Virus record (IMG/VR): IMGVR_UViG_3300009506_000013
Coordinates: 17,033-81,032 of that record
Source of the DNA: a virus
DNA length: 64,000 bases
Reading direction: 5' to 3' (one strand)
The position numbers were made by a program, and so were the translations under genes. The notes beneath the pieces were generated by a model. That model was given only the letters and a program-made list of their open reading frames with translations, did no database searches and had not been told where the DNA came from. Position 1 is the first letter of the stretch. Each line of letters starts with the position of its first letter. Below, piece after piece: positions 1 to 64,000 of this stretch.

Positions 1-667
1 CGCAATAGACTTCGATCCAGCCTCTGGTCCACGGATGGACCTTGTAGACTTCTGCCCGCATTCGGCGGAACACCTGCTGATATTCGCCTTGTGCGCGAGT
101 ACACAGCCTCACCTGAGCCATATCGCTCAACACCCGCAAGCTGATCTTGGCCACAATACTGGTAGTGATCCCGTTTGATAGAGCAGAGCGGGCATCCTGA
201 TAATTCTCTCCGAATGATAACAGATCCAGATATGTGCGTTCATTCACAGCATAAACATCCTCGTAAAAACCAGGTCGCTTCGCTCCTGCCGGGATGCTGT
301 AGCCGTTGCCTGATGCGTCGATGGTCCTTTGGGCCTCTTGTGCGAAAGAAGCCACCGCTGCGTTTGCCTCCGGAGCGCCAAAGGCCGGATCATCCACCCC
401 GGCCATAGTCCGCGTCCGGACAAATTGGTGTGTGAATACCCGACTGACGTTGGAGAGAAGGAATACATAATCACAGAACTCCCAACTGCTCTTTATAGTA
501 TCCCGCATATAAGCCAGCTCTTCCAGTTTCTTTTCGTGGGGCCACGCGGCGATATCTGCCATAGTGCGCTCCCCCTTGAGCCTTGTCGCCTTGGTAAACA
601 ACAATAGGTCCAAAGCCCTTGGATTAAAGTCAATGATCTCTACTTTCGGCTGTACTATTCGTACCAT
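1..667 (-). CDS. thyX: ThyX-family (flavin-dependent thymidylate synthase-like) protein, divergent; 3' end runs off the window
   Basis: Manual translation from ATG at 667 (SD AAGGAG) gives SRVFTHQFVRTR...SFAQEAQR, QDARSAL and RLCTRAQGEY. These match the ThyX motifs SR..SHQLVRHR..SFSQESQR, EDARxxLP and RLCxRAQWEI. Absent from the ORF track because the stop is outside the window. Confidence 0.8.
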   Translation of the reverse strand, partial: MVRIVQPKVEIIDFNPRALDLLLFTKATRLKGERTMADIAAWPHEKKLEELAYMRDTIKSSWEFCDYVFLLSNVSRVFTHQFVRTRTMAGVDDPAFGAPEANAAVASFAQEAQRTIDASGNGYSIPAGAKRPGFYEDVYAVNERTYLDLLSFGENYQDARSALSNGITTSIVAKISLRVLSDMAQVRLCTRAQGEYQQVFRRMRAEVYKVHPWTRGWIEVYC

Positions 668-678
668 ACATCTTCTCC

Positions 679-1638
679 TTATAGGTTCCCCAACCGCATG
701 TCATAGTTGGACTGATTAATTAGTCTTCGAATCTGGAGTGCGTCATCGTACACATCGTCCAGCAGTATATTCCTCCAGACACTATACCTTCCCAATGAAT
801 ATATATTATATTCCGCCGATAAGTCATATATGATTTTTTTCCGGAAGTCTTCTGTTATCGGCCTTATCTTTCCGGCTTGTTCTGTAACTAACCAATTGCC
901 CCTTTGAATAAACCGGGACATCCCCAAAGCCTCCATTACATAAGCATAGTCGCTGGAATCCGGCTTCTCTATAAACTCCGCAATCACCTGGCTGCCTACG
1001 ATGGAAACTCTATACGGACAACGGCCTGAATCCGGAAAGTACATAGTCTGATGAACGTCGCAATTCTCCAAGGCTACACGGGCAACCCAGATTTTCTTGA
1101 TCCCGAACTTAGGAAGAGCAATAGAAGGCCAAACCATCCTCGCATTAACTGACATCGGAAGAGTAGATACAACTGGCTCATCTCCCCGCTCTACTTCTAT
1201 CAGCTCATCAGCACACTCAGTAGAGGAAGTCAATATTGTATCCCGGCTAATAGCTTTCACAGGGGAATCAAATTGTATCCGGCTCTTACACCGTTCCAAC
1301 AGAGTGGCGTGAAAATTCTCCGGCGCAATATACCGCTCACAGTCCCCCAGATCGCCAATAGAGCGGTCATAGTATCCGCCCGTCACCTTCCGCGAATACA
1401 TGTTCAAAAATTGTATAGTTGGTTGACGGTATTCCTTTTCTTTATAGAAGATGGATTTGCGGACACGGACCTTCTTAAATTCCATCCCACATATCCGCGC
1501 AATCTTATCGCTCCGGAAACGGAGCAAGGCCTTATGTAGCGGAATATCCTCCAGCGTTGCGGCCCGCTCAAAGACTATCGCATCCCCATTCAATATCGCC
1601 GCAATACACCCTGCCATTCCTGCACCTAGTATATACAT
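679..1638 (-). CDS. FAD/NAD(P)-binding oxidoreductase
   Basis: N-terminal Rossmann motif ILGAGMAG; C-terminal LGRYSVW motif typical of flavoprotein folds; SD GGAGG. Confidence 0.7.
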   Translation of the reverse strand: MYILGAGMAGCIAAILNGDAIVFERAATLEDIPLHKALLRFRSDKIARICGMEFKKVRVRKSIFYKEKEYRQPTIQFLNMYSRKVTGGYYDRSIGDLGDCERYIAPENFHATLLERCKSRIQFDSPVKAISRDTILTSSTECADELIEVERGDEPVVSTLPMSVNARMVWPSIALPKFGIKKIWVARVALENCDVHQTMYFPDSGRCPYRVSIVGSQVIAEFIEKPDSSDYAYVMEALGMSRFIQRGNWLVTEQAGKIRPITEDFRKKIIYDLSAEYNIYSLGRYSVWRNILLDDVYDDALQIRRLINQSNYDMRLGNL

Positions 1639-1648
1639 GCCGCCTCCA

Positions 1649-1689
1649 GACTAAACAAGGTGCCTAAACCGCAAGCACCTTGTTTAGTC
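1649..1689. terminator. 15-bp perfect inverted repeat (terminator or RNA-processing hairpin)
   Basis: GACTAAACAAGGTGC-(11 nt)-GCACCTTGTTTAGTC in the intergenic space. Confidence 0.5.
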
Positions 1690-1708
1690 ATTTGTGGTTT
1701 AGGATCTT

Positions 1709-2416
1709 TTATTTCGTGGCGCTGTACACGATCCCTTTGTCGGTCGATTCAGCAGTGATCACACCAGCGGCCTTCAACAGCTTGGCAGCAGCACCAATTC
1801 GGGCCGGATAATTCGAAGACTCCACGCCACTCTTTTCCAGCAGGGCGATAGCCTCATCTTGCTTAATCGACTTCCTCTTCACCAAAATGCTACAGGCAAT
1901 CTCCAAACTACTGCCTTTCCGGAAGCGGACACCTTCAGCAAACTCGACATAATCCCCTGCGGGAGCTTTGGCGGTTTCGGCCTTCTTGACTGCCGGCTGT
2001 TTGGCGGCTTTCCCGGCCTTCTTGGTTTTGGGTTCCGGTTGAGTGGCGGCGGTGGTTGTTGCGGCTTTCTTGCCCTTCTTGCCCTTGGATGCGGGCGGTG
2101 TTGCTTTGGCTTCTTTTTCTTTCTCAGCCATTACTTCCTCCTTTTTGGGTTTGTATTTGACCGGGTTTTTCGACCAGCCCTTACAGGCCTTATGGCTGCT
2201 ACACTCCTTACAGGCAGGATCATCAGCCAAGCTCTTCCCTGCGTCAGTTTGTTTCCCGAAACAGCTTTCTGGATCCTTCGCAAATGCCTTCGCGCATTGG
2301 ATACATACCAGCTGATCCGGCTCGTTTGTCTCCAACGCCAGATTGTTCTTTATAGAAGAAGGAATCTGGAGTTGGCGACCGCAATAGATACAAGCAACTT
2401 CCTTTTCTTTTGTCAT
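1709..2416 (-). CDS. Zn-finger plus Lys/Ala-rich (histone H1-like) putative DNA-binding protein; possible internal start at 2131
   Basis: CxxC pairs at the N-terminus, K/A/P-rich linker; strong SD GAGGAGG before the in-frame ATG at 2131. Confidence 0.55.
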   Translation of the reverse strand: MTKEKEVACIYCGRQLQIPSSIKNNLALETNEPDQLVCIQCAKAFAKDPESCFGKQTDAGKSLADDPACKECSSHKACKGWSKNPVKYKPKKEEVMAEKEKEAKATPPASKGKKGKKAATTTAATQPEPKTKKAGKAAKQPAVKKAETAKAPAGDYVEFAEGVRFRKGSSLEIACSILVKRKSIKQDEAIALLEKSGVESSNYPARIGAAAKLLKAAGVITAESTDKGIVYSATK

Positions 2417-2459
2417 GATTATATTACTTCCCCCTTGTCGAATATTTGACCAAAAAAAA

Positions 2460-2942
2460 TCAAAATTTTGACAGCTGTACTAGCGCCACCCGAAAATCCC
2501 GGTCACTCATTCCAGATAGCCTCTTCAATTCTGCTATAGAACACAGCTTCATCCGGCTACTGTGTTCCGTAAATGCGTTGAGCAGTCTCTTCGCATTCAG
2601 GTTGCCCCGGCTCGTAAACACATCCCTGATCCGGACGGGAAACAAATCAGGAGGTGGCTGGTTGGGGACTGAAGGAGTCTCATTGGCTTGACGCAGTTGG
2701 GCCCTCCTCCTTTCCCGGCTCCAGATCTTGGCAAAAGTCTTTTTCACCGCCTCGATGGCATAGGTGCTTTGTTTTGCGCTTCCGGTTGTGTTATACTTCC
2801 CTGCCGCCTTCACCAAAGTCAAACGAGCCTCTTGTAAATAATCCTCGAAATCCCGGCTACAGTCACGGTTCTGCTGGAAAGCCTTCCATGCCAGGCTTTC
2901 TATGTATCTTTCGAGCACGAACTGGGAACTTGGTTTTTTCAT
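2460..2942 (-). CDS. Sigma-70 region-2-like transcription factor
   Basis: FEDYLQEARLTLVKAAGKYN...STYA resembles sigma region 2; SD GGAGG before ATG 2942. Confidence 0.6.
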   Translation of the reverse strand: MKKPSSQFVLERYIESLAWKAFQQNRDCSRDFEDYLQEARLTLVKAAGKYNTTGSAKQSTYAIEAVKKTFAKIWSRERRRAQLRQANETPSVPNQPPPDLFPVRIRDVFTSRGNLNAKRLLNAFTEHSSRMKLCSIAELKRLSGMSDRDFRVALVQLSKF

Positions 2943-3207
2943 AATCCTCCTCCGATACCATAACATCTGTTCCTGAACATATATTAAGATCCTCTACAAC
3001 TTCCTTCTCTGTAAGTGGCTTCTCTACTCTGGCCCTGATATACGTAGAACCACAGCCTTGGTAGATGACCACTCCCGAAAGCATTTGCATATTGGGCGGA
3101 AACCAAAAATTGGTATTCGCCGGTAGTGTACCCACCTTAACATAATAAAGGCCATGGTACAAGCTCACTGGTGGATTCTTTACTGGGTAACCTTCTTTCT
3201 CCTTCAT
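2863..3207 (-). CDS. hypothetical protein
   Basis: ORF with SD GGAGGAG before ATG 3207; overlaps the sigma-like gene start. Confidence 0.45.
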   Translation of the reverse strand: MKEKEGYPVKNPPVSLYHGLYYVKVGTLPANTNFWFPPNMQMLSGVVIYQGCGSTYIRARVEKPLTEKEVVEDLNICSGTDVMVSEEDYEKTKFPVRARKIHRKPGMEGFPAEP

Positions 3208-3218
3208 GGACTCCTCCA

Positions 3219-4952
3219 TTAGAACGGGCAAGCATCATCACTCACTGCCTTATCCGCATCGACATAATCTCTTCCCCAATCGCTCTGGTCGATGGGTCCG
3301 CTGTTCGCTCCTTTCCCCAATATAACATCGATGATACTACTTTTCCCGGCCGCAATTTGGGCCAAGACAACGTCCATACTATTTTGTAACACGAGATGCG
3401 TCACGAGCACCTTATGAGTTTGGCCGATCCGGTGGGAGCGGTCTGCCGCTTGGTTCATCCGCTCTGGCACGACATCCTCTTCCACAAACAGCACATGCCA
3501 TGCGGACGTAAGGTTCAGCCCTACACCCGCCGCCTGTATACTCCCGAAGAAAGGAAGCATTGAAGGATCGCCGTTGTATTGGTCGATGATCGGTTGCCGC
3601 TTCTTTGCTGGTGTCGGCCCGTATACGAGCGCAGATGGCTGGAACTCCCGGTGTAGCCTCTCCAAGACATGGTGGTGGTGCGCGAATACTAACATCTTAT
3701 GTGGATCGTCGGTGAGTGTCTCTTTAAGATATTGGATGGCGTATGGGATCTTGAGGTCAGCCAGCTCCCGCCTCTGCCGGCTATACTCTTCAAAAGAGAT
3801 GGTAACCTGAGAGTCTAGCTCCCCCACGAGCTTGCGGAACTCCGCCGCATTTCCGGCCTCTCTAGCTGTTTTTAAGGCCTTCCTGATAGAATCTGTTGCC
3901 TTCCGGAAATGATCCACCTCTCTGGCCAGCTCGCGGGCCAATTTTGGGCTTTCTACAGGCACTTCAAGGATCTGATACCGCTTATCGGGCAGGTCCAGGT
4001 CCACCTCATCCTTTGTCCTTCGGATCATCACCGACTTCCGGAGCAATTCCTGAAACTGCTCTTCGTTGGATGACCCGCTAAAATCCCAGCCATATCCGTT
4101 GTGTGTCGCTCCGCAAAACGTCTGCGCAAACCACCAAAAGCTTGGCCAGGACTTCGGATCCAGCCAATGGAGCACCCCGAACATCTCCACCGGACGGTTC
4201 TCAATCGGCGAACCACTCAGCGCCGATTTATACCGCGCCTTCAAAGGGGCAAAGGCCTCTTCATTTTTCGGGTTGTCCTTCTTTGGCTCATATCCTAGCA
4301 CCATCTTGGTCCGCATGGCTTTAGGGTTTTTGATAAATTGAGCCTCATCAGACACAATAAGATCCCACGAGACAGAGTCCAGCCGAAACTTATGCCTGTC
4401 GAGGATATCATAATTGATGATAATGATTTGAGCTGCTGGCCAATCGCTCCCCCAACAGATCCCGACACTCAAAGGCCGGACAAGCCAAGTCTTCAGCTCA
4501 TTCTCCCAGTTGACCTTGAGACTGGACTTAGTTATGATCAGAACTCTCTCAATAGTAGGATCGGCGTTGATAAGACCGATAGCCTGGATGGTCTTCCCCA
4601 AGCCCATGTCATCGGCGATGTAGCTATTCTTATGTTCTAGCTGCCACTGGATGCCGGCCTTCTGGTATCCGAAATACTCTTCACCCTCTGGAGCTGGTAA
4701 AGCCCAGTTGGAATCTGTAGCGGATGATTTGGCCAGGTTGGCCTCTCTCTTCTTAATAACATTCGCCAGCATCTCCCGGCACCGTGGCGTGGCGTATTGG
4801 GCTAGTATTGCGGCGTGTTCCGGATTGGTAGTTGCCCAATGGTTGGGCACTATCCGCTTCCAGACAAACTGAGCGCCCTTAGGCACTAGGCGCTCAGCAT
4901 ACGCACAATAACAGACAAACGCCTGGTATCGGTCTGAATAATCTAATTTCAT
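3219..4952 (-). CDS. SNF2-family (SMARCAL1/HARP-like) helicase
   Basis: Motifs ADDMGLGKT, DEAQ, SGSP, GVGLNLT and QAADRSHRIGQ. Confidence 0.9.
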   Translation of the reverse strand: MKLDYSDRYQAFVCYCAYAERLVPKGAQFVWKRIVPNHWATTNPEHAAILAQYATPRCREMLANVIKKREANLAKSSATDSNWALPAPEGEEYFGYQKAGIQWQLEHKNSYIADDMGLGKTIQAIGLINADPTIERVLIITKSSLKVNWENELKTWLVRPLSVGICWGSDWPAAQIIIINYDILDRHKFRLDSVSWDLIVSDEAQFIKNPKAMRTKMVLGYEPKKDNPKNEEAFAPLKARYKSALSGSPIENRPVEMFGVLHWLDPKSWPSFWWFAQTFCGATHNGYGWDFSGSSNEEQFQELLRKSVMIRRTKDEVDLDLPDKRYQILEVPVESPKLARELAREVDHFRKATDSIRKALKTAREAGNAAEFRKLVGELDSQVTISFEEYSRQRRELADLKIPYAIQYLKETLTDDPHKMLVFAHHHHVLERLHREFQPSALVYGPTPAKKRQPIIDQYNGDPSMLPFFGSIQAAGVGLNLTSAWHVLFVEEDVVPERMNQAADRSHRIGQTHKVLVTHLVLQNSMDVVLAQIAAGKSSIIDVILGKGANSGPIDQSDWGRDYVDADKAVSDDACPF

Positions 4953-5482
4953 ATGGACATTCTCCTTATTAGATTATCCATTCGGCGTAGAACTTCTGTT
5001 TGCAGTTTTGGCGGAATGAAATGCTTCTTTACTTCTTGGAACATCTGGCTGCTAAGCCACACACCCTTCGAGTCCTTTTCCTTCAACAACTGATACTCTT
5101 GGAACTCTGCGGCGGTGATGGTTATGCTGTTTGCTACGCGGGCACCCTTCGGTGTTGCCGCCTTCTCCGCATCATCCTTATTAAAACGGATCGCCGGAGG
5201 TGGCTGAACCTCTTCCTTATCAGTCTTCAGGTTCTTAATAAGGAAGTCCACAATACCTTTGACGGATGGATTGGTGTACTTGTGCCGTTGAAGCCGGCAA
5301 GTCCAGGTTACCACCATATCATCCCTGTCGAAAGTAAAGTTCATGTTAATTTGGAGCGGCTCCATTTTCGCACTCCAGATCCGGTCCCAGTACTGGCCGA
5401 CAAAATAACCCCGCCGCCCCAGCTCCTTGCGGATCTCTTTTTGCAACCTTGCCTTCTTTTCCCCTTGCGACATAGGTCCCAT
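4949..5482 (-). CDS. hypothetical protein
   Basis: 177-aa ORF with SD AAAGGAG; ATGA overlap with the helicase gene. Confidence 0.65.
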   Translation of the reverse strand: MGPMSQGEKKARLQKEIRKELGRRGYFVGQYWDRIWSAKMEPLQINMNFTFDRDDMVVTWTCRLQRHKYTNPSVKGIVDFLIKNLKTDKEEVQPPPAIRFNKDDAEKAATPKGARVANSITITAAEFQEYQLLKEKDSKGVWLSSQMFQEVKKHFIPPKLQTEVLRRMDNLIRRMSI

Positions 5483-5494
5483 GTTTATCTCCTT

Positions 5495-5670
5495 TCGCTG
5501 TCCTGTTTGCTAACATCTTATCCCCTAAACTTTGGTGGGGTGAAGGATCGCTGTGCCTTCTTGGAGTTCACGCAACTCCCTGCCGCCCCACCACCGGCAG
5601 AATGCGCTTTCCTAGTCACTCAGGAGAGCACTTTGGCCCTTCGAGCTTTAGGCTCGTCAGGCCCACAATT
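5495..5670 (-). ncRNA. putative structured RNA (multi-hairpin pseudoknot) immediately 3' of the last ribozyme
   Basis: Hairpins CGAGC/GCUCG, CUGCCG/CGGCAG, GGAGUU/AACUCC and GAAGG/CCUUC; loop UGGUGGGG is complementary to downstream CCCCACCA. Confidence 0.45.
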
Positions 5671-5671
5671 G

Positions 5672-5746
5672 TCTGGACTTGCGACCAGTAGCCCAATCCT
5701 CTGGGCTAGCGCATTAAGGCCGGATCGCTCCGGCCCCGCTCTGCTA
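5672..5746 (-). ncRNA. twister ribozyme copy 1 (permuted, open at P5)
   Basis: GCAGAGCGG-P1(GCGA loop)-UAAUGCGC-P3-CUGGUCGCAAGUCCAG; T1 variant UCGC/GCGG. Confidence 0.85.
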
Positions 5747-6058
5747 TGCTACATCCTCTTCCCACTCCTCTTCCTCTTCCTTACTGGGGTTGATCCCGGC
5801 ATTACAGCTCCGGCACAACAGCTCCAGCTCCCCGTTCTCATAGTCCCTCTCATAGCGGACCATCCGTGACCACCGGGACAAATCCCGGCAGGACCAATCC
5901 CGCCCGTTGGGGTGGTGAAATTCTAACTTCCTTTTTTTACCACACTCTTCACAGCACCCGCCCATCTTTATGATTAAGGCTTTCCGCCTCAGTTTGTAGG
6001 CTTTGACGTGATTCAGAGTTTTTCTTCGGCTCCTTTTCTTCCGGACTTCCTCTGTCAT
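5744..6058 (-). CDS. HNH-type zinc-binding endonuclease-like protein
   Basis: CEECG...LEFHH...LLCRSCN pattern. Confidence 0.65.
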   Translation of the reverse strand: MTEEVRKKRSRRKTLNHVKAYKLRRKALIIKMGGCCEECGKKRKLEFHHPNGRDWSCRDLSRWSRMVRYERDYENGELELLCRSCNAGINPSKEEEEEWEEDVA

Positions 6059-6114
6059 CTCGTTTCTCCCTTCCAGTATTTTACCCCAGTTTTTAACTGG
6101 ATCATAGCTAAAAA

Positions 6115-6190
6115 TCTGGACTTGTGACCAGTGGCCGGGACAACCCCAGCCAGCGCATTAAGGCCGGATCGCTCCGGCCCCACTCTGCTA
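6115..6190 (-). ncRNA. twister ribozyme copy 2
   Basis: Full consensus; core identical to copies 12 and 15. Confidence 0.85.
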
Positions 6191-6247
6191 ATTTTCTATG
6201 CCCATAACCTTTTCAATCTGACTCCCCGCTTTCCCCTATCAAACCTC

Positions 6248-6679
6248 CTATCCATATATCCGGTCAGCCAAGCACTCCCTCCACAACATTTCTGGGATGT
6301 CTTCCTTCCGGAAGTATGCTTTGACCCTTGGATCAGTTAATAACAACCCTTCCGCCACATCTGGACAAGCATCCTGTAATCGGGAATCATCATACCCGTC
6401 TGCCTTAAGATCCGCCCGGCACTGGCTACAGATCTTATTCAGCTGGCGCTCTGTATATGGCTTTACCTTTGGGGCTGAGGTATTCACCTTGAACGGCCTT
6501 TCCTTCTCCTTTATCCGGATGTAGTCTGGATATAGGATACCGGCATCGCTTTGTATCCTTATTTTATAGGCCACAAAACCACCCCGCCTTCCAAGCTCAA
6601 CCTTCTCCACTACGGTCCCGATTATACAGGTGTTCTTATCTATTCTGAACCGGTCCCTCTTTCCTATCTTTGCTACCAT
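6248..6679 (-). CDS. hypothetical early protein
   Basis: ATG preceded by SD AAAGGAG directly after ribozyme copy 3. Confidence 0.7.
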   Translation of the reverse strand: MVAKIGKRDRFRIDKNTCIIGTVVEKVELGRRGGFVAYKIRIQSDAGILYPDYIRIKEKERPFKVNTSAPKVKPYTERQLNKICSQCRADLKADGYDDSRLQDACPDVAEGLLLTDPRVKAYFRKEDIPEMLWRECLADRIYG

Positions 6680-6692
6680 TTTGTTTCTCCTT

Positions 6693-6766
6693 TCTGGACT
6701 TGCGACCAGTAGCCCAACCGTTGGGCTAGCGCATTAAGGCCAGGTTGCCCTGGCCCCGCTCTGCTA
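6693..6766 (-). ncRNA. twister ribozyme copy 3
   Basis: P1 variant GGCCAGG-GCAA-CCUGGCC (compensatory changes, still a GNRA loop); T1 UCGC/GCGG. Confidence 0.85.
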
Positions 6767-6958
6767 TAAGAGTTTTGATAAAGGTGAACGCCGAACACGG
6801 ACCGCACGAGCGCGGTGTATGAACTGACTACCTTCATACTTCACAATCACCCGTCCGCATCGCCCACAATTCGCTACACGAGAGGCAGGCATACTACCAA
6901 CATCCACCCGGTTTTTCTGCCCACAGTAGGGGCACTGCCGGATCTTAATACATTCCAT
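6764..6958 (-). CDS. small zinc-ribbon protein
   Basis: CPYCGQKNRV...ANCGRC; SD GGAGG before ATG 6958. Confidence 0.6.
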   Translation of the reverse strand: MECIKIRQCPYCGQKNRVDVGSMPASRVANCGRCGRVIVKYEGSQFIHRARAVRVRRSPLSKLL

Positions 6959-6959
6959 G

Positions 6960-7400
6960 TTAGTATCCTCCACCAGAAGCACATTTTGGACCAATCCCGG
7001 CCTTTACAGACTCCGGAGTTGTTAACAACCTACCACATACGCAGCACCGCCCGCAGTGATAGAAGTTGATCTTGGTTGGTATAGAACCTTTAATCAAGTG
7101 ACCGTACCACCACCGGAAGGCAACAGCCGCTTTCGAGTCTTCGCTCATCTTCTTTTTAGAGTGGCGATATTCGCCGCCCTTAATAAGACCCATGAATGAA
7201 TAATCGGAAGTGTTGTCCGGACCTCGAAGCAAGCTGACCCAAAACAGATCCTCTTCCTCAGTCTTTATTGCCTTTGATATCCGATAGGTGAAACGATTCC
7301 CGGTGTCAGGATTCTCAATGGTAAAATAAGCATTCCCGCCAAAGATGAATTTTTTCTGCTCCTCTATTTCGAAGAGCTGGGCAATCGGTAGAGGCTCCAC
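6960..7400 (-). CDS. DUF6011-like protein
   Basis: C-terminal CGRCCVCGRLLTTPESVKAGIGPKC motif; GTG start with SD GGAGG. Confidence 0.7.
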   Translation of the reverse strand: MEPLPIAQLFEIEEQKKFIFGGNAYFTIENPDTGNRFTYRISKAIKTEEEDLFWVSLLRGPDNTSDYSFMGLIKGGEYRHSKKKMSEDSKAAVAFRWWYGHLIKGSIPTKINFYHCGRCCVCGRLLTTPESVKAGIGPKCASGGGY

Positions 7401-7615
7401 TAGTCACCTCCCAGTTCATCATCTGCGAACAGACCATCATCTGCGAACAGACCATCATCATCGTCATGGTCTTCAACATCGCCCACGCCAAACTGATCGC
7501 GAATTGCATCCTGTAACGGGTTTTTACAGCGCCCGCAAATAGCAGTCTGAACCTTCGCCTCATCCACTCTATTCTTCACCTGACACGCATCGCACTTAAC
7601 AGTCATATTATCCAT
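7400..7615 (-). CDS. small zinc-ribbon protein with acidic tail
   Basis: CDACQVKNRV...AICGRCK; 18-bp tandem duplication encoding GLFADD x2; SD AAAGGAG. Confidence 0.6.
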   Translation of the reverse strand: MDNMTVKCDACQVKNRVDEAKVQTAICGRCKNPLQDAIRDQFGVGDVEDHDDDDGLFADDGLFADDELGGD

Positions 7616-7630
7616 TTTTATCTCCTTTAT

Positions 7631-7704
7631 ACCAGACTTGTGACTGGTCTTGGGACAATCCCAAGGCGCATTAAGGCCGGATCGCTCCGGCCCCACTCTG
7701 CTTA
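7631..7704 (-). ncRNA. twister ribozyme copy 4
   Basis: P4 arms swapped relative to the consensus (CCAG-UCACAAGU-CUGG vs CUGG-UCACAAGU-CCAG), a double compensatory change. Confidence 0.85.
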
Positions 7705-8040
7705 TAGGTTGTTTAGTTCTGCTTCGGTAGCGGTGATGGCTTCCCGGTCAGGATTATCAGCCATCAACTGCCTTTCGAGCTTGGCCTTAAGGTTCTTCAG
7801 ATCCGTGGAATAACCACCCGCCTGTAACGAACTCATGAACAGCCGGACATTGGACAGAAAGAACTCACCCGTGCGGCCCCGGTCATCGACTGCCTGAACC
7901 TTTACCACTCCCTCTTCAATCCAAGCCGCCACGATCCTTGCGGGCCACGCTACCTTGTAGTCATTAAAAGCATGTTCGATCCGCCACGCCGGACAGATGA
8001 ACTGTTCTAAAAGGTTGTTTGATAATGATCCTCGTGCCAT
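7702..8040 (-). CDS. hypothetical early protein
   Basis: SD AAGGAG; stop codon abuts ribozyme copy 4. Confidence 0.7.
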   Translation of the reverse strand: MARGSLSNNLLEQFICPAWRIEHAFNDYKVAWPARIVAAWIEEGVVKVQAVDDRGRTGEFFLSNVRLFMSSLQAGGYSTDLKNLKAKLERQLMADNPDREAITATEAELNNL

Positions 8041-8058
8041 TTTGTTTCTCCTTATTAG

Positions 8059-8111
8059 TCTGAACTTGTGACCAACGAATGGGGCCAGGGAAGCCTGACC
8101 CCGCTCTGCTA
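8059..8111 (-). ncRNA. degenerate twister ribozyme copy 5 (probably inactive)
   Basis: Keeps GCAGAGCGG, a P1 hairpin and GGUCACAAGU, but lacks UAAUGCGC and P3; T1 is mismatched. Confidence 0.65.
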
Positions 8112-8318
8112 GCTGTCTTCCCTGCGTTCTGCTTCCCGCAGGTCATCGGCCATATTAACAATGTTCTCGCACAGTTCAATCAGCTTATCCCGATATTCCT
8201 TTTCAGACTTACTGATATCATGATCCGGCCCCTCTTCAATAGCTTCTTCAATAGCCGATTCACAATCAAGTAAATCACGATAGGTGTTCTCAAATCGACA
8301 ATAGCTCATATTGCTCAT
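8109..8318 (-). CDS. hypothetical early protein (MSNMSYCRFENT...)
   Basis: True start is ATG 8318 with SD AGGAG; the track start at 8402 lies inside the ribozyme. Confidence 0.7.
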   Translation of the reverse strand: MSNMSYCRFENTYRDLLDCESAIEEAIEEGPDHDISKSEKEYRDKLIELCENIVNMADDLREAERREDS

Positions 8319-8333
8319 TTTCTTATCTCCTAT

Positions 8334-8409
8334 TCTGGACTTGTGACCAGTAGCCTCCACCATAGAGGCTAGCGCATTAAGGCCGGATCGCTCCGGCCCC
8401 ACTCTGCTA
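8334..8409 (-). ncRNA. twister ribozyme copy 6
   Basis: Full consensus; identical to copy 13. Confidence 0.85.
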
Positions 8410-8931
8410 GATGATAGGCTTCACTCTATTCGCCCACACCGTGATAAGATCCTTGGGTGCACGGCCAGTGATACGGGCCAGATGACCACCAAAGGCCAGG
8501 TCCAACATTTTCTTCGGGTTGAGTACAGTTACCTTCCCGGTGGTCTTATTAATCCGAACCACCTGGGACTTTGACCACATCCCATTACTCAGGACTTCAA
8601 CCATCTGCCCAACCCGCAACCTCTCTATATAGCCAAAGTTTTTAAGGTATTCAGCAGCCTTCTCTTTGTGCTCTTCGCGGTGAGCTTGGCGCTCCTCCTT
8701 GAATTCATTTCCTGCCGCATACAGCACTTTTCTCTGCTTCGGCGTCAACTTCGCGGGTTTCAACATATGCTCTGGAACAGTGTACATTCCTTCCTCTTCC
8801 GATTTTACTTCAAAACGATAGACAACAGGCTGATATCGCTTACTGACTTTCCGCATCCCCATAACTACTCCAACAACCGTCTTGTGTTTGCGGGAAGATG
8901 TAAACTGAACTGCGTCACCGATATTAAACAT
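8407..8931 (-). CDS. hypothetical early protein (SH3/KOW-like beta domains)
   Basis: FNIGDAVQF and LRVGQMVEV motifs; SD AAAGGAG. Confidence 0.65.
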   Translation of the reverse strand: MFNIGDAVQFTSSRKHKTVVGVVMGMRKVSKRYQPVVYRFEVKSEEEGMYTVPEHMLKPAKLTPKQRKVLYAAGNEFKEERQAHREEHKEKAAEYLKNFGYIERLRVGQMVEVLSNGMWSKSQVVRINKTTGKVTVLNPKKMLDLAFGGHLARITGRAPKDLITVWANRVKPII

Positions 8932-8944
8932 GGTATTTCTCCTT

Positions 8945-9020
8945 TCTGGACTTGCGACCAGTAGACTCCACCATGGAGTCTAGCGCATTAAGGCCGGATC
9001 GCTCCGGCCCCGCTCTGCTA
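8945..9020 (-). ncRNA. twister ribozyme copy 7
   Basis: Full consensus; T1 variant UCGC/GCGG. Confidence 0.85.
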
Positions 9021-9302
9021 GTCTTCTTTACACTCAGGATAATCAACCGCTTTAAATACAGGGAACGTCCGCTGAGTCACGGCATTCTGGACTTCCTTTA
9101 AAACACTAAACAGAGCCTCAAGCTCTTGCTCCTGTTCCTTACCACGAACACGGATTTCACAGTTAAAACAAGCCTCACCGTTGCTTCCTGATACTTGAAG
9201 CTCCCCGCGATAGCCATACACCAGACTTAACAGGCCCTTCACATGTTCCACAATTTGGGCATCTGTCGCTTCTGTTACCGTCTCAACCGAATAGTCTTTC
9301 AT
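9018..9302 (-). CDS. hypothetical early protein
   Basis: SD AAAGGAG; bounded by ribozymes. Confidence 0.7.
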   Translation of the reverse strand: MKDYSVETVTEATDAQIVEHVKGLLSLVYGYRGELQVSGSNGEACFNCEIRVRGKEQEQELEALFSVLKEVQNAVTQRTFPVFKAVDYPECKED

Positions 9303-9319
9303 TTCTTATCTCCTTTTAT

Positions 9320-9393
9320 TCTGGACTTGTGACCAGTGGCTCCCCCATGGAGCCAGCGCATTAAGGCCGGATCGCTCCGGCCCCACTCTGCTA
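9320..9393 (-). ncRNA. twister ribozyme copy 8
   Basis: Full consensus; identical to copy 14. Confidence 0.85.
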
Positions 9394-9600
9394 AGATGCC
9401 CGCTGAAGGATTATCTCTCTTGCCTCTATAGCGCGGACATTGGTTATCTCGTTTTGTAGCTCTAAAAGATACGTTTGCTCAACTCCTGAAGCCTCCGCAT
9501 AGTTCATCAGGCCTTGGATATAGGCTTCGTAAACACGGACCATCCGTTTCAGAGTCTTCTCTTCCTCTACCACTATTCTCTTCACGTTGTTATTAGCCAT
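9391..9600 (-). CDS. hypothetical early protein
   Basis: SD AGGAG; bounded by ribozymes. Confidence 0.7.
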   Translation of the reverse strand: MANNNVKRIVVEEEKTLKRMVRVYEAYIQGLMNYAEASGVEQTYLLELQNEITNVRAIEAREIILQRAS

Positions 9601-9611
9601 TTCTTTTCTCC

Positions 9612-9690
9612 TCTGGACTTGTGACCAGTACCAGGGACAATCCCCGGTAGCGCATTAAGCTGGAGTCTTAAGACTCCAGCCCACTCTGCT
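9612..9690 (-). ncRNA. twister ribozyme copy 9 (P1 replaced; overlaps the end of the SprT gene)
   Basis: P1 = GCUGGAGUCUUAAGACUCCAGC, a different sequence with perfect pairing; core intact. Confidence 0.85.
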
Positions 9691-10117
9691 GTAGCGTCCA
9701 GATAGCAACTAAATCAGCCATCCGGCTTGACTCTTCCATAGTCAACAGCCCATCCGCAAACATCCTTTCCCATTTGCGAAACGCAGGGCCGTGACCCTCG
9801 TCAGCGCCATCCTTATACTTGCCCAGCCGAACGGGTTGGGCACTGTTGCAAATAAACCCGTGGACCAGCTCGTGCCACAGGATGCTTCGGACCTCTTTCA
9901 AATACCGCCCATATTTGAGCGGCTTTTCAAAGAACTTATTCAGGGCGATTGTCCGGGCCGCAACGTCATACTGACCGAAGACCACGCCCGGCAACCCGGC
10001 CTGATTAACTGTTATTGGGAACTGCTGGAAGGATACTTTCACCACACAGCCGGAGCCATTCAAGTATCCTTCATCCATCTCCTTCACCAACTGGAAAAGC
10101 AAAGATTCTATTTGCAT
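9668..10117 (-). CDS. SprT-like zinc metalloprotease
   Basis: ILWHELVH (HExxH) and GHGPAFR motifs. Confidence 0.75.
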   Translation of the reverse strand: MQIESLLFQLVKEMDEGYLNGSGCVVKVSFQQFPITVNQAGLPGVVFGQYDVAARTIALNKFFEKPLKYGRYLKEVRSILWHELVHGFICNSAQPVRLGKYKDGADEGHGPAFRKWERMFADGLLTMEESSRMADLVAIWTLQQSGLES

Positions 10118-10770
10118 CGCGCATACCCTGCCTTCCCGCCGATTTTAACCTTGCGGATAATTCCAAGTCTCACAAGGTGCCCAGCGACCATCTTCAAACG
10201 GCCAGCTGGATTCGAGCTTTTAATGTTGGGAATGAGTTCAGCAATAGCGTCATCCAGTGTAATAGAAGGATATTTGACCAGTAATTCCGCGCAAAACCTT
10301 ATAGAGGTATTTGGCAACCAGGCCGGAAGACCATCCGGACCAATCGGAGGTATTGCGGAAGTCCCACCACCCGTCTTGGCCTTCTTTGCTTTCGCCGTTG
10401 ACGTTGTAGTAGTCTGTTTGTTTTCGAGCTTATCAATATAAGATTGGATCTGCGGCGGATTCAGCGCCACCGCAAACCGTTCCATATACTTCAAAGCCAT
10501 CCGCAAACTTGTTTCCTTCTCTTCCGGAAACTGTGTGCCCAAGGCGCGGGCACGGCATTTACCTGCGATGTTCCAGATTTTAACAGCATCATCGGGCAGG
10601 TACTTCACACCGGGATTCTGTCGCTGTAATCTCTGAAGACTCCCACAAATCGGGTCCATCACGGATATCGCCTGGATTAATAGGCTTGTCCGAAGACTTA
10701 AGTCATCGTGGGCACGGGAAAATGCCGCGTAAATCTTTTCAATCATTTTCCTTGGATTTGCTTTCGCCAT
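10108..10770 (-). CDS. hypothetical early protein (possible C-terminal winged helix)
   Basis: 220-aa ORF with SD AGGAG after ribozyme copy 10. Confidence 0.65.
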   Translation of the reverse strand: MAKANPRKMIEKIYAAFSRAHDDLSLRTSLLIQAISVMDPICGSLQRLQRQNPGVKYLPDDAVKIWNIAGKCRARALGTQFPEEKETSLRMALKYMERFAVALNPPQIQSYIDKLENKQTTTTSTAKAKKAKTGGGTSAIPPIGPDGLPAWLPNTSIRFCAELLVKYPSITLDDAIAELIPNIKSSNPAGRLKMVAGHLVRLGIIRKVKIGGKAGYARCK

Positions 10771-10781
10771 TTCTTTTCTCC

Positions 10782-10858
10782 TCTGGACTTGTGACCAGTG
10801 GCCGGGACAACCCCGACCAGCGCATTAAGGCCGGATCGCTCCGGCCCCACTCTGCTTA
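10782..10858 (-). ncRNA. twister ribozyme copy 10
   Basis: Full consensus. Confidence 0.85.
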
Positions 10859-11575
10859 TTCGCTCCCCGTCCCCAACAGCGGACGGTTCGCAACCGCAAG
10901 AAATTTCGCCTCAAACTCAGCCTCACTCGTGATCTCCTCATGAACTCCCCCGGTGATTGCGCTCAGGGTTTTGAGGTTATCACTACCATTTCGGCCATAC
11001 CAGCTGTCTTCGCGGCCAATAAAAATGGTGTCAATAATAACGCCAGCCGTTTTGGCTTGTTCGGCGGCATCGAGGGCAACATCATAGTCATGCATATCGC
11101 CATCCGATGTAAGGATAATTCTGGGCGTATAATCTTTGTTCTTCTTCAGAAGAGTCAACGCCGCACGGATACCCTTTCCAGCATAAGTCCCGTTTCCATT
11201 CGCATACAGCGCACGAACAGCATCCTTGATCTCATCCAGGTTCGATGAGCCTCTCAGAGGTATTCGAGTGTTTTTCCCGAACTCAACAACGCCAATCTTC
11301 ATGGACAGGGCCTTTTCGCCAATCCGTTCATTCGCATACTTCTCAACAACCTTCTTTTGAAGGTCAACCTTCCGTGAACCGCTGTAGCGGTCTTCGCCCA
11401 TCCCATCATTCATCGAATAGGAAGCATCCAACACGAAACAGAGATATTGGAAATTATCAAAGAAGTCATTCAGATCCATACTACCAGCACTCAGGATCAA
11501 ATCCTCTTCTTTTTTCGTCATGGAAGTTGCGGTTGTTACGATAGAAGTGTTTTTGGAAGTTTTGTTATCAGACAT
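10856..11575 (-). CDS. von Willebrand factor A (vWA) domain protein
   Basis: MIDAS motif VLDASYSM plus GT and LTSDG; true start is ATG 11575 with SD AAGGAG. Confidence 0.85.
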   Translation of the reverse strand: MSDNKTSKNTSIVTTATSMTKKEEDLILSAGSMDLNDFFDNFQYLCFVLDASYSMNDGMGEDRYSGSRKVDLQKKVVEKYANERIGEKALSMKIGVVEFGKNTRIPLRGSSNLDEIKDAVRALYANGNGTYAGKGIRAALTLLKKNKDYTPRIILTSDGDMHDYDVALDAAEQAKTAGVIIDTIFIGREDSWYGRNGSDNLKTLSAITGGVHEEITSEAEFEAKFLAVANRPLLGTGSE

Positions 11576-11594
11576 GGTATTTCTCCTTTTTAAA

Positions 11595-11672
11595 AACTGG
11601 ACTTGTGACCAGTTAGATTCCACCATGGAATCTAGCGCATTAAGGCCGGATCGCTCCGGCCCCACTCTGCTA
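11595..11672 (-). ncRNA. twister ribozyme copy 11
   Basis: Full consensus; P4 extended to AACUGG/CCAGUU. Confidence 0.85.
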
Positions 11673-11861
11673 ATTTTCTATCCAAGCAACGCTTTTCGCA
11701 TTCAATAGTTCCAGTCTCACCTCTTCCAGCATTTGGATATCGGCCTCGTGTTTCCTCTTGCTTCGAGCTGAGAAAGAAAGTTTGTCAATCCGGTCTTGGA
11801 TAGCGTCAACCACCGCCAACTGCTGGCGGATACTCAGAAAGTGTACCATTAAGTCTTTCAT
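11670..11861 (-). CDS. hypothetical early protein
   Basis: SD AGGAG; bounded by ribozymes. Confidence 0.65.
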   Translation of the reverse strand: MKDLMVHFLSIRQQLAVVDAIQDRIDKLSFSARSKRKHEADIQMLEEVRLELLNAKSVAWIEN

Positions 11862-11872
11862 TTTTTATCTCC

Positions 11873-11949
11873 TCTGGACTTGTGACCAGTGGCCGGGACA
11901 ACCCCAGCCAGCGCATTAAGGCCGGATCGCTCCGGCCCCACTCTGCTTA
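11873..11949 (-). ncRNA. twister ribozyme copy 12
   Basis: Full consensus. Confidence 0.85.
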
Positions 11950-12246
11950 AGGCTCATAAAATCTAACATCGAAATCATTACAAGCCCTCATGAAATCCAG
12001 TATCGTCATCGTGTCAGATAACCGGCGCAGGAAGGCATAACCGTTCATTCCTTCCACCGTAGAATACTGGTCAAGATCATTCTCGTAGATATGGACGCCA
12101 TTGGCGTCAACCACGATCCCATAAGCCTTCTCAACATCTTGCGAGATTAGAACCAACCCGACCAACGGATCAGAACCATCACCAAAACTCTCAGCACTCG
12201 AAAAGGCATCCCAATCTTGCTTATCAAACTTTCTAAGATTAATCAT
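11947..12246 (-). CDS. hypothetical early protein
   Basis: SD AGGAG; bounded by ribozymes. Confidence 0.7.
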   Translation of the reverse strand: MINLRKFDKQDWDAFSSAESFGDGSDPLVGLVLISQDVEKAYGIVVDANGVHIYENDLDQYSTVEGMNGYAFLRRLSDTMTILDFMRACNDFDVRFYEP

Positions 12247-12257
12247 TTTGTTTCTCC

Positions 12258-12333
12258 TCTGGACTTGTGACCAGTAGCCTCCACCATAGAGGCTAGCGCA
12301 TTAAGGCCGGATCGCTCCGGCCCCACTCTGCTA
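12258..12333 (-). ncRNA. twister ribozyme copy 13
   Basis: Full consensus. Confidence 0.85.
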
Positions 12334-12582
12334 GTCTTCCAACTCATCCAACCCATCGAGGCAAGCCTCAACTTCATACAACCGCTGAGCCTCTTTCGCG
12401 GATATCTTCACGGAGGAAACAACCAGCCAGTTGTTATCGTCCAAGACATCCCCAACCTGTGTAACCACGGGGCAATTCTTTCCATCGAACACTTTCTTCA
12501 TGGCGGCATTTAACTCATCCACCGGAATTTGATCTGCCCAATCCCAAAATATTAACTCAGTCTTTACTGTGTTCTTTTTCAT
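12331..12582 (-). CDS. hypothetical early protein
   Basis: True start is ATG 12582 (MKKNTVK) with SD AGGAG. Confidence 0.7.
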   Translation of the reverse strand: MKKNTVKTELIFWDWADQIPVDELNAAMKKVFDGKNCPVVTQVGDVLDDNNWLVVSSVKISAKEAQRLYEVEACLDGLDELED

Positions 12583-12594
12583 TTTCTTTTCTCC

Positions 12595-12668
12595 TCTGGA
12601 CTTGTGACCAGTGGCTCCCCCATGGAGCCAGCGCATTAAGGCCGGATCGCTCCGGCCCCACTCTGCTA
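12595..12668 (-). ncRNA. twister ribozyme copy 14
   Basis: Full consensus. Confidence 0.85.
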
Positions 12669-12899
12669 ACCGTTCCAAACCTCAACGCCAGTAACCGTCA
12701 CTTTCATATTAATTCCGGCATCGGCCACGAACTTTTTGACCAGTTCCTTCGCAACATCCTTGTTTCGAGCCTCCACAAGGATCTCATCCAGCGTATCCAC
12801 GCAACCGCCAAGAATATAGGTACAACGGTATTTTTTCGGCGTGACCTTATGGTGTGGTTGCCGACGCATCGAAGTCCCCCATCCATTGTTTCTTCCCAT
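12666..12899 (-). CDS. hypothetical early protein
   Basis: True start is ATG 12899 (MGRNNGW) with SD AGGAG. Confidence 0.65.
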   Translation of the reverse strand: MGRNNGWGTSMRRQPHHKVTPKKYRCTYILGGCVDTLDEILVEARNKDVAKELVKKFVADAGINMKVTVTGVEVWNG

Positions 12900-12914
12900 T
12901 TTCTTATCTCCTAT

Positions 12915-12990
12915 TCTGGACTTGTGACCAGTGGCCGGGACAACCCCAGCCAGCGCATTAAGGCCGGATCGCTCCGGCCCCACTCTGCTA
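12915..12990 (-). ncRNA. twister ribozyme copy 15
   Basis: Full consensus; predicted U^A cleavage between 12960 and 12959. Confidence 0.85.
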
Positions 12991-13191
12991 GTAACAATCT
13001 ATTCCTTTCACCACGCATCCGGTGTTCAGGCCCTTTACCTCTTCAACCAGCGCCTCCCAGTACTTTCTAGCTGGCGCCTCTCTTTTATATTTACGGTTCC
13101 AACTCTCAAACGCGGGCCTGCGATTAAGAGTACAAAAAATCTCAAAGCCATCTTTGGTTTCGAAAAACGAAATTCTAATTGTATCGCTCAT
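12988..13191 (-). CDS. hypothetical early protein (first gene of the operon)
   Basis: True start is ATG 13191 (MSDTIRI) with SD AGGAG. Confidence 0.65.
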   Translation of the reverse strand: MSDTIRISFFETKDGFEIFCTLNRRPAFESWNRKYKREAPARKYWEALVEEVKGLNTGCVVKGIDCY

Positions 13192-13202
13192 GGTGTTTCT
13201 CC

Positions 13203-13282
13203 TCTGGACTTGTGACCAGTAGCCCAACCGCTGGGCTAGCGCATTAAACGGATGGCAATGCACTTACCATCCGCCACTCTGC
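13203..13282 (-). ncRNA. twister ribozyme copy 16 (5'-most)
   Basis: P1 = GCGGAUGGUAA-GUGCA-UUGCCAUCCGU, a third unrelated P1 sequence; core intact. Confidence 0.85.
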
Positions 13283-13815
13283 AAATTTTGGAGAATTTTC
13301 CGATCTCTTTTAGCAAAATACCGTATCGGTCACCCGCGACAATCGAATCACACTCGATTACTGAGCCACCCCGCTCAATTGGGACTTGCGATATTTCACC
13401 GTCTGTTTCACCGGGTGTCTTATCCACCCTGCCCACAACCTACTTTGTTCAGCTCTGGGTCCGCCTCACCTCCTCCGGATTTTAGCGGTAGCACCTTGGG
13501 CTCCCCGTTTTTCGGATCTTTGCCATCAGGTCTGGCCTTTTGTTTTTTCTCCGGTGGCCTTCGATTTTCATCAACCGGATTTTCCGCTGGCTCCTTCGGT
13601 TCCGCCTTCGGTCGGCTTCTTTAATTCCGCTCCCCCTGACCTTGGGCTTTCCCTTCCGCCTTTCTTTTTCGCCCTTCCGGTTTCCCCCAGTCATGCCGAT
13701 GTCGGCCTCAGTTGGGTTCCACGTTTATAGGGTGTACCGCTTTTCGCTTCCCCGCCCCCCCTTTCTTCTTTCTACTCTATTTAACTTTATCATCTTACCT
13801 TATCCTTTCTTACTG
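13283..13815 (-). ncRNA. putative long non-coding leader RNA
   Basis: ~530 nt between the promoter and the first ribozyme with no convincing ORF/SD; purine-rich, with many short GC hairpins and GGA motifs. Confidence 0.4.
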
Positions 13816-13821
13816 TACTTA

Positions 13822-13882
13822 AATATAATGGAAAATGAAGGGATAGTCTACATTTTTTTTAACTTTTTTTGATTTTTTTTTT
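13822..13882 (-). promoter_or_regulatory. sigma70-type early promoter with A-tract UP element
   Basis: -35 TAGACT (13850-13845), 17-bp spacer, -10 TATATT (13827-13822), three A-tracts upstream (13853-13882). Confidence 0.7.
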
Positions 13883-13941
13883 AAGTGGAGGAAAATCAAT
13901 CATTTATGAGGACGATTTTTTTGTTTTTTCCGGCATTTAGG

Positions 13942-14196
13942 CTATTTTTTACCCCCATCAACTGCTAATTTCCTATGCTTTTTTGATGGTCTTCCCCGGT
14001 GTAAATTCCGGGCTTTTAGGGCCAGCACCTGCCGCATATCGTACAGCCGAATATGGCCATCATCGAACACAGGCACCAAATACCCCTTTAAAACATGGCT
14101 ATCGATGGCGCTTGCTGAACAGCCGTATATCTCTGCCGCAGTCTTCCGGCTCACCAGCCGATTAATATCAAACATCCTTCTCTTGAATCTCCTCAC
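13942..14196 (-). CDS. small helix-turn-helix DNA-binding protein (MerR/Xis-like)
   Basis: SRKTAAEIYGCSASAIDSHVLKG...RLYD pattern. Confidence 0.6.
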   Translation of the reverse strand: MRRFKRRMFDINRLVSRKTAAEIYGCSASAIDSHVLKGYLVPVFDDGHIRLYDMRQVLALKARNLHRGRPSKKHRKLAVDGGKK

Positions 14197-15065
14197 CTCA
14201 AAGCCTCCAAAATCTCCCGCTCATCCGTTTCAGCTGGATCCTTCCCCGATACCTGAACAATCCTGATCGGCCTTCGATGAAAGGATAACAGCTGTCTCAT
14301 TTTTAACGCATCCAATTCCGCTTCCCGGTCCAGCATCACCACGAACCGGTCAAAGCCGGATACCAACGCCAATTTCTCGTGGCTGAGAACCTTCCCGCCG
14401 ATAGCGACAGCCGCCCAATCAGCAAACATTCTATCATGCGCCAACGCACGATCAACCGCCAACTTATCGGCCCAACCTTCTACAAGCACCAAGGTGGAGG
14501 CGATGCCTGCCGCCTGGTCATAACCAAACAGCGCCTCAGCTGCCTTCGCTCCTACAGGGTGAAGAACCTTCCGCTCAGCTCTTCCTGTCCAATCCCGCGC
14601 AACGAAGCTCACCAACTCCCCGTCCAGCGTAATGGGTATTATCACCCTGTTTCTATATCTCCCAGTCGGACAAAATCCTATGGAATATTTTTGAATCTGG
14701 CCTACTGTGATCCTCCGGCCCAGCAGGTAGCGCATGGCTATCCCGGCAATAATACCGCGCCGGGGGAGTGCGAAATATTCCGAAGGCAAGCAAACATCCT
14801 TCTCTTTCTCCGGCTTCCACATTCCTCCCGGCAACTCGCCGGAAAGCATCCGCGCCTCACGGTAGCTGATACGATTTAGCTTTACAAACAGCCCTGCTAA
14901 CCGGCCCCGCTTCCCGCAACCGTGGCAGATGTAAACTTTCTTCCGTACATTAACGCAACAAGACGGTGTGCGCTCGTTGTGCCACGGGCAGAGTATGGTC
15001 CATTCTCCTCCTCCACTATGGCGTGCGTTTGGCTGTCCTGCGATAATCCGCTCTGCTTGATTCAT
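14193..15065 (-). CDS. DnaG-type DNA primase
   Basis: CHC2 zinc finger CPWHNERTPS...CHGC; TOPRIM motifs VEGWAD and MLD. Confidence 0.85.
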   Translation of the reverse strand: MNQAERIIAGQPNARHSGGGEWTILCPWHNERTPSCCVNVRKKVYICHGCGKRGRLAGLFVKLNRISYREARMLSGELPGGMWKPEKEKDVCLPSEYFALPRRGIIAGIAMRYLLGRRITVGQIQKYSIGFCPTGRYRNRVIIPITLDGELVSFVARDWTGRAERKVLHPVGAKAAEALFGYDQAAGIASTLVLVEGWADKLAVDRALAHDRMFADWAAVAIGGKVLSHEKLALVSGFDRFVVMLDREAELDALKMRQLLSFHRRPIRIVQVSGKDPAETDEREILEALR

Positions 15066-16423
15066 GGCTGTGCCTGATTCTGGGCGTAGGCCACCCCATC
15101 ACTTAATCGCATCTCATGGAGACAGAATTGCATCCGCGAAAAATCCTGCTTCAGTAAGATGTCTCCAACCTTCTGGCCAGCCGGTCCATGCCAATAACCA
15201 TCTACATATAACCGCATTTCGTTGTTGTCATACTCCTCTGGCGTTTGGTTTAATGTAAGAATCAAGGAGGAGTGCTGGGCTGGCATCGAGCTTTCCTGTC
15301 CATCCTCCATATAGATCCGGAATTGTTTCCGCCTTTTTAATGGTGTCTGCTGGGCGGTAATGAGCACAACATTCTCCCGTTGGGCCACGGCACGGGCGGT
15401 TGTGAATATCTCATCCCGCGAAGCTCTCATCCAAGCATCCCCGCCCCGCACTGAACTCTTCATCAGCTCCCCATAATCAACAATCACCACATCTATCCGC
15501 ACCCCATCGCGGGCCAGCTGCTGGATATCGTTTTGAAGATCCTGGGGAGAGTAGGTCCGCGCCATCCGCCATAGGATATACAGCTTGGATTTGAACAGCT
15601 CTTTTAGATAACCAATTTGGTTTCCTAATTTGTCCATGAACGGCGTCAGCTCATCCTTTTCCATATTCGAGAACATGGAGTCATAGCGATCCTCTACCAT
15701 CGCCCTCGAATTTTCCAGGCTGACATGGAGCACGTTGTGCCCTTGTAGAATTGCGCACTTGCCGGCGTGTTGTAAAAAGATGGACTTGCCCCGCTTGCTT
15801 GGCGCTATACAAAGACAGATCTCATCCCGGTGCGCAAATATTCCGTACTTCTCCAGCGTAGGAACCATGAAACGGACTCCATCCTTTGACTTCGATTCCA
15901 GAATGCGCCGGAGTATGCGCTTGTTCACTGTTGTAAAATATTCTACAGGCCTCTCCAAATCATCCTTCTGGATCGCCTGTGCCCTGCTTACTGCTTCCGC
16001 CGCCGCATCTATATTCCCGGCCTCGATAGCTTCCCCCAATTCAATCTGAAGCCTCTTCAACTTCGCGAACTGAAAGAACCTTTCGAGCTTTTGGGATATG
16101 TAGTATGCGTTGGTTGGTTCTTGAACAAGCTCAGCGCCTTTTCCTTTTAGAAGCTTGACGCGTGACTCATTCATCCGCTCATCTTCGGCGGCATCCTGTA
16201 TATAGGACAAGAACATGTCCTTGGCCACGAGGCCAGATTGGTCATAATAACGTCTTGCTAATTCTGCTAATGTAATGCGGAGTGTATCCCCGAATAGATC
16301 TGGGCTTAATAGTTGGCCATACTTCCTCATGAACTTAACATCAGTCAGCATCAAAGTCAGTACACCATCGACAAACCCTTCGTCAAACCCTCTAAACGTG
16401 TCGCGTGTGTACTGTGTGGCCAT
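15062..16423 (-). CDS. DnaB-like (SF4) replicative helicase
   Basis: Walker A APSKRGKS, HVSLE, Walker B VIVDY, TAQQ; adjacent to primase. Confidence 0.85.
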   Translation of the reverse strand: MATQYTRDTFRGFDEGFVDGVLTLMLTDVKFMRKYGQLLSPDLFGDTLRITLAELARRYYDQSGLVAKDMFLSYIQDAAEDERMNESRVKLLKGKGAELVQEPTNAYYISQKLERFFQFAKLKRLQIELGEAIEAGNIDAAAEAVSRAQAIQKDDLERPVEYFTTVNKRILRRILESKSKDGVRFMVPTLEKYGIFAHRDEICLCIAPSKRGKSIFLQHAGKCAILQGHNVLHVSLENSRAMVEDRYDSMFSNMEKDELTPFMDKLGNQIGYLKELFKSKLYILWRMARTYSPQDLQNDIQQLARDGVRIDVVIVDYGELMKSSVRGGDAWMRASRDEIFTTARAVAQRENVVLITAQQTPLKRRKQFRIYMEDGQESSMPAQHSSLILTLNQTPEEYDNNEMRLYVDGYWHGPAGQKVGDILLKQDFSRMQFCLHEMRLSDGVAYAQNQAQP

Positions 16424-17072
16424 TCCTTCTCCTCAAGAATTTGCTCTTCTCTTCATAGAATATACGCTCACGGATGAGCTTCTCTCTCTCGTGCTTTGGC
16501 ATGCTATCGAATACAAACTTTGGCATTCCGGCTACCGGCTTATTTGCATCCACCACTGCCATGCTGGCCTTCCGCTGGGCGTATTGGCGGGCTTGCTCTT
16601 CTAATTGTATTGGGAGTCTATGTTGGCGGGCAAGTTCTTGGATGCGGCGGGCGGATGCTTCCTGATTGGCTAGCTCTTGCTTTCTCTTTTCGGCATCCCC
16701 GTTGTATAGCTCTTGGCTGAGAAATTCCGTATACCGCATTTCAGCCTTCGCTCCGCATAGATGATGGGGGAGCGGGCGATGCCGGCTATATTGAACGAAC
16801 CATAGAAAGTTGTGCTCAACAAAATCCGTCAAACTCCAGCTCCGCATCCTACACAAAGCAATTATCCTCTTCATAGAGGTAAGCTCAGCCTTGGTTGTTC
16901 CTATGCGGATATATGTGGTATGGTAGTGCTTCTTATAAAGGTCAAACAATATCTCTTTAAGGTTTTGAACCTCGAACTCCATGACCCTCTTTTCGATTAT
17001 CTTTAAAAGCTCTTCTGGCTCTGGTGGTACGGGCGGTGTGCGGTTCGGTATCCAGTTCCATAACATAGGCAT
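16392..17072 (-). CDS. hypothetical replication-module protein
   Basis: 226-aa ORF with SD AAGGAG, overlapping the helicase start. Confidence 0.6.
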   Translation of the reverse strand: MPMLWNWIPNRTPPVPPEPEELLKIIEKRVMEFEVQNLKEILFDLYKKHYHTTYIRIGTTKAELTSMKRIIALCRMRSWSLTDFVEHNFLWFVQYSRHRPLPHHLCGAKAEMRYTEFLSQELYNGDAEKRKQELANQEASARRIQELARQHRLPIQLEEQARQYAQRKASMAVVDANKPVAGMPKFVFDSMPKHEREKLIRERIFYEEKSKFLRRRNGHTVHTRHV

Positions 17073-17101
17073 CTCTCCTTATATAACTGAACATTGGTTG
17101 A

Positions 17102-17293
17102 TTAACTTGCTGTGTCATCATGGTGTATCTCTGCACTCCTCCTTTCAAACATTAACTCGGCGTATGTATAGGCTAGACTCACTTGTTGTTTTGGATCTGG
17201 TGTCGGAAAGCCTAACAATATAAGATCCTTTAACAACAGGGTAGCCAGCATATCAACCAAGTCCATAGGAACTTCTTTTTCAGATTTGCTCAC
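17102..17293 (-). CDS. hypothetical protein
   Basis: GTG start with SD AAAGGAG. Confidence 0.45.
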   Translation of the reverse strand: MSKSEKEVPMDLVDMLATLLLKDLILLGFPTPDPKQQVSLAYTYAELMFERRSAEIHHDDTAS

Positions 17294-17580
17294 GCTGTCT
17301 CCTTTGTAGCTAAAAAGACCGTGCTAGCACGGTCTTACGTTGACTCCAGTCAACGTCAAATCACTTGGTGAAAATTTTTGGCGGTTCTTTTTAAATCTCT
17401 AAGCCTTATATCGCTTTTGCTTCGCAAATCCCCAGCGCTTTGGCCCTTTGCTTCGCAAACCCCATTCCTAAATCCCCCCCTACCCCCCCTTAAAGGTTTT
17501 CCCCGTAAGGTACAGCGCTTTCCTTTCTATTAAATCCCTTCGGCGGAAAAAGTAAAGAAGTTTTTTCTGACTTTTTTTAG

Positions 17581-17763
17581 TCACCTCTTCTTCTTCACTA
17601 CTTTGTTGAGTCTTGTACCAAGGGTGTGTACTTGTGACCATGCGCGTTGATTGTCCTGTTCTAAGCGAGATATACGTTTCTTCTGCCTTCGGAGGGTCTT
17701 TTTGAGACCCTCCACAACATCACAATGATCACAATCCTTATTTATACATTCCGCATCAGACAT
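17581..17763 (-). CDS. hypothetical small coiled-coil protein
   Basis: 60-aa ORF continuing the minus-strand operon. Confidence 0.45.
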   Translation of the reverse strand: MSDAECINKDCDHCDVVEGLKKTLRRQKKRISRLEQDNQRAWSQVHTLGTRLNKVVKKKR

Positions 17764-17772
17764 CCAGCATCC

Positions 17773-18228
17773 CTACGCGAATTCATCCTGTACCGTGATA
17801 GCTCCCTCTACAATCACCAAACTATCTGTCTCGCTGGCTGCTACAGGGATTGTAATGGTTTTCTCACGGTAATCCTCAGTCGCTTGCTTTACTTTCGCTC
17901 TACAAGTGATTACACCATCTCCTAATACGCCTGTACACTTCGCCAGACAGGATAAACCATCCGCCGCAGGTTCCAGCTGAAATATAGCAGCGGTTGTCGT
18001 GGACCATTCCGGAATACCATACACCTGACTGGGATTGCCTCTTTTATTCCGGCCCTCTACTGCTAACTGTATCTGTTGGACGTCATTCAATACTGCCATA
18101 GCTTCAATCTCCCCTTCTATGACTATATAGTCATCAATTACTGCTTTTGTGAATATGATAGATTCGGTGTGATCCGATCCACCAACCAGCTCCTCTACAA
18201 CACTCTTTACTTTAGAGGCCATCGACAT
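17773..18228 (-). CDS. hypothetical protein (beta-rich)
   Basis: 151-aa ORF in the operon. Confidence 0.55.
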   Translation of the reverse strand: MSMASKVKSVVEELVGGSDHTESIIFTKAVIDDYIVIEGEIEAMAVLNDVQQIQLAVEGRNKRGNPSQVYGIPEWSTTTAAIFQLEPAADGLSCLAKCTGVLGDGVITCRAKVKQATEDYREKTITIPVAASETDSLVIVEGAITVQDEFA

Positions 18229-18832
18229 AGAATGTCCCGTTCGTGGTCAGCTCTTCCCCGTCTGCAGAAGTAATTGACCAGATGTACTCATAGTATGCCA
18301 ATTCATCCATAGGTAAATCATAGATGACGGCTCGATGCATAAGGCCCACGGGCGTGGGCGATGCAATGATAGTCTTCCAAGGTTCGCCTTCCACTCCCAT
18401 CTTCCTGTAGCGGACATAGGCCGAAGCGGGCTTATTGGTCATGGCCAATAGCGTGGCCCCGTACCAATCGACTGACACCGGGTGCGATGTTATCTCGAAT
18501 ATAACTGGCTCTGGGGGAGGCTCTTCGCTGTCAATAAAGGCAGACACTTCATTAGAGTATCCACTTTCCGTATCAGGATCATAAGCCGTCACCGCAAAGA
18601 AATAAGTACCAGGCTCCAGCGCTACAACGGTCCATGTAGTTTGGTTCCCGGCATCTTGAGCGTGTTCATAATTCCGGCTAGACGGTCCCCAATAGACTTT
18701 GTACCCGGTCACAGTAGATGTAACACTTGGATTCCAAGCCAGACTTACCTCAGCACAGTCTCCACATCGCACCGCTAAACTAAGCAGGACAATCAAAAGA
18801 AACGCAATCAGGTTCTTTCTTCCTCTACTCAT
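18212..18832 (-). CDS. secreted fibronectin type III domain protein
   Basis: Hydrophobic signal peptide; VSLAWNPS...GYKVYWG...LEPGTYFFAVTAYD...ESGYSNEV. Confidence 0.75.
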   Translation of the reverse strand: MSRGRKNLIAFLLIVLLSLAVRCGDCAEVSLAWNPSVTSTVTGYKVYWGPSSRNYEHAQDAGNQTTWTVVALEPGTYFFAVTAYDPDTESGYSNEVSAFIDSEEPPPEPVIFEITSHPVSVDWYGATLLAMTNKPASAYVRYRKMGVEGEPWKTIIASPTPVGLMHRAVIYDLPMDELAYYEYIWSITSADGEELTTNGTFYVDGL

Positions 18833-19424
18833 TAGCCTTCCCTCCTGGTACCAGTTCCTTCACCTTATCCATCAAACCTTTGGTCTTTTGCCTGGACCCA
18901 TCGGAGGAGCCAAACCAGAAGGTAAAAATCTGCGCAACTACATTCGTCAAGACGCCAACCAATGTACTAATCATCCCAACAAATATCATCAGCACTGGAG
19001 TGGATTCTTTCGGGAGCCACGCCTTCATAACCGCCAGCAATAATACTGTAAACATCAGGAAGTAACCACTGATGCCAACATAGGAAAGAATCTGCTGTGG
19101 ATACTTATCCACACTAAATAGCTTGCGGGCGGAGTCCCGATCCTTGAAACGGATCTCCTCCAAGTCCACTCCCTGCTCGCCCAGTTCCACAGCCAGGTCT
19201 ACATCCATCTTCTTCATCGCCACTACATCCGCCGGAGTCATATTTGTAATTGCGGTTTCGATCTCCTGTGGGCTTCCATCTTCCTTTCCCAATAGAACAT
19301 TAGACACCGACTTCATAGCCATCCCGGCCAAAGGTGTGCCCAATGCGGAAGCAGCAGTTGGAGCCACTACATTCAAGGCTATCCCTGCCGCAGTCTTTCC
19401 AAATTCCTTCCAATTAAATCCCAT
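18825..19424 (-). CDS. holin (3TM-holin-like)
   Basis: APTAASALGTPLAG N-terminus, RDSAR, two long TM helices, FWFGSS; lysis-module position. Confidence 0.65.
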   Translation of the reverse strand: MGFNWKEFGKTAAGIALNVVAPTAASALGTPLAGMAMKSVSNVLLGKEDGSPQEIETAITNMTPADVVAMKKMDVDLAVELGEQGVDLEEIRFKDRDSARKLFSVDKYPQQILSYVGISGYFLMFTVLLLAVMKAWLPKESTPVLMIFVGMISTLVGVLTNVVAQIFTFWFGSSDGSRQKTKGLMDKVKELVPGGKANE

Positions 19425-19434
19425 AACAAACCTC

Positions 19435-19848
19435 CTATCCTTCCATCAAGAGATAGAACTCATCCACACCGGTCAAATAACTCATAAACTGATTAAATGC
19501 TTTTTTACTTTGAATTATTCCTGGCTGTCCGAGAACAGGATCGAAAGATTCTCCTATGCCTACACACCCTTCTGATTGATCTTCAATATTCAATATATGA
19601 AATAAGATTCTGGTATGCCCATCGACATGAATCTCGAATGTCTCATATCCGCCTTTATTATACATTGTACGAGTGCACTTGTGAATGCCGGGCGTGATCT
19701 TGGAGGCTTGAGCAAGGCCAATACCATAGGTCCGCTCTAAAGTCACCGCAATAGGAAGCCATTCATCATCATCATTCCGGACCATCAAACCTCCATAGGC
19801 TCCAGTAGAGATAACTGACAGATGTTTTAGCTTAACCAATGTATGCAT
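19435..19848 (-). CDS. DUF5675-family putative endolysin
   Basis: VTLE, ITPG, RILFHILN...SEGCVGIG motifs; next to the holin; start at ATG 19848 with SD GGAGGG. Confidence 0.65.
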   Translation of the reverse strand: MHTLVKLKHLSVISTGAYGGLMVRNDDDEWLPIAVTLERTYGIGLAQASKITPGIHKCTRTMYNKGGYETFEIHVDGHTRILFHILNIEDQSEGCVGIGESFDPVLGQPGIIQSKKAFNQFMSYLTGVDEFYLLMEG

Positions 19849-19850
19849 GA

Positions 19851-20249
19851 CTATCCCTCCAAAAGAACTGAAGCGTGGGTTCCTAGCAAGAAGACCAGCA
19901 TCATAATAATTCCTATTGCGGCCCAACGGGCAATAGGAATCCAGAAATTCAGCTTCCATTGGTCCGCGCAAGTCCGGGCTTTTTCAGAAGCATTAACGTG
20001 AATAGTAAAACTTTCCTCCAGCTCCGCAACCTTTCCCTTCATAGCACAAACGAATGGATGCTTTTCAGCCTCTATCATTCTATGGCTAAGATCCTCGACG
20101 TGACCATTCTGTTTGGATAGGTTCTCAGCCATCAGTTTCACTTGAGCAGATAGAATACCAACATTAGTAGTCAATATCCCAAGTGCATCCGACATCTTCA
20201 GCTTGAAGTCACCCAACTCTGTGGTCAGGTTTTGTACTGGATCAGACAT
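19851..20249 (-). CDS. coiled-coil membrane protein (lysis module)
   Basis: Coiled coil plus one C-terminal TM segment. Confidence 0.55.
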   Translation of the reverse strand: MSDPVQNLTTELGDFKLKMSDALGILTTNVGILSAQVKLMAENLSKQNGHVEDLSHRMIEAEKHPFVCAMKGKVAELEESFTIHVNASEKARTCADQWKLNFWIPIARWAAIGIIMMLVFLLGTHASVLLEG

Positions 20250-20266
20250 TTAACTCTCCTCCTTAA

Positions 20267-20764
20267 TTATACAGGCGGCTCAGGCGGATTCACCACAGGT
20301 TTCCGGATCTTCAGCGGCTCTTTCCAGCCCCCGGTTAAATCTGGCTGGAAATCGTAGTTTCTCCATTGAGTCTTATCAGAAACCCAAGCCATCTTTGCGC
20401 ACGTTCGGAACGCAGGAATTTCATCAATTAACATTTGCTTTGCTATATCTATCGTTGGTGGTCCATTCTCCAGATCATACTCTTGCCAGATTTGCTGGGT
20501 ATGCTTATCTCTCAAGAATAAATACGGAACATTTTTGAAGTTGGGATTCTTTTTATACTTGCCATCTGAAGCCTTTGTTCCACCCAATGAAAACTCCACA
20601 TAACACCGGCCTTCATTCCTATTCCATAAAATACGCTCAATCTCAATTTCTTCCGATGCAATTTCTTCTCCGGTATCAGGATCATAAAATGCCGGTATAT
20701 TTTCTACACCGTCTACTGTACCGGTGCCTTGATTAATCTTGGCTTTTTGAATTTTTAACTTCAT
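20267..20764 (-). CDS. hypothetical protein
   Basis: 165-aa ORF with SD AGGAG. Confidence 0.6.
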   Translation of the reverse strand: MKLKIQKAKINQGTGTVDGVENIPAFYDPDTGEEIASEEIEIERILWNRNEGRCYVEFSLGGTKASDGKYKKNPNFKNVPYLFLRDKHTQQIWQEYDLENGPPTIDIAKQMLIDEIPAFRTCAKMAWVSDKTQWRNYDFQPDLTGGWKEPLKIRKPVVNPPEPPV

Positions 20765-20773
20765 AATTCACTC

Positions 20774-23700
20774 CTATAGAAAATATGCCATTACAGTAAT
20801 TATAAATGATCTCGAAGAACCGCATGAACACTGAGCCCGTCTACTACTATCCAACCCTATAACCCCGGTAACACCGATTGCAGCGGATGTGCAATATCCT
20901 CTGATAGAATTATATCCGCCTTGCCCATATTCATAAATGTTATATAACGGAGTCCCTGTACCACTACCAATTATGCAACTCAATGACGCTTTATTATACC
21001 CTGCCGGAACTATACTACTTAAATCCACAGTCACCGGCGTACTACTTACAGCACCATTCGCCCAATCACCTGAAGCGGAAGATCCCAGCGCAACCCCGAC
21101 TGCCGCCTCAGTCATGTGGCGTAAAATAATTTCAGCATCATTAATTGCCGCCTCTAATACAGCAAGATCATTTATTGATGTGCTAACAACCTTATCAGCA
21201 TTTACATTCCCATCCGCCGCTGCGACGGTATACAGCATTACCTGACCGACTTCATCGAATACTTCTACTCGTACACAATCAATCTCCGCCTCATTTGCGG
21301 CTACTGCATCATTATAATTGAGAATAAAAATCGGAAGCAAATAACGTGTATTTGTTACTGCAGTCTGTGGATTGGTCGGATCATCAAGCTCAGTGCCGCC
21401 AACTCCCGTACCTTCCCCAGACATATAACCAACAACATCAGTCCACGTGTCTATCGTCCACCCGTACATATCCAACGCACTAACCGGATACCTGGAACCC
21501 AAGCTATTATAATTGGAATCAACACATAGGAAACCGACATAAATTTTCTGGTTTCCGCTTGCACCTGTAACCGTTCTTTTCGCCTTTGCAGAGATCCTAT
21601 AAAGCCAATTCTTATTATATGGAATATAAAATCCGGCTAAATATCGGCCTACACAACCCGCGCAACTAATCACATACTTGCCTGTCACCCCTCCTGTGGT
21701 TCTTGTAGGTGTGCCATTATATGTGGAATATTGTACCCAATAGGAAAGTACATTTGGATTTTCAAAGGATTCTACAAATAATGTCTGACCGGGAATCTTT
21801 GCATAGTCAATTTGTTCCAATGGCACATCAGTCAGTGTGCCGTCACTATTCAAACTAGCATCTGTCTTATCTACTGAAGAATTGACCTGAGAGGCCGTAT
21901 CCGTTCCCACATTGGATGTATTATTGGAGGTGTTGTCCCCTGTTACATCCGCATTATCATCTGGCTTTCCAGTTCCCGTTACACCATCCCAAGTAGACGT
22001 TAGTGCTGATGCGTCCGCTATAGACTTGGCCAGATCAGATACCTTATTTAGCAATGCCGTCCGCGCATCATAGTAATCAGTAAACTTGCCGCGAAATGTT
22101 GAACTTGCGATAGTAGTGGTAGTGCTAAGCTGGGCATCCGATATCCACAGCGGTATACCGCTTGACCATGTTCCGTTGTTTAGATAGTCTGCCAAGGCTT
22201 GGAAGGCATTATCGTATGCGATCTTTTCTGTAGTAATACTATAAGCTGTAGCCAGCGAATCTAGGCCACTAACTTCTGCCGCAATCCCTTCCCATTCCCG
22301 GCGCACCGACAGCTTCTCCACAGGCGTGAACTTGCTATCTGCGGCAATGTCTGCTAATAGAGCATTTGCAGCATCAGCATCATCTTGAGCATCAGAAGCG
22401 GCTTGACTTGCGGCACTCGCAGCGGCACTCGCAGCAGCGGCATCATCTGCCGCATCAGCAGCATCTTGTGCGGCGGCGGCGGCATTGTTAATTGCAGTAG
22501 AAGCGGTGGCGGCGGCTGAGTCTACTGCATTGTCAATAACTTCTGCGATCTTGTTCCGGAGTGCTTCGCGGGTATCATAATAGGCCTTCCATTTATTCCG
22601 GAATGTTTCAGCGACAATCGTGGTGGTAGTGTCTAGCTGGGCATCCGATATCCACAGCGGAACATCCATTACAATCATCTCGTCAGACTTTGACCCCTCC
22701 TCTGCTCCAGTATCATATGCACTAATTGCCGCATAATATATGCCTGCGGAAGTGAACTGGTGCGTATAGGAAGTAACATTGCCTACATCTATGGGGGAGC
22801 CATAACTGCCGGGTGATGTCCCGATGTACAGATAGTAACCATCCAAATCCGGTTCAGTATTTGGCAGCCATACAAAGTCTACATATGTTCCTGCCGCAAT
22901 TTGCCCTGTCCACACTCCGTTGTTTAGATAGTCTGCGAGTGCTTGGAAGGCAGCATCCATTGCATTCTTCTCATCCGTTATCCCATAGGATGATGCCTCT
23001 GCATTCAGCCGATACCATTCCTGTATGATCTTTTCCCACTCCTTGCGGGCCGCCAACTTCTCTACTGGAGTGAACTTCGCATCAGATGCGATGTCTGATA
23101 ACAAGGCGTTCGCGGCGGCTACATCCCCATATACCGTGGCAGAATCACTCGATCTATACAAACGGGTGAGCGTTCCGCCATCATTATAGCCTATGACATA
23201 ATAACTTGAAGAGGGAAGAGAAGAGCTGGTACCGAAGACATCAGGGTTGGCTGGATCCCAATATATCCAGGCACTATTGGTGTTCCCGTCTGTTATGGCA
23301 TATCGGACATCTTTGTAGACTACAACAACCCCGGTCCACGATACATACCCAGCAGAAGGGTCATCATCCGCAAACCCCGTCGCCCCTTCAATCACCTCGA
23401 ACTGTGGCGGGCTGTCGACAACCTTGGGAGTGTAAGACTCCGTGGAGGTTCCCCACTCCGTTCCAACTACCGCTGAACATAACAGCGTCATCTCGTGTCT
23501 ATCGTTGTCGTATATCCTATGGGCGATTTGCTCCACAAAATAATCGCCGCTCAACCCGTCTTCCGTCACCACAGTGATTCTATCAGATATGTCCCGCGTC
23601 TGTGCTTCGGCCAAGTGGGCAGCGGCGGCATTACAGTCCAGCGTTATCATCAAAGCATTTCGAGGCTCTTTATACACGGACAAATAGTAGTCACAGAAGG

Positions 23701-24925
23701 CCTGAGCCTCTGCTTGGGAAGAGATGAACTTGGCCGGTATTCTCCAGTCATTCTTCCCGTGGTCGCTGATGCTGGTATCATCCTTCGCATATACCTGTAA
23801 AGCGTCACCCTCTATCACAGTCTGACCCAACGCTTTCAGCACGATTATGTAGGCCGCAGTTCCCCCGGTATTCTCCAGCTCCAAGACCAGCTTGGTATCA
23901 TATTCTGTCGAGGTAATGTCGATGTTACTGGTCAGGTCCGAACCGCTCCCGATGGCATTCGAGTTTGCTTCCAGAGTAATCGTGCCCCAATCCGCAACAG
24001 CAAGATCCCGGCCCTCTGGTGGATATGGAATCTCCACTATGATGGTTTCGCTTGCCCCAATCTGGAATGCCTCTCCGGTGTTCCCGTTCGCATCCCATAT
24101 ATCTACAATAGACTTGAGCTGTTTGGTTGCGCTCAGGTTGTAGGTCTTGACGCGGGCCTCGATGTAGTTGTACATCTCATCATCAGTATCAACAGGCACA
24201 ATCTTTTTATAGCGGATGGTCCCGGCCAAAGCATTGGTATATGTGGCCTGACTTACTGTGTGAGGAGAGTTGAACCTGTGATCGCGGGCTTCAAATACAA
24301 TCTTACCATCCTTTCCCTCACGGAGGAAACCACCTTCTGACTCTTCGATATCCCGCAAGACTTGAAGACCGTCCAGTTGTCCTCCGGCCCAGAACCTTGG
24401 CCATGTACTCTTTCCAGTATCCACCAACCGATCACCAGCGGGCCAGCTTATTGCATCAAGTACAACTCCAACCGCCGCGCCGGATGCTATATTTGTTTGC
24501 ATTGCTACGCTAATATTCTTGTTTTTCTTTACTGTGTACAGCGCTCCTCTGGCCGTTATAACAACCCGGTAGTCATTCCGCGTAGAGCCAAACTCTGTAG
24601 GTATCGCACTCAGCCTTCCCGCAAACATCACTACTTCGCCGCCACCACTTATCTCCATCGTGATCTTGATCCGGCGATCTCGCTTAATGTTCCCGTATAG
24701 CGGGCCACTGCTGTTAAACCTGGAGAAGCGGAGATCAGAGTTGTTCAGGGAAAGGGTCAGCTTCCCGGCAACACTCTTGCTTACAAGGCCAGAACTTCCT
24801 TCCCGGCCTCTCGTGAATGTTATCTCGCCGTGGATATAGGAGGAGACATCATCATATGTACCATCGTACAAGCCGGAGTTTGTCCAGTCGATGTATACCT
24901 TATAATCGCCCCATACTTGACTCAT
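20774..24925 (-). CDS. tail tip/host-specificity protein with internal duplication and FN3 insert
   Basis: Follows the tape measure; N-terminal hub-like region, duplicated helical repeat, FN3, Ala-rich coil, carbohydrate-binding-like C-terminus. Confidence 0.75.
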   Translation of the reverse strand: MSQVWGDYKVYIDWTNSGLYDGTYDDVSSYIHGEITFTRGREGSSGLVSKSVAGKLTLSLNNSDLRFSRFNSSGPLYGNIKRDRRIKITMEISGGGEVVMFAGRLSAIPTEFGSTRNDYRVVITARGALYTVKKNKNISVAMQTNIASGAAVGVVLDAISWPAGDRLVDTGKSTWPRFWAGGQLDGLQVLRDIEESEGGFLREGKDGKIVFEARDHRFNSPHTVSQATYTNALAGTIRYKKIVPVDTDDEMYNYIEARVKTYNLSATKQLKSIVDIWDANGNTGEAFQIGASETIIVEIPYPPEGRDLAVADWGTITLEANSNAIGSGSDLTSNIDITSTEYDTKLVLELENTGGTAAYIIVLKALGQTVIEGDALQVYAKDDTSISDHGKNDWRIPAKFISSQAEAQAFCDYYLSVYKEPRNALMITLDCNAAAAHLAEAQTRDISDRITVVTEDGLSGDYFVEQIAHRIYDNDRHEMTLLCSAVVGTEWGTSTESYTPKVVDSPPQFEVIEGATGFADDDPSAGYVSWTGVVVVYKDVRYAITDGNTNSAWIYWDPANPDVFGTSSSLPSSSYYVIGYNDGGTLTRLYRSSDSATVYGDVAAANALLSDIASDAKFTPVEKLAARKEWEKIIQEWYRLNAEASSYGITDEKNAMDAAFQALADYLNNGVWTGQIAAGTYVDFVWLPNTEPDLDGYYLYIGTSPGSYGSPIDVGNVTSYTHQFTSAGIYYAAISAYDTGAEEGSKSDEMIVMDVPLWISDAQLDTTTTIVAETFRNKWKAYYDTREALRNKIAEVIDNAVDSAAATASTAINNAAAAAQDAADAADDAAAASAAASAASQAASDAQDDADAANALLADIAADSKFTPVEKLSVRREWEGIAAEVSGLDSLATAYSITTEKIAYDNAFQALADYLNNGTWSSGIPLWISDAQLSTTTTIASSTFRGKFTDYYDARTALLNKVSDLAKSIADASALTSTWDGVTGTGKPDDNADVTGDNTSNNTSNVGTDTASQVNSSVDKTDASLNSDGTLTDVPLEQIDYAKIPGQTLFVESFENPNVLSYWVQYSTYNGTPTRTTGGVTGKYVISCAGCVGRYLAGFYIPYNKNWLYRISAKAKRTVTGASGNQKIYVGFLCVDSNYNSLGSRYPVSALDMYGWTIDTWTDVVGYMSGEGTGVGGTELDDPTNPQTAVTNTRYLLPIFILNYNDAVAANEAEIDCVRVEVFDEVGQVMLYTVAAADGNVNADKVVSTSINDLAVLEAAINDAEIILRHMTEAAVGVALGSSASGDWANGAVSSTPVTVDLSSIVPAGYNKASLSCIIGSGTGTPLYNIYEYGQGGYNSIRGYCTSAAIGVTGVIGLDSSRRAQCSCGSSRSFIITVMAYFL

Positions 24926-27900
24926 GGTTGCTGTAATATCCCGTTAAAGCTCCCACCAGCAGTAGCCTCTTTGATGACCCTATAAATCATGGTCTCTAGG
25001 TCAGTGGAGCTGTATATGTTCCCGTTATTCTCCAGAACAGCATTTAAGATAATTGATTCCGGACCTGTTGGATTGGTTGGGTAGTCTGCCGGATTGGTGG
25101 AGGCGGGCGTGGTTTGCTCTGGTGTAGCTTCTGCTACCGCCGCCAGCGGACTACCGAATACAATCGCATCGTTCATCTCTTTGATCTTTTCGAGGATGAG
25201 ATCAATCTGCTCCACGGCGGCTTCCCGCGCCGTCACAAACGCGGCGGCAATATTATCAGACACCAATGTAAATTGACTCTCGATGGTAGCCGTTATCTCG
25301 TCAGCGCGGGATTGAAGCTGGGTCTGAGCCTCGTCGATATAGTCCATGACCCCTTCCTTCTCTGCTAAATACGCAGCCTCCATAGCTTCTTTGGTTTTCT
25401 CCAGAAGAGCAGAGGTGATGGTATTGAAGCCGGCATCAAGTCTTTCCACGGCCAACTTGCCCTCTTCACCACCATAGGTTGTTAGCATATCCCGAACCAT
25501 CTGGCCTTCGGTCCCTACAAGTGTTCCGGACCTTTGGAATGTACTCACTGCGCTCTCCCAGCTCTTCATTCCGCCCACCAGCTTCGCAATACCTTCGAAC
25601 ACCTTCGGGTCAAATCCCTCTGAGAAGAGCTTATCCATCACGCCCTGATCCCAAAGGCCCGTCATCACATCTTGTAGTCCGGTAGTCTCAGCTACAAAGG
25701 CATTCATGGAGTCACGGAACTCATTGAGGCTAGCGATGGTCTGATTCATCCCCTTCAGGTCTGTAGCTCCTTCAACAGTTTCGCCAAAGTCTTGCATAAT
25801 CTGGTTGAGGTCAGGTAGGATCTCGCCTGTCTGCCGGAAGTGGTCCACGAGCTGTCCGAAATAGTTGTTGGTCCGGATTAATGAGGCAGACTCCTCCAAG
25901 GCCTCTACTTCCCCACCCAGCTCCTTCACCTTCTCGCGGAAGGCATCCGTCACTTTGCCTTGGTTTATAAACAGTTCAATCATCCCGTTCCCGGCAACCT
26001 GGAAATTCTCCAACCCGGCCTTTATAGTCTGAAATCCGTATGCGATTGTATCCAGCTCTGCCAACTCTGCGGCATTATTCTTCATACTCTCCAGCACCGC
26101 ATCCACTTCGGCCAGCTTCCCGGCAAAATATTCGGAACTATCTGCATAGGACTCCAACTGATCCCGGTTCTCTTCTATATAGGTAGTGAACTCTTCGCTG
26201 GCGCGGCCCGCTTCTTTCATAGCGTCGTAGTATTCCATGAACCCTTGAGCCGTTTCCAGCGCTGTGCTCCCGCCCATCTTCATAGCTTCGGCAATGTCTG
26301 GGAACGTCTTTGCCAGTTCCTTCCCCAATCCCGAAGTTTCATACCATACCTTGTTCAGCGCTTCCCAATCCCCGGTCAGCATCCCCTCCTCTACAGCACT
26401 TCTAAAGTCCTGCCCCCAGCTCAAATGGCCTGTCTTCGCCATACTAGGTTCCAGCCGTTGTAATAGTTGTTCCAGTTGCCCTTGAGATTGGGCCAATGGT
26501 ATCAGCTGTTCTGCGATGAACCTGGGGGAGCGGATCGCTTCTGCCCGGTGGCCATATAGTTGTGATTCGCTCCAGCCGTATTGTTGCATGGCGGCGGTGA
26601 ATTGCTCTTGGCTCATTTGAAGGCCTGCATCCCGGCCCACCTCCATATAGCCCGCTTCCCAAGCATTCTTCCCGTTGATTGCTTGGATACCTTTTATCAT
26701 CGCACCTGCGGTGGCCCCGACTGCCGCACCTATGGCAGTTCCTATCCCAGGCAGGATCATAGTTCCTATGCCCATTCCAGTAAGAGCGCCACCACCAATC
26801 GACTTACCCCAACCTGCGGCCCCTCCTTGGCGGATACCCTGGGAAAGTAGACTTGCCCCCAATCCAGTTTCCAAGCCAACTACGCCACCAAAACTACCAC
26901 CCAAAGACCGTCCCAACATATAGCCGCCCGCGCCGCCTTGAAGAACTCCACCCCAACCATTCGAGCGCATCCCGTTCGCCGCCAACAATGCTCCCCCGGC
27001 GAACATGGCACCTCCAGCAATACCTGAATCTCCTCCAAGGCCCGGTATCATTCCGGCCAACGATCCTGAAGCCCTCTTCTGAAGAGCGCCAGTAAGGCTC
27101 TTCATCAGGTTGCCCAAGGCCTCTTTGAACGGGTCAAAGAAACTCTCCAACAAGATCCGGAAAGCCATCCGGCCAAACTCTTCCAGCGTATCCAATATCA
27201 TCTGTGTTCCGCTCTTTGCGCGGAATACAATGTCTGTAATACCTTGGCTCCAATCCGTCACGATAGTGCTGACCTGATTCTCCCATACCTTGGTTGTTTC
27301 CTTTGCGGTATCCTTGGTGAAATCCTTGATCTTTTCATCCATCTCCTTAATATCCACAGGAAGGTTCGTGTACAACTTCTTTAGTGTCTCGATGTACTTC
27401 TCCCAAGCCGGTAACATCTCGTGTTTCAGAACTGTATTGTTCCCGTCCATGATCTCCTTGAGCTTTGCGGCGTACTCTTCCGGCCACTGACCATTCTCAT
27501 CGCGCAAACTCGCATAGTAGTTCATCCAGACAGGCAACATTCTCTCGCGGACATTTACATCTGTATCAAAAGCCATTTCCTCCAGAGTCTTCCGTATATC
27601 CTCCGGTACAGTCCGATTCTGTTTAATATACTCCGACATAAGGTTTGTTAAGCCGTCTGACATGGTCCGTACACTTTGCATTCCGTCTTTCTGGAGGAAA
27701 CGGAAGGCCTCTTCCATTTCCTTTATGTTCTGGCCACTAGACACGCCTAATCGGGCATACATCGTGGCGAGCTTTCCGGTGTAGTCGATGCTCTTCTGAA
27801 ATTCACCGTTCTGTTCTCTGAGGTTGCCCTTATTCTTGGTTATAATCGCATCATATTTTGTAAGCCAAGCCATAGCGAATTTGTACCCGTCCGAAAGGTT

Positions 27901-29925
27901 ATCCACCTTCCCTTGGGCCTTGGCCAATTGGGCCACGTGCTCTGCCAGGCCTTGTGCGTTCGCGGCCAACTCCTTATTGGTCAAATTCGCAATAGCTATC
28001 GGCAACTCTGTACTCAGTATAGTCTTGAGCCTCTCCTCTTCAGTCTTCAAGTCTTTGGCTTTTTTCTTTACTTCCTCGAAAGCCTTGGCCTGTTCATATA
28101 GCTTGGCCACTACTGGCGGAATTGCGACTCCCATTAGCTCAGACTGCTCCACTGCGGCTATGATTTCTGAACTTAAGGCCTTTACAGTTTTGGAACTATT
28201 GATCCCGGCCCGGTCTAATATATCAAGTGATTTCGCCAGCTCTTCGGCGGGCTTTATAGCTTCATTTATACCCTTCATCAATTCTTGAAGAGTTTCATAC
28301 TCTTCTTCAGTCAGTTCAGATAGTGTACTGAGCACTTCCCCGTTCTTGCCCATTATCACATACATATTGTTATATTCCGCTAACAATTCATCTGGAATGC
28401 CCAAACCATTCACTACTTTGTCTTGTAAATCTGAAAGCCGGATAGCATAGTCAGTAAGTTTTTCACCTTCTCCCCGCGCAACCTCTAAACCAAGTTTGTT
28501 CAGATCCTCCTCTGCCTCTTTGATCTTTTCAAGAGCCTCTGGAGTCACAATCCCCATCCGATACAGCTCATCGTTCCATTCCTTTATTTGCTTTTTATGT
28601 GTGCTCCAAATCGCATAGCCCGCAATACCAGCCGCCAGCGCCGCCAGCCCTCCTGTTGCTGCCGCCGCTCCCGCTCCAATAGCGGACAGCCCTGAAATAA
28701 AGCTTGTCAATATCGCTTGGCCCTTTAATGCGGCAAAGAAAGCCAAGGTGCCTACGGTAAGAGATCCAATATCAACATTCTTTATTGCCTCCCCTAAAGT
28801 TTTAATTGTCGGGATGAGTGCGCCCTTTAGCTTCATTACTACACCATCCACCTGCTTTTGAAGCTCGTTCATCGTCTTGGTCCACTGCGCATCTATCGTC
28901 TGCATCTGCTTTTCGAAAGCGGTGGCGGTATTCCCGGCAGTATGTTGCATTTTTTCGAGAATGCGGGTGTACTCTTCCGATTGCTTCCCGGTCAAGGCCA
29001 ACGCCGCACGCAAGGCACGGATATTCGGGAACAAGGCCGCTACAGCTTCCGCATCTCCTTTAACCTTCTCTGCCATCTCCCCCAAAGCTACTGCAAGACC
29101 TTTCGATTGGACTGCGCTGGCGGTTAATTCCAGGTTGTACTTCTTGGCTACATCAACAGCCTGTGTAGTTGGGCTTAAGAAGTTTAACATGGCGGCGTTG
29201 AGCGAAACAACAGCCGTAGCAGTGTTGAAACCACCCTTTGTTAAGGTAGCAACAGCCGCACCAACTTCCTTCAACCCAACTTCAAGAGCGGCGGCAGTCG
29301 GGATAGCCGGACCAAGAGATGCCGCCAACTCCGCGCCCGTTGTTTTACCTTGTTTGATAATTTCGAAGAGGTCATCTGTAACCTCTCCAGCCCTGTCCGC
29401 TGACATCTGGTAAGCGTTCAGGATTGTAGTCATGATATCGACAGCGGTGAATGTATCCGTGAGTGCCGCCCGTGCGAACTCCGCAGACTTCCCAACAAAC
29501 TGAACTGCCTTCCCGGCCTCCACGCCGGCAGACAGCGCCTGATACAAGCCCTTGGTAAGCTCAGCGCTTGTTCCCAACTCTGCACCAAGGCCTCTCAACT
29601 CTTCTCTCATTGCCGCAGTGTTGACCTTCGCAGTATCTAAAAGAGTGGTGACATTTGCAAATTCCTTATCAAACTCAACCGCCGCACCGATCCAACCACG
29701 GATTGCGCTAACTATGGCCAAACCTCCGAATGTTAAACCCAAACCAGCAGCAATTGATTTGACGTTTTTGAGCGTACCTCCGAAGACACTGGCTGCCTTC
29801 TCGCCTTCCTTAAAAGCCTTGACCCCGGTGGTGCCTACTTTCTTGTAAGCACCGTCCAGAGTCTTCATCTGCTCCAAGGTGGCTTTGCCGTTTACAACCC
29901 CAACTTTGAAGAATAAGTCCGGCAT
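24922..29925 (-). CDS. tail tape measure protein (TP901-type core)
   Basis: 1667 aa, helical and Gly-rich; FDKEFANVTTL...ELTKGLYQALSAG...GKTTGAELA core. Confidence 0.9.
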   Translation of the reverse strand: MPDLFFKVGVVNGKATLEQMKTLDGAYKKVGTTGVKAFKEGEKAASVFGGTLKNVKSIAAGLGLTFGGLAIVSAIRGWIGAAVEFDKEFANVTTLLDTAKVNTAAMREELRGLGAELGTSAELTKGLYQALSAGVEAGKAVQFVGKSAEFARAALTDTFTAVDIMTTILNAYQMSADRAGEVTDDLFEIIKQGKTTGAELAASLGPAIPTAAALEVGLKEVGAAVATLTKGGFNTATAVVSLNAAMLNFLSPTTQAVDVAKKYNLELTASAVQSKGLAVALGEMAEKVKGDAEAVAALFPNIRALRAALALTGKQSEEYTRILEKMQHTAGNTATAFEKQMQTIDAQWTKTMNELQKQVDGVVMKLKGALIPTIKTLGEAIKNVDIGSLTVGTLAFFAALKGQAILTSFISGLSAIGAGAAAATGGLAALAAGIAGYAIWSTHKKQIKEWNDELYRMGIVTPEALEKIKEAEEDLNKLGLEVARGEGEKLTDYAIRLSDLQDKVVNGLGIPDELLAEYNNMYVIMGKNGEVLSTLSELTEEEYETLQELMKGINEAIKPAEELAKSLDILDRAGINSSKTVKALSSEIIAAVEQSELMGVAIPPVVAKLYEQAKAFEEVKKKAKDLKTEEERLKTILSTELPIAIANLTNKELAANAQGLAEHVAQLAKAQGKVDNLSDGYKFAMAWLTKYDAIITKNKGNLREQNGEFQKSIDYTGKLATMYARLGVSSGQNIKEMEEAFRFLQKDGMQSVRTMSDGLTNLMSEYIKQNRTVPEDIRKTLEEMAFDTDVNVRERMLPVWMNYYASLRDENGQWPEEYAAKLKEIMDGNNTVLKHEMLPAWEKYIETLKKLYTNLPVDIKEMDEKIKDFTKDTAKETTKVWENQVSTIVTDWSQGITDIVFRAKSGTQMILDTLEEFGRMAFRILLESFFDPFKEALGNLMKSLTGALQKRASGSLAGMIPGLGGDSGIAGGAMFAGGALLAANGMRSNGWGGVLQGGAGGYMLGRSLGGSFGGVVGLETGLGASLLSQGIRQGGAAGWGKSIGGGALTGMGIGTMILPGIGTAIGAAVGATAGAMIKGIQAINGKNAWEAGYMEVGRDAGLQMSQEQFTAAMQQYGWSESQLYGHRAEAIRSPRFIAEQLIPLAQSQGQLEQLLQRLEPSMAKTGHLSWGQDFRSAVEEGMLTGDWEALNKVWYETSGLGKELAKTFPDIAEAMKMGGSTALETAQGFMEYYDAMKEAGRASEEFTTYIEENRDQLESYADSSEYFAGKLAEVDAVLESMKNNAAELAELDTIAYGFQTIKAGLENFQVAGNGMIELFINQGKVTDAFREKVKELGGEVEALEESASLIRTNNYFGQLVDHFRQTGEILPDLNQIMQDFGETVEGATDLKGMNQTIASLNEFRDSMNAFVAETTGLQDVMTGLWDQGVMDKLFSEGFDPKVFEGIAKLVGGMKSWESAVSTFQRSGTLVGTEGQMVRDMLTTYGGEEGKLAVERLDAGFNTITSALLEKTKEAMEAAYLAEKEGVMDYIDEAQTQLQSRADEITATIESQFTLVSDNIAAAFVTAREAAVEQIDLILEKIKEMNDAIVFGSPLAAVAEATPEQTTPASTNPADYPTNPTGPESIILNAVLENNGNIYSSTDLETMIYRVIKEATAGGSFNGILQQP

Positions 29926-30293
29926 TAGAATACCCTCTTTGTTGCGGCCCGGTAGATCCTTAGCAGTTCGAACTCTGTTTCAGTGATTGTAGAAGGCTCT
30001 ACAAGCCCGAACTCCATCCCATCCAATAAACGGGCCACAATTTCGATTAAACCGCTGTACAACCGATAATTCATGTTTTGCTCCGCGCTTGCCTGTTTCA
30101 GCGGATTATCTTTACACTTGTGACAGGCGGATGGATTAATTTGTAGTTTCTTACACTTTAAATCCATCTTTAATAATTTCGCAACGCATTGCTGTTTCTC
30201 TTCTAAAGAATCATCAGGTTTGGCGATGTTTGGGTAGATCCAGCGCCAGTTGGGTTCGTGTTCACAGCCCTGACTTCCCCGCTCCATATACAA
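29925..30293 (-). CDS. tail assembly chaperone, frameshift extension (gpGT-like)
   Basis: In the -1 frame of the upstream gene and open from the slippery site. Confidence 0.7.
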   Translation of the reverse strand: MYMERGSQGCEHEPNWRWIYPNIAKPDDSLEEKQQCVAKLLKMDLKCKKLQINPSACHKCKDNPLKQASAEQNMNYRLYSGLIEIVARLLDGMEFGLVEPSTITETEFELLRIYRAATKRVF

Positions 30294-30325
30294 CTTTAGA
30301 GCTTCGGCAAAACCAGCGGCTGTCG

Positions 30326-31105
30326 TCAGTTTCCCCGCACGGATCTTTCTGCTCTTGAGAACAAGTACTGGAGTGCGGCCCGTTTAAACAAGTATGGAAC
30401 CTTATCCAGCCAGCTCTCTTTGTTAGCCTCGTTACAGGGTGCCTCGCCCATGACAATTCCGCCATCATCGAAGCATGACCGGATCAGCTTCCCGTACAGC
30501 GTAGTCAATGCTTCATGGTTGTAGTTGACGCGGAAGCCTCCCCCGCGCAACCCTTGCTGGATCTGGGCCCGGTCCCACTGAAGAGAATCCATCGCTGTTG
30601 GCGGGTTGAAGATCTGGGGAATGACGATATTCTGTTCAATCCCGTCCGCATCCACCAAAGCAAAGTTCATCCGGACCACCGCATCATCCAGCAGGGCATC
30701 CAAATCCAGGTCCGCATCCGGATCAGTAATCTCCGGAATGTATCTTGTGATTCCGTTGTAGCCTTGTTCTATGACGTGCTCCTTGATGCCGTATCGAGCA
30801 TCTAGCTTTTCCAACTGTTCCGGCGTTATTGTTTTGTAGCTCTTGCCGGAACGGATCTTGGCGTCAATGAAGTTGTCTTCAAAGAAGTCCCGCGCCGCCG
30901 TGGCTTTCCCTTCTTTTACATCCCAAGCATCAATGTCATCTTTGGCCTGTTGGAGATGTCCGGCCCGTTCCTTCAGCATCTGGATCATAAGCCTGTTATT
31001 ATAGGGCTTCATTGCCACTATAATCTCCAACGGGTGCGGGAGTAAATCGTGTCGCAACCGGAAGAAAAATTCAAGCCTTTCGGCATTTAGGTCATAATTC
31101 ATCAT
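30326..31105 (-). CDS. tail assembly chaperone (gpG-like)
   Basis: Position before the tape measure; slippery site at its end. Confidence 0.7.
   Translation of the reverse strand: MMNYDLNAERLEFFFRLRHDLLPHPLEIIVAMKPYNNRLMIQMLKERAGHLQQAKDDIDAWDVKEGKATAARDFFEDNFIDAKIRSGKSYKTITPEQLEKLDARYGIKEHVIEQGYNGITRYIPEITDPDADLDLDALLDDAVVRMNFALVDADGIEQNIVIPQIFNPPTAMDSLQWDRAQIQQGLRGGGFRVNYNHEALTTLYGKLIRSCFDDGGIVMGEAPCNEANKESWLDKVPYLFKRAALQYLFSRAERSVRGN
30329..30335 (-). other. programmed -1 frameshift slippery site G GGA AAC
   Basis: X XXY YYZ heptamer immediately before the TGA of 30326..31105; the -1 frame continues into 29925..30293. Confidence 0.75.
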
Positions 31106-31800
31106 TGTGGTAATGCTCCTTTCTTTTTACGTTTTGATTTTTTGACTACGGTCTTATCAACTTTGCTAATATCGTGACAACCGGCATTCTGATCTGACTC
31201 CCCCAGCTTATTCAGCACGAGATGGTCTGCCGTGATCTCCTCCAGAGTAACCATCTTGAATCCGGCCTCTTTCGCCTTCCAACAGAAGTAGGCATCCTGT
31301 CCGCCGTAAGGATAGTTGGTCTTGACTAGCTTCCAAGCCCGCTTTACACAACTGCTTCCCGTGTGACAGGATGCGACCGAATAGCCAGTCATAAACCAAG
31401 GCTCTGCTATTCCCTCGAATACTGCCCGCTTTACCAGCGTACAGCCCAAAGACACCCATAACAAATTTCCATCATCATCCCTCTTCTCAGAGACCACCCC
31501 AGGTTGCCTTTTCAGGAAGTAGTTCACGGCCACGATGTCATAGCCTTGATTAATTAATTCCAGCATCTTTTCCAGTATACCGGGAGGCACAACAACATCC
31601 TCTTCCACGAACCAAATAAGATCTGAACTTTGGTCCAAGAGCTTTGCGGTTACTTCGTTGAAGCTATCTGGAATGTCGAGGTCCCAACTGCGCTCTTCAA
31701 TAGAGTCATGGCCCCGTAAATTTTTCTCAATGGAATCTGAAGACTCTGAAAATTCCAAGCCTCGTGTAGGCCTTGCTAGACCGATCATACACACCCCCAT
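31102..31800 (-). CDS. GT-A fold glycosyltransferase
   Basis: WFVEEDVVVPP, LGCTLVKR and GQDAYFC motifs; paralog of 43597..44232. Confidence 0.7.
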   Translation of the reverse strand: MGVCMIGLARPTRGLEFSESSDSIEKNLRGHDSIEERSWDLDIPDSFNEVTAKLLDQSSDLIWFVEEDVVVPPGILEKMLELINQGYDIVAVNYFLKRQPGVVSEKRDDDGNLLWVSLGCTLVKRAVFEGIAEPWFMTGYSVASCHTGSSCVKRAWKLVKTNYPYGGQDAYFCWKAKEAGFKMVTLEEITADHLVLNKLGESDQNAGCHDISKVDKTVVKKSKRKKKGALPQ

Positions 31801-31848
31801 TCCACCTCAGGGGCCAAGCCCCATAAAGACCGGCCCCTGATTTGTACC

Positions 31849-32892
31849 CTACGCCGCCACTAACAGGTAGGTGTCATCTTCATCCGTGCGGACGGTAACA
31901 GAGCAATAATCCTCGCCACTGTACTTTAGCACAGACTCTTCATCGAACGGGATGGTGTATACAACTTGATCCTGTTCCTCTCCGAAAGACTCTGTTGGAA
32001 TCTTCAGGTGTGGAATTTCGATGGTCACCGTATAGTACATCCCGGTGCTCGCGATCTCATCCCCCACCAGTTCAATAGTCAACGAGCATTCAGTATTGTT
32101 CTTGAACAAGGTTCTCTGATCGGAGTTTTCGAACAAGGTAACCACTTGCCCGCTGATCCCCTGTTTCCCGATCAAAGACTTGGTAAGCAGATCCTTTGAC
32201 CCGGCGGCATTGCCCGGTAGATACCAGTGGGAAGCTCCCTGTGTAGCCATAAAGCTCCAGCTGATCAACTTGGTAGAGATATCGACCGTGCCCCCACCAT
32301 AAGCATTGAAGCTGAATGTTCCCTTTAAGGTTTCAAAGAAACTTCCTATAGCCGCCGCATCCGGAAGACTGGTTGCGTTCGTAGCCATCTTCTGGGCCAC
32401 GCCCTGCCAAGCTATTGTACACATCTCAGCGAGCGCACCTGCCATAGTAAACTGCTCAACGACAGCGCCGCTTATGATGTTCTGTTCGACTCCCCCCAAC
32501 TTCTCAATAAAGGTTGTATACAAGCAAGTCGGATTGCTCGCCGGATCTTGGAAGGTGAACTTGTGATCATATACAGTCGGCTCTGCTGAACTGGGGTTGG
32601 TCGAAGCCAGATTCCCCATGACGAAAGCAGGAGCGAACAAAGCGGAAAGATTCGACAAAGCATATTCCCGGTTGGGAATAGAAATTCGCTTTGTGGTAGG
32701 ATCTTGGAAAGTTGCGAATGAGTGCCCCTTTCCATACCAATCCTTGTCGCTTGTCCGGTTTGGATATTCCTGCAGAGAGGGCGCAAAGGTTGAGTACGGT
32801 AGCACACGGTCAATGTTGCCTGTTGCTATCGCCGTGCCGATTGCGCTCTGCTTATTTAGGCTAAAAGCCATTTCCAGATCTATACCACGCAT
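31849..32892 (-). CDS. major tail (tube) protein
   Basis: Size, position and beta-rich composition; no sheath gene seen. Confidence 0.65.
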   Translation of the reverse strand: MRGIDLEMAFSLNKQSAIGTAIATGNIDRVLPYSTFAPSLQEYPNRTSDKDWYGKGHSFATFQDPTTKRISIPNREYALSNLSALFAPAFVMGNLASTNPSSAEPTVYDHKFTFQDPASNPTCLYTTFIEKLGGVEQNIISGAVVEQFTMAGALAEMCTIAWQGVAQKMATNATSLPDAAAIGSFFETLKGTFSFNAYGGGTVDISTKLISWSFMATQGASHWYLPGNAAGSKDLLTKSLIGKQGISGQVVTLFENSDQRTLFKNNTECSLTIELVGDEIASTGMYYTVTIEIPHLKIPTESFGEEQDQVVYTIPFDEESVLKYSGEDYCSVTVRTDEDDTYLLVAA

Positions 32893-32936
32893 ATTACTTT
32901 TTCTCCATTAAAGGCCAGCTACGCAGCCAGCATTAT

Positions 32937-33377
32937 TTAGCCACTTCCGTATGCCCCAATCACAATCGTGATTTTGGCCAACCCCCAGCGCCCAGCCGGG
33001 TCATAGTTGGGTTCGACCGTATCGCACCGAACCCGAAAGCTGTTATTGCGATCAGATGTAACTGTGGTGATAATAGCCTCCACTCGTTTCACCATTCCGA
33101 GTAGATCAATTGACAAACTCTCTTCTTCACCTTGGGTGATGGCAACCCATATTTCCCAAGGGGATAATCGTTGTGAAGGATTAATCCACCGGATATCCGT
33201 GTTCACAAATTCATTCCGCTCTCCTGCGTATATAAGGGCAAAGTATGGGTACTCGTCATCCTCATCTACAAAGTCAGGATGTTTCGGATACATAGCAATT
33301 TTGTTCTTAAACACATGCGGCACTAACCCGTCATTAAGCTCCTGCCGGATGGTTTCGATTGCTGTTTTCAGTCCCAT
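32937..33377 (-). CDS. tail terminator-like protein
   Basis: Synteny; EYPYFALIY motif. Confidence 0.5.
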   Translation of the reverse strand: MGLKTAIETIRQELNDGLVPHVFKNKIAMYPKHPDFVDEDDEYPYFALIYAGERNEFVNTDIRWINPSQRLSPWEIWVAITQGEEESLSIDLLGMVKRVEAIITTVTSDRNNSFRVRCDTVEPNYDPAGRWGLAKITIVIGAYGSG

Positions 33378-33379
33378 GG

Positions 33380-33883
33380 TTAAGTCCCCACTATTCTATC
33401 AGGGAAGTTTTCAACAACAGGCCGCATCTCTAGGTGCCAAAGAAAGAGTATTTGCGGCCTTGCTTCCTTTATCCCCGGCTCCAGCCACTTCCTTGGGGCC
33501 TGAGCTGGTATGTATACGCTTTTCCGGAATATAACACCCTTCTGTCTTCCTGTCTTTAATACCCCCATCCCTGCGGCTTGCTTCTTGGTGGTCCCTTTCG
33601 CGAGACCAACTGGGATGGCCAGAACCTTTGCCCGCACAGCAGTGACCTTGTGGGCCTTTATTCCCTTCTCCCAATACATCAGGTAGTCCACATTCGATCC
33701 TACAGCAAAGCCATCCGCTAACAGCTTCATGGACACGCTATTCCTGGCCCTTCCAGTAACCACCCCAAGGCGCTGTGGACGCGGGCCTTGTAGCCAACCT
33801 CTCACAGTACTGACTGTAAAATGGCCAGCGGTAGTATACCAACGGAGGAAGGCCTGACGCCAGACTTGTTCAATTGTAGCCAT
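33380..33883 (-). CDS. neck/tail-completion protein (HK97 gp10-like)
   Basis: VVTGRARNSV, VGSNVDY..YWEKG and PRKWLEP motifs. Confidence 0.6.
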   Translation of the reverse strand: MATIEQVWRQAFLRWYTTAGHFTVSTVRGWLQGPRPQRLGVVTGRARNSVSMKLLADGFAVGSNVDYLMYWEKGIKAHKVTAVRAKVLAIPVGLAKGTTKKQAAGMGVLKTGRQKGVIFRKSVYIPAQAPRKWLEPGIKEARPQILFLWHLEMRPVVENFPDRIVGT

Positions 33884-34251
33884 TAGAATATAGCCTTTGG
33901 AGCATAATAGACTCCATTGGGGTTGTACATACCTTCTATGTTAATGATCTGGGGCTGAGAACCGTCCGGAAGAGTGATCCTATCCCTGACCTTTAATGGT
34001 ATCGGATCCACAAACTGGACCGATGTGACCTGTACCGCCTGTAAGGTATCGTCGATGCGGAGGAACCTGTTCCGGTGCATGAGTGCGGCCCGGTATGTAG
34101 TGGCCGCTCCATACTTCCTTTTCCCCATCAGCTTGGCGTCATCCTTTTCACTACTCGTACACTGCTCCACGGTCACTTCCACCAGCAAGTCCCTCGTGAC
34201 AGAACGTATCGTGCTTATTGCATTGGTAATAATTGTGGAAAGTCCCATCAC
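33883..34251 (-). CDS. head closure protein
   Basis: Synteny; RDRITLPDG motif. Confidence 0.5.
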   Translation of the reverse strand: MMGLSTIITNAISTIRSVTRDLLVEVTVEQCTSSEKDDAKLMGKRKYGAATTYRAALMHRNRFLRIDDTLQAVQVTSVQFVDPIPLKVRDRITLPDGSQPQIINIEGMYNPNGVYYAPKAIF

Positions 34252-34772
34252 GCCCTCGCAAGTTTGGCTTGTCCGCCGCCACCGTCAATCCGCGCCTTAC
34301 ACCAAAGCCTTACAAACTCCCATACCAGCTCCGGCAACACCCGGCGTTGAGGGGGAGCACTCGAAGAAAATTTGATCCCGATATCCCCGACATCCATGCC
34401 CTCAATTCCTTGGGTGGTCAAATCGTCAGTTCTATCTGTGCCTAGAAGTGAATCCGCAAGTTCACAAACAGCATATCCTATCTCTACTGGGATCGCATCA
34501 TCTTCAATCTCTACACCTTTCGCATCATACAATTCCAACCTAGGCCAGAGAAGGGCTTGCGTATCGCTAGCCGCAAGCCCATCCCAAACAACCATTTTGT
34601 CCAGAAGCCTTGTAGCCGTCACCAAGGCCCGGTTCTTATCATCATCGCTCACCGTAGCCAGCCAGTTAGATGCCGCCGGCATACGCTCTTCAAAATAGCT
34701 TTCTGCATCCACGAGAGTGATGTAACTGTTTGCCGATTCACCCCCGATTGTCGCATCTATAACTACTGGCAT
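34248..34772 (-). CDS. head-tail adaptor protein
   Basis: ANSYITLVDAESYF...ATRLLD...QALLWPR family motif. Confidence 0.7.
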   Translation of the reverse strand: MPVVIDATIGGESANSYITLVDAESYFEERMPAASNWLATVSDDDKNRALVTATRLLDKMVVWDGLAASDTQALLWPRLELYDAKGVEIEDDAIPVEIGYAVCELADSLLGTDRTDDLTTQGIEGMDVGDIGIKFSSSAPPQRRVLPELVWEFVRLWCKARIDGGGGQAKLARA

Positions 34773-34783
34773 GGCTCACTCCT

Positions 34784-35236
34784 TTACTTGGCTGGAGCTT
34801 TTCTCTTGGCCGGGGGAGTCTTTGCTGGCTTGACTGGCTCCGGCTCCGGAGGTGCGACATTAGTGCCTGATATGGGTGGGGTGAGATCTGTCAAGGTTAC
34901 TTCCCCGCCCTCTACGCTCGCCACCTCCACAGCCTCTTCCGGTTCAGAAGGATTCAGCGGAGGTTCTACTGGAGAGGTTGCGACATCGCCGCTTGCGAGA
35001 TGTACTCTGACGCCCGCCCGCTGGTATGCCCTTCCTATCCGTTCCAAGTCATCCTCAAGCACGAGGATAGCCTTACAAGGTTCAGTCTGATCCGGCCTAT
35101 CCGCAGCCAGATTCACCCGTTGCTGTATGTTTGCGCCGGGATATAGTTTGTTTGCTTCTGTGATCAGGGCTGACCGAAGCTCTGGCATTCTATTTGGAGA
35201 AAATACCAATATAATCGGTCTTGTATCTTGAGCCAT
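34784..35236 (-). CDS. hypothetical protein
   Basis: ORF after the capsid gene, SD AGGAGG, Pro-rich tail. Confidence 0.6.
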   Translation of the reverse strand: MAQDTRPIILVFSPNRMPELRSALITEANKLYPGANIQQRVNLAADRPDQTEPCKAILVLEDDLERIGRAYQRAGVRVHLASGDVATSPVEPPLNPSEPEEAVEVASVEGGEVTLTDLTPPISGTNVAPPEPEPVKPAKTPPAKRKAPAK

Positions 35237-35250
35237 TCTGTTGTCCTCCT

Positions 35251-35287
35251 AAAAGAACGGGGCACCATGGATAGTCCAGGTGCCCCG
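35251..35287 (-). terminator. intrinsic terminator after the major capsid gene
   Basis: GGGGCACC...GGUGCCCC stem followed by GUUCUUUU. Confidence 0.55.
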
Positions 35288-35341
35288 ACGCACGTTTATT
35301 GTGTTGAATTCAGATCCTCATCAATGCACGGGGCCACCGTC

Positions 35342-36313
35342 TTATTTAGTCAGCAAATAGACACCGGCGAGGGACTTTACATCACTCACCTTCTGGACCC
35401 AGTTCGTATCGGTCGCCACTGCGGTATCCGTGGGGTTGACTCCACCACCTGAAGTATTCCAGGCAAAGCCCTTCACACTCAGGTTGTAGGCGAATTCACC
35501 CTGGATTCGCATGAGGATGTTTTCTTTTCCAGTAATCACATCAGAGACAACATCCCGATCTTCCGACTCTTCTACAGCGCAGGCATCGGCAGTCAATCCC
35601 AGGGTGACATAGGTGTTCGGCGTTCCGTATACGACCAGCGCGGAACTATCCACAACGATTGTCGGCCTTCCGAGTGTCGCGGTGGTACCCTGTTGAATCG
35701 TGACGTCAGCCACGTTGGTGATTTTGTCGGTGATAGATTGTTTGACGAGATCGTGCCAGGGTTTCGAATGCATTACCCAGCAAACGATGTTCTGGGCATT
35801 GTCTCCGAACTTCGCCAGAACTTCTGCGAGATAGGTATGAATCAGGGTGTTGGCGGAATAATCGGTCAAGCAAACATCCGACACGCCGGACAGCGCCGCA
35901 ACAGCAGCACGAACAGCATTGTTCACATAATCGACCATTACAGCCTTTGCCCACTGTTGTCCGAGTAGATAGCTGAACACGGACGGGCTTGCGGCGATCT
36001 TCCGGAAAGCATCGCGGCTCTGCGCGACCGGGCCGATTTTCCTGTTGATTTTTACAGAGATGAACTCATCCTGTTCCATCTTCAGGTCCGAAGCATCGCT
36101 CACGCTAGTAACATCCCGGCGAGTCACGAGGTTGGAGACATCTTTCACAAAGGACTCTTTTTCATAATCGCCCTTTAGTGGTTTCGGCACCATCCGGATC
36201 GCATTGCGGGAGGCACCGTTGAAAACATCGGAGTTTTGCATCAAAACTTCCGTCATCCCTCCAAAGAACTCCTCTTGGTAGATGACAAAATCTGATTTAG
36301 TTCCAGCAGCCAT
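35342..36313 (-). CDS. major capsid protein
   Basis: 323 aa after the scaffold; WVMHSK and TLGRPTIVVDS, as in HK97-fold capsid proteins. Confidence 0.85.
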   Translation of the reverse strand: MAAGTKSDFVIYQEEFFGGMTEVLMQNSDVFNGASRNAIRMVPKPLKGDYEKESFVKDVSNLVTRRDVTSVSDASDLKMEQDEFISVKINRKIGPVAQSRDAFRKIAASPSVFSYLLGQQWAKAVMVDYVNNAVRAAVAALSGVSDVCLTDYSANTLIHTYLAEVLAKFGDNAQNIVCWVMHSKPWHDLVKQSITDKITNVADVTIQQGTTATLGRPTIVVDSSALVVYGTPNTYVTLGLTADACAVEESEDRDVVSDVITGKENILMRIQGEFAYNLSVKGFAWNTSGGGVNPTDTAVATDTNWVQKVSDVKSLAGVYLLTK

Positions 36314-36396
36314 AGTAGTTTACCTCAACAGTTCCTAGTTAATTGGTTCTTTGTTTTTGTTTCCCGCAATGCGCCAACGCGGCACACGCTCAAGTG

Positions 36397-37209
36397 TTAC
36401 GCCGGCAGTTTCAGATATTCAGACTGACCATTTTGGTTTATGTAGTCCGCCCGCTCTTCCACTGTCATCTCTGATCGCTTTTTAGGAGTTTTGCTACCAG
36501 GCCCTTTGTTCTCTGACCCTCCGCCACCCGATGGCGCAAAGTAATGAGGACAATCAGGCTTCAACAAACCTAACCATTCATCAACCGGCATCGGCTTTGC
36601 CGGGTCTTTTCCATACCAGATACTCCCATCATCCCGGTATGGGGTGATCTTTCCGGCCTCATCAAGCTTGTATACATCGTGTGCTCGACGGGTTATGTCC
36701 GGAATTGCTGAAGGAAGCACGCCCAAGTCCTTGCCAACCTGTGACGCGAGTACATTTGTAATTGCCGACTCGATCTGTAAATTGGCCAAACGCCCGTGCG
36801 CAGTCTTTAAAGCCGTGTCAGCCTCTTCGAGCTTTGTCTTGAACCCATGAATTTGGTTCTCGTGGTCCGCTCTCATGCGCTCTGTCTTTTGTTCAATGAG
36901 TTCGTCCACCTTCCCCTGGTCCAATAGTTCCTTGTCCTCAAGCTCTTGGAGCTTTGCCTGTGCCGCTCTGGCCTTTTCGGGATCAATGTCCTTGAACTTG
37001 TCAATTGTAGCTTGTAAATCGGTCTTTACTTTTTTATGATCCTCTTTCAGCCGCTGATGGGCGTTCCGAAGTGCACTGATAGATGGTAGGTGTTCAACGC
37101 TTTCCGCATCCAGGTCTAATACAAATTGACCATTCTGCTCGACGTAAAGAGCACGTACACCCTCATCGAGGGCCTCATACTCTTCTTTTTTCAAAACCGC
37201 TTTCAGCAT
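36397..37209 (-). CDS. capsid scaffolding protein
   Basis: Coiled coil, PHYF..SGGGG motif, C-terminal YINQNGQSEYLKLP. Confidence 0.8.
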   Translation of the reverse strand: MLKAVLKKEEYEALDEGVRALYVEQNGQFVLDLDAESVEHLPSISALRNAHQRLKEDHKKVKTDLQATIDKFKDIDPEKARAAQAKLQELEDKELLDQGKVDELIEQKTERMRADHENQIHGFKTKLEEADTALKTAHGRLANLQIESAITNVLASQVGKDLGVLPSAIPDITRRAHDVYKLDEAGKITPYRDDGSIWYGKDPAKPMPVDEWLGLLKPDCPHYFAPSGGGGSENKGPGSKTPKKRSEMTVEERADYINQNGQSEYLKLPA

Positions 37210-37319
37210 CGGTATACTCCTTAATTATCCAGGGCCACAACCTGTGGTATGACACAACGTCATCTAACCCTTCAATTTTGGAGTATAAGTCAATAGTCAG
37301 GAAAATAAAACAGAAAAAA

Positions 37320-37985
37320 TCAAAGGCGGGCATAGGACTTTGACCACGTTCGGCCCCTTCCGGCGTCCAACTCCGGACCTCCATCACCGTGGCGGACTAC
37401 AAGTTGACCGGCTATGACGGTTCGCCACCGATACGCTCTGGCCCGTAGGCAATATTCATTGTCCTCTCCGCCATATCCTACAATTCCAGTTTCCAGCAAT
37501 CCGATCTTATCAATCATATCCCTTTTCAAGTACACACACGGGAAACAAACTGGGGCTTCTCCCGTAACATCTTTGTGTCTTTCTTCGGGCCGCCACCATA
37601 TACTTTTCTGATGATAATATTGTAGCTTGTTCCCGACACCACCCATAATCAAAGGTGACAGTATACCCACATCTGGATAATCTGCCTCCTCTGCCAACCG
37701 GCGAAAGAAGTGGCGCTGGAGGAGCGATATATCATCATTCATCAATATGACATCATCTTCGCCCGCTTCCACAATGCCGGCGTTGGCCGATATCGCAAAC
37801 TGGAACTTCCCACCGGGATATGGTATCTGCTCGAAGCCATAGCTGTTCTTGTGCCCGTCTGCAACTATGATTATTCGGGGATGTGGCTTGGGAATATAGG
37901 CACGTATTGACCGGATCAAAGGCTGAATAATATCCTCGAATCTATTGGGAATGACTACTGTATAATTGTTCAAGACTCCCCCCAT
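37320..37985 (-). CDS. GT2-family glycosyltransferase
   Basis: VVIPNR, ILMNDD and GGEDNEYC motifs. Confidence 0.8.
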   Translation of the reverse strand: MGGVLNNYTVVIPNRFEDIIQPLIRSIRAYIPKPHPRIIIVADGHKNSYGFEQIPYPGGKFQFAISANAGIVEAGEDDVILMNDDISLLQRHFFRRLAEEADYPDVGILSPLIMGGVGNKLQYYHQKSIWWRPEERHKDVTGEAPVCFPCVYLKRDMIDKIGLLETGIVGYGGEDNEYCLRARAYRWRTVIAGQLVVRHGDGGPELDAGRGRTWSKSYARL

Positions 37986-38794
37986 TCAGCTACAGGGTCA
38001 TAAACCAAACACCCTTCCGGCTCGCGATAATACCAATGTTCCCAGAACACCTTGGCCAGAGCTTCCCGGCCTCCAGCATTGTATAGGTTGTAATAATCGC
38101 GCCAGTGCCTTCCGTAGGCCAAGGGCAAATCTGCGGCCTCGTATGCCTTCCCGCCATTGATTGCCTTGCGGATAAAGTGTTCTGCGCTCCGGACCTGAAA
38201 ATGCCGGATCTCTATTTCAACAGGATAGTTAAACTGGACGGGAGCATATTGGTGAAATATGACTTCGTGGTTCCCCTGCTCGATGGTGAACTTGGTCCGG
38301 TCTGCCCGAAATGCTATCTTGGAGAGGGGGAGTGCCCGTGGCGCCCGCCAGCCCATCCTTTTAAAAGGATTGAGAATGTCTGGATCATCCTTCGCAGTAC
38401 AGTGGTGGTTGTAGAGCTTTACTCCGATCCAATCCGATGGGACCTGCTGAAGATAACCGGCGAGAGTTTGGTTAGATGATCCCATTACACGCCACCATTC
38501 ATCCGCATCAAACGGTATCACCCATCTCGCCCCCAGTTCGAAGGCCCTTTCTGCGAGCGCGGTCATCTTTGCGCTTTGGTAGTATCCCACCTCCGAATCA
38601 GTAGTGATAAAGATCCTGTTACGGGCCTTTGCCATATCGTGAAGTATATCTGATGTCCCGTCTGTGGAAAGATTATCCGCAACAATAATCCCATCCAACT
38701 CCTCATCTAACATGTGTTCGAGAATGGGCCGGATAACGTCTGCCTCATCCTTTACCATGGTAACGCCCCAAACCTCTTCCCAATCCCCCATCAC
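37970..38794 (-). CDS. GT2-family glycosyltransferase
   Basis: MVKDEADV, VADNLSTDGT and WVIPFDADEW motifs. Confidence 0.85.
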   Translation of the reverse strand: MMGDWEEVWGVTMVKDEADVIRPILEHMLDEELDGIIVADNLSTDGTSDILHDMAKARNRIFITTDSEVGYYQSAKMTALAERAFELGARWVIPFDADEWWRVMGSSNQTLAGYLQQVPSDWIGVKLYNHHCTAKDDPDILNPFKRMGWRAPRALPLSKIAFRADRTKFTIEQGNHEVIFHQYAPVQFNYPVEIEIRHFQVRSAEHFIRKAINGGKAYEAADLPLAYGRHWRDYYNLYNAGGREALAKVFWEHWYYREPEGCLVYDPVAEWGES

Positions 38795-39351
38795 TCCTCC
38801 TTTGCCCTTTGTACCAGAGTAAATATTTGATCCACGATCCTCGTAGGATCTTTGATTAAATTTTCGAACCGGATAAAGTACGGCTGGACATTATTGCTCT
38901 GGAACCACCGGCCCCATGCCCTATTGTGCCGGATAACCTCTTCCACCTGCCACCGGGAAGGCCTTGGCCGGAGGATGGGCGATTGCCGTTTGAACCAAAT
39001 GCCTGTTCGCCGCGCCCGCTCCCAACTTGCGGCCTGAGCGATGATGTTCCGATGCTGGAAAAGCCAGATGTATTTGGAGCCAGGAGGGAACAGCCATTTA
39101 ATATCATAGTGGACCCATGGATAGTCCATCTCCCCCCAATGGATCTTTATAACCACGATATCATTGACCGTTATCTGCTCCCAAAGCCAAGGCCAATAGT
39201 CCGCTCCACCGAAACGGTGCATCTCTTGGAGCGGCTCCATAAGCCGGGGAGAAGCCCACTCATCACCATTACCAATTCCCCGGTCCCGCAATAGCCGGCA
39301 AAGATAGTTCCCACCCGTTCTGGGCGTTCCACAAATAGGTATCGCAATCAC
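38791..39351 (-). CDS. Stf0-type sulfotransferase
   Basis: 5'-PSB loop CGTPRTGGNYL, 3'-PB RNIIAQAAS, IRFENL. Confidence 0.8.
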   Translation of the reverse strand: MIAIPICGTPRTGGNYLCRLLRDRGIGNGDEWASPRLMEPLQEMHRFGGADYWPWLWEQITVNDIVVIKIHWGEMDYPWVHYDIKWLFPPGSKYIWLFQHRNIIAQAASWERARRTGIWFKRQSPILRPRPSRWQVEEVIRHNRAWGRWFQSNNVQPYFIRFENLIKDPTRIVDQIFTLVQRAKEE

Positions 39352-39722
39352 TTTTTCAACTCCTCCAAAGTAGGCACTTCAAACTCCAGCCCATTCCATA
39401 GGTCTTCCCCGCCCGGTATATAAACAAGCAAACTCTCCTCCCAATAGCTTCTCATCCGCTCCCGCCATTCCCGCTTTGGAGCAATAAAGGCCAAAATGAC
39501 TATATACCCGGCCTCTTCCAAGACTCGTGCCTCTTTCGCAGCAGCAATAAGGTTCCTTGCCCGCCCGCCTTCTGAAAAGTCTTGATTGTTTGTACGCAAG
39601 CGGAATACATCCGCATCTATAGTTTTGACCTTTGGCCCCTCCGGATCATATAGCTCACACTCCAGCGTACAGGCATAATGCGTCTTTCCCGCTCCTGGTT
39701 TCCCGCAAATTAAGTATACCAT
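39348..39722 (-). CDS. cysC: adenylyl-sulfate (APS) kinase-like protein
   Basis: GKPGAGKT P-loop, DADVFR, DFSEGGRARN and AFIAP; true start is ATG 39722 with SD AAGGAGG. Confidence 0.75.
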   Translation of the reverse strand: MVYLICGKPGAGKTHYACTLECELYDPEGPKVKTIDADVFRLRTNNQDFSEGGRARNLIAAAKEARVLEEAGYIVILAFIAPKREWRERMRSYWEESLLVYIPGGEDLWNGLEFEVPTLEELKK

Positions 39723-39733
39723 TGTTCTCCTCC

Positions 39734-40399
39734 TTATGCTGGCTCCGGCATCTTCCAGCCGTGCCCGTGTTTGTCTCCATACCGCTGTAAATAGAACTCT
39801 CCCGGCCCGGTGTTGTAGATTGTTCCGCCACACCGATGACAGGCCTGTATAAAGCTCGTATCTGCCCAATAATTATCAGGGTCATGACGGAAGGCTGGAT
39901 TTTCCATATACCGCCGCCACAACACTGCAATCGTAGGGCCAGCCACACAAGCCACCGGCCCCTCCATATCAGGATTCATCTTGTACCGGCGTTCTTTGTC
40001 CTTTCCAATCCACCGCGCCCAATAGTCAGACTTCCCCACCATCCAAGCATCTGGATAGGCGCGGAATTTTTCTTCCACCTGCTGAAGATAACCGGGACCA
40101 TACCAATCATCATCATCCATCACACACATTACTGTATCATCGTCGGCAGAGGCTAGCCTTGCGGCACTTGGGATCGCGAACAAGAACATCTTTGACAGGT
40201 TCCACGTATCCAACCCGCGACAAGCATCAAATGGATAACCCGCTTCTGCCATCTCTTCTATTAGACCATCAGGGGAGCTGGTCACCTTATGATAGGCGAG
40301 AAAGCTGAAATCTGGTTTGCGCCTCTGCCTCTTGATGTTCTCTTTTATATTCCCCCACATACTCGATCTCAGCGAACATGTAACCGTAACAAGTCTCAT
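39734..40399 (-). CDS. GT-A fold glycosyltransferase
   Basis: CVMDDDDWYGPGY, VAGPT and WADTSF motifs; start 40399 overlaps the upstream stop. Confidence 0.65.
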   Translation of the reverse strand: MRLVTVTCSLRSSMWGNIKENIKRQRRKPDFSFLAYHKVTSSPDGLIEEMAEAGYPFDACRGLDTWNLSKMFLFAIPSAARLASADDDTVMCVMDDDDWYGPGYLQQVEEKFRAYPDAWMVGKSDYWARWIGKDKERRYKMNPDMEGPVACVAGPTIAVLWRRYMENPAFRHDPDNYWADTSFIQACHRCGGTIYNTGPGEFYLQRYGDKHGHGWKMPEPA

Positions 40400-41040
40400 T
40401 CCTCTTCTATCCTCTCCAGTAAAAAGAATCCGTGGCCCTCTGGGTGCGTTCTGTAGTGCTCCTCTTTGATGCCGGGGATTTGAAATGTAAAAGACTTTAG
40501 CCGCCATCCGCAGAAAGCAAAAGTCCTAATCCACCAGTCATATGTTTCGCGGATCTGGTGCGTGGTATCGTTGTTGTTTTCGGGACAATAGAAATTGGTG
40601 CCGTTGCCAAGAGGGATGATATGGAAAGCCTTGGGAAAGAACTTTGCCGCATCCGCAAGTAGGTTCCCAAGCTCTTCCACCTCCATGTGTTCGAGAGTGT
40701 CCTTGGTAAAAAACCATTCATAATCGCGGCCAGTAAAGAATGTCTCATCCGGCCCATTCAGCTTTCCCACATACTTCCGGACATCTTCGGGAGCTTGGCT
40801 GATTGCGTATTCGGAGATGTCCACCCCGAAGGCATCAATCCCAAGCATCCGGAAGGCCTTTACATAATAGCCCTTCGCACAACCAAAGTCTAACAGGCTA
40901 TCACCCATCCGGAGGCCCATGTACTCGATCAAGTAATGAACGGCCCGTATCGTCTTCTCAGGCATCCAATGATAATTACTGTAGCAGGACTTCCCTGTTA
41001 CAGTCCCCATCTCGAAATACTCCTCATCATACTTTTCCAT
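40396..41040 (-). CDS. class I SAM-dependent methyltransferase
   Basis: LLDFGCAKG, GVDISEYA and DTLEH motifs. Confidence 0.85.
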   Translation of the reverse strand: MEKYDEEYFEMGTVTGKSCYSNYHWMPEKTIRAVHYLIEYMGLRMGDSLLDFGCAKGYYVKAFRMLGIDAFGVDISEYAISQAPEDVRKYVGKLNGPDETFFTGRDYEWFFTKDTLEHMEVEELGNLLADAAKFFPKAFHIIPLGNGTNFYCPENNNDTTHQIRETYDWWIRTFAFCGWRLKSFTFQIPGIKEEHYRTHPEGHGFFLLERIEEE

Positions 41041-41047
41041 AGTCCAC

Positions 41048-42052
41048 CTATATAAAGTTGACGTGTTCTAATCGGGGAAGCTCGTTGTCCCACTCTATGG
41101 GAAGATGCCCTGCTATAATATCACTCAGCAGTTCATTCTGGACACTAAAGACGCAACGCGGACATTTCGCCGTATCTATCAAGCTTCCGCTTATCTCCTT
41201 GTCCCAATAGAACTCCTCCACTCTATCCCAACGGCAAAGCGCATAATCAGGATGAAATCTCCTATCGTCTGAAGGACTGTTTAAAACAAGCGAATCACAC
41301 GGGTAGATGTACCCATCAGTATACAAGACTGGGTGAACGCGGCCAAGATGACACTCTCGCGGCTGTACAAGAAACTTTCTTTGATGGAAGAAAGGTGGTC
41401 CCAACTCTGCGGCCTTCCTTCTTAAGAAGTGGTTGGCGGCATCGAACTGATCCGGAGGCAGGTTGCAATCAGGGATAAGCCGGACATAGCGGATGGGATG
41501 ACTCCGGATAGCCTTCTGGATTTTCTCCATAGCCGGAGGCATCCCGCCTCCACCGGGCCACACATAGCTCATCCCCACGGTGATATTCTCTGGAACTCTG
41601 GGAATGATATCGGCAGACGGGAGATAATCCCACGTGTTTGCCGAAACACGGATCCAACAGACAGTTGAGTCAGTAAAGTGCGCGTTGTTTAGTACTGCAC
41701 CATTTGTGATCAGGCCAACATCCAGCTTCATCTCCTTTAAGAACTTCAAAAGGCGTCCCAAACTTGCATACAGCGTTGGCTCGCCGCCACCACTAATAAT
41801 CACAGCCTTCAGCCCCAACGGGATCATCCTATAAACAACATCTTCTATAATCCCGAAATACAAATCAGGAAACAGCCTTCCTTCCCGGCCCCGATCTGCA
41901 ACAGAACAGAACTTACACCGGAGGTTACACCGTTCTGTCGGCATAACGTGGAGGGTGATGGGATGATTCCTGCGGTCTATAAGATCCTTAATCGCATCCA
42001 TGTGGTAGCGTAATTTTTGCCCCGTCGATGTATAGCTATTAAGTCTGTCCAT
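41048..42052 (-). CDS. radical SAM protein with SPASM/twitch-like C-terminus
   Basis: CNLRCKFC, SGGGEP, ITNG, C..DGYIYPC..CPRC; start 42052 overlaps the upstream TAA. Confidence 0.85.
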   Translation of the reverse strand: MDRLNSYTSTGQKLRYHMDAIKDLIDRRNHPITLHVMPTERCNLRCKFCSVADRGREGRLFPDLYFGIIEDVVYRMIPLGLKAVIISGGGEPTLYASLGRLLKFLKEMKLDVGLITNGAVLNNAHFTDSTVCWIRVSANTWDYLPSADIIPRVPENITVGMSYVWPGGGGMPPAMEKIQKAIRSHPIRYVRLIPDCNLPPDQFDAANHFLRRKAAELGPPFFHQRKFLVQPRECHLGRVHPVLYTDGYIYPCDSLVLNSPSDDRRFHPDYALCRWDRVEEFYWDKEISGSLIDTAKCPRCVFSVQNELLSDIIAGHLPIEWDNELPRLEHVNFI

Positions 42053-42789
42053 TAGTAACCCTTTCCAACCCGTTGATCTCCTATGTGCCAAACTGTTGGC
42101 TTATCGCCAAAGGAACCCAAATGTGCGAAGTCCAAACCCTTCTTCAGGAGCTTGTGCGTAAACACGCCTTCGCAATGCTTCTCTAGTGGCCAGCCCAAAT
42201 AAGGAATGTTTCTTGGATAAAGACATGGGTTGGTCGTAAAATAGGATCTGTGCCGGAGCCAATAGATGCGGTCCGAATCAGGCCCAACAAATGCTGGCCG
42301 ATTGTGGATGTAACTTTCCTTTAAAGTAGACCACTGTTGGTATTGATCCAGACGGGATTCAATTAAGCCTCCGGCCTTTTTCTCTGTCTCATTCCACGGC
42401 TGGCGCACGAGTGCTATCTGAGCAAGATCTGGTTCAGTCCTTAACACCCGAACCATATCACGCAACTGGATCTCTCTCAGGAATAGAAAGTCATCCTCAA
42501 GGTGGAACACGAAGTCTGAACCAACCTCCAGCCGCCTCCAAGCATCCCATATACTCCGGCAAAAGCCAAGCCGGATTGGATGAAATATGGCCCCTGTAAA
42601 CCGTCCAGCATCCAAAAAGTTATCGACAATGTACTGATTGTAAGATGGGTTGGCCGAATCATCAATCAGTAGCCGTTGAAGCCACTTCATATCCCCGTCT
42701 AGCTTTATCATCTTATCAAAGCTGTCCAATGTCCTTTGGAGCAATCCTTCCCGGCCATCCGTAAAACAGATCAACGACAGATGTATCAT
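42052..42789 (-). CDS. GT-A fold glycosyltransferase
   Basis: LIDDS, FHLEDDF, TTNPCLY and WHIG motifs. Confidence 0.75.
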   Translation of the reverse strand: MIHLSLICFTDGREGLLQRTLDSFDKMIKLDGDMKWLQRLLIDDSANPSYNQYIVDNFLDAGRFTGAIFHPIRLGFCRSIWDAWRRLEVGSDFVFHLEDDFLFLREIQLRDMVRVLRTEPDLAQIALVRQPWNETEKKAGGLIESRLDQYQQWSTLKESYIHNRPAFVGPDSDRIYWLRHRSYFTTNPCLYPRNIPYLGWPLEKHCEGVFTHKLLKKGLDFAHLGSFGDKPTVWHIGDQRVGKGY

Positions 42790-43406
42790 ATGAGTCTTTT
42801 CTCCTTTGCTATGGGTGTAAATTCTCCTCTTATTTGGTGGTATAACTCTTGTGCCCGCTTTCCTGATAAATGATTCCGGCTATTCGGCCTCATGTGCGCC
42901 CGGTACACAGCATCCCGAACCAAGCCCAGCACCGCACCATCCACCCAGCATCGCAACCACAATCCCCAATCCTCATAGGCCGGATAATCTGGAAAGCCTC
43001 CAACCCTCAAGAACTGTTCGCGGCGCACCAGCGTCCCGATCACCATGTGATTCTGGTCCAAGAGTGTATTCCCTTTAACCAAGATGCGGCTTGGGGCAGA
43101 ATCAGCATCCCCGCCATACGGGACATAGCGCACCCTTGGATAGCGCAAATCCCCTGTCCCGGCCAGCATCGCCTCCAAATACCCCGGCTCCAGTTCATCA
43201 TCCGCATCCAAGAAGCACAACCATGTCCCGGTTGCCTTGTGGACAGCGCCGTTTCGGGCAACTTGGATGTTTGATCCGTGACTTCGGATTAACTGGTGAA
43301 GGTATCGGCCTTGTTGGTGAGCGGAAGCGATGGCCCGCTCCGCGAGCTTATCCCACCGGACCTTATCCCCGAACGTCGCAATGATTACTGTAGCTGTCTC
43401 GTTCAT
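42786..43406 (-). CDS. GT2-family glycosyltransferase
   Basis: VIIATF, ARNGA, LCFLDADD and YEDWGLW motifs. Confidence 0.85.
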   Translation of the reverse strand: MNETATVIIATFGDKVRWDKLAERAIASAHQQGRYLHQLIRSHGSNIQVARNGAVHKATGTWLCFLDADDELEPGYLEAMLAGTGDLRYPRVRYVPYGGDADSAPSRILVKGNTLLDQNHMVIGTLVRREQFLRVGGFPDYPAYEDWGLWLRCWVDGAVLGLVRDAVYRAHMRPNSRNHLSGKRAQELYHQIRGEFTPIAKEKRLI

Positions 43407-43600
43407 TTCTCCTTCACTTCGAACTCAATTAAATTACCACAATCGCACTCATATGTAAACCGCTCGCCAATCTCCGGCAGCAGGGAAGTGCTGACCCGTA
43501 TGGGTAGCGAACAAACCATACAAACCACGCTGGGGTCATCCTTCGTAAGCACCGCATATGGCGGGCCGTCATTGCAGGTGTTCTTTGTAAATATGTTCAT
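43403..43600 (-). CDS. small zinc-ribbon protein
   Basis: CMVC...CDCG; overlapping start and stop with both neighbours. Confidence 0.5.
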   Translation of the reverse strand: MNIFTKNTCNDGPPYAVLTKDDPSVVCMVCSLPIRVSTSLLPEIGERFTYECDCGNLIEFEVKEK

Positions 43601-44232
43601 AATTCCCTTATTGTGTGTAATCCGTTATTGGTTCCCCGCTCTCCCAGCTTCTCCAGTCGCAGGTGGCGGGCCGGGATGCCTTGAACATATCCCATCTTCA
43701 GCTTCTCTTCCCGTATCCGTTTCAAGAAGCCTACATCAAGCCGGCACGGCATCTTATTAGACCGCTTCGCATATGTTCCATCCTCTAACAATATCCAATC
43801 TTCACCATCAAACCAAGGATCGCCAATCACCGTCAGCGCTCCATTACTAATCAGCATACAACCGATACCACTATGGAATATCTCCCCCTTTTTTAGCATC
43901 AGGCTGTGCGCTCCCCCTTCCAGCCGGTAGTCAACAAACATTACATCCGCCTTATTCCGGACCATCAAGTCAAGCATTACAGAGAGCACCAGCGGCGGCG
44001 GCACTGTATCCTCCTCCACCAGCCACACATACGCAGGGTACAGTTTCTGTGCTCTCCGGATCGCCTCGTTGTGAGATGCTGGAAGGGTGTGCTGGGAAGT
44101 AGTCACGAAAGTGAACCGGCTATTTTTCTGGTATTTCTCTATGGATAGGAAGTTTGCTTCAACGGCTTGAATGACGTCTGTGAGAACGGCCCCGCGTGTC
44201 GGGATTGCAGCAACTACAAGAAAGTCGGCCAT
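43597..44232 (-). CDS. GT-A fold glycosyltransferase
   Basis: AIPTRG, WLVEEDTVPP and GIGCMLI motifs. Confidence 0.7.
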   Translation of the reverse strand: MADFLVVAAIPTRGAVLTDVIQAVEANFLSIEKYQKNSRFTFVTTSQHTLPASHNEAIRRAQKLYPAYVWLVEEDTVPPPLVLSVMLDLMVRNKADVMFVDYRLEGGAHSLMLKKGEIFHSGIGCMLISNGALTVIGDPWFDGEDWILLEDGTYAKRSNKMPCRLDVGFLKRIREEKLKMGYVQGIPARHLRLEKLGERGTNNGLHTIREL

Positions 44233-44277
44233 CAGTTATCTCCTTATACAATATGTCCACCTCTTATATTATACCCA

Positions 44278-44565
44278 CTAAGGCTTCTGGGTGTCCCAAA
44301 GAACATACACCCCTATTTCAGCATACATATTGCAAAGGGATAGCTCAGCATGCATGAGACTTGCGCTGGGTAGCCTTTTCTCCACCCGGTAGTCATCGAT
44401 GCGGGCTGACTCCGGTATCATAAACTCTCTTTCTGTGGAAAGGAACTTTGTTATTTTTCTGGTAGTCTCTACATCAGGGAAGTCCACCGTGAACTTCCGG
44501 TTAATTTGATCATATTTTACTGTGCCCTTATAATCCTTTGTTTTCACCATTACCTTCATTACCAC
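44278..44565 (-). CDS. hypothetical protein (candidate immunity protein for the MuF toxin domain)
   Basis: Small ORF overlapping the MuF stop codon. Confidence 0.5.
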   Translation of the reverse strand: MVMKVMVKTKDYKGTVKYDQINRKFTVDFPDVETTRKITKFLSTEREFMIPESARIDDYRVEKRLPSASLMHAELSLCNMYAEIGVYVLWDTQKP

Positions 44566-46595
44566 CTCCCCAATATCCTTGTGCCTTCGGCAAACTTTTC
44601 TTCAATAAACTTCGCCAACTCTGGATACCTGTCCTGTACCAAATACCATTCTGTCTCCCTTGCTGCCCATTTTGCCTTCCCCTTCAGCACCAACTCCTCT
44701 ACCCCTGCTTGGCCAAGCATAGACCCTGCTGCGGCCCTCTCCCGATATCCTGCCAATATCTTATCATAAGTTGATGCCTTATTCAGATATTCCGCATACC
44801 GCTGACAGTTCATCGTCCACCACTCAGGCCCATCCGTTCCGCCCTTCCAAGGATATATTCGGCCTTCATAATCGCGGATCCAATTATCCTTCCAATAATT
44901 CCCATCTCCGTTTGTGTAGGTGCCGATCTCCTTTGTATGGATGCTCTTATATACCCCGGCAAGCCGCTTACCATCTTCCGCCTTCACCCAAGGATTATTG
45001 GTCCAACGGAAGCCAGTTCCAGAACCACCTACTTGATACAGATCATGTTTGGCCCCGAATATAACATCATCTACTGCATGCCCTACTTCATGGGCCACGG
45101 TTACATATCCGTCATTCGCAAAGACTTCCACTTTGTTGCTAGTATTCTGGCCCCACCAAGCCCGGTTATAGGAATTGTGCCAATTAATCTTTACACCCTT
45201 CTCACGCAACGTATCCAGCACATCGAGCGGATACATGTCTGTTCCTTTTTTAGAGGCCAACTTCATCGCAGAATACTTGCCCGGCGTAACATCGCTTGGT
45301 ATCACAGTCATCTCTTCTACAATAGACAGTCTTGTCTCCAAATACGTTTCCTCATCCATAAATGGAACTGTCTTGTAAAAGGCCCCTCTCTCTTTCCGGA
45401 TAACCTTGCTGAGCGTTGCCCGCGCCTCTTCGAGTTGGACTGATGCTCGATTCAACAATTTGTATGCGGCTGTCCGCTCTTCCTGATTGGCGGATGCGAA
45501 GTATGCTTGATTCGCGGATGCCTTCTCTATCTCCCATTCCTTCACACTCTTCTCTGCGGATACTCTGGCCTGTTGCTGGCTCTTCCAATTCGCCTGTGCC
45601 TTTTGCTTTGGAGTCATCTTTGGCTGAGGAGCGGGCTTTGGCTTTGGTTTGGGCTTGACTACCTTTGGCTTTATTGGCTTGGCCCCTTTAAGTACAGTAG
45701 GCTGGACCGGACCAACTACTGCTATCTTTTGTACAAGGTTCTCTCCGCACCGGCAATTAGGATGTAGCGTTGGCCCGGTAGTCCCTGCCCCGAAGCCAAC
45801 TTGGTAGACTCCGCCGATGGGCCTTCTGGCCCCCTTCATCGAGTTACACCTATCGCACGTTACATCATCCGGCGTAACAATCCACTCCACCTCCATGTTG
45901 TTCTTATCAATCCGGCCCTCACTCACAGCCTGATCCCAGGCCAACCGCTGACCCTCGCAAGAAGCCTCGATGGTTTCCGTCCGCGCAATCATGGATGCCC
46001 GTTGCTTCAATAGCTTCCACCGATACCGGCCAACCATCTTATCATACTGGGCCCCGGTATAGCCTCTTTGCGCAAGGTTGGTCCGGAACTTCCGCAGGGA
46101 AGCCATCTGCCTCTGGTTCAGCCCTAATTCATCGCGGATGTTTGCCGCACTTTCAATAATGTTGAAGATGCGATCCTTTGGAACTCCCCGCCCGTCCAAG
46201 AATGCTTCCCGAACGGCATCGGTGATTCCTTTGCGGGTTTGATCGGTGATGCTGGTAATGAGCCTTCCGGCCCGCGTATTCACGGCGGTGATTACTTCTG
46301 GAAACATAACATTGAAAGATCCTTCAACCCCGATAAGATCCTTCATGGCAGCAGTTCCGGCAGAGTCCATTATTCCAAGCATAGCTTTTTTGATTTGCGG
46401 GCTGAATTCGGTTTGCATCACCTTATCCCAATCCAGCGCATCCCAAGCAAACTGAGCATTCCCTGACTTTACCGCTTCCCGAATTTTCCGGATGTTTACG
46501 CTTGAGGCCATCTTGCGAACGAACTTGACGAACTCCCATTGGAACTGCGGCTGGGCCCGGTCAGCGATATAATGGAGCTTTTGCCACAATTCCAT
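44559..46595 (-). CDS. MuF/SPP1 gp7-like minor head protein with C-terminal HEXXH metallopeptidase-like domain
   Basis: RASMIARTE, WIVTPDDVTCDRC and LHPNCRC motifs, then a KP-rich linker and VAHEVGHAVD. Confidence 0.8.
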   Translation of the reverse strand: MELWQKLHYIADRAQPQFQWEFVKFVRKMASSVNIRKIREAVKSGNAQFAWDALDWDKVMQTEFSPQIKKAMLGIMDSAGTAAMKDLIGVEGSFNVMFPEVITAVNTRAGRLITSITDQTRKGITDAVREAFLDGRGVPKDRIFNIIESAANIRDELGLNQRQMASLRKFRTNLAQRGYTGAQYDKMVGRYRWKLLKQRASMIARTETIEASCEGQRLAWDQAVSEGRIDKNNMEVEWIVTPDDVTCDRCNSMKGARRPIGGVYQVGFGAGTTGPTLHPNCRCGENLVQKIAVVGPVQPTVLKGAKPIKPKVVKPKPKPKPAPQPKMTPKQKAQANWKSQQQARVSAEKSVKEWEIEKASANQAYFASANQEERTAAYKLLNRASVQLEEARATLSKVIRKERGAFYKTVPFMDEETYLETRLSIVEEMTVIPSDVTPGKYSAMKLASKKGTDMYPLDVLDTLREKGVKINWHNSYNRAWWGQNTSNKVEVFANDGYVTVAHEVGHAVDDVIFGAKHDLYQVGGSGTGFRWTNNPWVKAEDGKRLAGVYKSIHTKEIGTYTNGDGNYWKDNWIRDYEGRIYPWKGGTDGPEWWTMNCQRYAEYLNKASTYDKILAGYRERAAAGSMLGQAGVEELVLKGKAKWAARETEWYLVQDRYPELAKFIEEKFAEGTRILGRW

Positions 46596-46703
46596 AGGTT
46601 TTACCTGCTATATTTTAGGCTGATATCTGTTGTAGGATGGCTGTAGGTGGGTCCGAACGATAATATCACAATAATCCGGCGAATCCTCCTGAAATCGGCC
46701 ATT

Positions 46704-48281
46704 CTACGCAGTTCTTTGCCGAGGCGGAAAGTCTTCATCCCCCTCATCCTCTTCACCTGTTCCATCGCCAACGGGTGGCGGATTTGTCGGTAAGTCAGGG
46801 AACAGCCTTTTGTTGATCTCCTCCTGCTTCTCTCTTTCTTCTTGGATGTCCTTTTGCTCCTGCTCTTCGTCAACCCCATCCCGCGTGATCTCGCCTTTCT
46901 TGAGGTTGTGATAGAGTGTTTTGTAGCTAATGCCATCGGACTGCCACAGCCCTACCAACGCAGTCAAGTCTTGCGCGTTGAGAATGGTTTCGTCATAGTC
47001 CAAATTCAAGGCCACCACGGCCTCAATTGTCCCCGAAGCCATCCACGCCGCCGCTATATTGAGTGCCCGGCTAATGCCTTGGGATATGGTGCGGACAACG
47101 GATTGGAGTGTGGACACGTCCGATAGCATTCGCAATCGCAGAGCTTCTGGCTGTTCTGCGGTTCGCTTCTGGCTCTCTAAAAGTCTCATCCCCAAGACAG
47201 CCAGTTTGTCTTCCTTCTCTTTCAACGCATTTTCGAGCGGCTGTAATCCCTGGCCGCTAAATTCCAACATGCCGGCGCGGGCGGATGGATCGGAAGACTG
47301 CCAAATCTGATCGCCGCCAATCTTCCACACCGTACCATCATCGGTTGGAAAGCCCGCGAGCCACGGCTGAGGTATACCGCACCAATGTCGCCCGTTCTCT
47401 AAATCCGCACTGCTACGGTAGTGACTGAGAACTACGTCTGCCATGTCCTCGACAGGACTGACCTGAATTGACCAACTGACCTCTTCGGCCCCGATAACAA
47501 TAAATGGGATCTCCTCTAAATAGCGGCCATTCCGCACTGGCCAAACCTCATGGTATATGTACCATGCTGTGACCTTCTTGGTTGTTCCTTCTACAACCCA
47601 CTCCCGCTCGCGGAATACCCGCATGCGATAACGTGGCGTCCCGAACACATTGCCCTCTTCATCCTCCCACAGCAGCTGGAGCACCCGGTATTGACGGCCC
47701 GTTTGGACTTTGAATGTATCCGTGGGGTCATCCTCTTCATATGTTTCCGACAGCACCACCAAAGTAGTCATCATGGTACCACCGATCCGCTCCCGGCGCC
47801 AATTGACCACCTGTTCCGCTTCATACTCTACCAAATACGGGCGCATCTCCTTTGCGCCCTCCTCCGGCATATCAACAAGTATACCTGCACGGCCCAAACC
47901 CATTACCTCGTGGAATATGGACTTCGCAAAGCCAGACAGCGGTACACCCGTCAGCGTTACATCCTCCTCCAAATCAGACAAACTATCCGGAAGGTTCTCC
48001 ACCTCCACTTCTTTCATAAACACCATGCCGGCCATCCCGCGTATGGTTCTTTTTACGGCAGGGTAGAACACGGCGCGGGCTTTGTAGGCGTTGTAGGCAT
48101 CCGTGTTCTGCCCGCTGAGCTGGGGGAGATAGGTGGTGCCTTTGGATTTGATTTGATCAGTTCCTAGCAGCACATCCCGGCACTTTATCCACATCGGCAA
48201 ATTTGCATCATACTCTGGGTGCGTAGTGGTTATTGACCCGAAACGGTCTGCTAAATCTTTATTGGTCCCTCCAGGTTCCAT
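46704..48281 (-). CDS. portal protein (DUF4055/SPP1-like)
   Basis: HPEY...YLP...YKARAVFYP, GRAGILVD, EIPF and HYRSSADLE motifs; position before MuF. Confidence 0.85.
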   Translation of the reverse strand: MEPGGTNKDLADRFGSITTTHPEYDANLPMWIKCRDVLLGTDQIKSKGTTYLPQLSGQNTDAYNAYKARAVFYPAVKRTIRGMAGMVFMKEVEVENLPDSLSDLEEDVTLTGVPLSGFAKSIFHEVMGLGRAGILVDMPEEGAKEMRPYLVEYEAEQVVNWRRERIGGTMMTTLVVLSETYEEDDPTDTFKVQTGRQYRVLQLLWEDEEGNVFGTPRYRMRVFREREWVVEGTTKKVTAWYIYHEVWPVRNGRYLEEIPFIVIGAEEVSWSIQVSPVEDMADVVLSHYRSSADLENGRHWCGIPQPWLAGFPTDDGTVWKIGGDQIWQSSDPSARAGMLEFSGQGLQPLENALKEKEDKLAVLGMRLLESQKRTAEQPEALRLRMLSDVSTLQSVVRTISQGISRALNIAAAWMASGTIEAVVALNLDYDETILNAQDLTALVGLWQSDGISYKTLYHNLKKGEITRDGVDEEQEQKDIQEEREKQEEINKRLFPDLPTNPPPVGDGTGEEDEGDEDFPPRQRTA

Positions 48282-48295
48282 TTCCCTCTCCTCTT

Positions 48296-48340
48296 ACAAA
48301 AAACCCGGCCCCTATACTATGGGAGGTACAAGGGCCGGGC
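48296..48340 (-). terminator. intrinsic terminator upstream of the portal gene
   Basis: CCCGGCCC...GGGCCGGG stem followed by UUUUUGU. Confidence 0.5.
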
Positions 48341-48424
48341 AGGCACACAGGACAACAGGTGATTTCGGTTCAACTCCTCAATCACTTCCAAGTATAGGAC
48401 AAGCCATCAAAAATAAAAACATCT

Positions 48425-48712
48425 TTATCGTTTCTTCACACGGATCAGAATGGTTCGTGAATCCTTCTCTCCATCTGACATCGTGATATCATTTCTAACT
48501 TCATATTCAGTGTATTCACTACCATCCGTTGGAACCGTTCCCCCGCTCACCTTTACCAGGGCCACGGTGGTTGTACTCGTTTCATCATCCTTTGTTAAGC
48601 CTGTTGGAACGGTCCACGTTGATACTGAGATGGTTACTCCCTCTGGCAGGAACTCTGACCAGTCGAATCCATACCATAGTTCAGCCAGTGGTGCTTTATA
48701 TCGCACATCCAT
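48425..48712 (-). CDS. putative fibre adaptor/virion protein
   Basis: YGFDWSEFL...STWTV...VSGGT...RTILIRV pattern, common in phage fibre-associated genes. Confidence 0.5.
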   Translation of the reverse strand: MDVRYKAPLAELWYGFDWSEFLPEGVTISVSTWTVPTGLTKDDETSTTTVALVKVSGGTVPTDGSEYTEYEVRNDITMSDGEKDSRTILIRVKKR

Positions 48713-51366
48713 TATCTTTCTCCTGCTATAAAGATTCTGTTCTCATATGGAACCGTAATTGTCCGGCCCTCTTCATCCACCAACACAGTCCTGCTCTCCG
48801 CAGGAACAATTATGAAGTCATTGAAGTCATTAATATCAAACGACAGCGCCGCCCCCGGTACAAAGGAAGTCAAAAGCAAAGCCGCTACCGGAATTTCAAT
48901 GTCCCATGCCGCCGTGGCCAATACATCCGGTACATAGGAGGTTGCCACCAGCGGTGCCGCATCCGGAACAAACCACTGATCCTCCGTCACCTCCAGAGAC
49001 GGTGCTGCTGTAGCGAATGTAGCCGCCACAACAGGGACCGTCACCCCTTGTAGATCTGAAGCGAATACATCTGGAACATATCCCGCCGCCGTCAACCCGG
49101 TAGCCGGCACTTCCATCTCTTGTAGATCCGAAGCGAAGACGGTTGGAACGTATCCAGCGAATGCCGGCGCTGAAGCCGGAACGGTTATCCAATAGCTGAA
49201 TGTCTGGTCGATTGTAGGAGCGAAAGAGGACAACATCAAGTCTGCCGCAGGGACTTGTATTGTATCCGCTGCCGAAGCAAAGACATCCGGCACATAGGAA
49301 GTCAGCAACAACGCCGTCACCGGCACTTCCATCTCCTTAAGATCTGAAGCAAAGACATCTGGAACAAAAGCGGACAGCATAGCATCTGTTGCCGGAACTT
49401 CGGCGATGAAATTATCCGTCACACTAGGTGTTGGAGCGAAAGAGGCCAGTGATGGTGCTGAGGCCGGCACCTCTATATCTATTGCATTGCTTGCGCTCAC
49501 GTCTGGTACAAAGGAAGTCAGCGCCGCCGAAGTAACCGGAACTTCATACCATTGATCCTCCGTCACCTCCATCGTGGGTTCATCCGCTCCTATTGTCGGC
49601 GCGGACGCAGGAACCTCAACACCAATATTGTTCCCCGCCTCAACATCTGGAACATATCCCGCCAGCACCCCGCTCGTAACAGGGACTTCATACCACTGGT
49701 CATCCGTTGCCTCCGGCGTAGGTGCTAGGCTGGAGAAGGCCAAAGCCGTCACCCCTACAGTAATGCCTTGATTCCCTCCTGCTGTTATGTCTGGCGCTTC
49801 GGTAGCGAAGACAGGTGTACTGTTGGGAACCGTGATCCATTGGTCTTCTGTTATGAGTGGTGTAGGTGCGTATCCGGCCAATGTAGGGGTGGACGCAGGA
49901 ACCTCTACCGCAACATGGGCCGTGGCCTCGACATCCGGAACATAGCTGGCCAATGTAGCCGATGTAACAGGAACCTCCACCCCTACGCTCGCCCCTGCCG
50001 CAACAACAGGCACGAAGCCCTCGAATACCGGCGCAGAATTTGGCACAGTAATGTCAAAATTTTCCGTGGCTACTGCATCAGGCACGAAACTCGCCAACGC
50101 GGGCGCACTATTCGGGACGGTAACATCAAATCCGCCGCCCGCCGAAACATCTGGTACATAGCTGGCAAAGGAAGCATCTGTCTCCGGCACTTCAATGTTC
50201 TTATGATCAGATACCGTGGGCGCTGGAGCATATGCAACGAGCGATGGTGCTGAAGCCGGCACTTCTGTCTCTATGTTTGCGGTTGCGGTGGGTGTCGGCA
50301 CGAAAGAACCCAGCACCGTTCCTGCGGCAACGGTTATCTCCGTGGACTTCGAGCTTTCCTGTGCTCCGGTATTGTAGGCCGTGATTGCTACATAATACGT
50401 TCCCGGCGCTGAAAACTGGTGGGTGTACGCGGTAACATCTCCAACATCTATCGGAGCGCCATACGTTCCCGGCGATGTCCCGATGTAGACTTTGTACCCA
50501 TCCAGATCCGGTTCACTGTTCGCATCCCAAGTAAAATCAATCTGTGTTCCTGCCGTGGGGATGGTAATTGCGAAGGACACCAGGGCAGAAGGCACATAGC
50601 CCGCCGCACCCAGGCTCGAAACAGGGACTTCATACCATTGATCATCGGTTGCGTCCGGAGTAGGTGCGAAAACGGAAAGACCCAGAGCTGTTGCGGGCAC
50701 CTCCTCCTCTATATTGTTGGAAACATCCACAGCAGGAGCAAAGCTGGAAAGAGAAGCATCTGTCTCTGGTACAGTAACATTGAAATTTTCCGACACTACT
50801 GCATCTGGTACATAGCTGGCCAGCGCCGCGTCTGCCGCTGGTACCTCCATCTCCTTAAGATCTGAAGCAAAGACATCCGGTACATATGTTGCGAGCGACA
50901 TACTGCTAGCTGGAACTTCGATGGTAATATTTGCGGTCAGGTCTGCCGTTGGATCAAAGGATGAAAAGCTGGGGGAGCTGTTCGGAACAGTCTCGTTGTA
51001 CCCTCCAGACGCGGATACATTGACAGTTATCTCGCTGGAATAGTAGTCACCGGACCTATAGCCATGCGCACGGATCTGGAAGCTCCCCGCCGCGTCGGCA
51101 TATACGGTCTTGCTCTCTGGGTCCGTTGTTGTCTTCCCAGTCAACGGGTTTGGTGCGGATGTATAGAGTCCAGTGCTTTGCGAGGATGTCGGGATAGTTG
51201 TCCAGCTCCCGATACCCTGATCCCATTCCCAATAGAAGTCATGTGAACTCGCCCCGCCACCTCCGGCATATGTACCAGTAATCTCCATGGTGAATGAATC
51301 GGACACATTTATATTCACCGTGGCTGTTGGCTGAGTTAATGTTACTCCGCTAAGGTTCGATGCCAT
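48712..51366 (-). CDS. long repetitive fibre/decoration-like protein with FN3 insert
   Basis: Roughly 25-30 repeats of ~22 aa (xVPxxxxxLxxxxPxV); one FN3 domain. Confidence 0.7.
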   Translation of the reverse strand: MASNLSGVTLTQPTATVNINVSDSFTMEITGTYAGGGGASSHDFYWEWDQGIGSWTTIPTSSQSTGLYTSAPNPLTGKTTTDPESKTVYADAAGSFQIRAHGYRSGDYYSSEITVNVSASGGYNETVPNSSPSFSSFDPTADLTANITIEVPASSMSLATYVPDVFASDLKEMEVPAADAALASYVPDAVVSENFNVTVPETDASLSSFAPAVDVSNNIEEEVPATALGLSVFAPTPDATDDQWYEVPVSSLGAAGYVPSALVSFAITIPTAGTQIDFTWDANSEPDLDGYKVYIGTSPGTYGAPIDVGDVTAYTHQFSAPGTYYVAITAYNTGAQESSKSTEITVAAGTVLGSFVPTPTATANIETEVPASAPSLVAYAPAPTVSDHKNIEVPETDASFASYVPDVSAGGGFDVTVPNSAPALASFVPDAVATENFDITVPNSAPVFEGFVPVVAAGASVGVEVPVTSATLASYVPDVEATAHVAVEVPASTPTLAGYAPTPLITEDQWITVPNSTPVFATEAPDITAGGNQGITVGVTALAFSSLAPTPEATDDQWYEVPVTSGVLAGYVPDVEAGNNIGVEVPASAPTIGADEPTMEVTEDQWYEVPVTSAALTSFVPDVSASNAIDIEVPASAPSLASFAPTPSVTDNFIAEVPATDAMLSAFVPDVFASDLKEMEVPVTALLLTSYVPDVFASAADTIQVPAADLMLSSFAPTIDQTFSYWITVPASAPAFAGYVPTVFASDLQEMEVPATGLTAAGYVPDVFASDLQGVTVPVVAATFATAAPSLEVTEDQWFVPDAAPLVATSYVPDVLATAAWDIEIPVAALLLTSFVPGAALSFDINDFNDFIIVPAESRTVLVDEEGRTITVPYENRIFIAGER

Positions 51367-52410
51367 TTAATGATAGTCCCACTGTAAATTAGTTGGTGCT
51401 GCTGGTGGACTGCTCGCTGCATACTCAAAGCATCCCATGCTGGGAGTTGATGCATAATCAACTCCACGAATATCAACACCTTTGCCGTTGGCTCCTGTTC
51501 CCACCAGATCAGTAAACCACGAAGGCGCAGTGGTGTAACCAGAATGGTATATGTCTGCGTCAGTATCCTTAATCGAGTAATCGTGCGACGCAAGGTTTGT
51601 AAAGTTATTCGCCAGTGTGATGCTGTTGATTGAGTTCGAGCCTGCACACGTTCCATCATCATCTGCACAATAATCTTCATCCGTGCAATTCTCAATTACA
51701 TTCCCGTTGCATTGAAACCCTACTGCATTTCTAAGTTCTATAATATCATCAAAATCCGCAACGCAATCATGCCCGTTATAAACTCCATTCAGCCCATCCA
51801 TAGTAATCTGACGAGCATAGCCTGTAAATGTACCACCGCCATCATTAATTGTGACTATAGCCCGCTGATAGTTATTCGTCCAGCCTTGCAATAATAGGTT
51901 TGCTAAATAGAATGTTACAGTTCCACTCGTACTGCAAGAAACATATATTTGGGCTTGCGTCGAATCATGTATAAATAAATTCCAAAGATAAGCTGTGAAA
52001 CTTAGTGTCGTGCCGGGGTTGAATCCAATGCCTACATTTGCGACTGAGGACTGACCGATTTCGATATTGCATACTTCTATAAAATAATTTGTCCCTCCGG
52101 TAAACAGTAACCTATACGGCATCACAGCATCGTCGCCACTACCATCCGCACCCGTCCAACTTGATCCCCGGTCACTTATCCCATAACCAGCACCAGCAGT
52201 CAGTATCATTCGACAGGTTGTACTCCAACCCGACACAGAAGGGCTAATAGTACATTGACCTGTATCATCCGACTTACCACGCATCCGCCCAATACAGCCG
52301 TCACCGGAAGGTGTAGCATCCTCCACACTCGCATACCAAGCCGTCACGGTCGCATAATCCCCGCCACCTATGCTGGAAGGAATAATTGTTTTGTCAGAAA
52401 AATATGCCAT
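51367..52410 (-). CDS. beta-rich putative virion protein (beta-helix-like)
   Basis: G/T/N-rich; C-terminal DIRG...PSMGCFEY. Confidence 0.55.
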   Translation of the reverse strand: MAYFSDKTIIPSSIGGGDYATVTAWYASVEDATPSGDGCIGRMRGKSDDTGQCTISPSVSGWSTTCRMILTAGAGYGISDRGSSWTGADGSGDDAVMPYRLLFTGGTNYFIEVCNIEIGQSSVANVGIGFNPGTTLSFTAYLWNLFIHDSTQAQIYVSCSTSGTVTFYLANLLLQGWTNNYQRAIVTINDGGGTFTGYARQITMDGLNGVYNGHDCVADFDDIIELRNAVGFQCNGNVIENCTDEDYCADDDGTCAGSNSINSITLANNFTNLASHDYSIKDTDADIYHSGYTTAPSWFTDLVGTGANGKGVDIRGVDYASTPSMGCFEYAASSPPAAPTNLQWDYH

Positions 52411-53228
52411 TAATCTAGCATCCTGTCATGTACATAATTTGATAGTTGAGCAAATGTCGCCGTATATATGCACTTCTCACCAGGAACACCTCCGGCCTCT
52501 ATAATCTGCATCCCTGCTTCCGTAACATAATATTTTCTTCTATACTTCGGGAATTGGAAAGCATCCTTCACTTCAGTCTGGAATGCCTCTCGTACAATCG
52601 CCCCTGTCGCTGTGAACACAATCTGTTTTGTCTGCGGATCGGCAGATACAAAATTCGCATATCCAAGCATATTTATTACTCGTGCGACTGCCTTTTGGAA
52701 TATAAAACTTGTAGCGGATAGATCTGCTGTTATTGTATGGACGCCAGAAGGCTGATCATACTCCTGCGAAAACACCACATTCGAGACATTTACATTCCAA
52801 AATCCTGTACTGCAAACTGCCTCATAGATCCCGGCATCAAATATTACTTCATTCGGAACACTAGCATCGTAAATCGTCGCATTCCAACGAGTCAGAAAAT
52901 TCTCTACCTGTTCCCGCGTCAAGGCATTCAACTTGCTCACAGCCGATACCAATGCCGGATCTACACTCACCTTAATCCTATATCCATCTAATACCTCGTT
53001 GTGATTTTGGACCGTAAACTGCAACGGCCTCAGCCACTCTTCTTTAAAGTGTAACAAATCGGCCTGTTCCCGATCCGTCACTTCCACCCATACAAATTGT
53101 GGAAAGACGCAAGCATTGTTGCTGGCTGTGGTCTTTAACACCTCCACCATGTATCCCCGGTCAAAGTTCATATCGCCAGGAATAAAACCAGGTCTCAGTT
53201 GCGCTTTAATGAGTATGTAGCAAGTCAC
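52410..53228 (-). CDS. hypothetical protein
   Basis: 272-aa ORF in the operon. Confidence 0.6.
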   Translation of the reverse strand: MTCYILIKAQLRPGFIPGDMNFDRGYMVEVLKTTASNNACVFPQFVWVEVTDREQADLLHFKEEWLRPLQFTVQNHNEVLDGYRIKVSVDPALVSAVSKLNALTREQVENFLTRWNATIYDASVPNEVIFDAGIYEAVCSTGFWNVNVSNVVFSQEYDQPSGVHTITADLSATSFIFQKAVARVINMLGYANFVSADPQTKQIVFTATGAIVREAFQTEVKDAFQFPKYRRKYYVTEAGMQIIEAGGVPGEKCIYTATFAQLSNYVHDRMLD

Positions 53229-53339
53229 AATCTACTCCCTAATGTGGTCCCCACACCAGCCCCACAAGTGGAATTTGCTGCGTATCTACCATCCCAATCT
53301 AAAGCTCTTACAAGTAAATATGCTGGCATCTTTTATCTC

Positions 53340-56018
53340 CTACTGATGATAATTCCAAAGAAATCCTGCCGGCTTGCCGGGAACACCTGTTAGCCCTACT
53401 ACTGGGGCCAGCCCTGCCAAAGCCAAAGAACTATTCGGAACAACAATACCAGAAGTGCCCCCGGCCTCTACTGTAGGAACCTGACTGGCGAGCGCCAATG
53501 CACTATTTGGGACAGTAATATTAGTGGCCCCAGCCATACCAAACGTCACACCATGAATCTGTGCTATATCAGTCGATGTTGGTATTTGATCGAATAAAAT
53601 CAACTCTTTCGCATACGTGTTGAAGTGATAACTTCCCCACTGAGGCATGAAGAGCCGGAGATCTGCTGTACTTAGGCTGATGTTATAGTTGTAATTTCCA
53701 GTATTGGATAACAACTGTTCATTAGTATCCCATAACTCCGCCATCCAATATTTGTCTGAATCCCTTATTCCACATACCAGCAGGAACCACTCGCCTGTCG
53801 CAATATCGGACGTCATATCCAGCAGGTTGACTGATTCATAATCCGCACCGCTATTATACCCAATCAGCAACCTCAAATACATAACACCGGCTGTGTTAGA
53901 GATGATGACTGCGAAACTTCGCCGTGTATCGGTGTTATATTTCGTAATGATCCCGTCTTGGTCACCAGAAATTGGTAAGACCTTTGGGCTCAGCCATACC
54001 GCAAACGCAAACTCCTTATTCGAAGTGCCTGACTTCAAGGGGAAGTTGGATGGTAGGTCCGCATCCAGCACCTTCAAATATCCTGATCCGCTCCCGGTAT
54101 CCAGACATCCATCTCCGGTAATGTACCCAATCCCCGGCTGTTCAATTGTGGGGAGAGGCGTTCCTGCTGCTGAGGTATCTGGCAGGATCAGCAGGTCTTC
54201 GTGTGTCATGGGAGCTTCCTCATTCCATCTATAATGCCCCACAACATGCGTCTTATCCAAACACCAGTTAAACACATTGTCTGGATCCATTAAGGATTCA
54301 CACACCGCTAGCATCGCACAAATATAGCGGTTCACCTGCTCGTGGACTGTACTTGTACCCTGTAACATCTCGAAGTTGTACGATTCAACCTTTGTATCCC
54401 CGTACAAATAAGCCCGGCAAGAGCCGCCCTGCGCCAGGTTGTTGTATGTAAAGTAGTCAAACCCGTTCGTAAGCAACGCCGCATCTATGGCTGGCTTGCG
54501 ATAAGCATAGTAACCACCATAGTATCGGATCTCATCCTGTGTCGTGTGTGTATCTGCGAACAAATCTATATCAGGATAACTCGCGGTGAGTGCGACTAGT
54601 GCTTGAGACTCTGCCTCTGAATTGGCCTCTGGCCCCCAATAATCCTGATCTGCTGGCGTACCTGAACCTGACTCGCCCCACCCTTCTGATAAGTTCCGGT
54701 TGATGTTTACATATCGAGGCCATGGAGTCTTCCCATCATCTGCATAGTCATTGTCGTTCTTGCGGGTGTCCTCTATATACCCATCCACATTCAATATCGG
54801 AACAATTATATACCGGAGTCCACTTTCAATTGCTGCTGGCGTCTGGTCAAAGTAATTCAGCAGGTCATAAAGACACCGGATTGACCACGTTTCATTTCCA
54901 TGTACCCCGGCTTGTAGGTATACGGTTTTGGTGTATCCTGATGGATTAATTATAACACCAAATATCTCTCTCCCGTTCTCACTATCCCCCAAATCAATCT
55001 GCGTCCACCCGTTCGAAGTGGCCAGCGCCGCAACCCCGCTAGCATACTGGGCATACGTCAGCAAAGTTCCAGGCGTATCATAATACACAGTGTATGGATA
55101 GGAACCATCACTAACTCCAGGAGCAAGCGTAGAGAAGGATGCCGTTGCGGTTGGAACAGTTACATCTACACTCCCTGCCCCACCAGTATCTACTGTAGGA
55201 GCGGCTGTTGCTAAGGATGCCGTTGAGGTGGGAACGGTTATATTTTCCCCACCACCGCCCGCACCAGGAACTATAACAGGCCGTTGTACGTGGAAGAGCG
55301 GATCTTCAGCAGTTCCCAACGGCGCATCCATTATTCCATTAACAGTCTCATTATCAAGCCAGTGGTTCCAAAATCCATACCAGCTAAAGATACCACCAGG
55401 ATCGCGGCCTGTACTGGAGTCCGGCCTTCCTAAGACAACAGGAGAGGAGTTTGACGGCCAAGTCATCGCAATCCCGTTGTTATAATAAAAGAACCTATCA
55501 ACGAACATACTTCTATAGTTCGTTGCATCGCTCCAGCGGATTACCACCGTATGCCACTTCCCGTCCCACAATGCGGCTGGCGGAGAGTTGATGTCGATGC
55601 TGGTACCATTAACGTAGAACTGTATTGCGCCTTCTGCTGCTGTAGCCAATAATGAGAAGTCTGTATAAGCGTTAGCAAACAGCCAATAATAATAGTTGGT
55701 GGGCGTGGAGACCTTGCGCCAGCGGAAAGCGAATGTACCCACGTCCCCAATCTCATCAAACGTCAGCCCGGTATCTAAAACAACACGGTCTCCATCACAC
55801 AACACACCTTCCGGCGTCCACTGTGCAACGTAAGAAGAGGACAAAGGATTGACAAGTGACCCAGAACGGCCCCGGTGATCATAGGTTACTAGGCCATGGG
55901 TGTTGAGTAGGTTGAATGAGATTAGACCTTTGGCTAGCGGATGCGCAGTATTCAGCCTAGGCTGATACTCAAATCTGGGTTTGCCTTGTTCCGGCGTCCA
56001 AATATACGGTCTATACAT
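53340..56018 (-). CDS. modular protein: LamG/ConA-like + M14 zinc carboxypeptidase + LamG-like
   Basis: WDGKWHTVV (LamG); AGVHGNE, PILNVDG, NINRN, DTHT and FE (M14 zinc/catalytic motifs). Confidence 0.8.
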   Translation of the reverse strand: MYRPYIWTPEQGKPRFEYQPRLNTAHPLAKGLISFNLLNTHGLVTYDHRGRSGSLVNPLSSSYVAQWTPEGVLCDGDRVVLDTGLTFDEIGDVGTFAFRWRKVSTPTNYYYWLFANAYTDFSLLATAAEGAIQFYVNGTSIDINSPPAALWDGKWHTVVIRWSDATNYRSMFVDRFFYYNNGIAMTWPSNSSPVVLGRPDSSTGRDPGGIFSWYGFWNHWLDNETVNGIMDAPLGTAEDPLFHVQRPVIVPGAGGGGENITVPTSTASLATAAPTVDTGGAGSVDVTVPTATASFSTLAPGVSDGSYPYTVYYDTPGTLLTYAQYASGVAALATSNGWTQIDLGDSENGREIFGVIINPSGYTKTVYLQAGVHGNETWSIRCLYDLLNYFDQTPAAIESGLRYIIVPILNVDGYIEDTRKNDNDYADDGKTPWPRYVNINRNLSEGWGESGSGTPADQDYWGPEANSEAESQALVALTASYPDIDLFADTHTTQDEIRYYGGYYAYRKPAIDAALLTNGFDYFTYNNLAQGGSCRAYLYGDTKVESYNFEMLQGTSTVHEQVNRYICAMLAVCESLMDPDNVFNWCLDKTHVVGHYRWNEEAPMTHEDLLILPDTSAAGTPLPTIEQPGIGYITGDGCLDTGSGSGYLKVLDADLPSNFPLKSGTSNKEFAFAVWLSPKVLPISGDQDGIITKYNTDTRRSFAVIISNTAGVMYLRLLIGYNSGADYESVNLLDMTSDIATGEWFLLVCGIRDSDKYWMAELWDTNEQLLSNTGNYNYNISLSTADLRLFMPQWGSYHFNTYAKELILFDQIPTSTDIAQIHGVTFGMAGATNITVPNSALALASQVPTVEAGGTSGIVVPNSSLALAGLAPVVGLTGVPGKPAGFLWNYHQ

Positions 56019-56468
56019 TTATGAACTCTGCATGGTTACTCTACTGGCCTTTAATGTGTTCCCGCTCGCAGCCAATGCCGCCCCTGCCTCATTTTGCAAG
56101 ACTAACTTAAATGGGAATGGAAGGATCGGAATGGGACCAACGTTGACCCGGCTAGCCTGTGCGACTGATGCCTCCAACGGGAAGATGGCGGCAGGTGGTT
56201 TATCCCCACTCGATCCATCTGGCGTCTTTTCGTAGTTGCTACCATCGAATTCATAAATAATGTACACCGCTACATACGGGAAACCAGAGCCAGGAGTGAA
56301 GGATGCTAGTGCCAGTTCCAACACAAGATGGGTGTAGAGGCCGTATGTACCTGTTGTGTTGTCGATCTCGGATGATGCGGCAGAAAAGCCTGCATCTGCC
56401 AGAGCATTCAGCTCTGTAGTTAATACGCTTGCCAGCCCCTCTGCCGCTTTCCACAATGCGTCCGCCAT
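56019..56468 (-). CDS. hypothetical (putative virion) protein
   Basis: 149-aa ORF in the operon. Confidence 0.6.
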   Translation of the reverse strand: MADALWKAAEGLASVLTTELNALADAGFSAASSEIDNTTGTYGLYTHLVLELALASFTPGSGFPYVAVYIIYEFDGSNYEKTPDGSSGDKPPAAIFPLEASVAQASRVNVGPIPILPFPFKLVLQNEAGAALAASGNTLKASRVTMQSS

Positions 56469-56887
56469 TATGCTATCCTCGCTTTCCGGATATCCTCACG
56501 AGTCACCGACTGGCCAAATAACTCTTCTGCCCTGGAACCGCTCCGCTTTGTTAGTGCTATTAGAGCCGTTCGGGTAGCGGTGCCTGCGGCAAAGGCCGCC
56601 AGAAATGCGGCTTGAGTATTTGCTCCAGCAGTATCAATTTCGGACATACCAAGAATCATGCCGATGCGGGTTTGCTCTTGCGCATCGAGCGCGGCCCACT
56701 CAGCTGGAACAATAGCCTCGAACACCTCGTGCGCTGGTACAACTCCCCGGTTCACTTCTATACTTCCCCGAACTTCATTCAACATATCAGCACACGCCGA
56801 ATCCAGCCCGTTGTTGTATAGATCGGTGAGGCCATACGCATTTGGATCCGTGGTCAGTTCTGTTTTTAATGCAGTATAGTCTATCAT
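56468..56887 (-). CDS. hypothetical protein
   Basis: 139-aa ORF; LKTELTTDP...SRAEELFG. Confidence 0.6.
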   Translation of the reverse strand: MIDYTALKTELTTDPNAYGLTDLYNNGLDSACADMLNEVRGSIEVNRGVVPAHEVFEAIVPAEWAALDAQEQTRIGMILGMSEIDTAGANTQAAFLAAFAAGTATRTALIALTKRSGSRAEELFGQSVTREDIRKARIA

Positions 56888-57006
56888 TGGTTGCCTCTTT
56901 CTGGCGGGAAGGATGTTCTGCCCCTGACCAGGAACCTGCTACACGGTCTTGATCGACTCACAAAGAACTATGCCCGGCTCAGCAGGGGCAGAAAACAAAG
57001 TTCCTT

Positions 57007-57480
57007 CTAGCCGCCCGACAGGGTGAAGATGCCGTTGGCGTGAATCGTGACGGTAAGGCTGTTCCCGGTTGTTACTGTAACATCCAGCGGCGTATTGTCC
57101 AGAGTAGTCCAGCAGACCAATGGATCCGTGGGTGTCGCGGCTGGGGTTGTATCGTATATCACCGCATAGCGGCAAACAATGCTACCCCCCGAAGCATTCC
57201 ACACGGCATCATCGGAATCAAACTTAACAGTTGCGACGGAGCGCAACCACTGGTTTGCGTTCGAGATTGTGTTGGTGATGTGGAATCCGCCAGTCGTATA
57301 TCCATATTGGCTGGCGTGCTCGTTGGTAAGATCGCCGTATTCATCCCCCACCGTATCATCATTACAGTTGGAGGTGCTCAAGAATAGGGCCATATAAAAT
57401 TCATCGTCATCCATGTCGATTGAGCCATCGCCAAGGAACTCACGGAAAGTGTCGTATAGACTCCAAGCATCAGCAGCCAT
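57007..57480 (-). CDS. putative virion structural protein
   Basis: IDMDDDEFYMALF...YTTGG...YAVIYD...GIFTL pattern, seen in phage structural cassettes. Confidence 0.6.
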   Translation of the reverse strand: MAADAWSLYDTFREFLGDGSIDMDDDEFYMALFLSTSNCNDDTVGDEYGDLTNEHASQYGYTTGGFHITNTISNANQWLRSVATVKFDSDDAVWNASGGSIVCRYAVIYDTTPAATPTDPLVCWTTLDNTPLDVTVTTGNSLTVTIHANGIFTLSGG

Positions 57481-57483
57481 AGT

Positions 57484-57780
57484 TTAATTCCCCTTCGCTT
57501 TCAGTTCGCCGGCAGGAACTTCAACACTCACCCCGCCCGCTTTTGGTTTCAGAACACCCACCCAATCTGCCGGTGGGCCCTGGGCCAAACCTGCTTCCGC
57601 TTCGGCCTTCATAGTCTTGGCTTCCGCAAGCGCCACCTGTTTGGCGTCGATCTTTTTGGTGAGGCTGGCTATGCGCCCTGCCTGCCTGTTGATGCGAGCC
57701 TCACAGAACTCTTTCCAGTCCTTTTGCCGCAATGTTTCGCGCAGTTCTGCGGCGGACATCTTAGTCACATCGGTTGTCAT
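57484..57780 (-). CDS. hypothetical coiled-coil protein
   Basis: ATG 57780 with SD GGAGG. Confidence 0.55.
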   Translation of the reverse strand: MTTDVTKMSAAELRETLRQKDWKEFCEARINRQAGRIASLTKKIDAKQVALAEAKTMKAEAEAGLAQGPPADWVGVLKPKAGGVSVEVPAGELKAKGN

Positions 57781-58022
57781 CGTACTATATCCTCCATTTT
57801 TACACCCATCCATTCAATCTTGGGCCGAACCATGAAGGGCTTTTGACATAGTGGATTGGTGCACTTGATTGGATCTTTGATGTGGAAGCTCGCCTCTCCC
57901 CCCACCACGCGTTCTGCGGTGAATGTGCCGAAGCCAATGAGACAATAAGGGCATTTCGCCCGTATTGCCATTACTTCCTTTGTCCGGATTGATATGTTAC
58001 TCTTTGCTACATCAACTGCCAT
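57777..58022 (-). CDS. zinc-finger protein
   Basis: CPYC...CTNPLC; ATG 58022 with SD GGAGG. Confidence 0.55.
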   Translation of the reverse strand: MAVDVAKSNISIRTKEVMAIRAKCPYCLIGFGTFTAERVVGGEASFHIKDPIKCTNPLCQKPFMVRPKIEWMGVKMEDIVR

Positions 58023-58114
58023 AATAAAAAAATCCTCCCTGCTGATGCTTGTGTGCCTTCCTTGACGAGTGTACTGTTTTTTTGGCTGGAAGTAAATAAT
58101 TTTCTTGGCTGGAG

Positions 58115-59440
58115 TTATAGTCCCTGCATCTTGCGCGCACCGCCCGTGACACCCTTTACAAACAGCTCCGTCAATACCCACACCATAGCATCCAATCGGT
58201 CTGGGCTATCCTCTCCCGGTGTCCACTGGCACAGCTGGTCTTCTAATTCGGGATAATAACCAAAGTGATGAATCTTTCCCTGCTCTGCGAGACTGGCAAC
58301 TGGCTCTGCGCGAGTGTACTTGCCCCGGCTCGCCCATACCAGCTTTACAGGTATGGAGGCATCTATACTTTTGATAACATATTCAACCATATCCCCGCCG
58401 TTGTTCTTTTCGGCAACTACGAGATTGGCCTTGTGTTTGTGATAGGCCTTGACTACTTGCCGGCCCCATTGGAGTGGTGTCCCGCGTATCGTCAAGTCAT
58501 CCAGCAAATATCCATCCCCATCCGTTCCTTCTCCGGCCGCAACGATACCTGTCTCTGCGCTCTCTTCCGTATTGGAGGCTTCTGGATCAACTCCTATCAT
58601 GACCCGGCGCAAATCGCATGGTATCCGGTTCTTCACACGGAACTTTTCAATTTGCCATCGCTTCCACAAGCTCCCCGGCGCATCGTCCAGCAGTTCAGCG
58701 TTGATCTCCTGCCGGCCTAATCGGGTGCCCTCGTATCGGGCAAGGATCTCTTCGCGGAACCTTGGTGACAGGTTGATCAGGTTCTCATACGTGGTGCCCT
58801 TCGTTATGATGACCCCGGTCTTTTTGATAAGCTCTTTGATATGGGGGACGGGTTTGGGAGTGGTCGTGACACAGACTTGGGTTGCTTCTTTTCCCAGCCG
58901 GAGTCCAAACATCAGCTGATCCCAAGCATCAGGATTCCGCCATGCCGCCAATTCATCAGCCCAGGCCCCATCATGACTAGGCCCCCGCAACCGATCTGGC
59001 TTCTCCGAGCTGTATACAGTGGCTATCGCCCCATTGGGCCACGTGAGCCGCCGCTTGGAAGGCTTGTAATCAGGCCGGAACCACGGCGGTGAACATGCGA
59101 GAATACCTGATTCACCTTCAACCATGACATCCCGCGCATCCGCCGCCGTGGCCCCTACGAGCGCCAACCGCCTTTTACCCTTCCTCTCAACCTGCTCCCG
59201 AACCCACTCAGCTCCCGTCCGCGTCTTTCCAAATCCACGGCCCGCCATAATCAGCCAAGTGGACCAATCGCCTTCCGGCGTCATTTGCTTCGCCCGCGCC
59301 CACAAAGTCCAATCGTATTGTAGAGCTTGGAATTGGTCTGTGGACAGCCCGCGAAAAACATACTCCCGCTCGCTGGGAGTGAGTGAGGCTATTTGTTGTG
59401 CTATAGATTGATCAATTAACTGTGAGGCCATCTGCTCCAT
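58115..59440 (-). CDS. terL: terminase large subunit
   Basis: Walker A GRGFGKT, Walker B WADE, coupling motif TTTP, nuclease motifs IGVDP and PDRLDA; start at 59440 or 59431. Confidence 0.95.
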   Translation of the reverse strand: MEQMASQLIDQSIAQQIASLTPSEREYVFRGLSTDQFQALQYDWTLWARAKQMTPEGDWSTWLIMAGRGFGKTRTGAEWVREQVERKGKRRLALVGATAADARDVMVEGESGILACSPPWFRPDYKPSKRRLTWPNGAIATVYSSEKPDRLRGPSHDGAWADELAAWRNPDAWDQLMFGLRLGKEATQVCVTTTPKPVPHIKELIKKTGVIITKGTTYENLINLSPRFREEILARYEGTRLGRQEINAELLDDAPGSLWKRWQIEKFRVKNRIPCDLRRVMIGVDPEASNTEESAETGIVAAGEGTDGDGYLLDDLTIRGTPLQWGRQVVKAYHKHKANLVVAEKNNGGDMVEYVIKSIDASIPVKLVWASRGKYTRAEPVASLAEQGKIHHFGYYPELEDQLCQWTPGEDSPDRLDAMVWVLTELFVKGVTGGARKMQGL

Positions 59441-59696
59441 CTTCCGCCAGCGGACACGCCAGACAATCCTCCGGCTTACAATCCATTCCCGAACCTTCCC
59501 AGCGCCATAACGCATCCACAACAGTTACTGCCGGGACTTCTACACCTGACCAACGGCCTGTTGTGGCGTGAACTGCGATCCGGATGGCACAATAGTATAC
59601 CAGCTTTCTTGGCATCTTATTCGACAGCCACATCCAGAACATTTCCTTCCAAACCGCCCGCTTTATCCTCCAGCGAGTCCAAATGCTAAATTCCAT
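59412..59696 (-). CDS. hypothetical protein
   Basis: SD AAGGAGG. Confidence 0.5.
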   Translation of the reverse strand: MEFSIWTRWRIKRAVWKEMFWMWLSNKMPRKLVYYCAIRIAVHATTGRWSGVEVPAVTVVDALWRWEGSGMDCKPEDCLACPLAEDGADGLTVN

Positions 59697-59713
59697 TTTG
59701 TCCTCCTTCAGGA

Positions 59714-59914
59714 CTATTCGAACGTGCCACCATGTTTGGTCAGCCGTTCATTCAGCACCTCACACTCCCAGCCCTTCGATTCGCAATATTTTATGATTTG
59801 ACCCTTATCCCAACCAGCCATGTACTTGACAATCGGCGCACAACGGTTACTGCGGCCCCTGTTGCGTAGAATGACCCCTGCAGTGAAATGAGGTGCTGTT
59901 ATTCGAAGCAACAT
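59714..59914 (-). CDS. hypothetical protein
   Basis: APHFTAG...APIVKYM.GW small phage ORF. Confidence 0.55.
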   Translation of the reverse strand: MLLRITAPHFTAGVILRNRGRSNRCAPIVKYMAGWDKGQIIKYCESKGWECEVLNERLTKHGGTFE

Positions 59915-60300
59915 TAATGTCTTCCTCCGTTCCCGTTCTCTTGTAATACCGCCTTACCACTATTGATCTTATACCTCCGGCCACAACCGCAAGTAAAGTA
60001 TAAATCCGTATCCCAGTTCTGGAAGTAATACCGCGTAAAGTTGTGCTGCCGGCAACAACGACACCGCCAGCCCTTTGGATCTCCCGGCTTGCGATAGTAA
60101 CCATAGGCAAGGTGTATAGCGCGGACACAATCTGACGCACTCTCCCCATCCCATCGTACCATCACCAGCTCGCGGACAACATCTTGTACGGTGCCCCGGT
60201 CTTCGGCATTAGCTTCCCGAATGTTCTGGAGTGCGAGCGCGGACCACCGCACCCGGCTTCCCCGCTCAAAGGCTGTGATATTGTCTGTTAGATTGGCCAT
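59914..60300 (-). CDS. hypothetical Cys-rich protein
   Basis: CRCC...CGCG motifs. Confidence 0.5.
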   Translation of the reverse strand: MANLTDNITAFERGSRVRWSALALQNIREANAEDRGTVQDVVRELVMVRWDGESASDCVRAIHLAYGYYRKPGDPKGWRCRCCRQHNFTRYYFQNWDTDLYFTCGCGRRYKINSGKAVLQENGNGGRH

Positions 60301-60356
60301 CTCTTCTCCCCTGTACAAAAGGAGCCACCTGTACTAGCGTGGCCCCTTGTCTACTG

Positions 60357-60890
60357 CTATTGCTCTATTGGTGTGAAAATCTCCACCTCTGGAACTTCGG
60401 CAACAGGCTGTTCGCTGGCTTGAGCTAAATCAGCCCGGCCAGACGCAACCATAAGCGCATTCCATATTTCAGGATCAATATCAGTAGCATCCTTTTCAAT
60501 TTCAGGCTCTGTCAACTCCGCACCTTCAAATACCGTATGGGCGTGTTGTACGATAAAATACCCATACGTCCAAGGCGGATACGTACCCCAGCAATAATTC
60601 TGAAATTCATTTGCATCCATCATCTCACCAGTTATCCACTCTTCGCAGGCATACCCATAACCTGATCCCATATCGTGGCAACCGCCTTCGTACCCCCACT
60701 GGCCTGTAGGCCCGCCACCCATATAGGCACAATATTGTCCATAGGCAGTTGCATTACAGCAATATGTCTCCACCTGTCCCATAGAAGGATCGGCATAGGA
60801 ATTTGGCACATAGAAATAAACTGGATCATCTGCCAAAGCAATAGGTACGAACAACGCTAAACAACACAGTACAACAAACAGGGTTTTCAT
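60357..60890 (-). CDS. secreted Cys/Gly/Tyr-rich protein
   Basis: Signal peptide MKTLFVVLCCLALFVPIALA; SD AAGGAG. Confidence 0.6.
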   Translation of the reverse strand: MKTLFVVLCCLALFVPIALADDPVYFYVPNSYADPSMGQVETYCCNATAYGQYCAYMGGGPTGQWGYEGGCHDMGSGYGYACEEWITGEMMDANEFQNYCWGTYPPWTYGYFIVQHAHTVFEGAELTEPEIEKDATDIDPEIWNALMVASGRADLAQASEQPVAEVPEVEIFTPIEQ

Positions 60891-60930
60891 ACACTTCTCC
60901 TTGAGTTATTTGCCTATTATTAGGCCGCTA

Positions 60931-61227
60931 TTACATCAACGTCAATTCAACAAACAGCTCTTCCATCGGAACATTCAACACCACCGCCAAATCCCGCGCC
61001 TTCTCTTCACACATGAGGCTTTGCGGCCTTCCATCCACCAAGCCCGCGTTGGACCGGAGTGTACCGTGAGGAATACCAGCCAGCTCCGATAACACATACA
61101 TCGGTATCCTCTTGGCCGCCGCACGCCGCAGGAATACACTCCGCTTCATCCAGAAACGCTTCTCATGTAGCTTCGGGATTATGTATTGGACAGGCCGGTC
61201 GAAACGCAAGGGTGGCCTACTCATCAC
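60931..61227 (-). CDS. Cro/CI-like HTH protein
   Basis: LSELAGIPHGTL...LAVVLNVPMEELF. Confidence 0.6.
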   Translation of the reverse strand: MMSRPPLRFDRPVQYIIPKLHEKRFWMKRSVFLRRAAAKRIPMYVLSELAGIPHGTLRSNAGLVDGRPQSLMCEEKARDLAVVLNVPMEELFVELTLM

Positions 61228-61568
61228 TTCCCCCTCTTCACCAGGATAAACTCAAAGTCACAGCCCTCGTCATCGCAGTTTACCGCTTCCAGCTTATACA
61301 GGCCGAAGTCTTGGATGTGCCTTGGAAAGTGAACCATCTTTTCTGCGGCATCCTCTCTTATCGCATCATCCATCCAGCCGCACTGATCACAGCCCTTACA
61401 ACTCTGCCGCTTCAACGGCATCATCACCCACTTGCTGACTATCCGGCCCCCCGCTCCAACATACATCTCCTCCGTGCCCCGGTACCAACGGCCCTTACAA
61501 ACCGGCTTTCCCTCTTCTCTCTTCAACTGGGCCATCCGGTCCTTTATTCCCAATGGATCTCCGCTCAT
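61224..61568 (-). CDS. hypothetical protein
   Basis: SCKGCDQC motif; SD present. Confidence 0.5.
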   Translation of the reverse strand: MSGDPLGIKDRMAQLKREEGKPVCKGRWYRGTEEMYVGAGGRIVSKWVMMPLKRQSCKGCDQCGWMDDAIREDAAEKMVHFPRHIQDFGLYKLEAVNCDDEGCDFEFILVKRGK

Positions 61569-61839
61569 CTCCTCTTCTCCCTTCTCCTACACCAGCAATC
61601 CACAATCAGTCCGATCAATAGAATCAAAGCCATCAATATAAACATTGCGAGGTTATCATCGTTCATGCTTCCCCCTTCAGTCAATGGCCCCTGGCCATCC
61701 GACGAAGTAAAGACCAGGGGCCAACCCTTGACCATTGTTCTAATTGTAGCTTTTAACTACGGAATCACGGCGTCCACCCCCTTTCCCTTTATCAATGGAG
61801 GTAATGGAATGTAGTTCTTCAGCCTCTTCTATTATACCC

Positions 61840-62691
61840 TCATTGCACGGTTTCTGCTTCGATATCTATTGGCTCCGTTTCTACCAGCTCTGTCTTGTCT
61901 TCCTGCTTGGGTGGATCTGGAGGCTTTGCTATAGAGGCCAACCGCGACATCACCAGCGCCCGCGCATTCTCCTGCTCGCCGAATGGATCGGACTTCCCTG
62001 TTGGCGTATGGGATGCGAGACCCAGCAAATCAGCTATTCGTTCTACACACTTATCCATCACAGCCAAGAATCGCGGATCACCATCCCGGCCCTCCACCTT
62101 CATAACCACCGCTTCACTCTTCCGGTTTTGAAGCGGATTGAGACCAGGCGGAACACTGGGGGTGACCTTAGCCTTTGCTACAGGATTTTTGGCGTTGCTT
62201 TTGACAGCATTCTGAACGCGGGCTGTTGTCTCTAAACTCTCTTTGTCCTCTTTGGAGACTTGCCATGCGTCATTTGCTTCGCGGTATATGTAGGTGGAAT
62301 AGTTGATGAGCCGGTGGCGCCAACGTTCGATATTCTCCACAGTAGTCTCAGCCATAGCATCCAACAGGTCATTCGTAGTCTTCAGCACTTGTCCATCTGT
62401 CCGGCCTATCTCGTGAGCGATCTCGCGGGTGGTCCACCCCTGCTGAAGGAACTTGCTGACCTTTGCGGCATCTTCCTGTAGCTCTAGTGCGGTGCGGGCA
62501 CCCTTTCCAAAGTGCTGGGCATTGTCTATTTGGTCACCCTTCTTTCTGGCCTTCCGCGCCTTCTTGAGGTTCTGTCGTGCCGCCTTGGCTTGACGCTTCT
62601 TGGCGCCCTCTACTGTGTAGGCATCCCGGCTAACACTATGCCGCTTTTTTCGCGGCTTCTTTGGAGTAGGAGGATTTTTCGGGATTGTCAT
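61840..62691 (-). CDS. putative terminase small subunit (HTH)
   Basis: QGWTTREIAHEIGRTDGQV HTH, GDPRFL...IADLLGL; upstream of terL; start 62691 by ATGA overlap. Confidence 0.55.
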   Translation of the reverse strand: MTIPKNPPTPKKPRKKRHSVSRDAYTVEGAKKRQAKAARQNLKKARKARKKGDQIDNAQHFGKGARTALELQEDAAKVSKFLQQGWTTREIAHEIGRTDGQVLKTTNDLLDAMAETTVENIERWRHRLINYSTYIYREANDAWQVSKEDKESLETTARVQNAVKSNAKNPVAKAKVTPSVPPGLNPLQNRKSEAVVMKVEGRDGDPRFLAVMDKCVERIADLLGLASHTPTGKSDPFGEQENARALVMSRLASIAKPPDPPKQEDKTELVETEPIDIEAETVQ

Positions 62692-62885
62692 AGAGTATCC
62701 CACATTTCCTTTGCCCGTTTCGGCCCATGACCTGCGAATGCGAGGAGATACAGCAAGCCGGCAACAAGAAAGATCGGAACCAACAGCACTATCCTCCAAG
62801 CTATCAGCCACCATCGCCACGTCCATACTTCATACCATTCTGGATTCCTTATCATGTCATTCTCCTTTGTAACGGTCCAATCCAA
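62688..62885 (-). CDS. small membrane protein
   Basis: One long hydrophobic segment. Confidence 0.45.
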   Translation of the reverse strand: MDWTVTKENDMIRNPEWYEVWTWRWWLIAWRIVLLVPIFLVAGLLYLLAFAGHGPKRAKEMWDTL

Positions 62886-63061
62886 TATTCAACTTCTCCC
62901 CGGTATCGGGCATCAGAACTTATATACCACCAGTCCGCTCCGTCAAAGAACATAAAGCGATCCTCCCAGATTGCTGGTGGGACTATCGGTATTCGGCAAG
63001 CATAGACTCCGGCGTGTTCCGGAAGGCCTGTCTGGTAGTGTACTAGCTCATCGGCCATCAC
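62852..63061 (-). CDS. hypothetical protein
   Basis: Overlapping start/stop with neighbours; YWIGPL. Confidence 0.5.
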   Translation of the reverse strand: MMADELVHYQTGLPEHAGVYACRIPIVPPAIWEDRFMFFDGADWWYISSDARYRGEVEYWIGPLQRRMT

Positions 63062-63363
63062 CCCTCCTCCACACAGATCTCGCCGCCCGCAGGAAGCACC
63101 TCGAATACCACTACCGGCTCATCAGGATACTCGTGGCCCTTGATGTAGTAGTATGCCGCCTCTTCCTCCTCTGTAGAAGTAATCAGGCACATCCGCACTT
63201 CAGCCTTTTCCAAATCAACATTATCCCAAACCGCCTCAACAAGGCTTTCATACTCCTTGACTGTAGCTGTTCCCGTTTTTGTCGCGATGTCCTTTGCGTG
63301 GCCAGCCAACCCGGCTATCCCCAAACCTGCTCCAAGAGTCTTCAAAAAATTCCGCCGTTTCAT
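63058..63363 (-). CDS. protein with twin-arginine (Tat)-type signal peptide
   Basis: MKRRNFLKTLGAGLGIAGLAGHA; SD AAGGAGG. Confidence 0.6.
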   Translation of the reverse strand: MKRRNFLKTLGAGLGIAGLAGHAKDIATKTGTATVKEYESLVEAVWDNVDLEKAEVRMCLITSTEEEEAAYYYIKGHEYPDEPVVVFEVLPAGGEICVEEG

Positions 63364-63596
63364 CTTGCCTCCTTTTGAAGCCGATGGAGTTTGTTTGCGA
63401 ACCGATTGACCTGGCGTGCGGCCTGAATGATCTTATGCTTGTAGCCTTTCCGCTGTCTCTCGTCATCGCACAGGTAACAGGTCCGCACCTTCGGCAACAA
63501 CGGATAACGGGTCACCGGGAGAACATGTCCGCACTCCAACATGTGGACTGGGCGTTCCCGGCCTTCCAGTTTGATGACCTTCCTTCGAGGTTTCAT
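63360..63596 (-). CDS. hypothetical zinc-binding protein
   Basis: LECGH...CYLC; ATG 63596 with SD AAAGGAG. Confidence 0.5.
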   Translation of the reverse strand: MKPRRKVIKLEGRERPVHMLECGHVLPVTRYPLLPKVRTCYLCDDERQRKGYKHKIIQAARQVNRFANKLHRLQKEAR

Positions 63597-64000
63597 GATG
63601 TCTCCTTTGAATGTTGATGGTACGCGGGCGAGTGTCGAGTACACCAGTGCACCCTATAAAAAACCAACCCACCGCAATCAAATTCCAACTCCCCAACCCA
63701 TTCCATTTATTCCCTATTCCCTGCTCTTATTCTAACCAATCAACTTATCCGTCATTCCACCCCACACTTTTCACTTATTCTACTCTTTTCTGCTCTTAAG
63801 AGGAACTGTTTTGCTTAATGCGGCCTTCTGCACTTCTCCCGGCAAGCTCCTCCATATCCTTTACAACCTTTTCCGACAATCCCAGCTGGGCCCATCTATA
63901 CGAGGGAATCATCGTCATCACTGCGCCTCTTAGCTGACTCAATTCTCCCCGCATTTTTTCTATACGGTCTGCGGCATCCTCGACCAGCGCCTTGTCACAG

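Follow-up and report, generated by a model that had tools for sequence, protein, structure and literature searches.

An uncultivated tailed phage of 81 kb carries, in its replication region, a run of 18 small genes at 5673–13283, all on the minus strand, which raises the question of what the structured RNA elements between these genes are and what they may do to the message that carries them. The run lies within the 64,000-nt stretch of the virus record that was analyzed here (the window), with genes for a DnaB-like helicase and a primase upstream of the array and a SNF2 helicase gene downstream. A preliminary description based on the letters alone had proposed an operon punctuated by 16 twister self-cleaving ribozymes.

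Using cmscan and Rfam 15, we detected 14 matches to RF02684 (Twister-P5), all on the minus strand and with scores of 44.6–51.4 bits (gathering score 37.6). A permissive search of 4000–16000 revealed a 15th match at 13204–13283 (37.4 bits, E = 6.3e-5), which is 0.2 bit under the gathering score. All 15 intact twisters are on the gene strand within 5673–13283; the Rfam model search found no Twister-P5 in the rest of the 81,032-bp record, and the same search gave 0 matches in 14 control genomes. A three-block twister pattern occurred 15 times in the window versus 0.00 expected from 100 shuffles. The core blocks (GCAGAG, UAAUGC with A at +1, GC in L2, and GUCNCAAG) are intact in 15/15 copies, and P2, P1, P3, and P4 were present in the MFE folds of all five intact copies tried. 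The covariance model, the conserved core, and both pseudoknots (T1 and T2) support the assignment of these elements to the type-P5 twisters. The proposed identity was thus borne out by the model search, and the coordinates first given were correct to ≤1 base (table 1).

Table 1. Twister copies and genes of the run, listed in the direction of transcription. Cut sites are predictions; G001 and G004 are related virus records.
Feature	Coordinates	Strand	Score or length	Place or assignment	Predicted cut	Remarks
Tw1	13204..13283	-	37.4 bits	ahead of g1, first of array	U13246^A13245	P1 of its own; P2, P1, P3, P4 in MFE fold
g1	12988..13191	-	67 aa	ORF with AGGAG ribosome-binding site
Tw2	12916..12989	-	48.3 bits	g1/g2	12960^12959	nt 1–2 overlap g1 stop TAG; start codon 16 nt past 3' end
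g2	12666..12899	-	77 aa
Tw3	12596..12667	-	49.4 bits	g2/g3	12638^12637
g3	12331..12582	-	83 aa
Tw4	12259..12332	-	48.8 bits	g3/g4	12303^12302
g4	11947..12246	-	99 aa
Tw5	11874..11947	-	48.3 bits	g4/g5	11918^11917	same P1 and P3 as Tw2 and Tw14
g5	11670..11861	-	63 aa
Tw6	11597..11671	-	48.6 bits	g5/g6	11642^11641	run of five U after it
g6	10856..11575	-	239 aa	von Willebrand factor A domain protein		Pfam VWA E 1e-12; conserved in G001/G004 (tblastn identity 53%/41%)
Tw7	10783..10856	-	48.3 bits	g6/g7	10827^10826
g7	10108..10770	-	220 aa	no assigned function		homologues at 36%/39% identity (tblastn); stop overlaps g8 start by 10 nt, no twister
g8	9668..10117	-	149 aa	weak SprT-like metalloprotease match		Pfam SprT-like E 0.0049, under curated cut-off; homologues 40%/35% identity; frame extends 23 nt into Tw8
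Tw8	9613..9690	-	44.6 bits	g8/g9	9657^9656	P1 unrelated to others; g8 stop codon inside P1 loop
g9	9391..9600	-	69 aa	weak phrog_28392 match
Tw9	9321..9392	-	49.4 bits	g9/g10	9363^9362	same P1 and P3 as Tw3
g10	9018..9302	-	94 aa	no assigned function
Tw10	8946..9019	-	46.8 bits	g10/g11	8990^8989	T1 GCG/CGC (C..G form)
g11	8407..8931	-	174 aa			no assigned function; homologue in G001, 32% identity (tblastn)
Tw11	8335..8408	-	48.8 bits	g11/g12	8379^8378	same P1 and P3 as Tw4
g12	8109..8318	-	69 aa	phage family without assigned function		phrog_8760 E 3.7e-12
Decayed twister	8050..8109	-		g12/g13		from sequence and fold
g13	7702..8040	-	112 aa	no assigned function
Tw12	7632..7702	-	51.4 bits	g13/g14	7673^7672	best match; P4 arms CCAG/CUGG
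g14	7400..7615	-	71 aa	zinc-ribbon protein		weak Zn_ribbon_Thio2 match; homologues found; 1-nt overlap with g15, no twister
g15	6960..7400	-	146 aa	DUF6011 protein, GTG start		Pfam DUF6011 E 1.1e-11; phrog_20259 E 1.3e-36; homologues 50%/43% identity; 1-nt spacer to g16, no twister
g16	6764..6958	-	64 aa	zinc-ribbon protein		weak zinc-ribbon matches
Tw13	6694..6765	-	47.5 bits	g16/g17	6736^6735	P1 compensatory GNRA variant; T1 C..G
g17	6248..6679	-	143 aa	no assigned function
Tw14	6116..6189	-	48.3 bits	g17/g18	6160^6159	58 nt past g17 stop, 57 nt ahead of g18 start
g18	5744..6058	-	104 aa	HNH endonuclease-like		phrog_2255 E 2.1e-5; Pfam HNH E 6e-4, just under cut-off
Tw15	5673..5745	-	47.2 bits	after g18, last of array	5716^5715	T1 C..G; then 190-nt leader to next gene

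The number of copies had to be revised to 15 intact twisters and one remnant, since in the element between g12 and g13 both the cleavage site and the 3' strand of P2 (UAAUGCGC) are missing, P3 is absent, and the T1 partners are mismatched. No Rfam match was found there even at E ≤ 10 in the permissive search of 4000–16000. A 5' block, a P1-like hairpin, and an L4-like loop are retained.

The layout of the run is very regular. Among the 17 internal gene junctions, 13 have an intact twister and one has the remnant, in agreement with the claim of a ribozyme at nearly every gene boundary; the remaining three separate overlapping or abutting genes. The 5' end of a twister lies on or beside the stop codon of the preceding gene, which overlaps ribozyme nucleotides 1–2 in 12 of the 15 copies. 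A Shine-Dalgarno sequence directly follows P4, and the next start codon is located 12–21 nt past the ribozyme (13/15 copies). The first five genes have no family match in PHROG or Pfam.

We consider it likely that this run is an operon in which the 15 P5 twisters cut one long message, by self-cleavage, into 14 units with uniform ends. Judged from the sequence, their most likely role would be to chop this message into single-gene pieces. As RNA polymerase passes, each ribozyme would fold into P2, P1, P3, P4, and the pseudoknots T1 and T2, and would then cut itself at the U^A step immediately past P1. The cut predicted in the preliminary description (e.g., 12960/12959) is indeed at a U-A step beside P1, where a twister review (PMC5408937) places the scissile bond. 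The 3' end of the upstream message would lie approximately 29 nt past its stop codon and would consist of the G+C-rich hairpin of P1 plus a single U carrying the 2',3'-cyclic phosphate. The downstream message would start at AAUGCGC, bearing a 5'-hydroxyl, and would continue through the hairpins P3 and P4 to the ribosome-binding site. The 14 predicted products are 276–1170 nt long; 11 would carry one gene, two would carry two, and one would carry three, which fits the earlier expectation of mostly monocistronic RNAs. A scan for sigma-70 promoters and terminators found sites no more numerous than in shuffles. We infer a single long transcript, its cleavage, and an effect on stability or translation, although the direction of any effect on stability is uncertain: Collins and colleagues reportedly found in 2007 that, in Bacillus, the 5'-hydroxyl end of the glmS product makes it a target of RNase J1.

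Comparison of the copies within this phage indicated constraints on the fold. Four P1 sequences are present among the 15 copies (12 identical, two unrelated, and one GNRA variant with compensatory changes), and all of them pair. P3 has 11 variants, each of which forms a full hairpin (about ten had been estimated), and the P4 arms are reversed in a single copy, at 7632–7702. T1 covaries in 15/15 copies, with the U..A form in 12 and the C..G form in three (5673, 6694, and 8946). These patterns had all been noticed in the preliminary description, where the swapped P4 was assigned to copy 4 and the C..G form to copies 1, 3, and 7. On the other hand, several copies are wholly identical to one another, and these together with the 12 identical P1 hairpins show recent copying or gene conversion, so part of the within-genome "conservation" reflects shared descent and not independent selection. 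The C..G form of T1 in three copies may represent one event.

We further analyzed 55 copies from six virus records. T1 pairs in 55/55 copies and is fully Watson-Crick within each, with a middle pair of UA in 28, GC in 21, CG in 5, and AU in 1; this level of pairing was reached by 0 of 10,000 shuffles. T2 also pairs in 55/55 copies under a register rule that was set after viewing the sequences (one base is skipped if the second is not C), and with fixed columns the inner T2 pair fails in 8 of 49 distinct rows. In alignment A4, 97.9% of cells are paired and 7 of 12 pairs have changed on both sides, values reached by 0 of 500 shuffles; slid-partner controls were 18–40% paired.

Two deviations from the Rfam model, both suspected in the preliminary description, are visible in the cmscan alignment of all 15 copies: T2 holds a G-U pair where the consensus has G-C, and L2 is 1 nt shorter. 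The review PMC5408937 describes T2 as the most critical tertiary contact of the twister. The rate of cleavage or the need for Mg2+ could therefore differ from those of studied twisters. These deviations would also fit elements that are twister descendants which no longer cut, and whose hairpins only block exonucleases, pause the polymerase, or present the ribosome-binding site. Stable hairpins (about -15 kcal/mol for P1) are supplied with or without cutting, and the decayed copy is still kept as a hairpin and ribosome-binding site. We regard this explanation as highly improbable, considering that all 15 copies retain each strongly conserved core block and that T1 covaries. Moreover, the corresponding T2 pair is A-U in 17, G-U in 30, G-C in 7, and C-G in 1 of the 55 copies, and four records out of six (G000, G001, G002, and G004) contain the G-U form, a mixture in which G-U is the usual intermediate and which eases the concern about T2. 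Two other arrays have the short L2 as well. The sole copy that has lost its core has lost its T1 pairing as well, and this joint loss has the look of relaxed selection.

Arrays of 6–15 twisters were found in other IMG/VR records, so the preliminary view that a whole operon built in this way might be unique was overstated. G001 contains 11 twisters and G004 contains 15 (12 above the cut-off), in both cases at the same genomic place as here, between primase and SNF2 helicase. The genes they have in common with this phage show only 39–53% amino acid identity (as low as 32% for some homologues in table 1). Helices differ and genes are shuffled among the three phages, and no P1 sequence common to two genomes was found when the arrays were compared. 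For example, Tw1 and the first G001 copy have an identity of 0.775 with different P1 arms, each of which still pairs.

Such shuffling raises the question of whether in-register DNA crossover at the ribozyme cores is the main reason why these are kept. Small accessory genes could then enter, leave, duplicate, or change order as cassettes, and cutting of the RNA would be secondary or merely tolerated. Gene order inside the array varies in the three phages, but the primase and SNF2 genes on either side are fixed; the homologue of g15 opens the array in G001 and closes it in G004, and for 11 of the 18 genes (g1–g5, g9, g10, g12, g13, g17, and g18) no homologue is present in the G001 and G004 arrays that were fetched. 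In G001, a twister splits the homologues of g7 and g8, which overlap here. Copies are also homogenized within the genome, as seen in P1 and in mean identity (0.85 within this phage versus 0.76 to G001), and the ribosome-binding spacers are likewise repeated. However, plain repeats would need neither a catalytic core nor two pseudoknots nor compensatory changes, yet these are kept in 55/55 copies, and the G004 array is equally regular with 14 distinct P1 sequences in 15 copies and a mean identity of 0.68, which offers little homology. Breakpoints necessarily coincide with ribozymes, one being present in every spacer, and synteny therefore cannot separate crossover from RNA cleavage; both can hold together, but crossover as the main reason for keeping the cores appears unlikely.

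The predicted units, which run from the 3' part of one twister (AAUGCGC-P3-P4) to the 5' part of the following one (GCAGAGUGG-P1-U), point to another possibility. The two ends of a unit might come together as a twister with a nick, the gene forming a loop at P5. The ends would then be hidden from exonucleases, or be sealed into a circular mRNA, either by a host ligase of the RtcB type or by the reverse reaction. RtcB joins 5'-hydroxyl and 2',3'-cyclic phosphate ends, which are the ends predicted here, and the layout is similar to that of the engineered Tornado design. The ends can form hybrid T1 pairs in 11 of 14 units of this phage (nine Watson-Crick and two with wobble), 10/10 in G001, and 14/14 in G004. 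PMC8782182 attributes 5'-hydroxyl and 2',3'-cyclic phosphate ends to ribozyme cleavage, and Perreault et al. (PMC3088659) raised the possibility that tandem hammerheads yield spliced or circular RNAs. Nevertheless, covariation tracks the contiguous copy: T1 is Watson-Crick within copies, whereas the hybrids contain mismatches in 3 of 14 units of this phage, 4 of 6 units of G005, and 1 of 5 units of G003. Selection thus acts on the ribozyme as one contiguous copy. Perreault et al. (PMC3088659) sought spliced or circular RNAs and detected none, and our literature search turned up engineered circular-RNA systems only. End-joined or circular messages are thus very improbable.

Processing of a long message by twisters also agrees with what has been described for hammerheads. 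According to PMC3088659, tandem hammerheads flanking prophage genes cut native polycistronic RNAs of approximately 2 kb in vitro, one tandem set cut in E. coli, and it was proposed in 2011 that ribozymes flanking single phage genes process long phage transcripts. The array is therefore a large and very regular instance of a layout that had already been proposed for phages and not a new kind of element. If the message is cleaved as proposed, the standard ends would be identical for every unit regardless of the gene carried, which would uncouple the expression and decay of each gene from those of its neighbors, and a gene swapped into the array would find a leader and a tail already in place.

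When the whole 64-kb window was searched with Rfam 15, 14 matches were obtained, all of them to a single family, the type-P5 twister (RF02684). Each lies on the minus strand and scores 44.6–51.4 bits, the Rfam gathering score being 37.6 bits. A permissive search of positions 4000–16000 added Tw1 (37.4 bits, E = 6.3e-5), which falls 0.2 bits below the gathering score, and returned no ribozyme family other than twister at E ≤ 10. Among the models of the twister clan, Twister-P5 scored highest at each site, and lower-scoring clan matches were dropped as overlaps. These 15 are the only RF02684 sites across the whole record (G000; 81,032 bases, rated complete by CheckV), 14 control genomes gave 0 matches, and a three-block sequence pattern had 15 matches, where shuffles predict 0.00. 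The preliminary description had claimed 16 twisters and suggested that they be checked with the Rfam twister models. Fifteen of them are intact copies (Tw1–Tw15), of which 14 exceed the gathering score. The sixteenth has no RF02684 match at E ≤ 10; it retains the 5′ block together with a P1-like hairpin and an L4-like loop, lacks the cleavage site, the P2 3′ strand and P3, and has mismatched T1 partners. Judging from what is retained, it is a decayed twister copy. The type-P5 identity of the intact copies has the strongest support that sequence analysis can give.

According to those parts of PMC5408937 that describe the class, twisters have essential stems P1, P2 and P4 and optional stems P3 and P5, occur in three permutation types (P1, P3, and P5), and cleave at a U-A step adjoining P1. 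The same parts give T1 as three Watson-Crick pairs of L1 with L4, and T2 as the pairing of two bulged nucleotides in L4 with the conserved L2 GC, T2 being ranked the most critical tertiary contact. The class is traced to Roth et al. 2014 in the relevant parts of PMC5408937, PMC6765202, and PMC10085705. Each class feature that can be read from sequence is present in the array. P1 and P3 fold fully in 15/15 copies; P2, P1, P3, and P4 were all in the MFE fold of the five intact copies folded; and GCAGAG, UAAUGC, and GUCNCAAG are invariant in 15/15. The structural details of the preliminary description held with small refinements. The element is permuted to open at P5, each copy beginning with the P2 3′ strand and finishing with P4. 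Four P1 sequences occur (12 identical copies, two unrelated ones, and one with a GNRA loop and compensatory changes). Among the 15 copies there are 11 P3 variants, where about ten had been counted, every one a complete hairpin, and the P4 arms are swapped in a single copy (Tw12, described earlier as copy 4). T1 is paired in 15/15 copies, and its middle pair covaries, as had been noticed, with U..A in 12 copies and C..G in three. The cleavage position that had been proposed as an example is among the 15 predicted sites listed, with the U-A step adjoining P1.

The array twisters share with the RF02684 class the P5 permutation, P2, P1, and P4 with the optional P3, T1, T2, the L1/L4 nucleotides, and the U-A step. 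They differ in that the outer T2 pair is G-U in 15/15, L2 is one nucleotide shorter than in the model, P3 is always present, and the first nucleotides double as the upstream stop codon in 12/15. In T2 of all 15 copies the GC of L2 pairs with GU (C-G plus a G-U wobble), and the U in T2 alone departs from an upper-case letter of the Rfam consensus. The need for a G-U pair in T2 and the short L2 had been raised as caveats, and both are seen here; the short L2 is common to the arrays of two other virus records, G004 and G005.

To place the array beside its relatives, 55 RF02684 matches from six records were parsed by conserved blocks. T1 is paired at all three positions in 55/55 copies, a result reached by 0 of 10,000 shuffles, and the middle pair is UA in 28, GC in 21, CG in five, and AU in one; all three T1 pairs have changed on both sides across the six records. 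T2 is also paired in 55/55, under a register rule chosen after the sequences were seen, and its outer pair is GU in 30 copies, AU in 17, GC in seven, and CG in one, which suggests that G-U is a common intermediate between A-U and G-C. A separate pair count was made on a MAFFT alignment with fixed columns and 49 distinct rows. In this alignment 97.9% of cells are paired (96–100% in P2 and P4) and 7/12 pairs have changed on both sides, values reached by 0/500 shuffles; the count of further pair types was reached by 3/500, and slid-partner controls gave 18–40% paired. Under this fixed-column scheme, 8/49 distinct rows, all from other records, lack the inner T2 pair, because some other arrays carry a longer L2. 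Pairing across the 55 copies thus supports, at the level of sequence, a working fold.

The 15 twisters are interspersed with 18 same-strand genes (g1–g18). Among the 17 internal junctions, 13 have an intact twister, one has the remnant, and three have none (g7/g8, a 10-nt overlap; g14/g15, a 1-nt overlap; g15/g16, a 1-nt spacer). Two outer twisters lie ahead of g1 and after g18. The upstream stop codon overlaps ribozyme nucleotides 1–2 in 12/15 copies, AGGAG is located directly 3′ of P4, and the start codon lies 12–21 nt beyond the ribozyme in 13/15. At Tw8 the g8 frame enters the ribozyme by 23 nt and ends at a UAA stop in the P1 loop; judged from this frame, Tw8 is the one copy with a P1 sequence shaped by coding. 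Array genes are mostly small and without family matches, apart from those listed in the table. The run is flanked by DnaB-like helicase and primase genes upstream and an SNF2 helicase gene downstream. Tape measure, portal, and terminase matches, together with the IMG/VR record, identify the virus as a tailed phage. A radical-SAM-domain protein is encoded among the head genes, and elsewhere an 892-aa protein contains a zinc-carboxypeptidase-like stretch.

Positions of features in the window and in stretches from related virus records
Feature	Sequence	Position	Strand	Remark
Tw1–Tw15	window	13283 down to 5673	minus	15 intact twisters
14 RF02684 matches	window	within 5673–12989	minus	above gathering score
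Tw1	window	13204–13283	minus	below gathering score
Tw12	window	7632–7702	minus	P4 arms swapped
Remnant	window	8050–8109		decayed copy
Predicted cut	window	12960^12959	minus	U-A step
g1–g18	window	13191 down to 5744	minus	array genes
g6	window		minus	vWA-domain protein
g8	window		minus	SprT-like, weak match
g8 frame within Tw8	window	9668–9690	minus	23 nt
g12	window		minus	phage family, function unassigned
g14	window	7400–7615	minus	zinc-ribbon protein, weak Zn_ribbon_Thio2 match
g15	window		minus	DUF6011 protein
g16	window	6764–6958	minus	zinc-ribbon protein, weak Zn_ribbon_Thio2 match
g18	window		minus	HNH-like protein
Match of g14 and g16	L124 (G004)	6057–6239		
Gap, g17 stop to Tw14	window	6190–6247		58 nt
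Gap, Tw14 to g18 start	window	6059–6115		57 nt
U run after Tw6	window	11592–11596	minus	CCAG-UUUUU
U run after Tw14	window	6110–6114	minus	CCAG-AUUUUU
U runs after two G001 copies	L004 (G001)	after 3182; after 5709		
Hammerhead-like sequence after Tw15	window	~5640–5672		CUGANGA ... GAA by eye; ruled out
Leader block	window	5600–5608	minus	AGCGCAUUC
Leader block	L004 (G001)	~8040–8060		
Repeated hairpin after twisters	L125 (G003)	2751–2780; 3325–3353; 4985–5010		loop with GCAUU
Radical-SAM-domain protein	window	41048–42091		among head genes
892-aa protein	window	53340–56018		zinc-carboxypeptidase-like stretch

Several local features accompany this layout. Tw14 is the only internal copy that stands apart from both neighbors, and no gene accounts for the TAG just ahead of it, as though this spot had once held a further cassette. 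A U run directly follows Tw6 and Tw14, and likewise two copies of the related record G001. These sites were not called by a terminator scan, the 4-bp P4 being too weak; such U runs might act as partial stops or as AU-rich enhancers of translation. Just after Tw15, a sequence resembling a hammerhead by eye was considered and ruled out, as twister was the only family found at E ≤ 10.

The check for similar arrays in other genomes that had been proposed was run, and arrays were found in G001 (11 twisters) and G004 (15). A pattern scan showed this twister subtype in two further IMG/VR records. A broader twister-P5 core pattern is present in at least 118 IMG/VR stretches; among the 118 listed, a loose regular expression gave one copy in 99, two in 14, and three or more in five, and these are undercounts since the stretches are partial pieces. 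By their protein identities, this phage is related to G001 and G004.

Twister-P5 matches in related IMG/VR records, and amino-acid identity (tblastn) of their proteins to those of G000
Record	Size and completeness	Matches	Above cut-off	Primase	SNF2 helicase	g6	g15
G001	67 kb, 84% complete	11	11	52%	52%	53%	50%
G002	39 kb, 66% complete	1					
G003	5.5-kb fragment	6					
G004	83 kb, complete	15	12	not found in fetched piece	39%	41%	43%
G005	10.6-kb fragment	7					
G006	43 kb, complete	2					
G007	40 kb, 54% complete	4	1				

Arrays of G001 and G004 occupy the same place, ahead of the SNF2 gene, and in G001 the primase gene lies upstream as in G000. Gene order inside the arrays differs among the three, and 11 of the 18 array genes have no homologue in the G001/G004 stretches searched with tblastn. 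Homologues of g7 and g8, which overlap in G000, have a twister between them in G001. No P1 sequence is common to any two genomes. Mean copy identity is 0.85 within G000 and 0.76 to G001, and the 15 G004 copies have 14 distinct P1 hairpins and a mean identity of 0.68. The conserved place of the array, combined with genome-specific P1 sequences, implies that the architecture is old and that copies have been turned over or homogenized within each genome. The small proteins encoded by g14 and g16 are both of the CxxC...CxxC type and both match one G004 stretch; they seem to be paralogous cassettes of a single array.

Searches beyond these records gave little more. Blastn in 'distant' mode found no match to the stretch among 50,697 GenBank phage records, and metagenome contigs contained no exact match to the 36-base core of the most frequent copy. 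A looser subtype pattern found 18 metagenome stretches, mostly short and one of them the source contig of G001, none being a closer relative with a long array. Contigs of three DNA runs end at the repeated ribozymes, which is usual for short-read assemblies, and these three contig sets contained no variants, joints, or ends of use. The main runs with the stretch are from marine sediment; a run of another study (X3), labeled as soil metagenome, has four contigs of 151–265 bases identical to pieces within 5613–10075, for which either a shared phage or carry-over between samples might account.

The best explanation of the array is probably that its twisters cut a long message into units, a mechanism that we infer. 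Cutting at all sites would produce 14 units of 276–1170 nt, each running from one cut to the next; 11 would contain one gene, two would contain two, and one would contain three. Each predicted cut would leave a 2′,3′-cyclic phosphate and a 5′-hydroxyl. A scan for promoters and terminators gave nine promoter-like and seven terminator-like sites, no more than in shuffles, so it is uninformative on the number of transcripts.

Two observations concern the predicted cut end. The 190-nt leader after Tw15 contains AGCGCAUUC, the complement of AAUGCGCU, which is the predicted 5′-hydroxyl end of every cut product. The leader 8-mer occurs only once on the minus strand of the 64-kb window, and the 9-mer is the longest block in common with the homologous G001 leader. 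Once cleavage has freed the new 5′ end, this AGCGCAUUC might base-pair with it, or it might compete with P2 at an earlier stage, ahead of cleavage. G003 has six twisters: after three of them comes a repeated hairpin with GCAUU in its loop, complementary to AAUGC of the cut end, and after two others GCAU(U) beside the ribosome-binding site.

The shuffled gene order among arrays suggests another role for the ribozyme cores, as sites of crossover between DNA molecules. Such joints between cassettes would be compatible with message processing, and we regard this reading as unlikely. A fuller version, a cassette system working at two levels, seems to us quite improbable. At the DNA level, conserved cores would allow in-register crossovers, by which related phages would swap, reorder, and duplicate small accessory genes, and a swapped gene would come with a ready-made leader and tail. 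At the RNA level, the ends of each unit would be complementary twister halves, and the unit would close on itself and hide both ends; alternatively, a host enzyme would ligate it into a circular, exonuclease-proof message.

Re-pairing or joining of the two ends of each unit may also be considered by itself. Since the ribozyme is permuted, a unit starts with the 3′ part of one twister and finishes with the 5′ part of the next, and ends selected to re-pair should have T1 variants that match between neighbors. Such neighbor hybrids are T1 compatible in 11/14 units of G000 and mismatched in the other three, as they are in 4/6 units of G005 and 1/5 of G003, whereas T1 within the same copy is Watson-Crick in 55/55. 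RtcB (PF01139) was absent from G000, G001, and G004 in a search whose control was positive in 10/14 known genomes. With mismatched neighbor hybrids and no RtcB in these three records, end-joined or circular messages, which a host enzyme might still produce, gain no specific support.

Processing by cleavage has precedents. In its main text, the work of Perreault et al. 2011 (PMC3088659) reports prophages in which several hammerheads lie on either side of single genes or short gene blocks, and proposes that long phage transcripts are turned into single-gene or operon-length mRNAs. Native polycistronic RNAs of ~2 kb were cut in vitro in three tandem hammerhead arrangements and one in E. coli; spliced or circular products were sought and, by the same text, none was found (PMC3088659). 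The array resembles those clusters in that small phage genes of various kinds are bracketed by several ribozymes on their own strand: 15/15 array copies lie on the gene strand, 13/17 internal junctions have one, and predicted units hold one to three genes. The array differs in being of the twister class, in having 15 copies rather than the tandem or triple arrangements of the main-text descriptions (PMC3088659), and in being kept in place across phages at 39–53% amino-acid identity. Bacterial twisters and hammerheads have also been found enriched near phage genes and other ribozymes; the corresponding parts of those papers mention polycistronic RNA processing as a suggestion already made and state that the biological reason is still unknown (PMC6765202, 2019; PMC10085705, 2023). 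The array resembles that published pattern in ribozyme class, phage setting, and proximity of ribozymes to ribozymes, but differs in its near-complete tiling of one operon, and its fixed stop codon–ribozyme–ribosome-binding site register makes the processing idea easy to test. A literature search largely outside subscription journals and supplements found no published operon tiled by at least ten twisters or by more than a few ribozymes.

Two further systems place self-cleavage ahead of a coding region. In engineered RiboJ-type insulator parts, placed between promoter or cistrons and the ribosome-binding site, a self-cleaving ribozyme strips off the variable RNA that precedes it and provides the same structured 5′ leader for every gene. 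The array, too, has a ribozyme, predicted to self-cleave, just upstream of the ribosome-binding site, but is natural, repeated 15 times, and would also supply a 3′ hairpin end for the preceding message. Self-cleavage of glmS in the mRNA leader, as Collins and co-workers are said to have found in 2007, gives a 5′-hydroxyl end that decides the fate of the downstream message; glmS requires a metabolite cofactor and destabilizes its own message. The predicted leader cleavage here would likewise give a 5′-hydroxyl end, but the array twisters have no known ligand.

This array is a large, clean, and unusually regular example of a known arrangement and introduces no new principle. With 15 near-consensus twisters that keep one register relative to the stop codon before them and the ribosome-binding site and start codon after them, it is a near-ideal test object, and comparisons are built in: one natural knock-out copy, three ribozyme-free junctions, and two diverged sister arrays. 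If crossover joints and self-closing units were both real, the ribozyme would act as the connector in a plug-and-play expression system of natural origin, and the clustering of self-cleaving ribozymes beside variable phage genes would be explained. If processing, the reading we prefer, is true, such phages turn one transcript into many standard-ended messages by protein-free RNA cutting, a natural counterpart of the ribozyme insulators of synthetic biologists. The array provides a good experimental handle on why ribozymes gather near phage genes.

Follow-up and report, generated by a model that had tools for sequence, protein, structure and literature searches.

Background

The twister ribozyme is said to have been discovered by Roth et al. 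in 2014. Single engineered insulators of the RiboJ type are placed before bacterial genes, where self-cleavage leaves the same standard 5' end whatever sequence lies upstream. Type-P5 twisters are one of the permuted forms of the twister class, as defined in PMC5408937, a review that also places the cleavage site at a U-A dinucleotide. The nearest phage precedent is the set of hammerhead clusters described by Perreault et al. 2011 (PMC3088659), in which about three ribozymes on the same strand bracket small prophage genes of varying identity and cut polycistronic RNAs of about 2 kb into the expected pieces, cleavage being demonstrated there both in vitro and in E. coli. Processing of a long transcript into gene-length, single-gene mRNAs was proposed for these clusters in 2011, with circular products considered too (PMC3088659), and a later review makes the same processing proposal for twisters (PMC6765202).

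Two further systems bear on the fate of an RNA released between two ribozymes. In the engineered Tornado design, the RNA between two twisters gains a 5'-OH and a 2',3'-cyclic phosphate, on which RtcB acts; the ribozymes, which cut close to their own termini, are discarded, and the ends are kept together by engineered stems (PMC12118343, PMC11263348). Viroid-like RNAs and retrozymes, which are non-coding or replicating eukaryotic elements, are bounded by hammerheads and circularised by host tRNA ligase; monomers cut from their tandem ribozymes carry both ribozyme halves, and the documented circle regenerates the ribozyme (PMC6765202, PMC4918200, PMC7229834). Within the article texts surveyed, we found no description of many-copy twister arrays in a phage operon and none of natural circular mRNAs made by twister arrays.

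A type-P5 twister array in a marine-sediment phage

The window (the whole stretch analysed, 64,000 nucleotides) belongs to an uncultivated marine-sediment phage with an 81-kb genome, whose virus record is rated 100% complete by CheckV. At positions 5673-13283, the minus strand carries 15 intact type-P5 twister ribozymes and one degenerate copy, lying between 18 ORFs that are each led by a Shine-Dalgarno (SD) sequence. The array makes up one operon of small genes, all on one strand. Searches with the Rfam Twister-P5 model, RF02684, returned 15 matches in the 81-kb genome versus none in any of 14 control genomes. The gathering score of 37.6 bits is exceeded by 14 of the 15 copies (44.6-51.4 bits), and copy 1, at 37.4 bits, falls 0.2 under it. 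The strings GCAGAG-N-G, U^AAUGCGC and GUC-N-CAAG, which hold the conserved L1/L4 nucleotides and the cleavage dinucleotide, occur in every one of the 15. The elements follow in the order P2'-T1'-P1 hairpin-cut-P2-T2-P3 hairpin-P4, with open ends at P5, and the predicted cut falls between U and A beside P1, in agreement with the site given in PMC5408937. Like the type-P5 twisters described there, the array copies match the covariance model over its full length and possess P1, P2, P3, P4, T1 and T2, with loops closing P1 and P3. They differ from the usual type-P5 twister in being flanked by a stop codon and a ribosome-binding site rather than by a P5 helix, and in numbering 15 copies in one operon.

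Read along the minus strand, the array begins with copy 1 (13204-13283, cut 13246/13245), which has a long, 12-bp P1 and is preceded by an ORF-less leader. Next come copy 2 (12916-12989, 48.3 bits, cut 12960/12959), copy 3 (12596-12667, 49.4 bits, cut 12638/12637), copy 4 (12259-12332, 48.8 bits, cut 12303/12302), copy 5 (11874-11947, 48.3 bits) and copy 6 (11597-11671, 48.6 bits). Copy 7 (10783-10856, 48.3 bits) occupies the junction between a VWA gene and a 220-aa gene, and copy 8 (9613-9690, 44.6 bits) has a 10-bp P1 of its own. They are followed by copy 9 (9321-9392, 49.4 bits), copy 10 (8946-9019, 46.8 bits), in which the T1 variant is C-G (GAGCG with GUCGCAAG), and copy 11 (8335-8408, 48.8 bits). 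In the degenerate copy (8060-8109), GCAGAGCGG, a hairpin and a P4-like GGUCACAAGUUC loop remain, but UAAUGCGC and P3 are missing; it has no Rfam match and is presumably inactive. The series closes with copy 12 (7632-7702, 51.4 bits), copy 13 (6694-6765, 47.5 bits), which combines the C-G variant of T1 with its own P1, copy 14 (6116-6189, 48.3 bits) and copy 15 (5673-5745, 47.2 bits), again with C-G in T1. A GTCCCAAG string inside the P3 of copy 12 was considered as the P4 loop and rejected by an end-anchored parse. Downstream of copy 15 lie a 177-aa gene and then a helicase gene, and the series of ribozymes does not continue there. Immediately past copy 15, a CUGACGAG...CGAA string resembles a hammerhead but was rejected, as it has no hammerhead match at E-values up to 1.

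The ribozymes vary most in their hairpins. Only four different P1 sequences occur among the 15 copies, one of them common to 12, as against 11 different P3 sequences, and all variants of both still fold as hairpins of 7-12 bp around a conserved core. P2 and P4 are nearly invariant and therefore supply no covariation information. T2 pairs GC with GU, the GC of L2 meeting the P4 loop. T1 is fully Watson-Crick in 15/15 copies of this phage and in 42/43 copies across six arrays. Its middle pair changes from U-A to C-G in the three copies noted above, remaining Watson-Crick in all 15, and among other copies it is Watson-Crick in 54/54, with all four pair types present.

Gene junctions and the predicted units

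Each copy fills the gap from one ORF's stop codon to the SD of the next, and the junctions are very regular. On the 5' side, 14 copies are preceded by an ORF, and in 12 of these the stop codon overlaps or abuts GCAGAG (P2); the upstream ORF of copy 14 ends 60 nt earlier, at 6248, and a SprT-like ORF upstream of copy 8 ends at 9668, within the P1 loop. On the 3' side, P4 is followed by an SD and then an ATG. Among the 14 units between ribozymes, 11 hold one ORF, two hold two and one holds three, all on the minus strand, so that, as in the hammerhead clusters, putative ribozymes on a single strand flank single genes or short gene blocks.

The sequence-only reading had described three such units, and its coordinates are exact: AATGCGC starts at 13245, 12959, 12637 and 12302 on the minus strand, and cutting there would therefore give units of 286 nt (13245-12960), 322 nt (12959-12638) and 335 nt (12637-12303), bounded by copies 1-4 at 37.4, 48.3, 49.4 and 48.8 bits. 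Its description of a unit's ends likewise agrees with the minus-strand sequence. Cuts at two neighbouring U^AAUGCGC sites would leave a unit with AAUGCGC-P3-P4 at its start and GCAGAGUGG-P1-U at its end. To illustrate, the first unit reads AAUGCGC-P3-P4-SD-ORF-TAG-GCAGAGUGG-P1-UU, and all three begin with AAUGCGC-P3-P4-SD-ORF and end with a stop codon, GCAGAGUGG, P1 and UU. Their ORFs encode 67 aa (12988-13191), 77 aa (12666-12899) and 83 aa (12331-12582). The first has no Pfam or PHROG match, and its TAG stop has its G in common with GCAGAG; the other two are without a family match. In predicted folds, the 3' tails of units are hairpins of 8-12 bp that leave a single 3' nucleotide unpaired (-16.0 to -17.7 kcal/mol), and the 5' leaders fold as P3 and P4 at -14.2 to -19.4 kcal/mol.

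Related phages and other viral contigs

Two related phages, G001 and G002, likewise have a twister at the junction orthologous to the VWA/220-aa junction of copy 7; there the proteins are only 36-53% identical to those of this phage, and P1 and P3 are completely different. Other viral contigs hold further twister arrays, of 11, 6, 6, 4 and 3 copies. In 21 of the 30 other viral contigs that possess a type-P5 twister, a single copy was found within the part of the contig examined, and these mostly single ribozymes show the same layout of stop codon, ribozyme and SD. For instance, among 40 distinct copies from other viral loci, 24 have an abutting stop codon and 32 have an SD and start codon within 55 nt.

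Among cultured phages, the best match to the helicase is at most 37% identical, and a 75-nt ribozyme query against GenBank phages returned only matches of 18-20 nt to the P1 hairpin. The best GenBank hit, Erythrobacter phage vB_EliS-L02, was rejected as a cultured model, as its whole record has no RF02684 match and its 6-kb locus no Rfam match. A scan of genome contigs, aimed at the host, yielded 22 single matches spread over MAGs of many phyla.

Probable processing of one long transcript

We consider it probable that the array elements are functional type-P5 twisters that cut one long minus-strand transcript into gene-length, linear mRNAs. Under this proposal, an accessory or early phage operon would be transcribed as a single RNA and cut by its twisters in the space between one ORF's stop codon and the next ORF's SD. 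Cleavage at U^AAUGCGC would leave the upstream message with a flush 3' P1 hairpin ending in a 2',3'-cyclic phosphate, and the downstream message with a 5'-OH and the P3/P4 fold, ahead of the ribosome-binding site that belongs to it. All genes would thereby receive an identical leader and identical structured, exonuclease-unfriendly ends, regardless of its neighbours. Given how bacterial RNases generally act, a 5'-OH and hairpin ends would be expected to stabilise these messages. The anatomy of the sequence is established; cleavage itself, and its effect on stability and translation, we infer. Counts of internal promoter-like sites (11, versus 10.1 +/- 3.1 in shuffled sequence) and of terminator-like sites (10, versus 9.9 +/- 3.4) stand at the shuffled level, which is compatible with, but no proof of, a single transcript.

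Like the hammerhead clusters of Perreault et al. 2011, the array would thus turn a long transcript into gene-length mRNAs. It differs from them in ribozyme class, in copy number (15 against about three) and in the regularity of its stop-ribozyme-SD junctions (PMC3088659). The array is natural, has 15 copies and would also set 3' ends, and in these respects it is unlike insulators of the RiboJ type. The near identity of many copies could be due in part to recent spread or gene conversion rather than to selection on each copy.

Possible alternative roles of the repeats

That near identity also suggests a role at the level of DNA, in which repeats of 70-80 nt would act mainly as homologous joints for the swap, gain or loss of gene cassettes, with ribozyme activity secondary or tolerated. 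The P1 shared by 12 of 15 copies, several of which also have a common P3, separates unrelated genes. Eight array genes are common to G000, G001 and G002 but are differently ordered; none of the three ORFs in the 12303-13245 span has a counterpart in G001 or G002, and in G001 a twister lies between two genes that overlap in G000. Joints of this kind would nevertheless have no need for a conserved catalytic core, for compensatory changes in P1 and P3 or for a covarying T1, and the ribozyme also occurs singly, at the same stop-ribozyme-SD position, in many unrelated contigs. We regard such a role as unlikely, and cassette shuffling is better understood as following from the repeats than as the purpose they serve. 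A search for sequencing runs that contain the stretch gave three, all of DNA, two from marine sediment (one study) and one from soil (a small share). DNA contigs compared with the array break at the ribozyme repeats and display no joints, variant letters or indels, a result that bears neither on RNA nor on cassette variants.

The contact between stop codon and P2 raises a second alternative. A ribosome terminating there must unfold the ribozyme, so that cleavage competes with translation, and the contact could equally indicate a regulatory role. The ribozymes would then be regulatory elements in which upstream ribosome traffic, through the stop codon that touches P2, controls the folding and cutting of each copy and sets the dose or timing of neighbouring genes. 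Stop codons overlap or abut GCAGAG in 12 of 14 copies here and abut the ribozyme in 24 of 40 elsewhere, and the ORF ending at 9668, inside a P1 loop, fits the same picture. Such tight spacing, however, may merely reflect genome compaction, and no ligand-binding or alternative-fold element is evident. Regulation as the main role appears quite unlikely.

A proposed closure of the released units

The sequence-only reading had proposed that the units may be closed non-covalently by their own ends or ligated into circles, giving exonuclease-resistant messages. Closure would be either non-covalent, through P2 and T1, or covalent, through an RtcB-type host ligase or the reverse reaction of the ribozyme, and would yield circular or pseudo-circular mRNAs. 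The topology allows this, since each unit carries both halves of a ribozyme, as do the monomers of viroid-like RNAs and retrozymes, which can persist as circles with a rebuilt hammerhead (PMC6765202). The expected 5'-OH and 2',3'-cyclic phosphate ends are, as had been stated, joinable by RtcB, a property exploited in Tornado (PMC8782182, PMC12118343, PMC11263348), and cells commonly possess RtcB, as 10 of the 14 control genomes do. It also holds that a ligated circle would regenerate the ribozyme: once the ends are joined, the whole precursor sequence is present again across the junction. The proposed folding of the ends stands only in part. P2 and T1 strands are complementary across the ends of a unit, but T2 lies wholly within the 5' leader, and the bridge therefore consists of the 3 bp of P2 and the 3 bp of T1 only. 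Similarly, the SD and ORF do occupy the position of P5, from which they were said to loop out, but the flanks form no P5 helix. Unlike in Tornado, then, both ribozyme halves remain on the phage unit, no further stem holds its ends and ligation would rebuild a complete ribozyme. The units also differ from viroid-like RNAs and retrozymes in being SD-led bacterial mRNAs with stop codons.

In a plain nearest-neighbour model of secondary structure, closing P2 end to end costs only 0-2.8 kcal/mol, with pair probabilities of 0.015-0.57 over the 14 units, and the minimum-energy fold of four of these units includes it. T1 can form between a unit's own ends without mismatch in 11 of the 14 (nine Watson-Crick, two wobble). 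Comparison, however, argues against closure as the function under selection. Within copies T1 stays complementary (42/43), but between unit ends it does not: across six arrays 29 of 37 are Watson-Crick, five are mismatched and three are wobble pairs. In three of the 14 units of this phage the middle pair of the 3-bp T1 is an A.C mismatch, and the first unit of both G004 and G005 has an A.G mismatch. Three mismatched units are the commonest outcome when copies are placed in random order (48% of 100000 shuffles), and one or none arises in 8%; the order of variant copies in this phage is as chance gives. The stop codon also touches the bridge in 12 of 14 copies, and a terminating ribosome would therefore melt it. 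In addition, the ribozyme is single in 21 of the 30 other viral contigs, within the part of each contig examined.

Covalent closure meets further objections. The rebuilt ribozyme would belong to a class with cleavage rates of 1-10 per min (PMC5408937), adapters joined by RtcB are re-cut when their ribozymes retain an active fold (PMC8782182), and Tornado escapes re-cutting by discarding its ribozymes (PMC12118343). Ligation would bring back a fully paired T1 in 9 of the 14 units and a wobble pair in two, with the ribozyme neither discarded nor, as far as the minimum-energy folds go, kept in an inactive form. The search for rtcB in the rest of the genome that had been suggested was negative, with no match in the phage to RtcB, PF09414 or PF13563, and no RtcB was found in five other array-bearing records, these being 40-84% complete; PF09511 (T4 Rnl1-type ligase) also has no match in the phage, a result that is uninformative because the controls lack it as well. 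The idea of circular products is itself not new, having been raised and negatively tested for hammerhead clusters in 2011, where circular or spliced products were sought and none was detected (PMC3088659). None of the tests supports closure. That the units close through P2 and T1 or by ligation is, in our judgement, very unlikely, and it is equally so that exonuclease-resistant mRNAs result. It is least probable of all, and we hold it to be highly improbable, that some units become covalently closed, SD-initiated circular mRNAs given an active host RtcB or a ribozyme reverse reaction, the likeliest being 9362-8990, 7672-6736 and 6159-5716, in which T1 is mismatched between the unit's own ends and the rebuilt ribozyme should therefore re-cleave poorly.

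Significance

Circular mRNAs, if real, would be of far greater import than processing, because they would be the first natural RNA circles in bacteria that can be translated, and covalent circles at this locus would give the engineered Tornado design a natural parallel in bacteria. Processing of one transcript into linear mRNAs, the reading that we prefer, would, if true, make this array a clean natural case of an operon 'punctuated' by ribozymes, unusually large in having 15 cuts. The array could then serve as a useful natural model for insulating genes in synthetic operons, and as a good system in which to examine the biological role, still to be proven, of twisters in bacteria and their phages.

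Anatomy and gene content of the ribozyme array

The virus record is 81,032 bp long and is rated 100% complete by CheckV; nearly all ORFs in the window lie on the minus strand. On that strand, cmscan places 15 matches to Twister-P5 (RF02684) between 5673 and 13283, the same 15 being the total for the whole 81,032-bp record, and none of 14 control genomes has a match. Fourteen score 44.6-51.4 bits against a gathering score of 37.6, and the copy at 13204-13283, the first in transcript order, scores 37.4 bits, 0.2 bits below it. Every intact copy reads, in order, stop codon, GCAGAG-N-GG, P1 hairpin, UU^AAUGCGC, P3 hairpin, P4 (CUGGUC-N-CAAGUCCAG), Shine-Dalgarno (SD) and ATG. P1 occurs in four versions and P3 in 11, all folding as perfect or near-perfect hairpins. 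According to a review (PMC5408937), the cut between the P1-adjoining U and the conserved A is the twister site, T1 joins loop L4 to internal loop L1 by three Watson-Crick pairs plus an A-A pair, and T2 is an L2-L4 pairing. Judged by sequence, these elements are genuine type-P5 twisters.

The RNA between two successive cuts forms a unit, and the 14 inter-ribozyme units contain 18 SD-led ORFs (one in 11 units, two in two units and three in one). Fourteen copies follow an ORF, and in 12 of these the stop codon either overlaps the P2 strand or directly adjoins it. A degenerate sixteenth copy at about 8060-8109 (minus strand), between ORFs of 69 and 112 aa, retains the first strand (GCAGAGCGG) together with a hairpin and a loop resembling that of P4; UAAUGCGC, P2, P3 and the cleavage site are missing, and unit 8378-7673 therefore carries two genes. 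The array also encodes a VWA protein and a DUF6011 protein, each above Pfam cut-offs, with weak SprT-like, HNH and zinc-ribbon matches among other ORFs, while the 67-, 77- and 83-aa ORFs near its start match nothing in Pfam or PHROGs. The final ribozyme is followed by a 177-aa gene and a helicase gene, and the region has the look of an accessory or early operon. Upstream of copy 1, the stretch back to the gene that ends at 13942 (13283-13940, minus strand) contains no SD-led ORF of at least 35 aa; copy 1 would thus remove a leader of several hundred nucleotides.

Two copies depart from this layout. The SprT-like ORF at 9668-10117 (minus strand) traverses P2', T1' and the P1 5' arm of copy 8 (9613-9690, minus strand), which has a 10-bp P1 of its own, and ends in the P1 loop; translation of the ORF and folding of the ribozyme are necessarily in competition at this copy. 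Copy 14 has the stop context of copy 6 (AAAUUAG), yet its upstream ORF ends 60 nt earlier, at 6248, and the gap (6188-6248, minus strand) may be the remnant of a lost cassette.

The same layout in other viruses

An IMG/VR scan with the core pattern returned 33 loci on 30 contigs, for which copies were counted by Rfam scans of whole records or fetched loci. Arrays of 11 (G001), six (G002, L010), four (L018) and three copies (G004, G005, L007+L028) occur among these viral records and loci; G003 has two copies above cut-off, and the remaining 21 contigs have a single copy each within the fetched part. One viral contig, L025, carries a pair of type-P5 twisters with a short P1, one on each strand and separated by 2 kb (2935-2984, minus; 4954-5005, plus). 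Among 40 distinct copies with enough flank, a stop codon overlaps or abuts GCAGAG in 24, where base frequencies alone would give roughly one abutting stop in nine, and an SD-like motif and start follow P4 within 55 nt in 32, both features being present in 22. The 20 copies on prokaryote MAG contigs are lower (stop 5/20, SD and start 7/20, both 2/20).

The phage under study (G000) is related to G001 and G002, with eight array genes in common at 29-62% identity and in differing order. A G001 ribozyme (L034 3714-3788) separates a pair of genes whose G000 counterparts overlap, and the three ORFs at 12331-13191 are found only in G000 when it is compared with G001 (L034) and G002 (L035). Cassette shuffling among these phages is real, and the repeats might be read as existing to provide its sites; we favour this less, and regard shuffling as something that the repeats bring about and not as what they are for. 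A twister occupies the VWA|220-aa junction in all three phages despite unrelated P1 and P3 sequences; on such comparative grounds, this pattern characterizes an RNA that is conserved and functional.

Other loci show further arrangements. Viral contig L023 has a type II hammerhead (46.9 bits) and, 1.3 kb downstream in the same orientation, a hit to the twister pattern (1677-1743 and 3068-3124), the latter hit not being on the gathering-level Rfam list; genes flanked by two ribozyme classes would have ends unable to rebuild one ribozyme. Erythrobacter phage vB_EliS-L02 (OL955261.1 136351-142370) has small hypothetical genes with regular gaps of ~145 nt containing a GC-rich hairpin, with 20 nt identical to P1 of G000. 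Rfam gives nothing for this locus at E values up to 0.1, and its gaps may represent a different form of intergenic punctuation.

Can the ends of a unit close?

The sequence-only reading had proposed that units may persist as closed or circular mRNAs, their ends re-paired or ligated by RtcB. Since AATGCGC starts at 13245, 12959, 12637 and 12302, its three example units (13245-12960, 12959-12638 and 12637-12303) are exactly 286, 322 and 335 nt long, as it gave them, and they begin and end as it wrote in minus-strand sequence. Its claim that the ends re-form P2 and the pseudoknots holds for P2 and T1 only: T2 maps entirely within the downstream product's 5' leader, and the two halves are joined by nothing but P2 (GCA with UGC) and T1 (G-N-G with C-N'-C). 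In a nearest-neighbour model that does not include pseudoknots, forcing end-to-end P2 places the 14 units 0-2.8 kcal/mol above the minimum free energy, and P2 lies within the minimum free energy fold in four of them (middle-pair probability 0.015-0.57); at so low a cost, naked RNA could close transiently, in favour of the premise of the sequence-only reading. The 3' tail alone forms an 8-12-bp hairpin (-16.0 to -17.7 kcal/mol) with one unpaired 3' nucleotide, and the 5' leader alone folds into P3 and P4 (-14.2 to -19.4 kcal/mol). Given the usual footprint of a ribosome, one terminating at these stops would sit over P2' and T1' and reach halfway through P1, and would thereby open any such closure.

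The middle T1 pair varies and covaries. It is Watson-Crick within each copy here (12 U-A, 3 C-G), and 54 distinct copies outside the window have 29 U-A, 20 G-C, 3 C-G and 2 A-U, none being unpaired. A cleaved unit takes its L4 strand from the upstream copy and its L1 strand from the downstream one. With six arrays pooled, every T1 pair is Watson-Crick in 42 of 43 copies, but in only 29 of 37 cases when the unit's own ends are paired (five mismatched, three wobble). The three example units are compatible end to end; G000 units 9362-8990, 7672-6736 and 6159-5716 would have an A.C mismatch midway in the 3-bp T1 helix, two further G000 units would have G.U, and the first unit of G004 and of G005 has an A.G mismatch. 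Of 100000 random orders of the 12 U-A and 3 C-G copies, 48% yield three mismatched units and 8% yield one or none, so the observed order gives no hint that end-to-end compatibility has been selected. Evidently it is the contiguous ribozyme, needed for cleavage, that is under selection, and not the ends of the unit.

As for ligation, the RtcB profile, positive in 10 of 14 control genomes, has no match in the phage genome or in five other array-bearing records (40-84% complete). PF09414 and PF13563 have no match in the phage genome, and the PF09511 search is uninformative, control genomes also being without any match. These searches covered viral records, and a ligase may conceivably be supplied by the host. 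A ligated unit would, as the sequence-only reading recognized, restore the precursor sequence and with it a complete ribozyme. Twisters cleave at 1-10 per min (PMC5408937), and the cyPhyRNA-seq authors describe how ribozymes retaining an active fold cleaved RtcB-joined RNA adapters off again (PMC8782182). In Tornado, by contrast, the ribozymes cleave near their own termini and are discarded, so that re-cutting is avoided (PMC12118343). Topology and cheap P2 closing would permit closed or circular mRNAs, but the idea as a whole gained no support from these comparisons, and the lost T1 compatibility, the contact between stop codon and P2, and the restored ribozyme make them very improbable.

Probable processing of the operon transcript

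Perreault et al. (2011; PMC3088659) reported prophages in which several hammerheads bracket single genes or short runs of genes, obtained the expected cleavage products from ~2-kb polycistronic RNAs, and proposed processing into operon-length or single-gene-length mRNAs. Circular or spliced products were also sought in that study, and none was detected. A 2019 review (PMC6765202) extends the same proposal to twisters and calls for more work. Neither many-copy twister arrays nor natural circular mRNAs from such arrays came up in our literature search. The anatomy described here is read directly from the sequence, and from it we infer cleavage and its benefit: processing is probably of this kind, with the twisters dicing a single operon transcript into linear mRNAs that end in hairpins and mostly carry one gene each.
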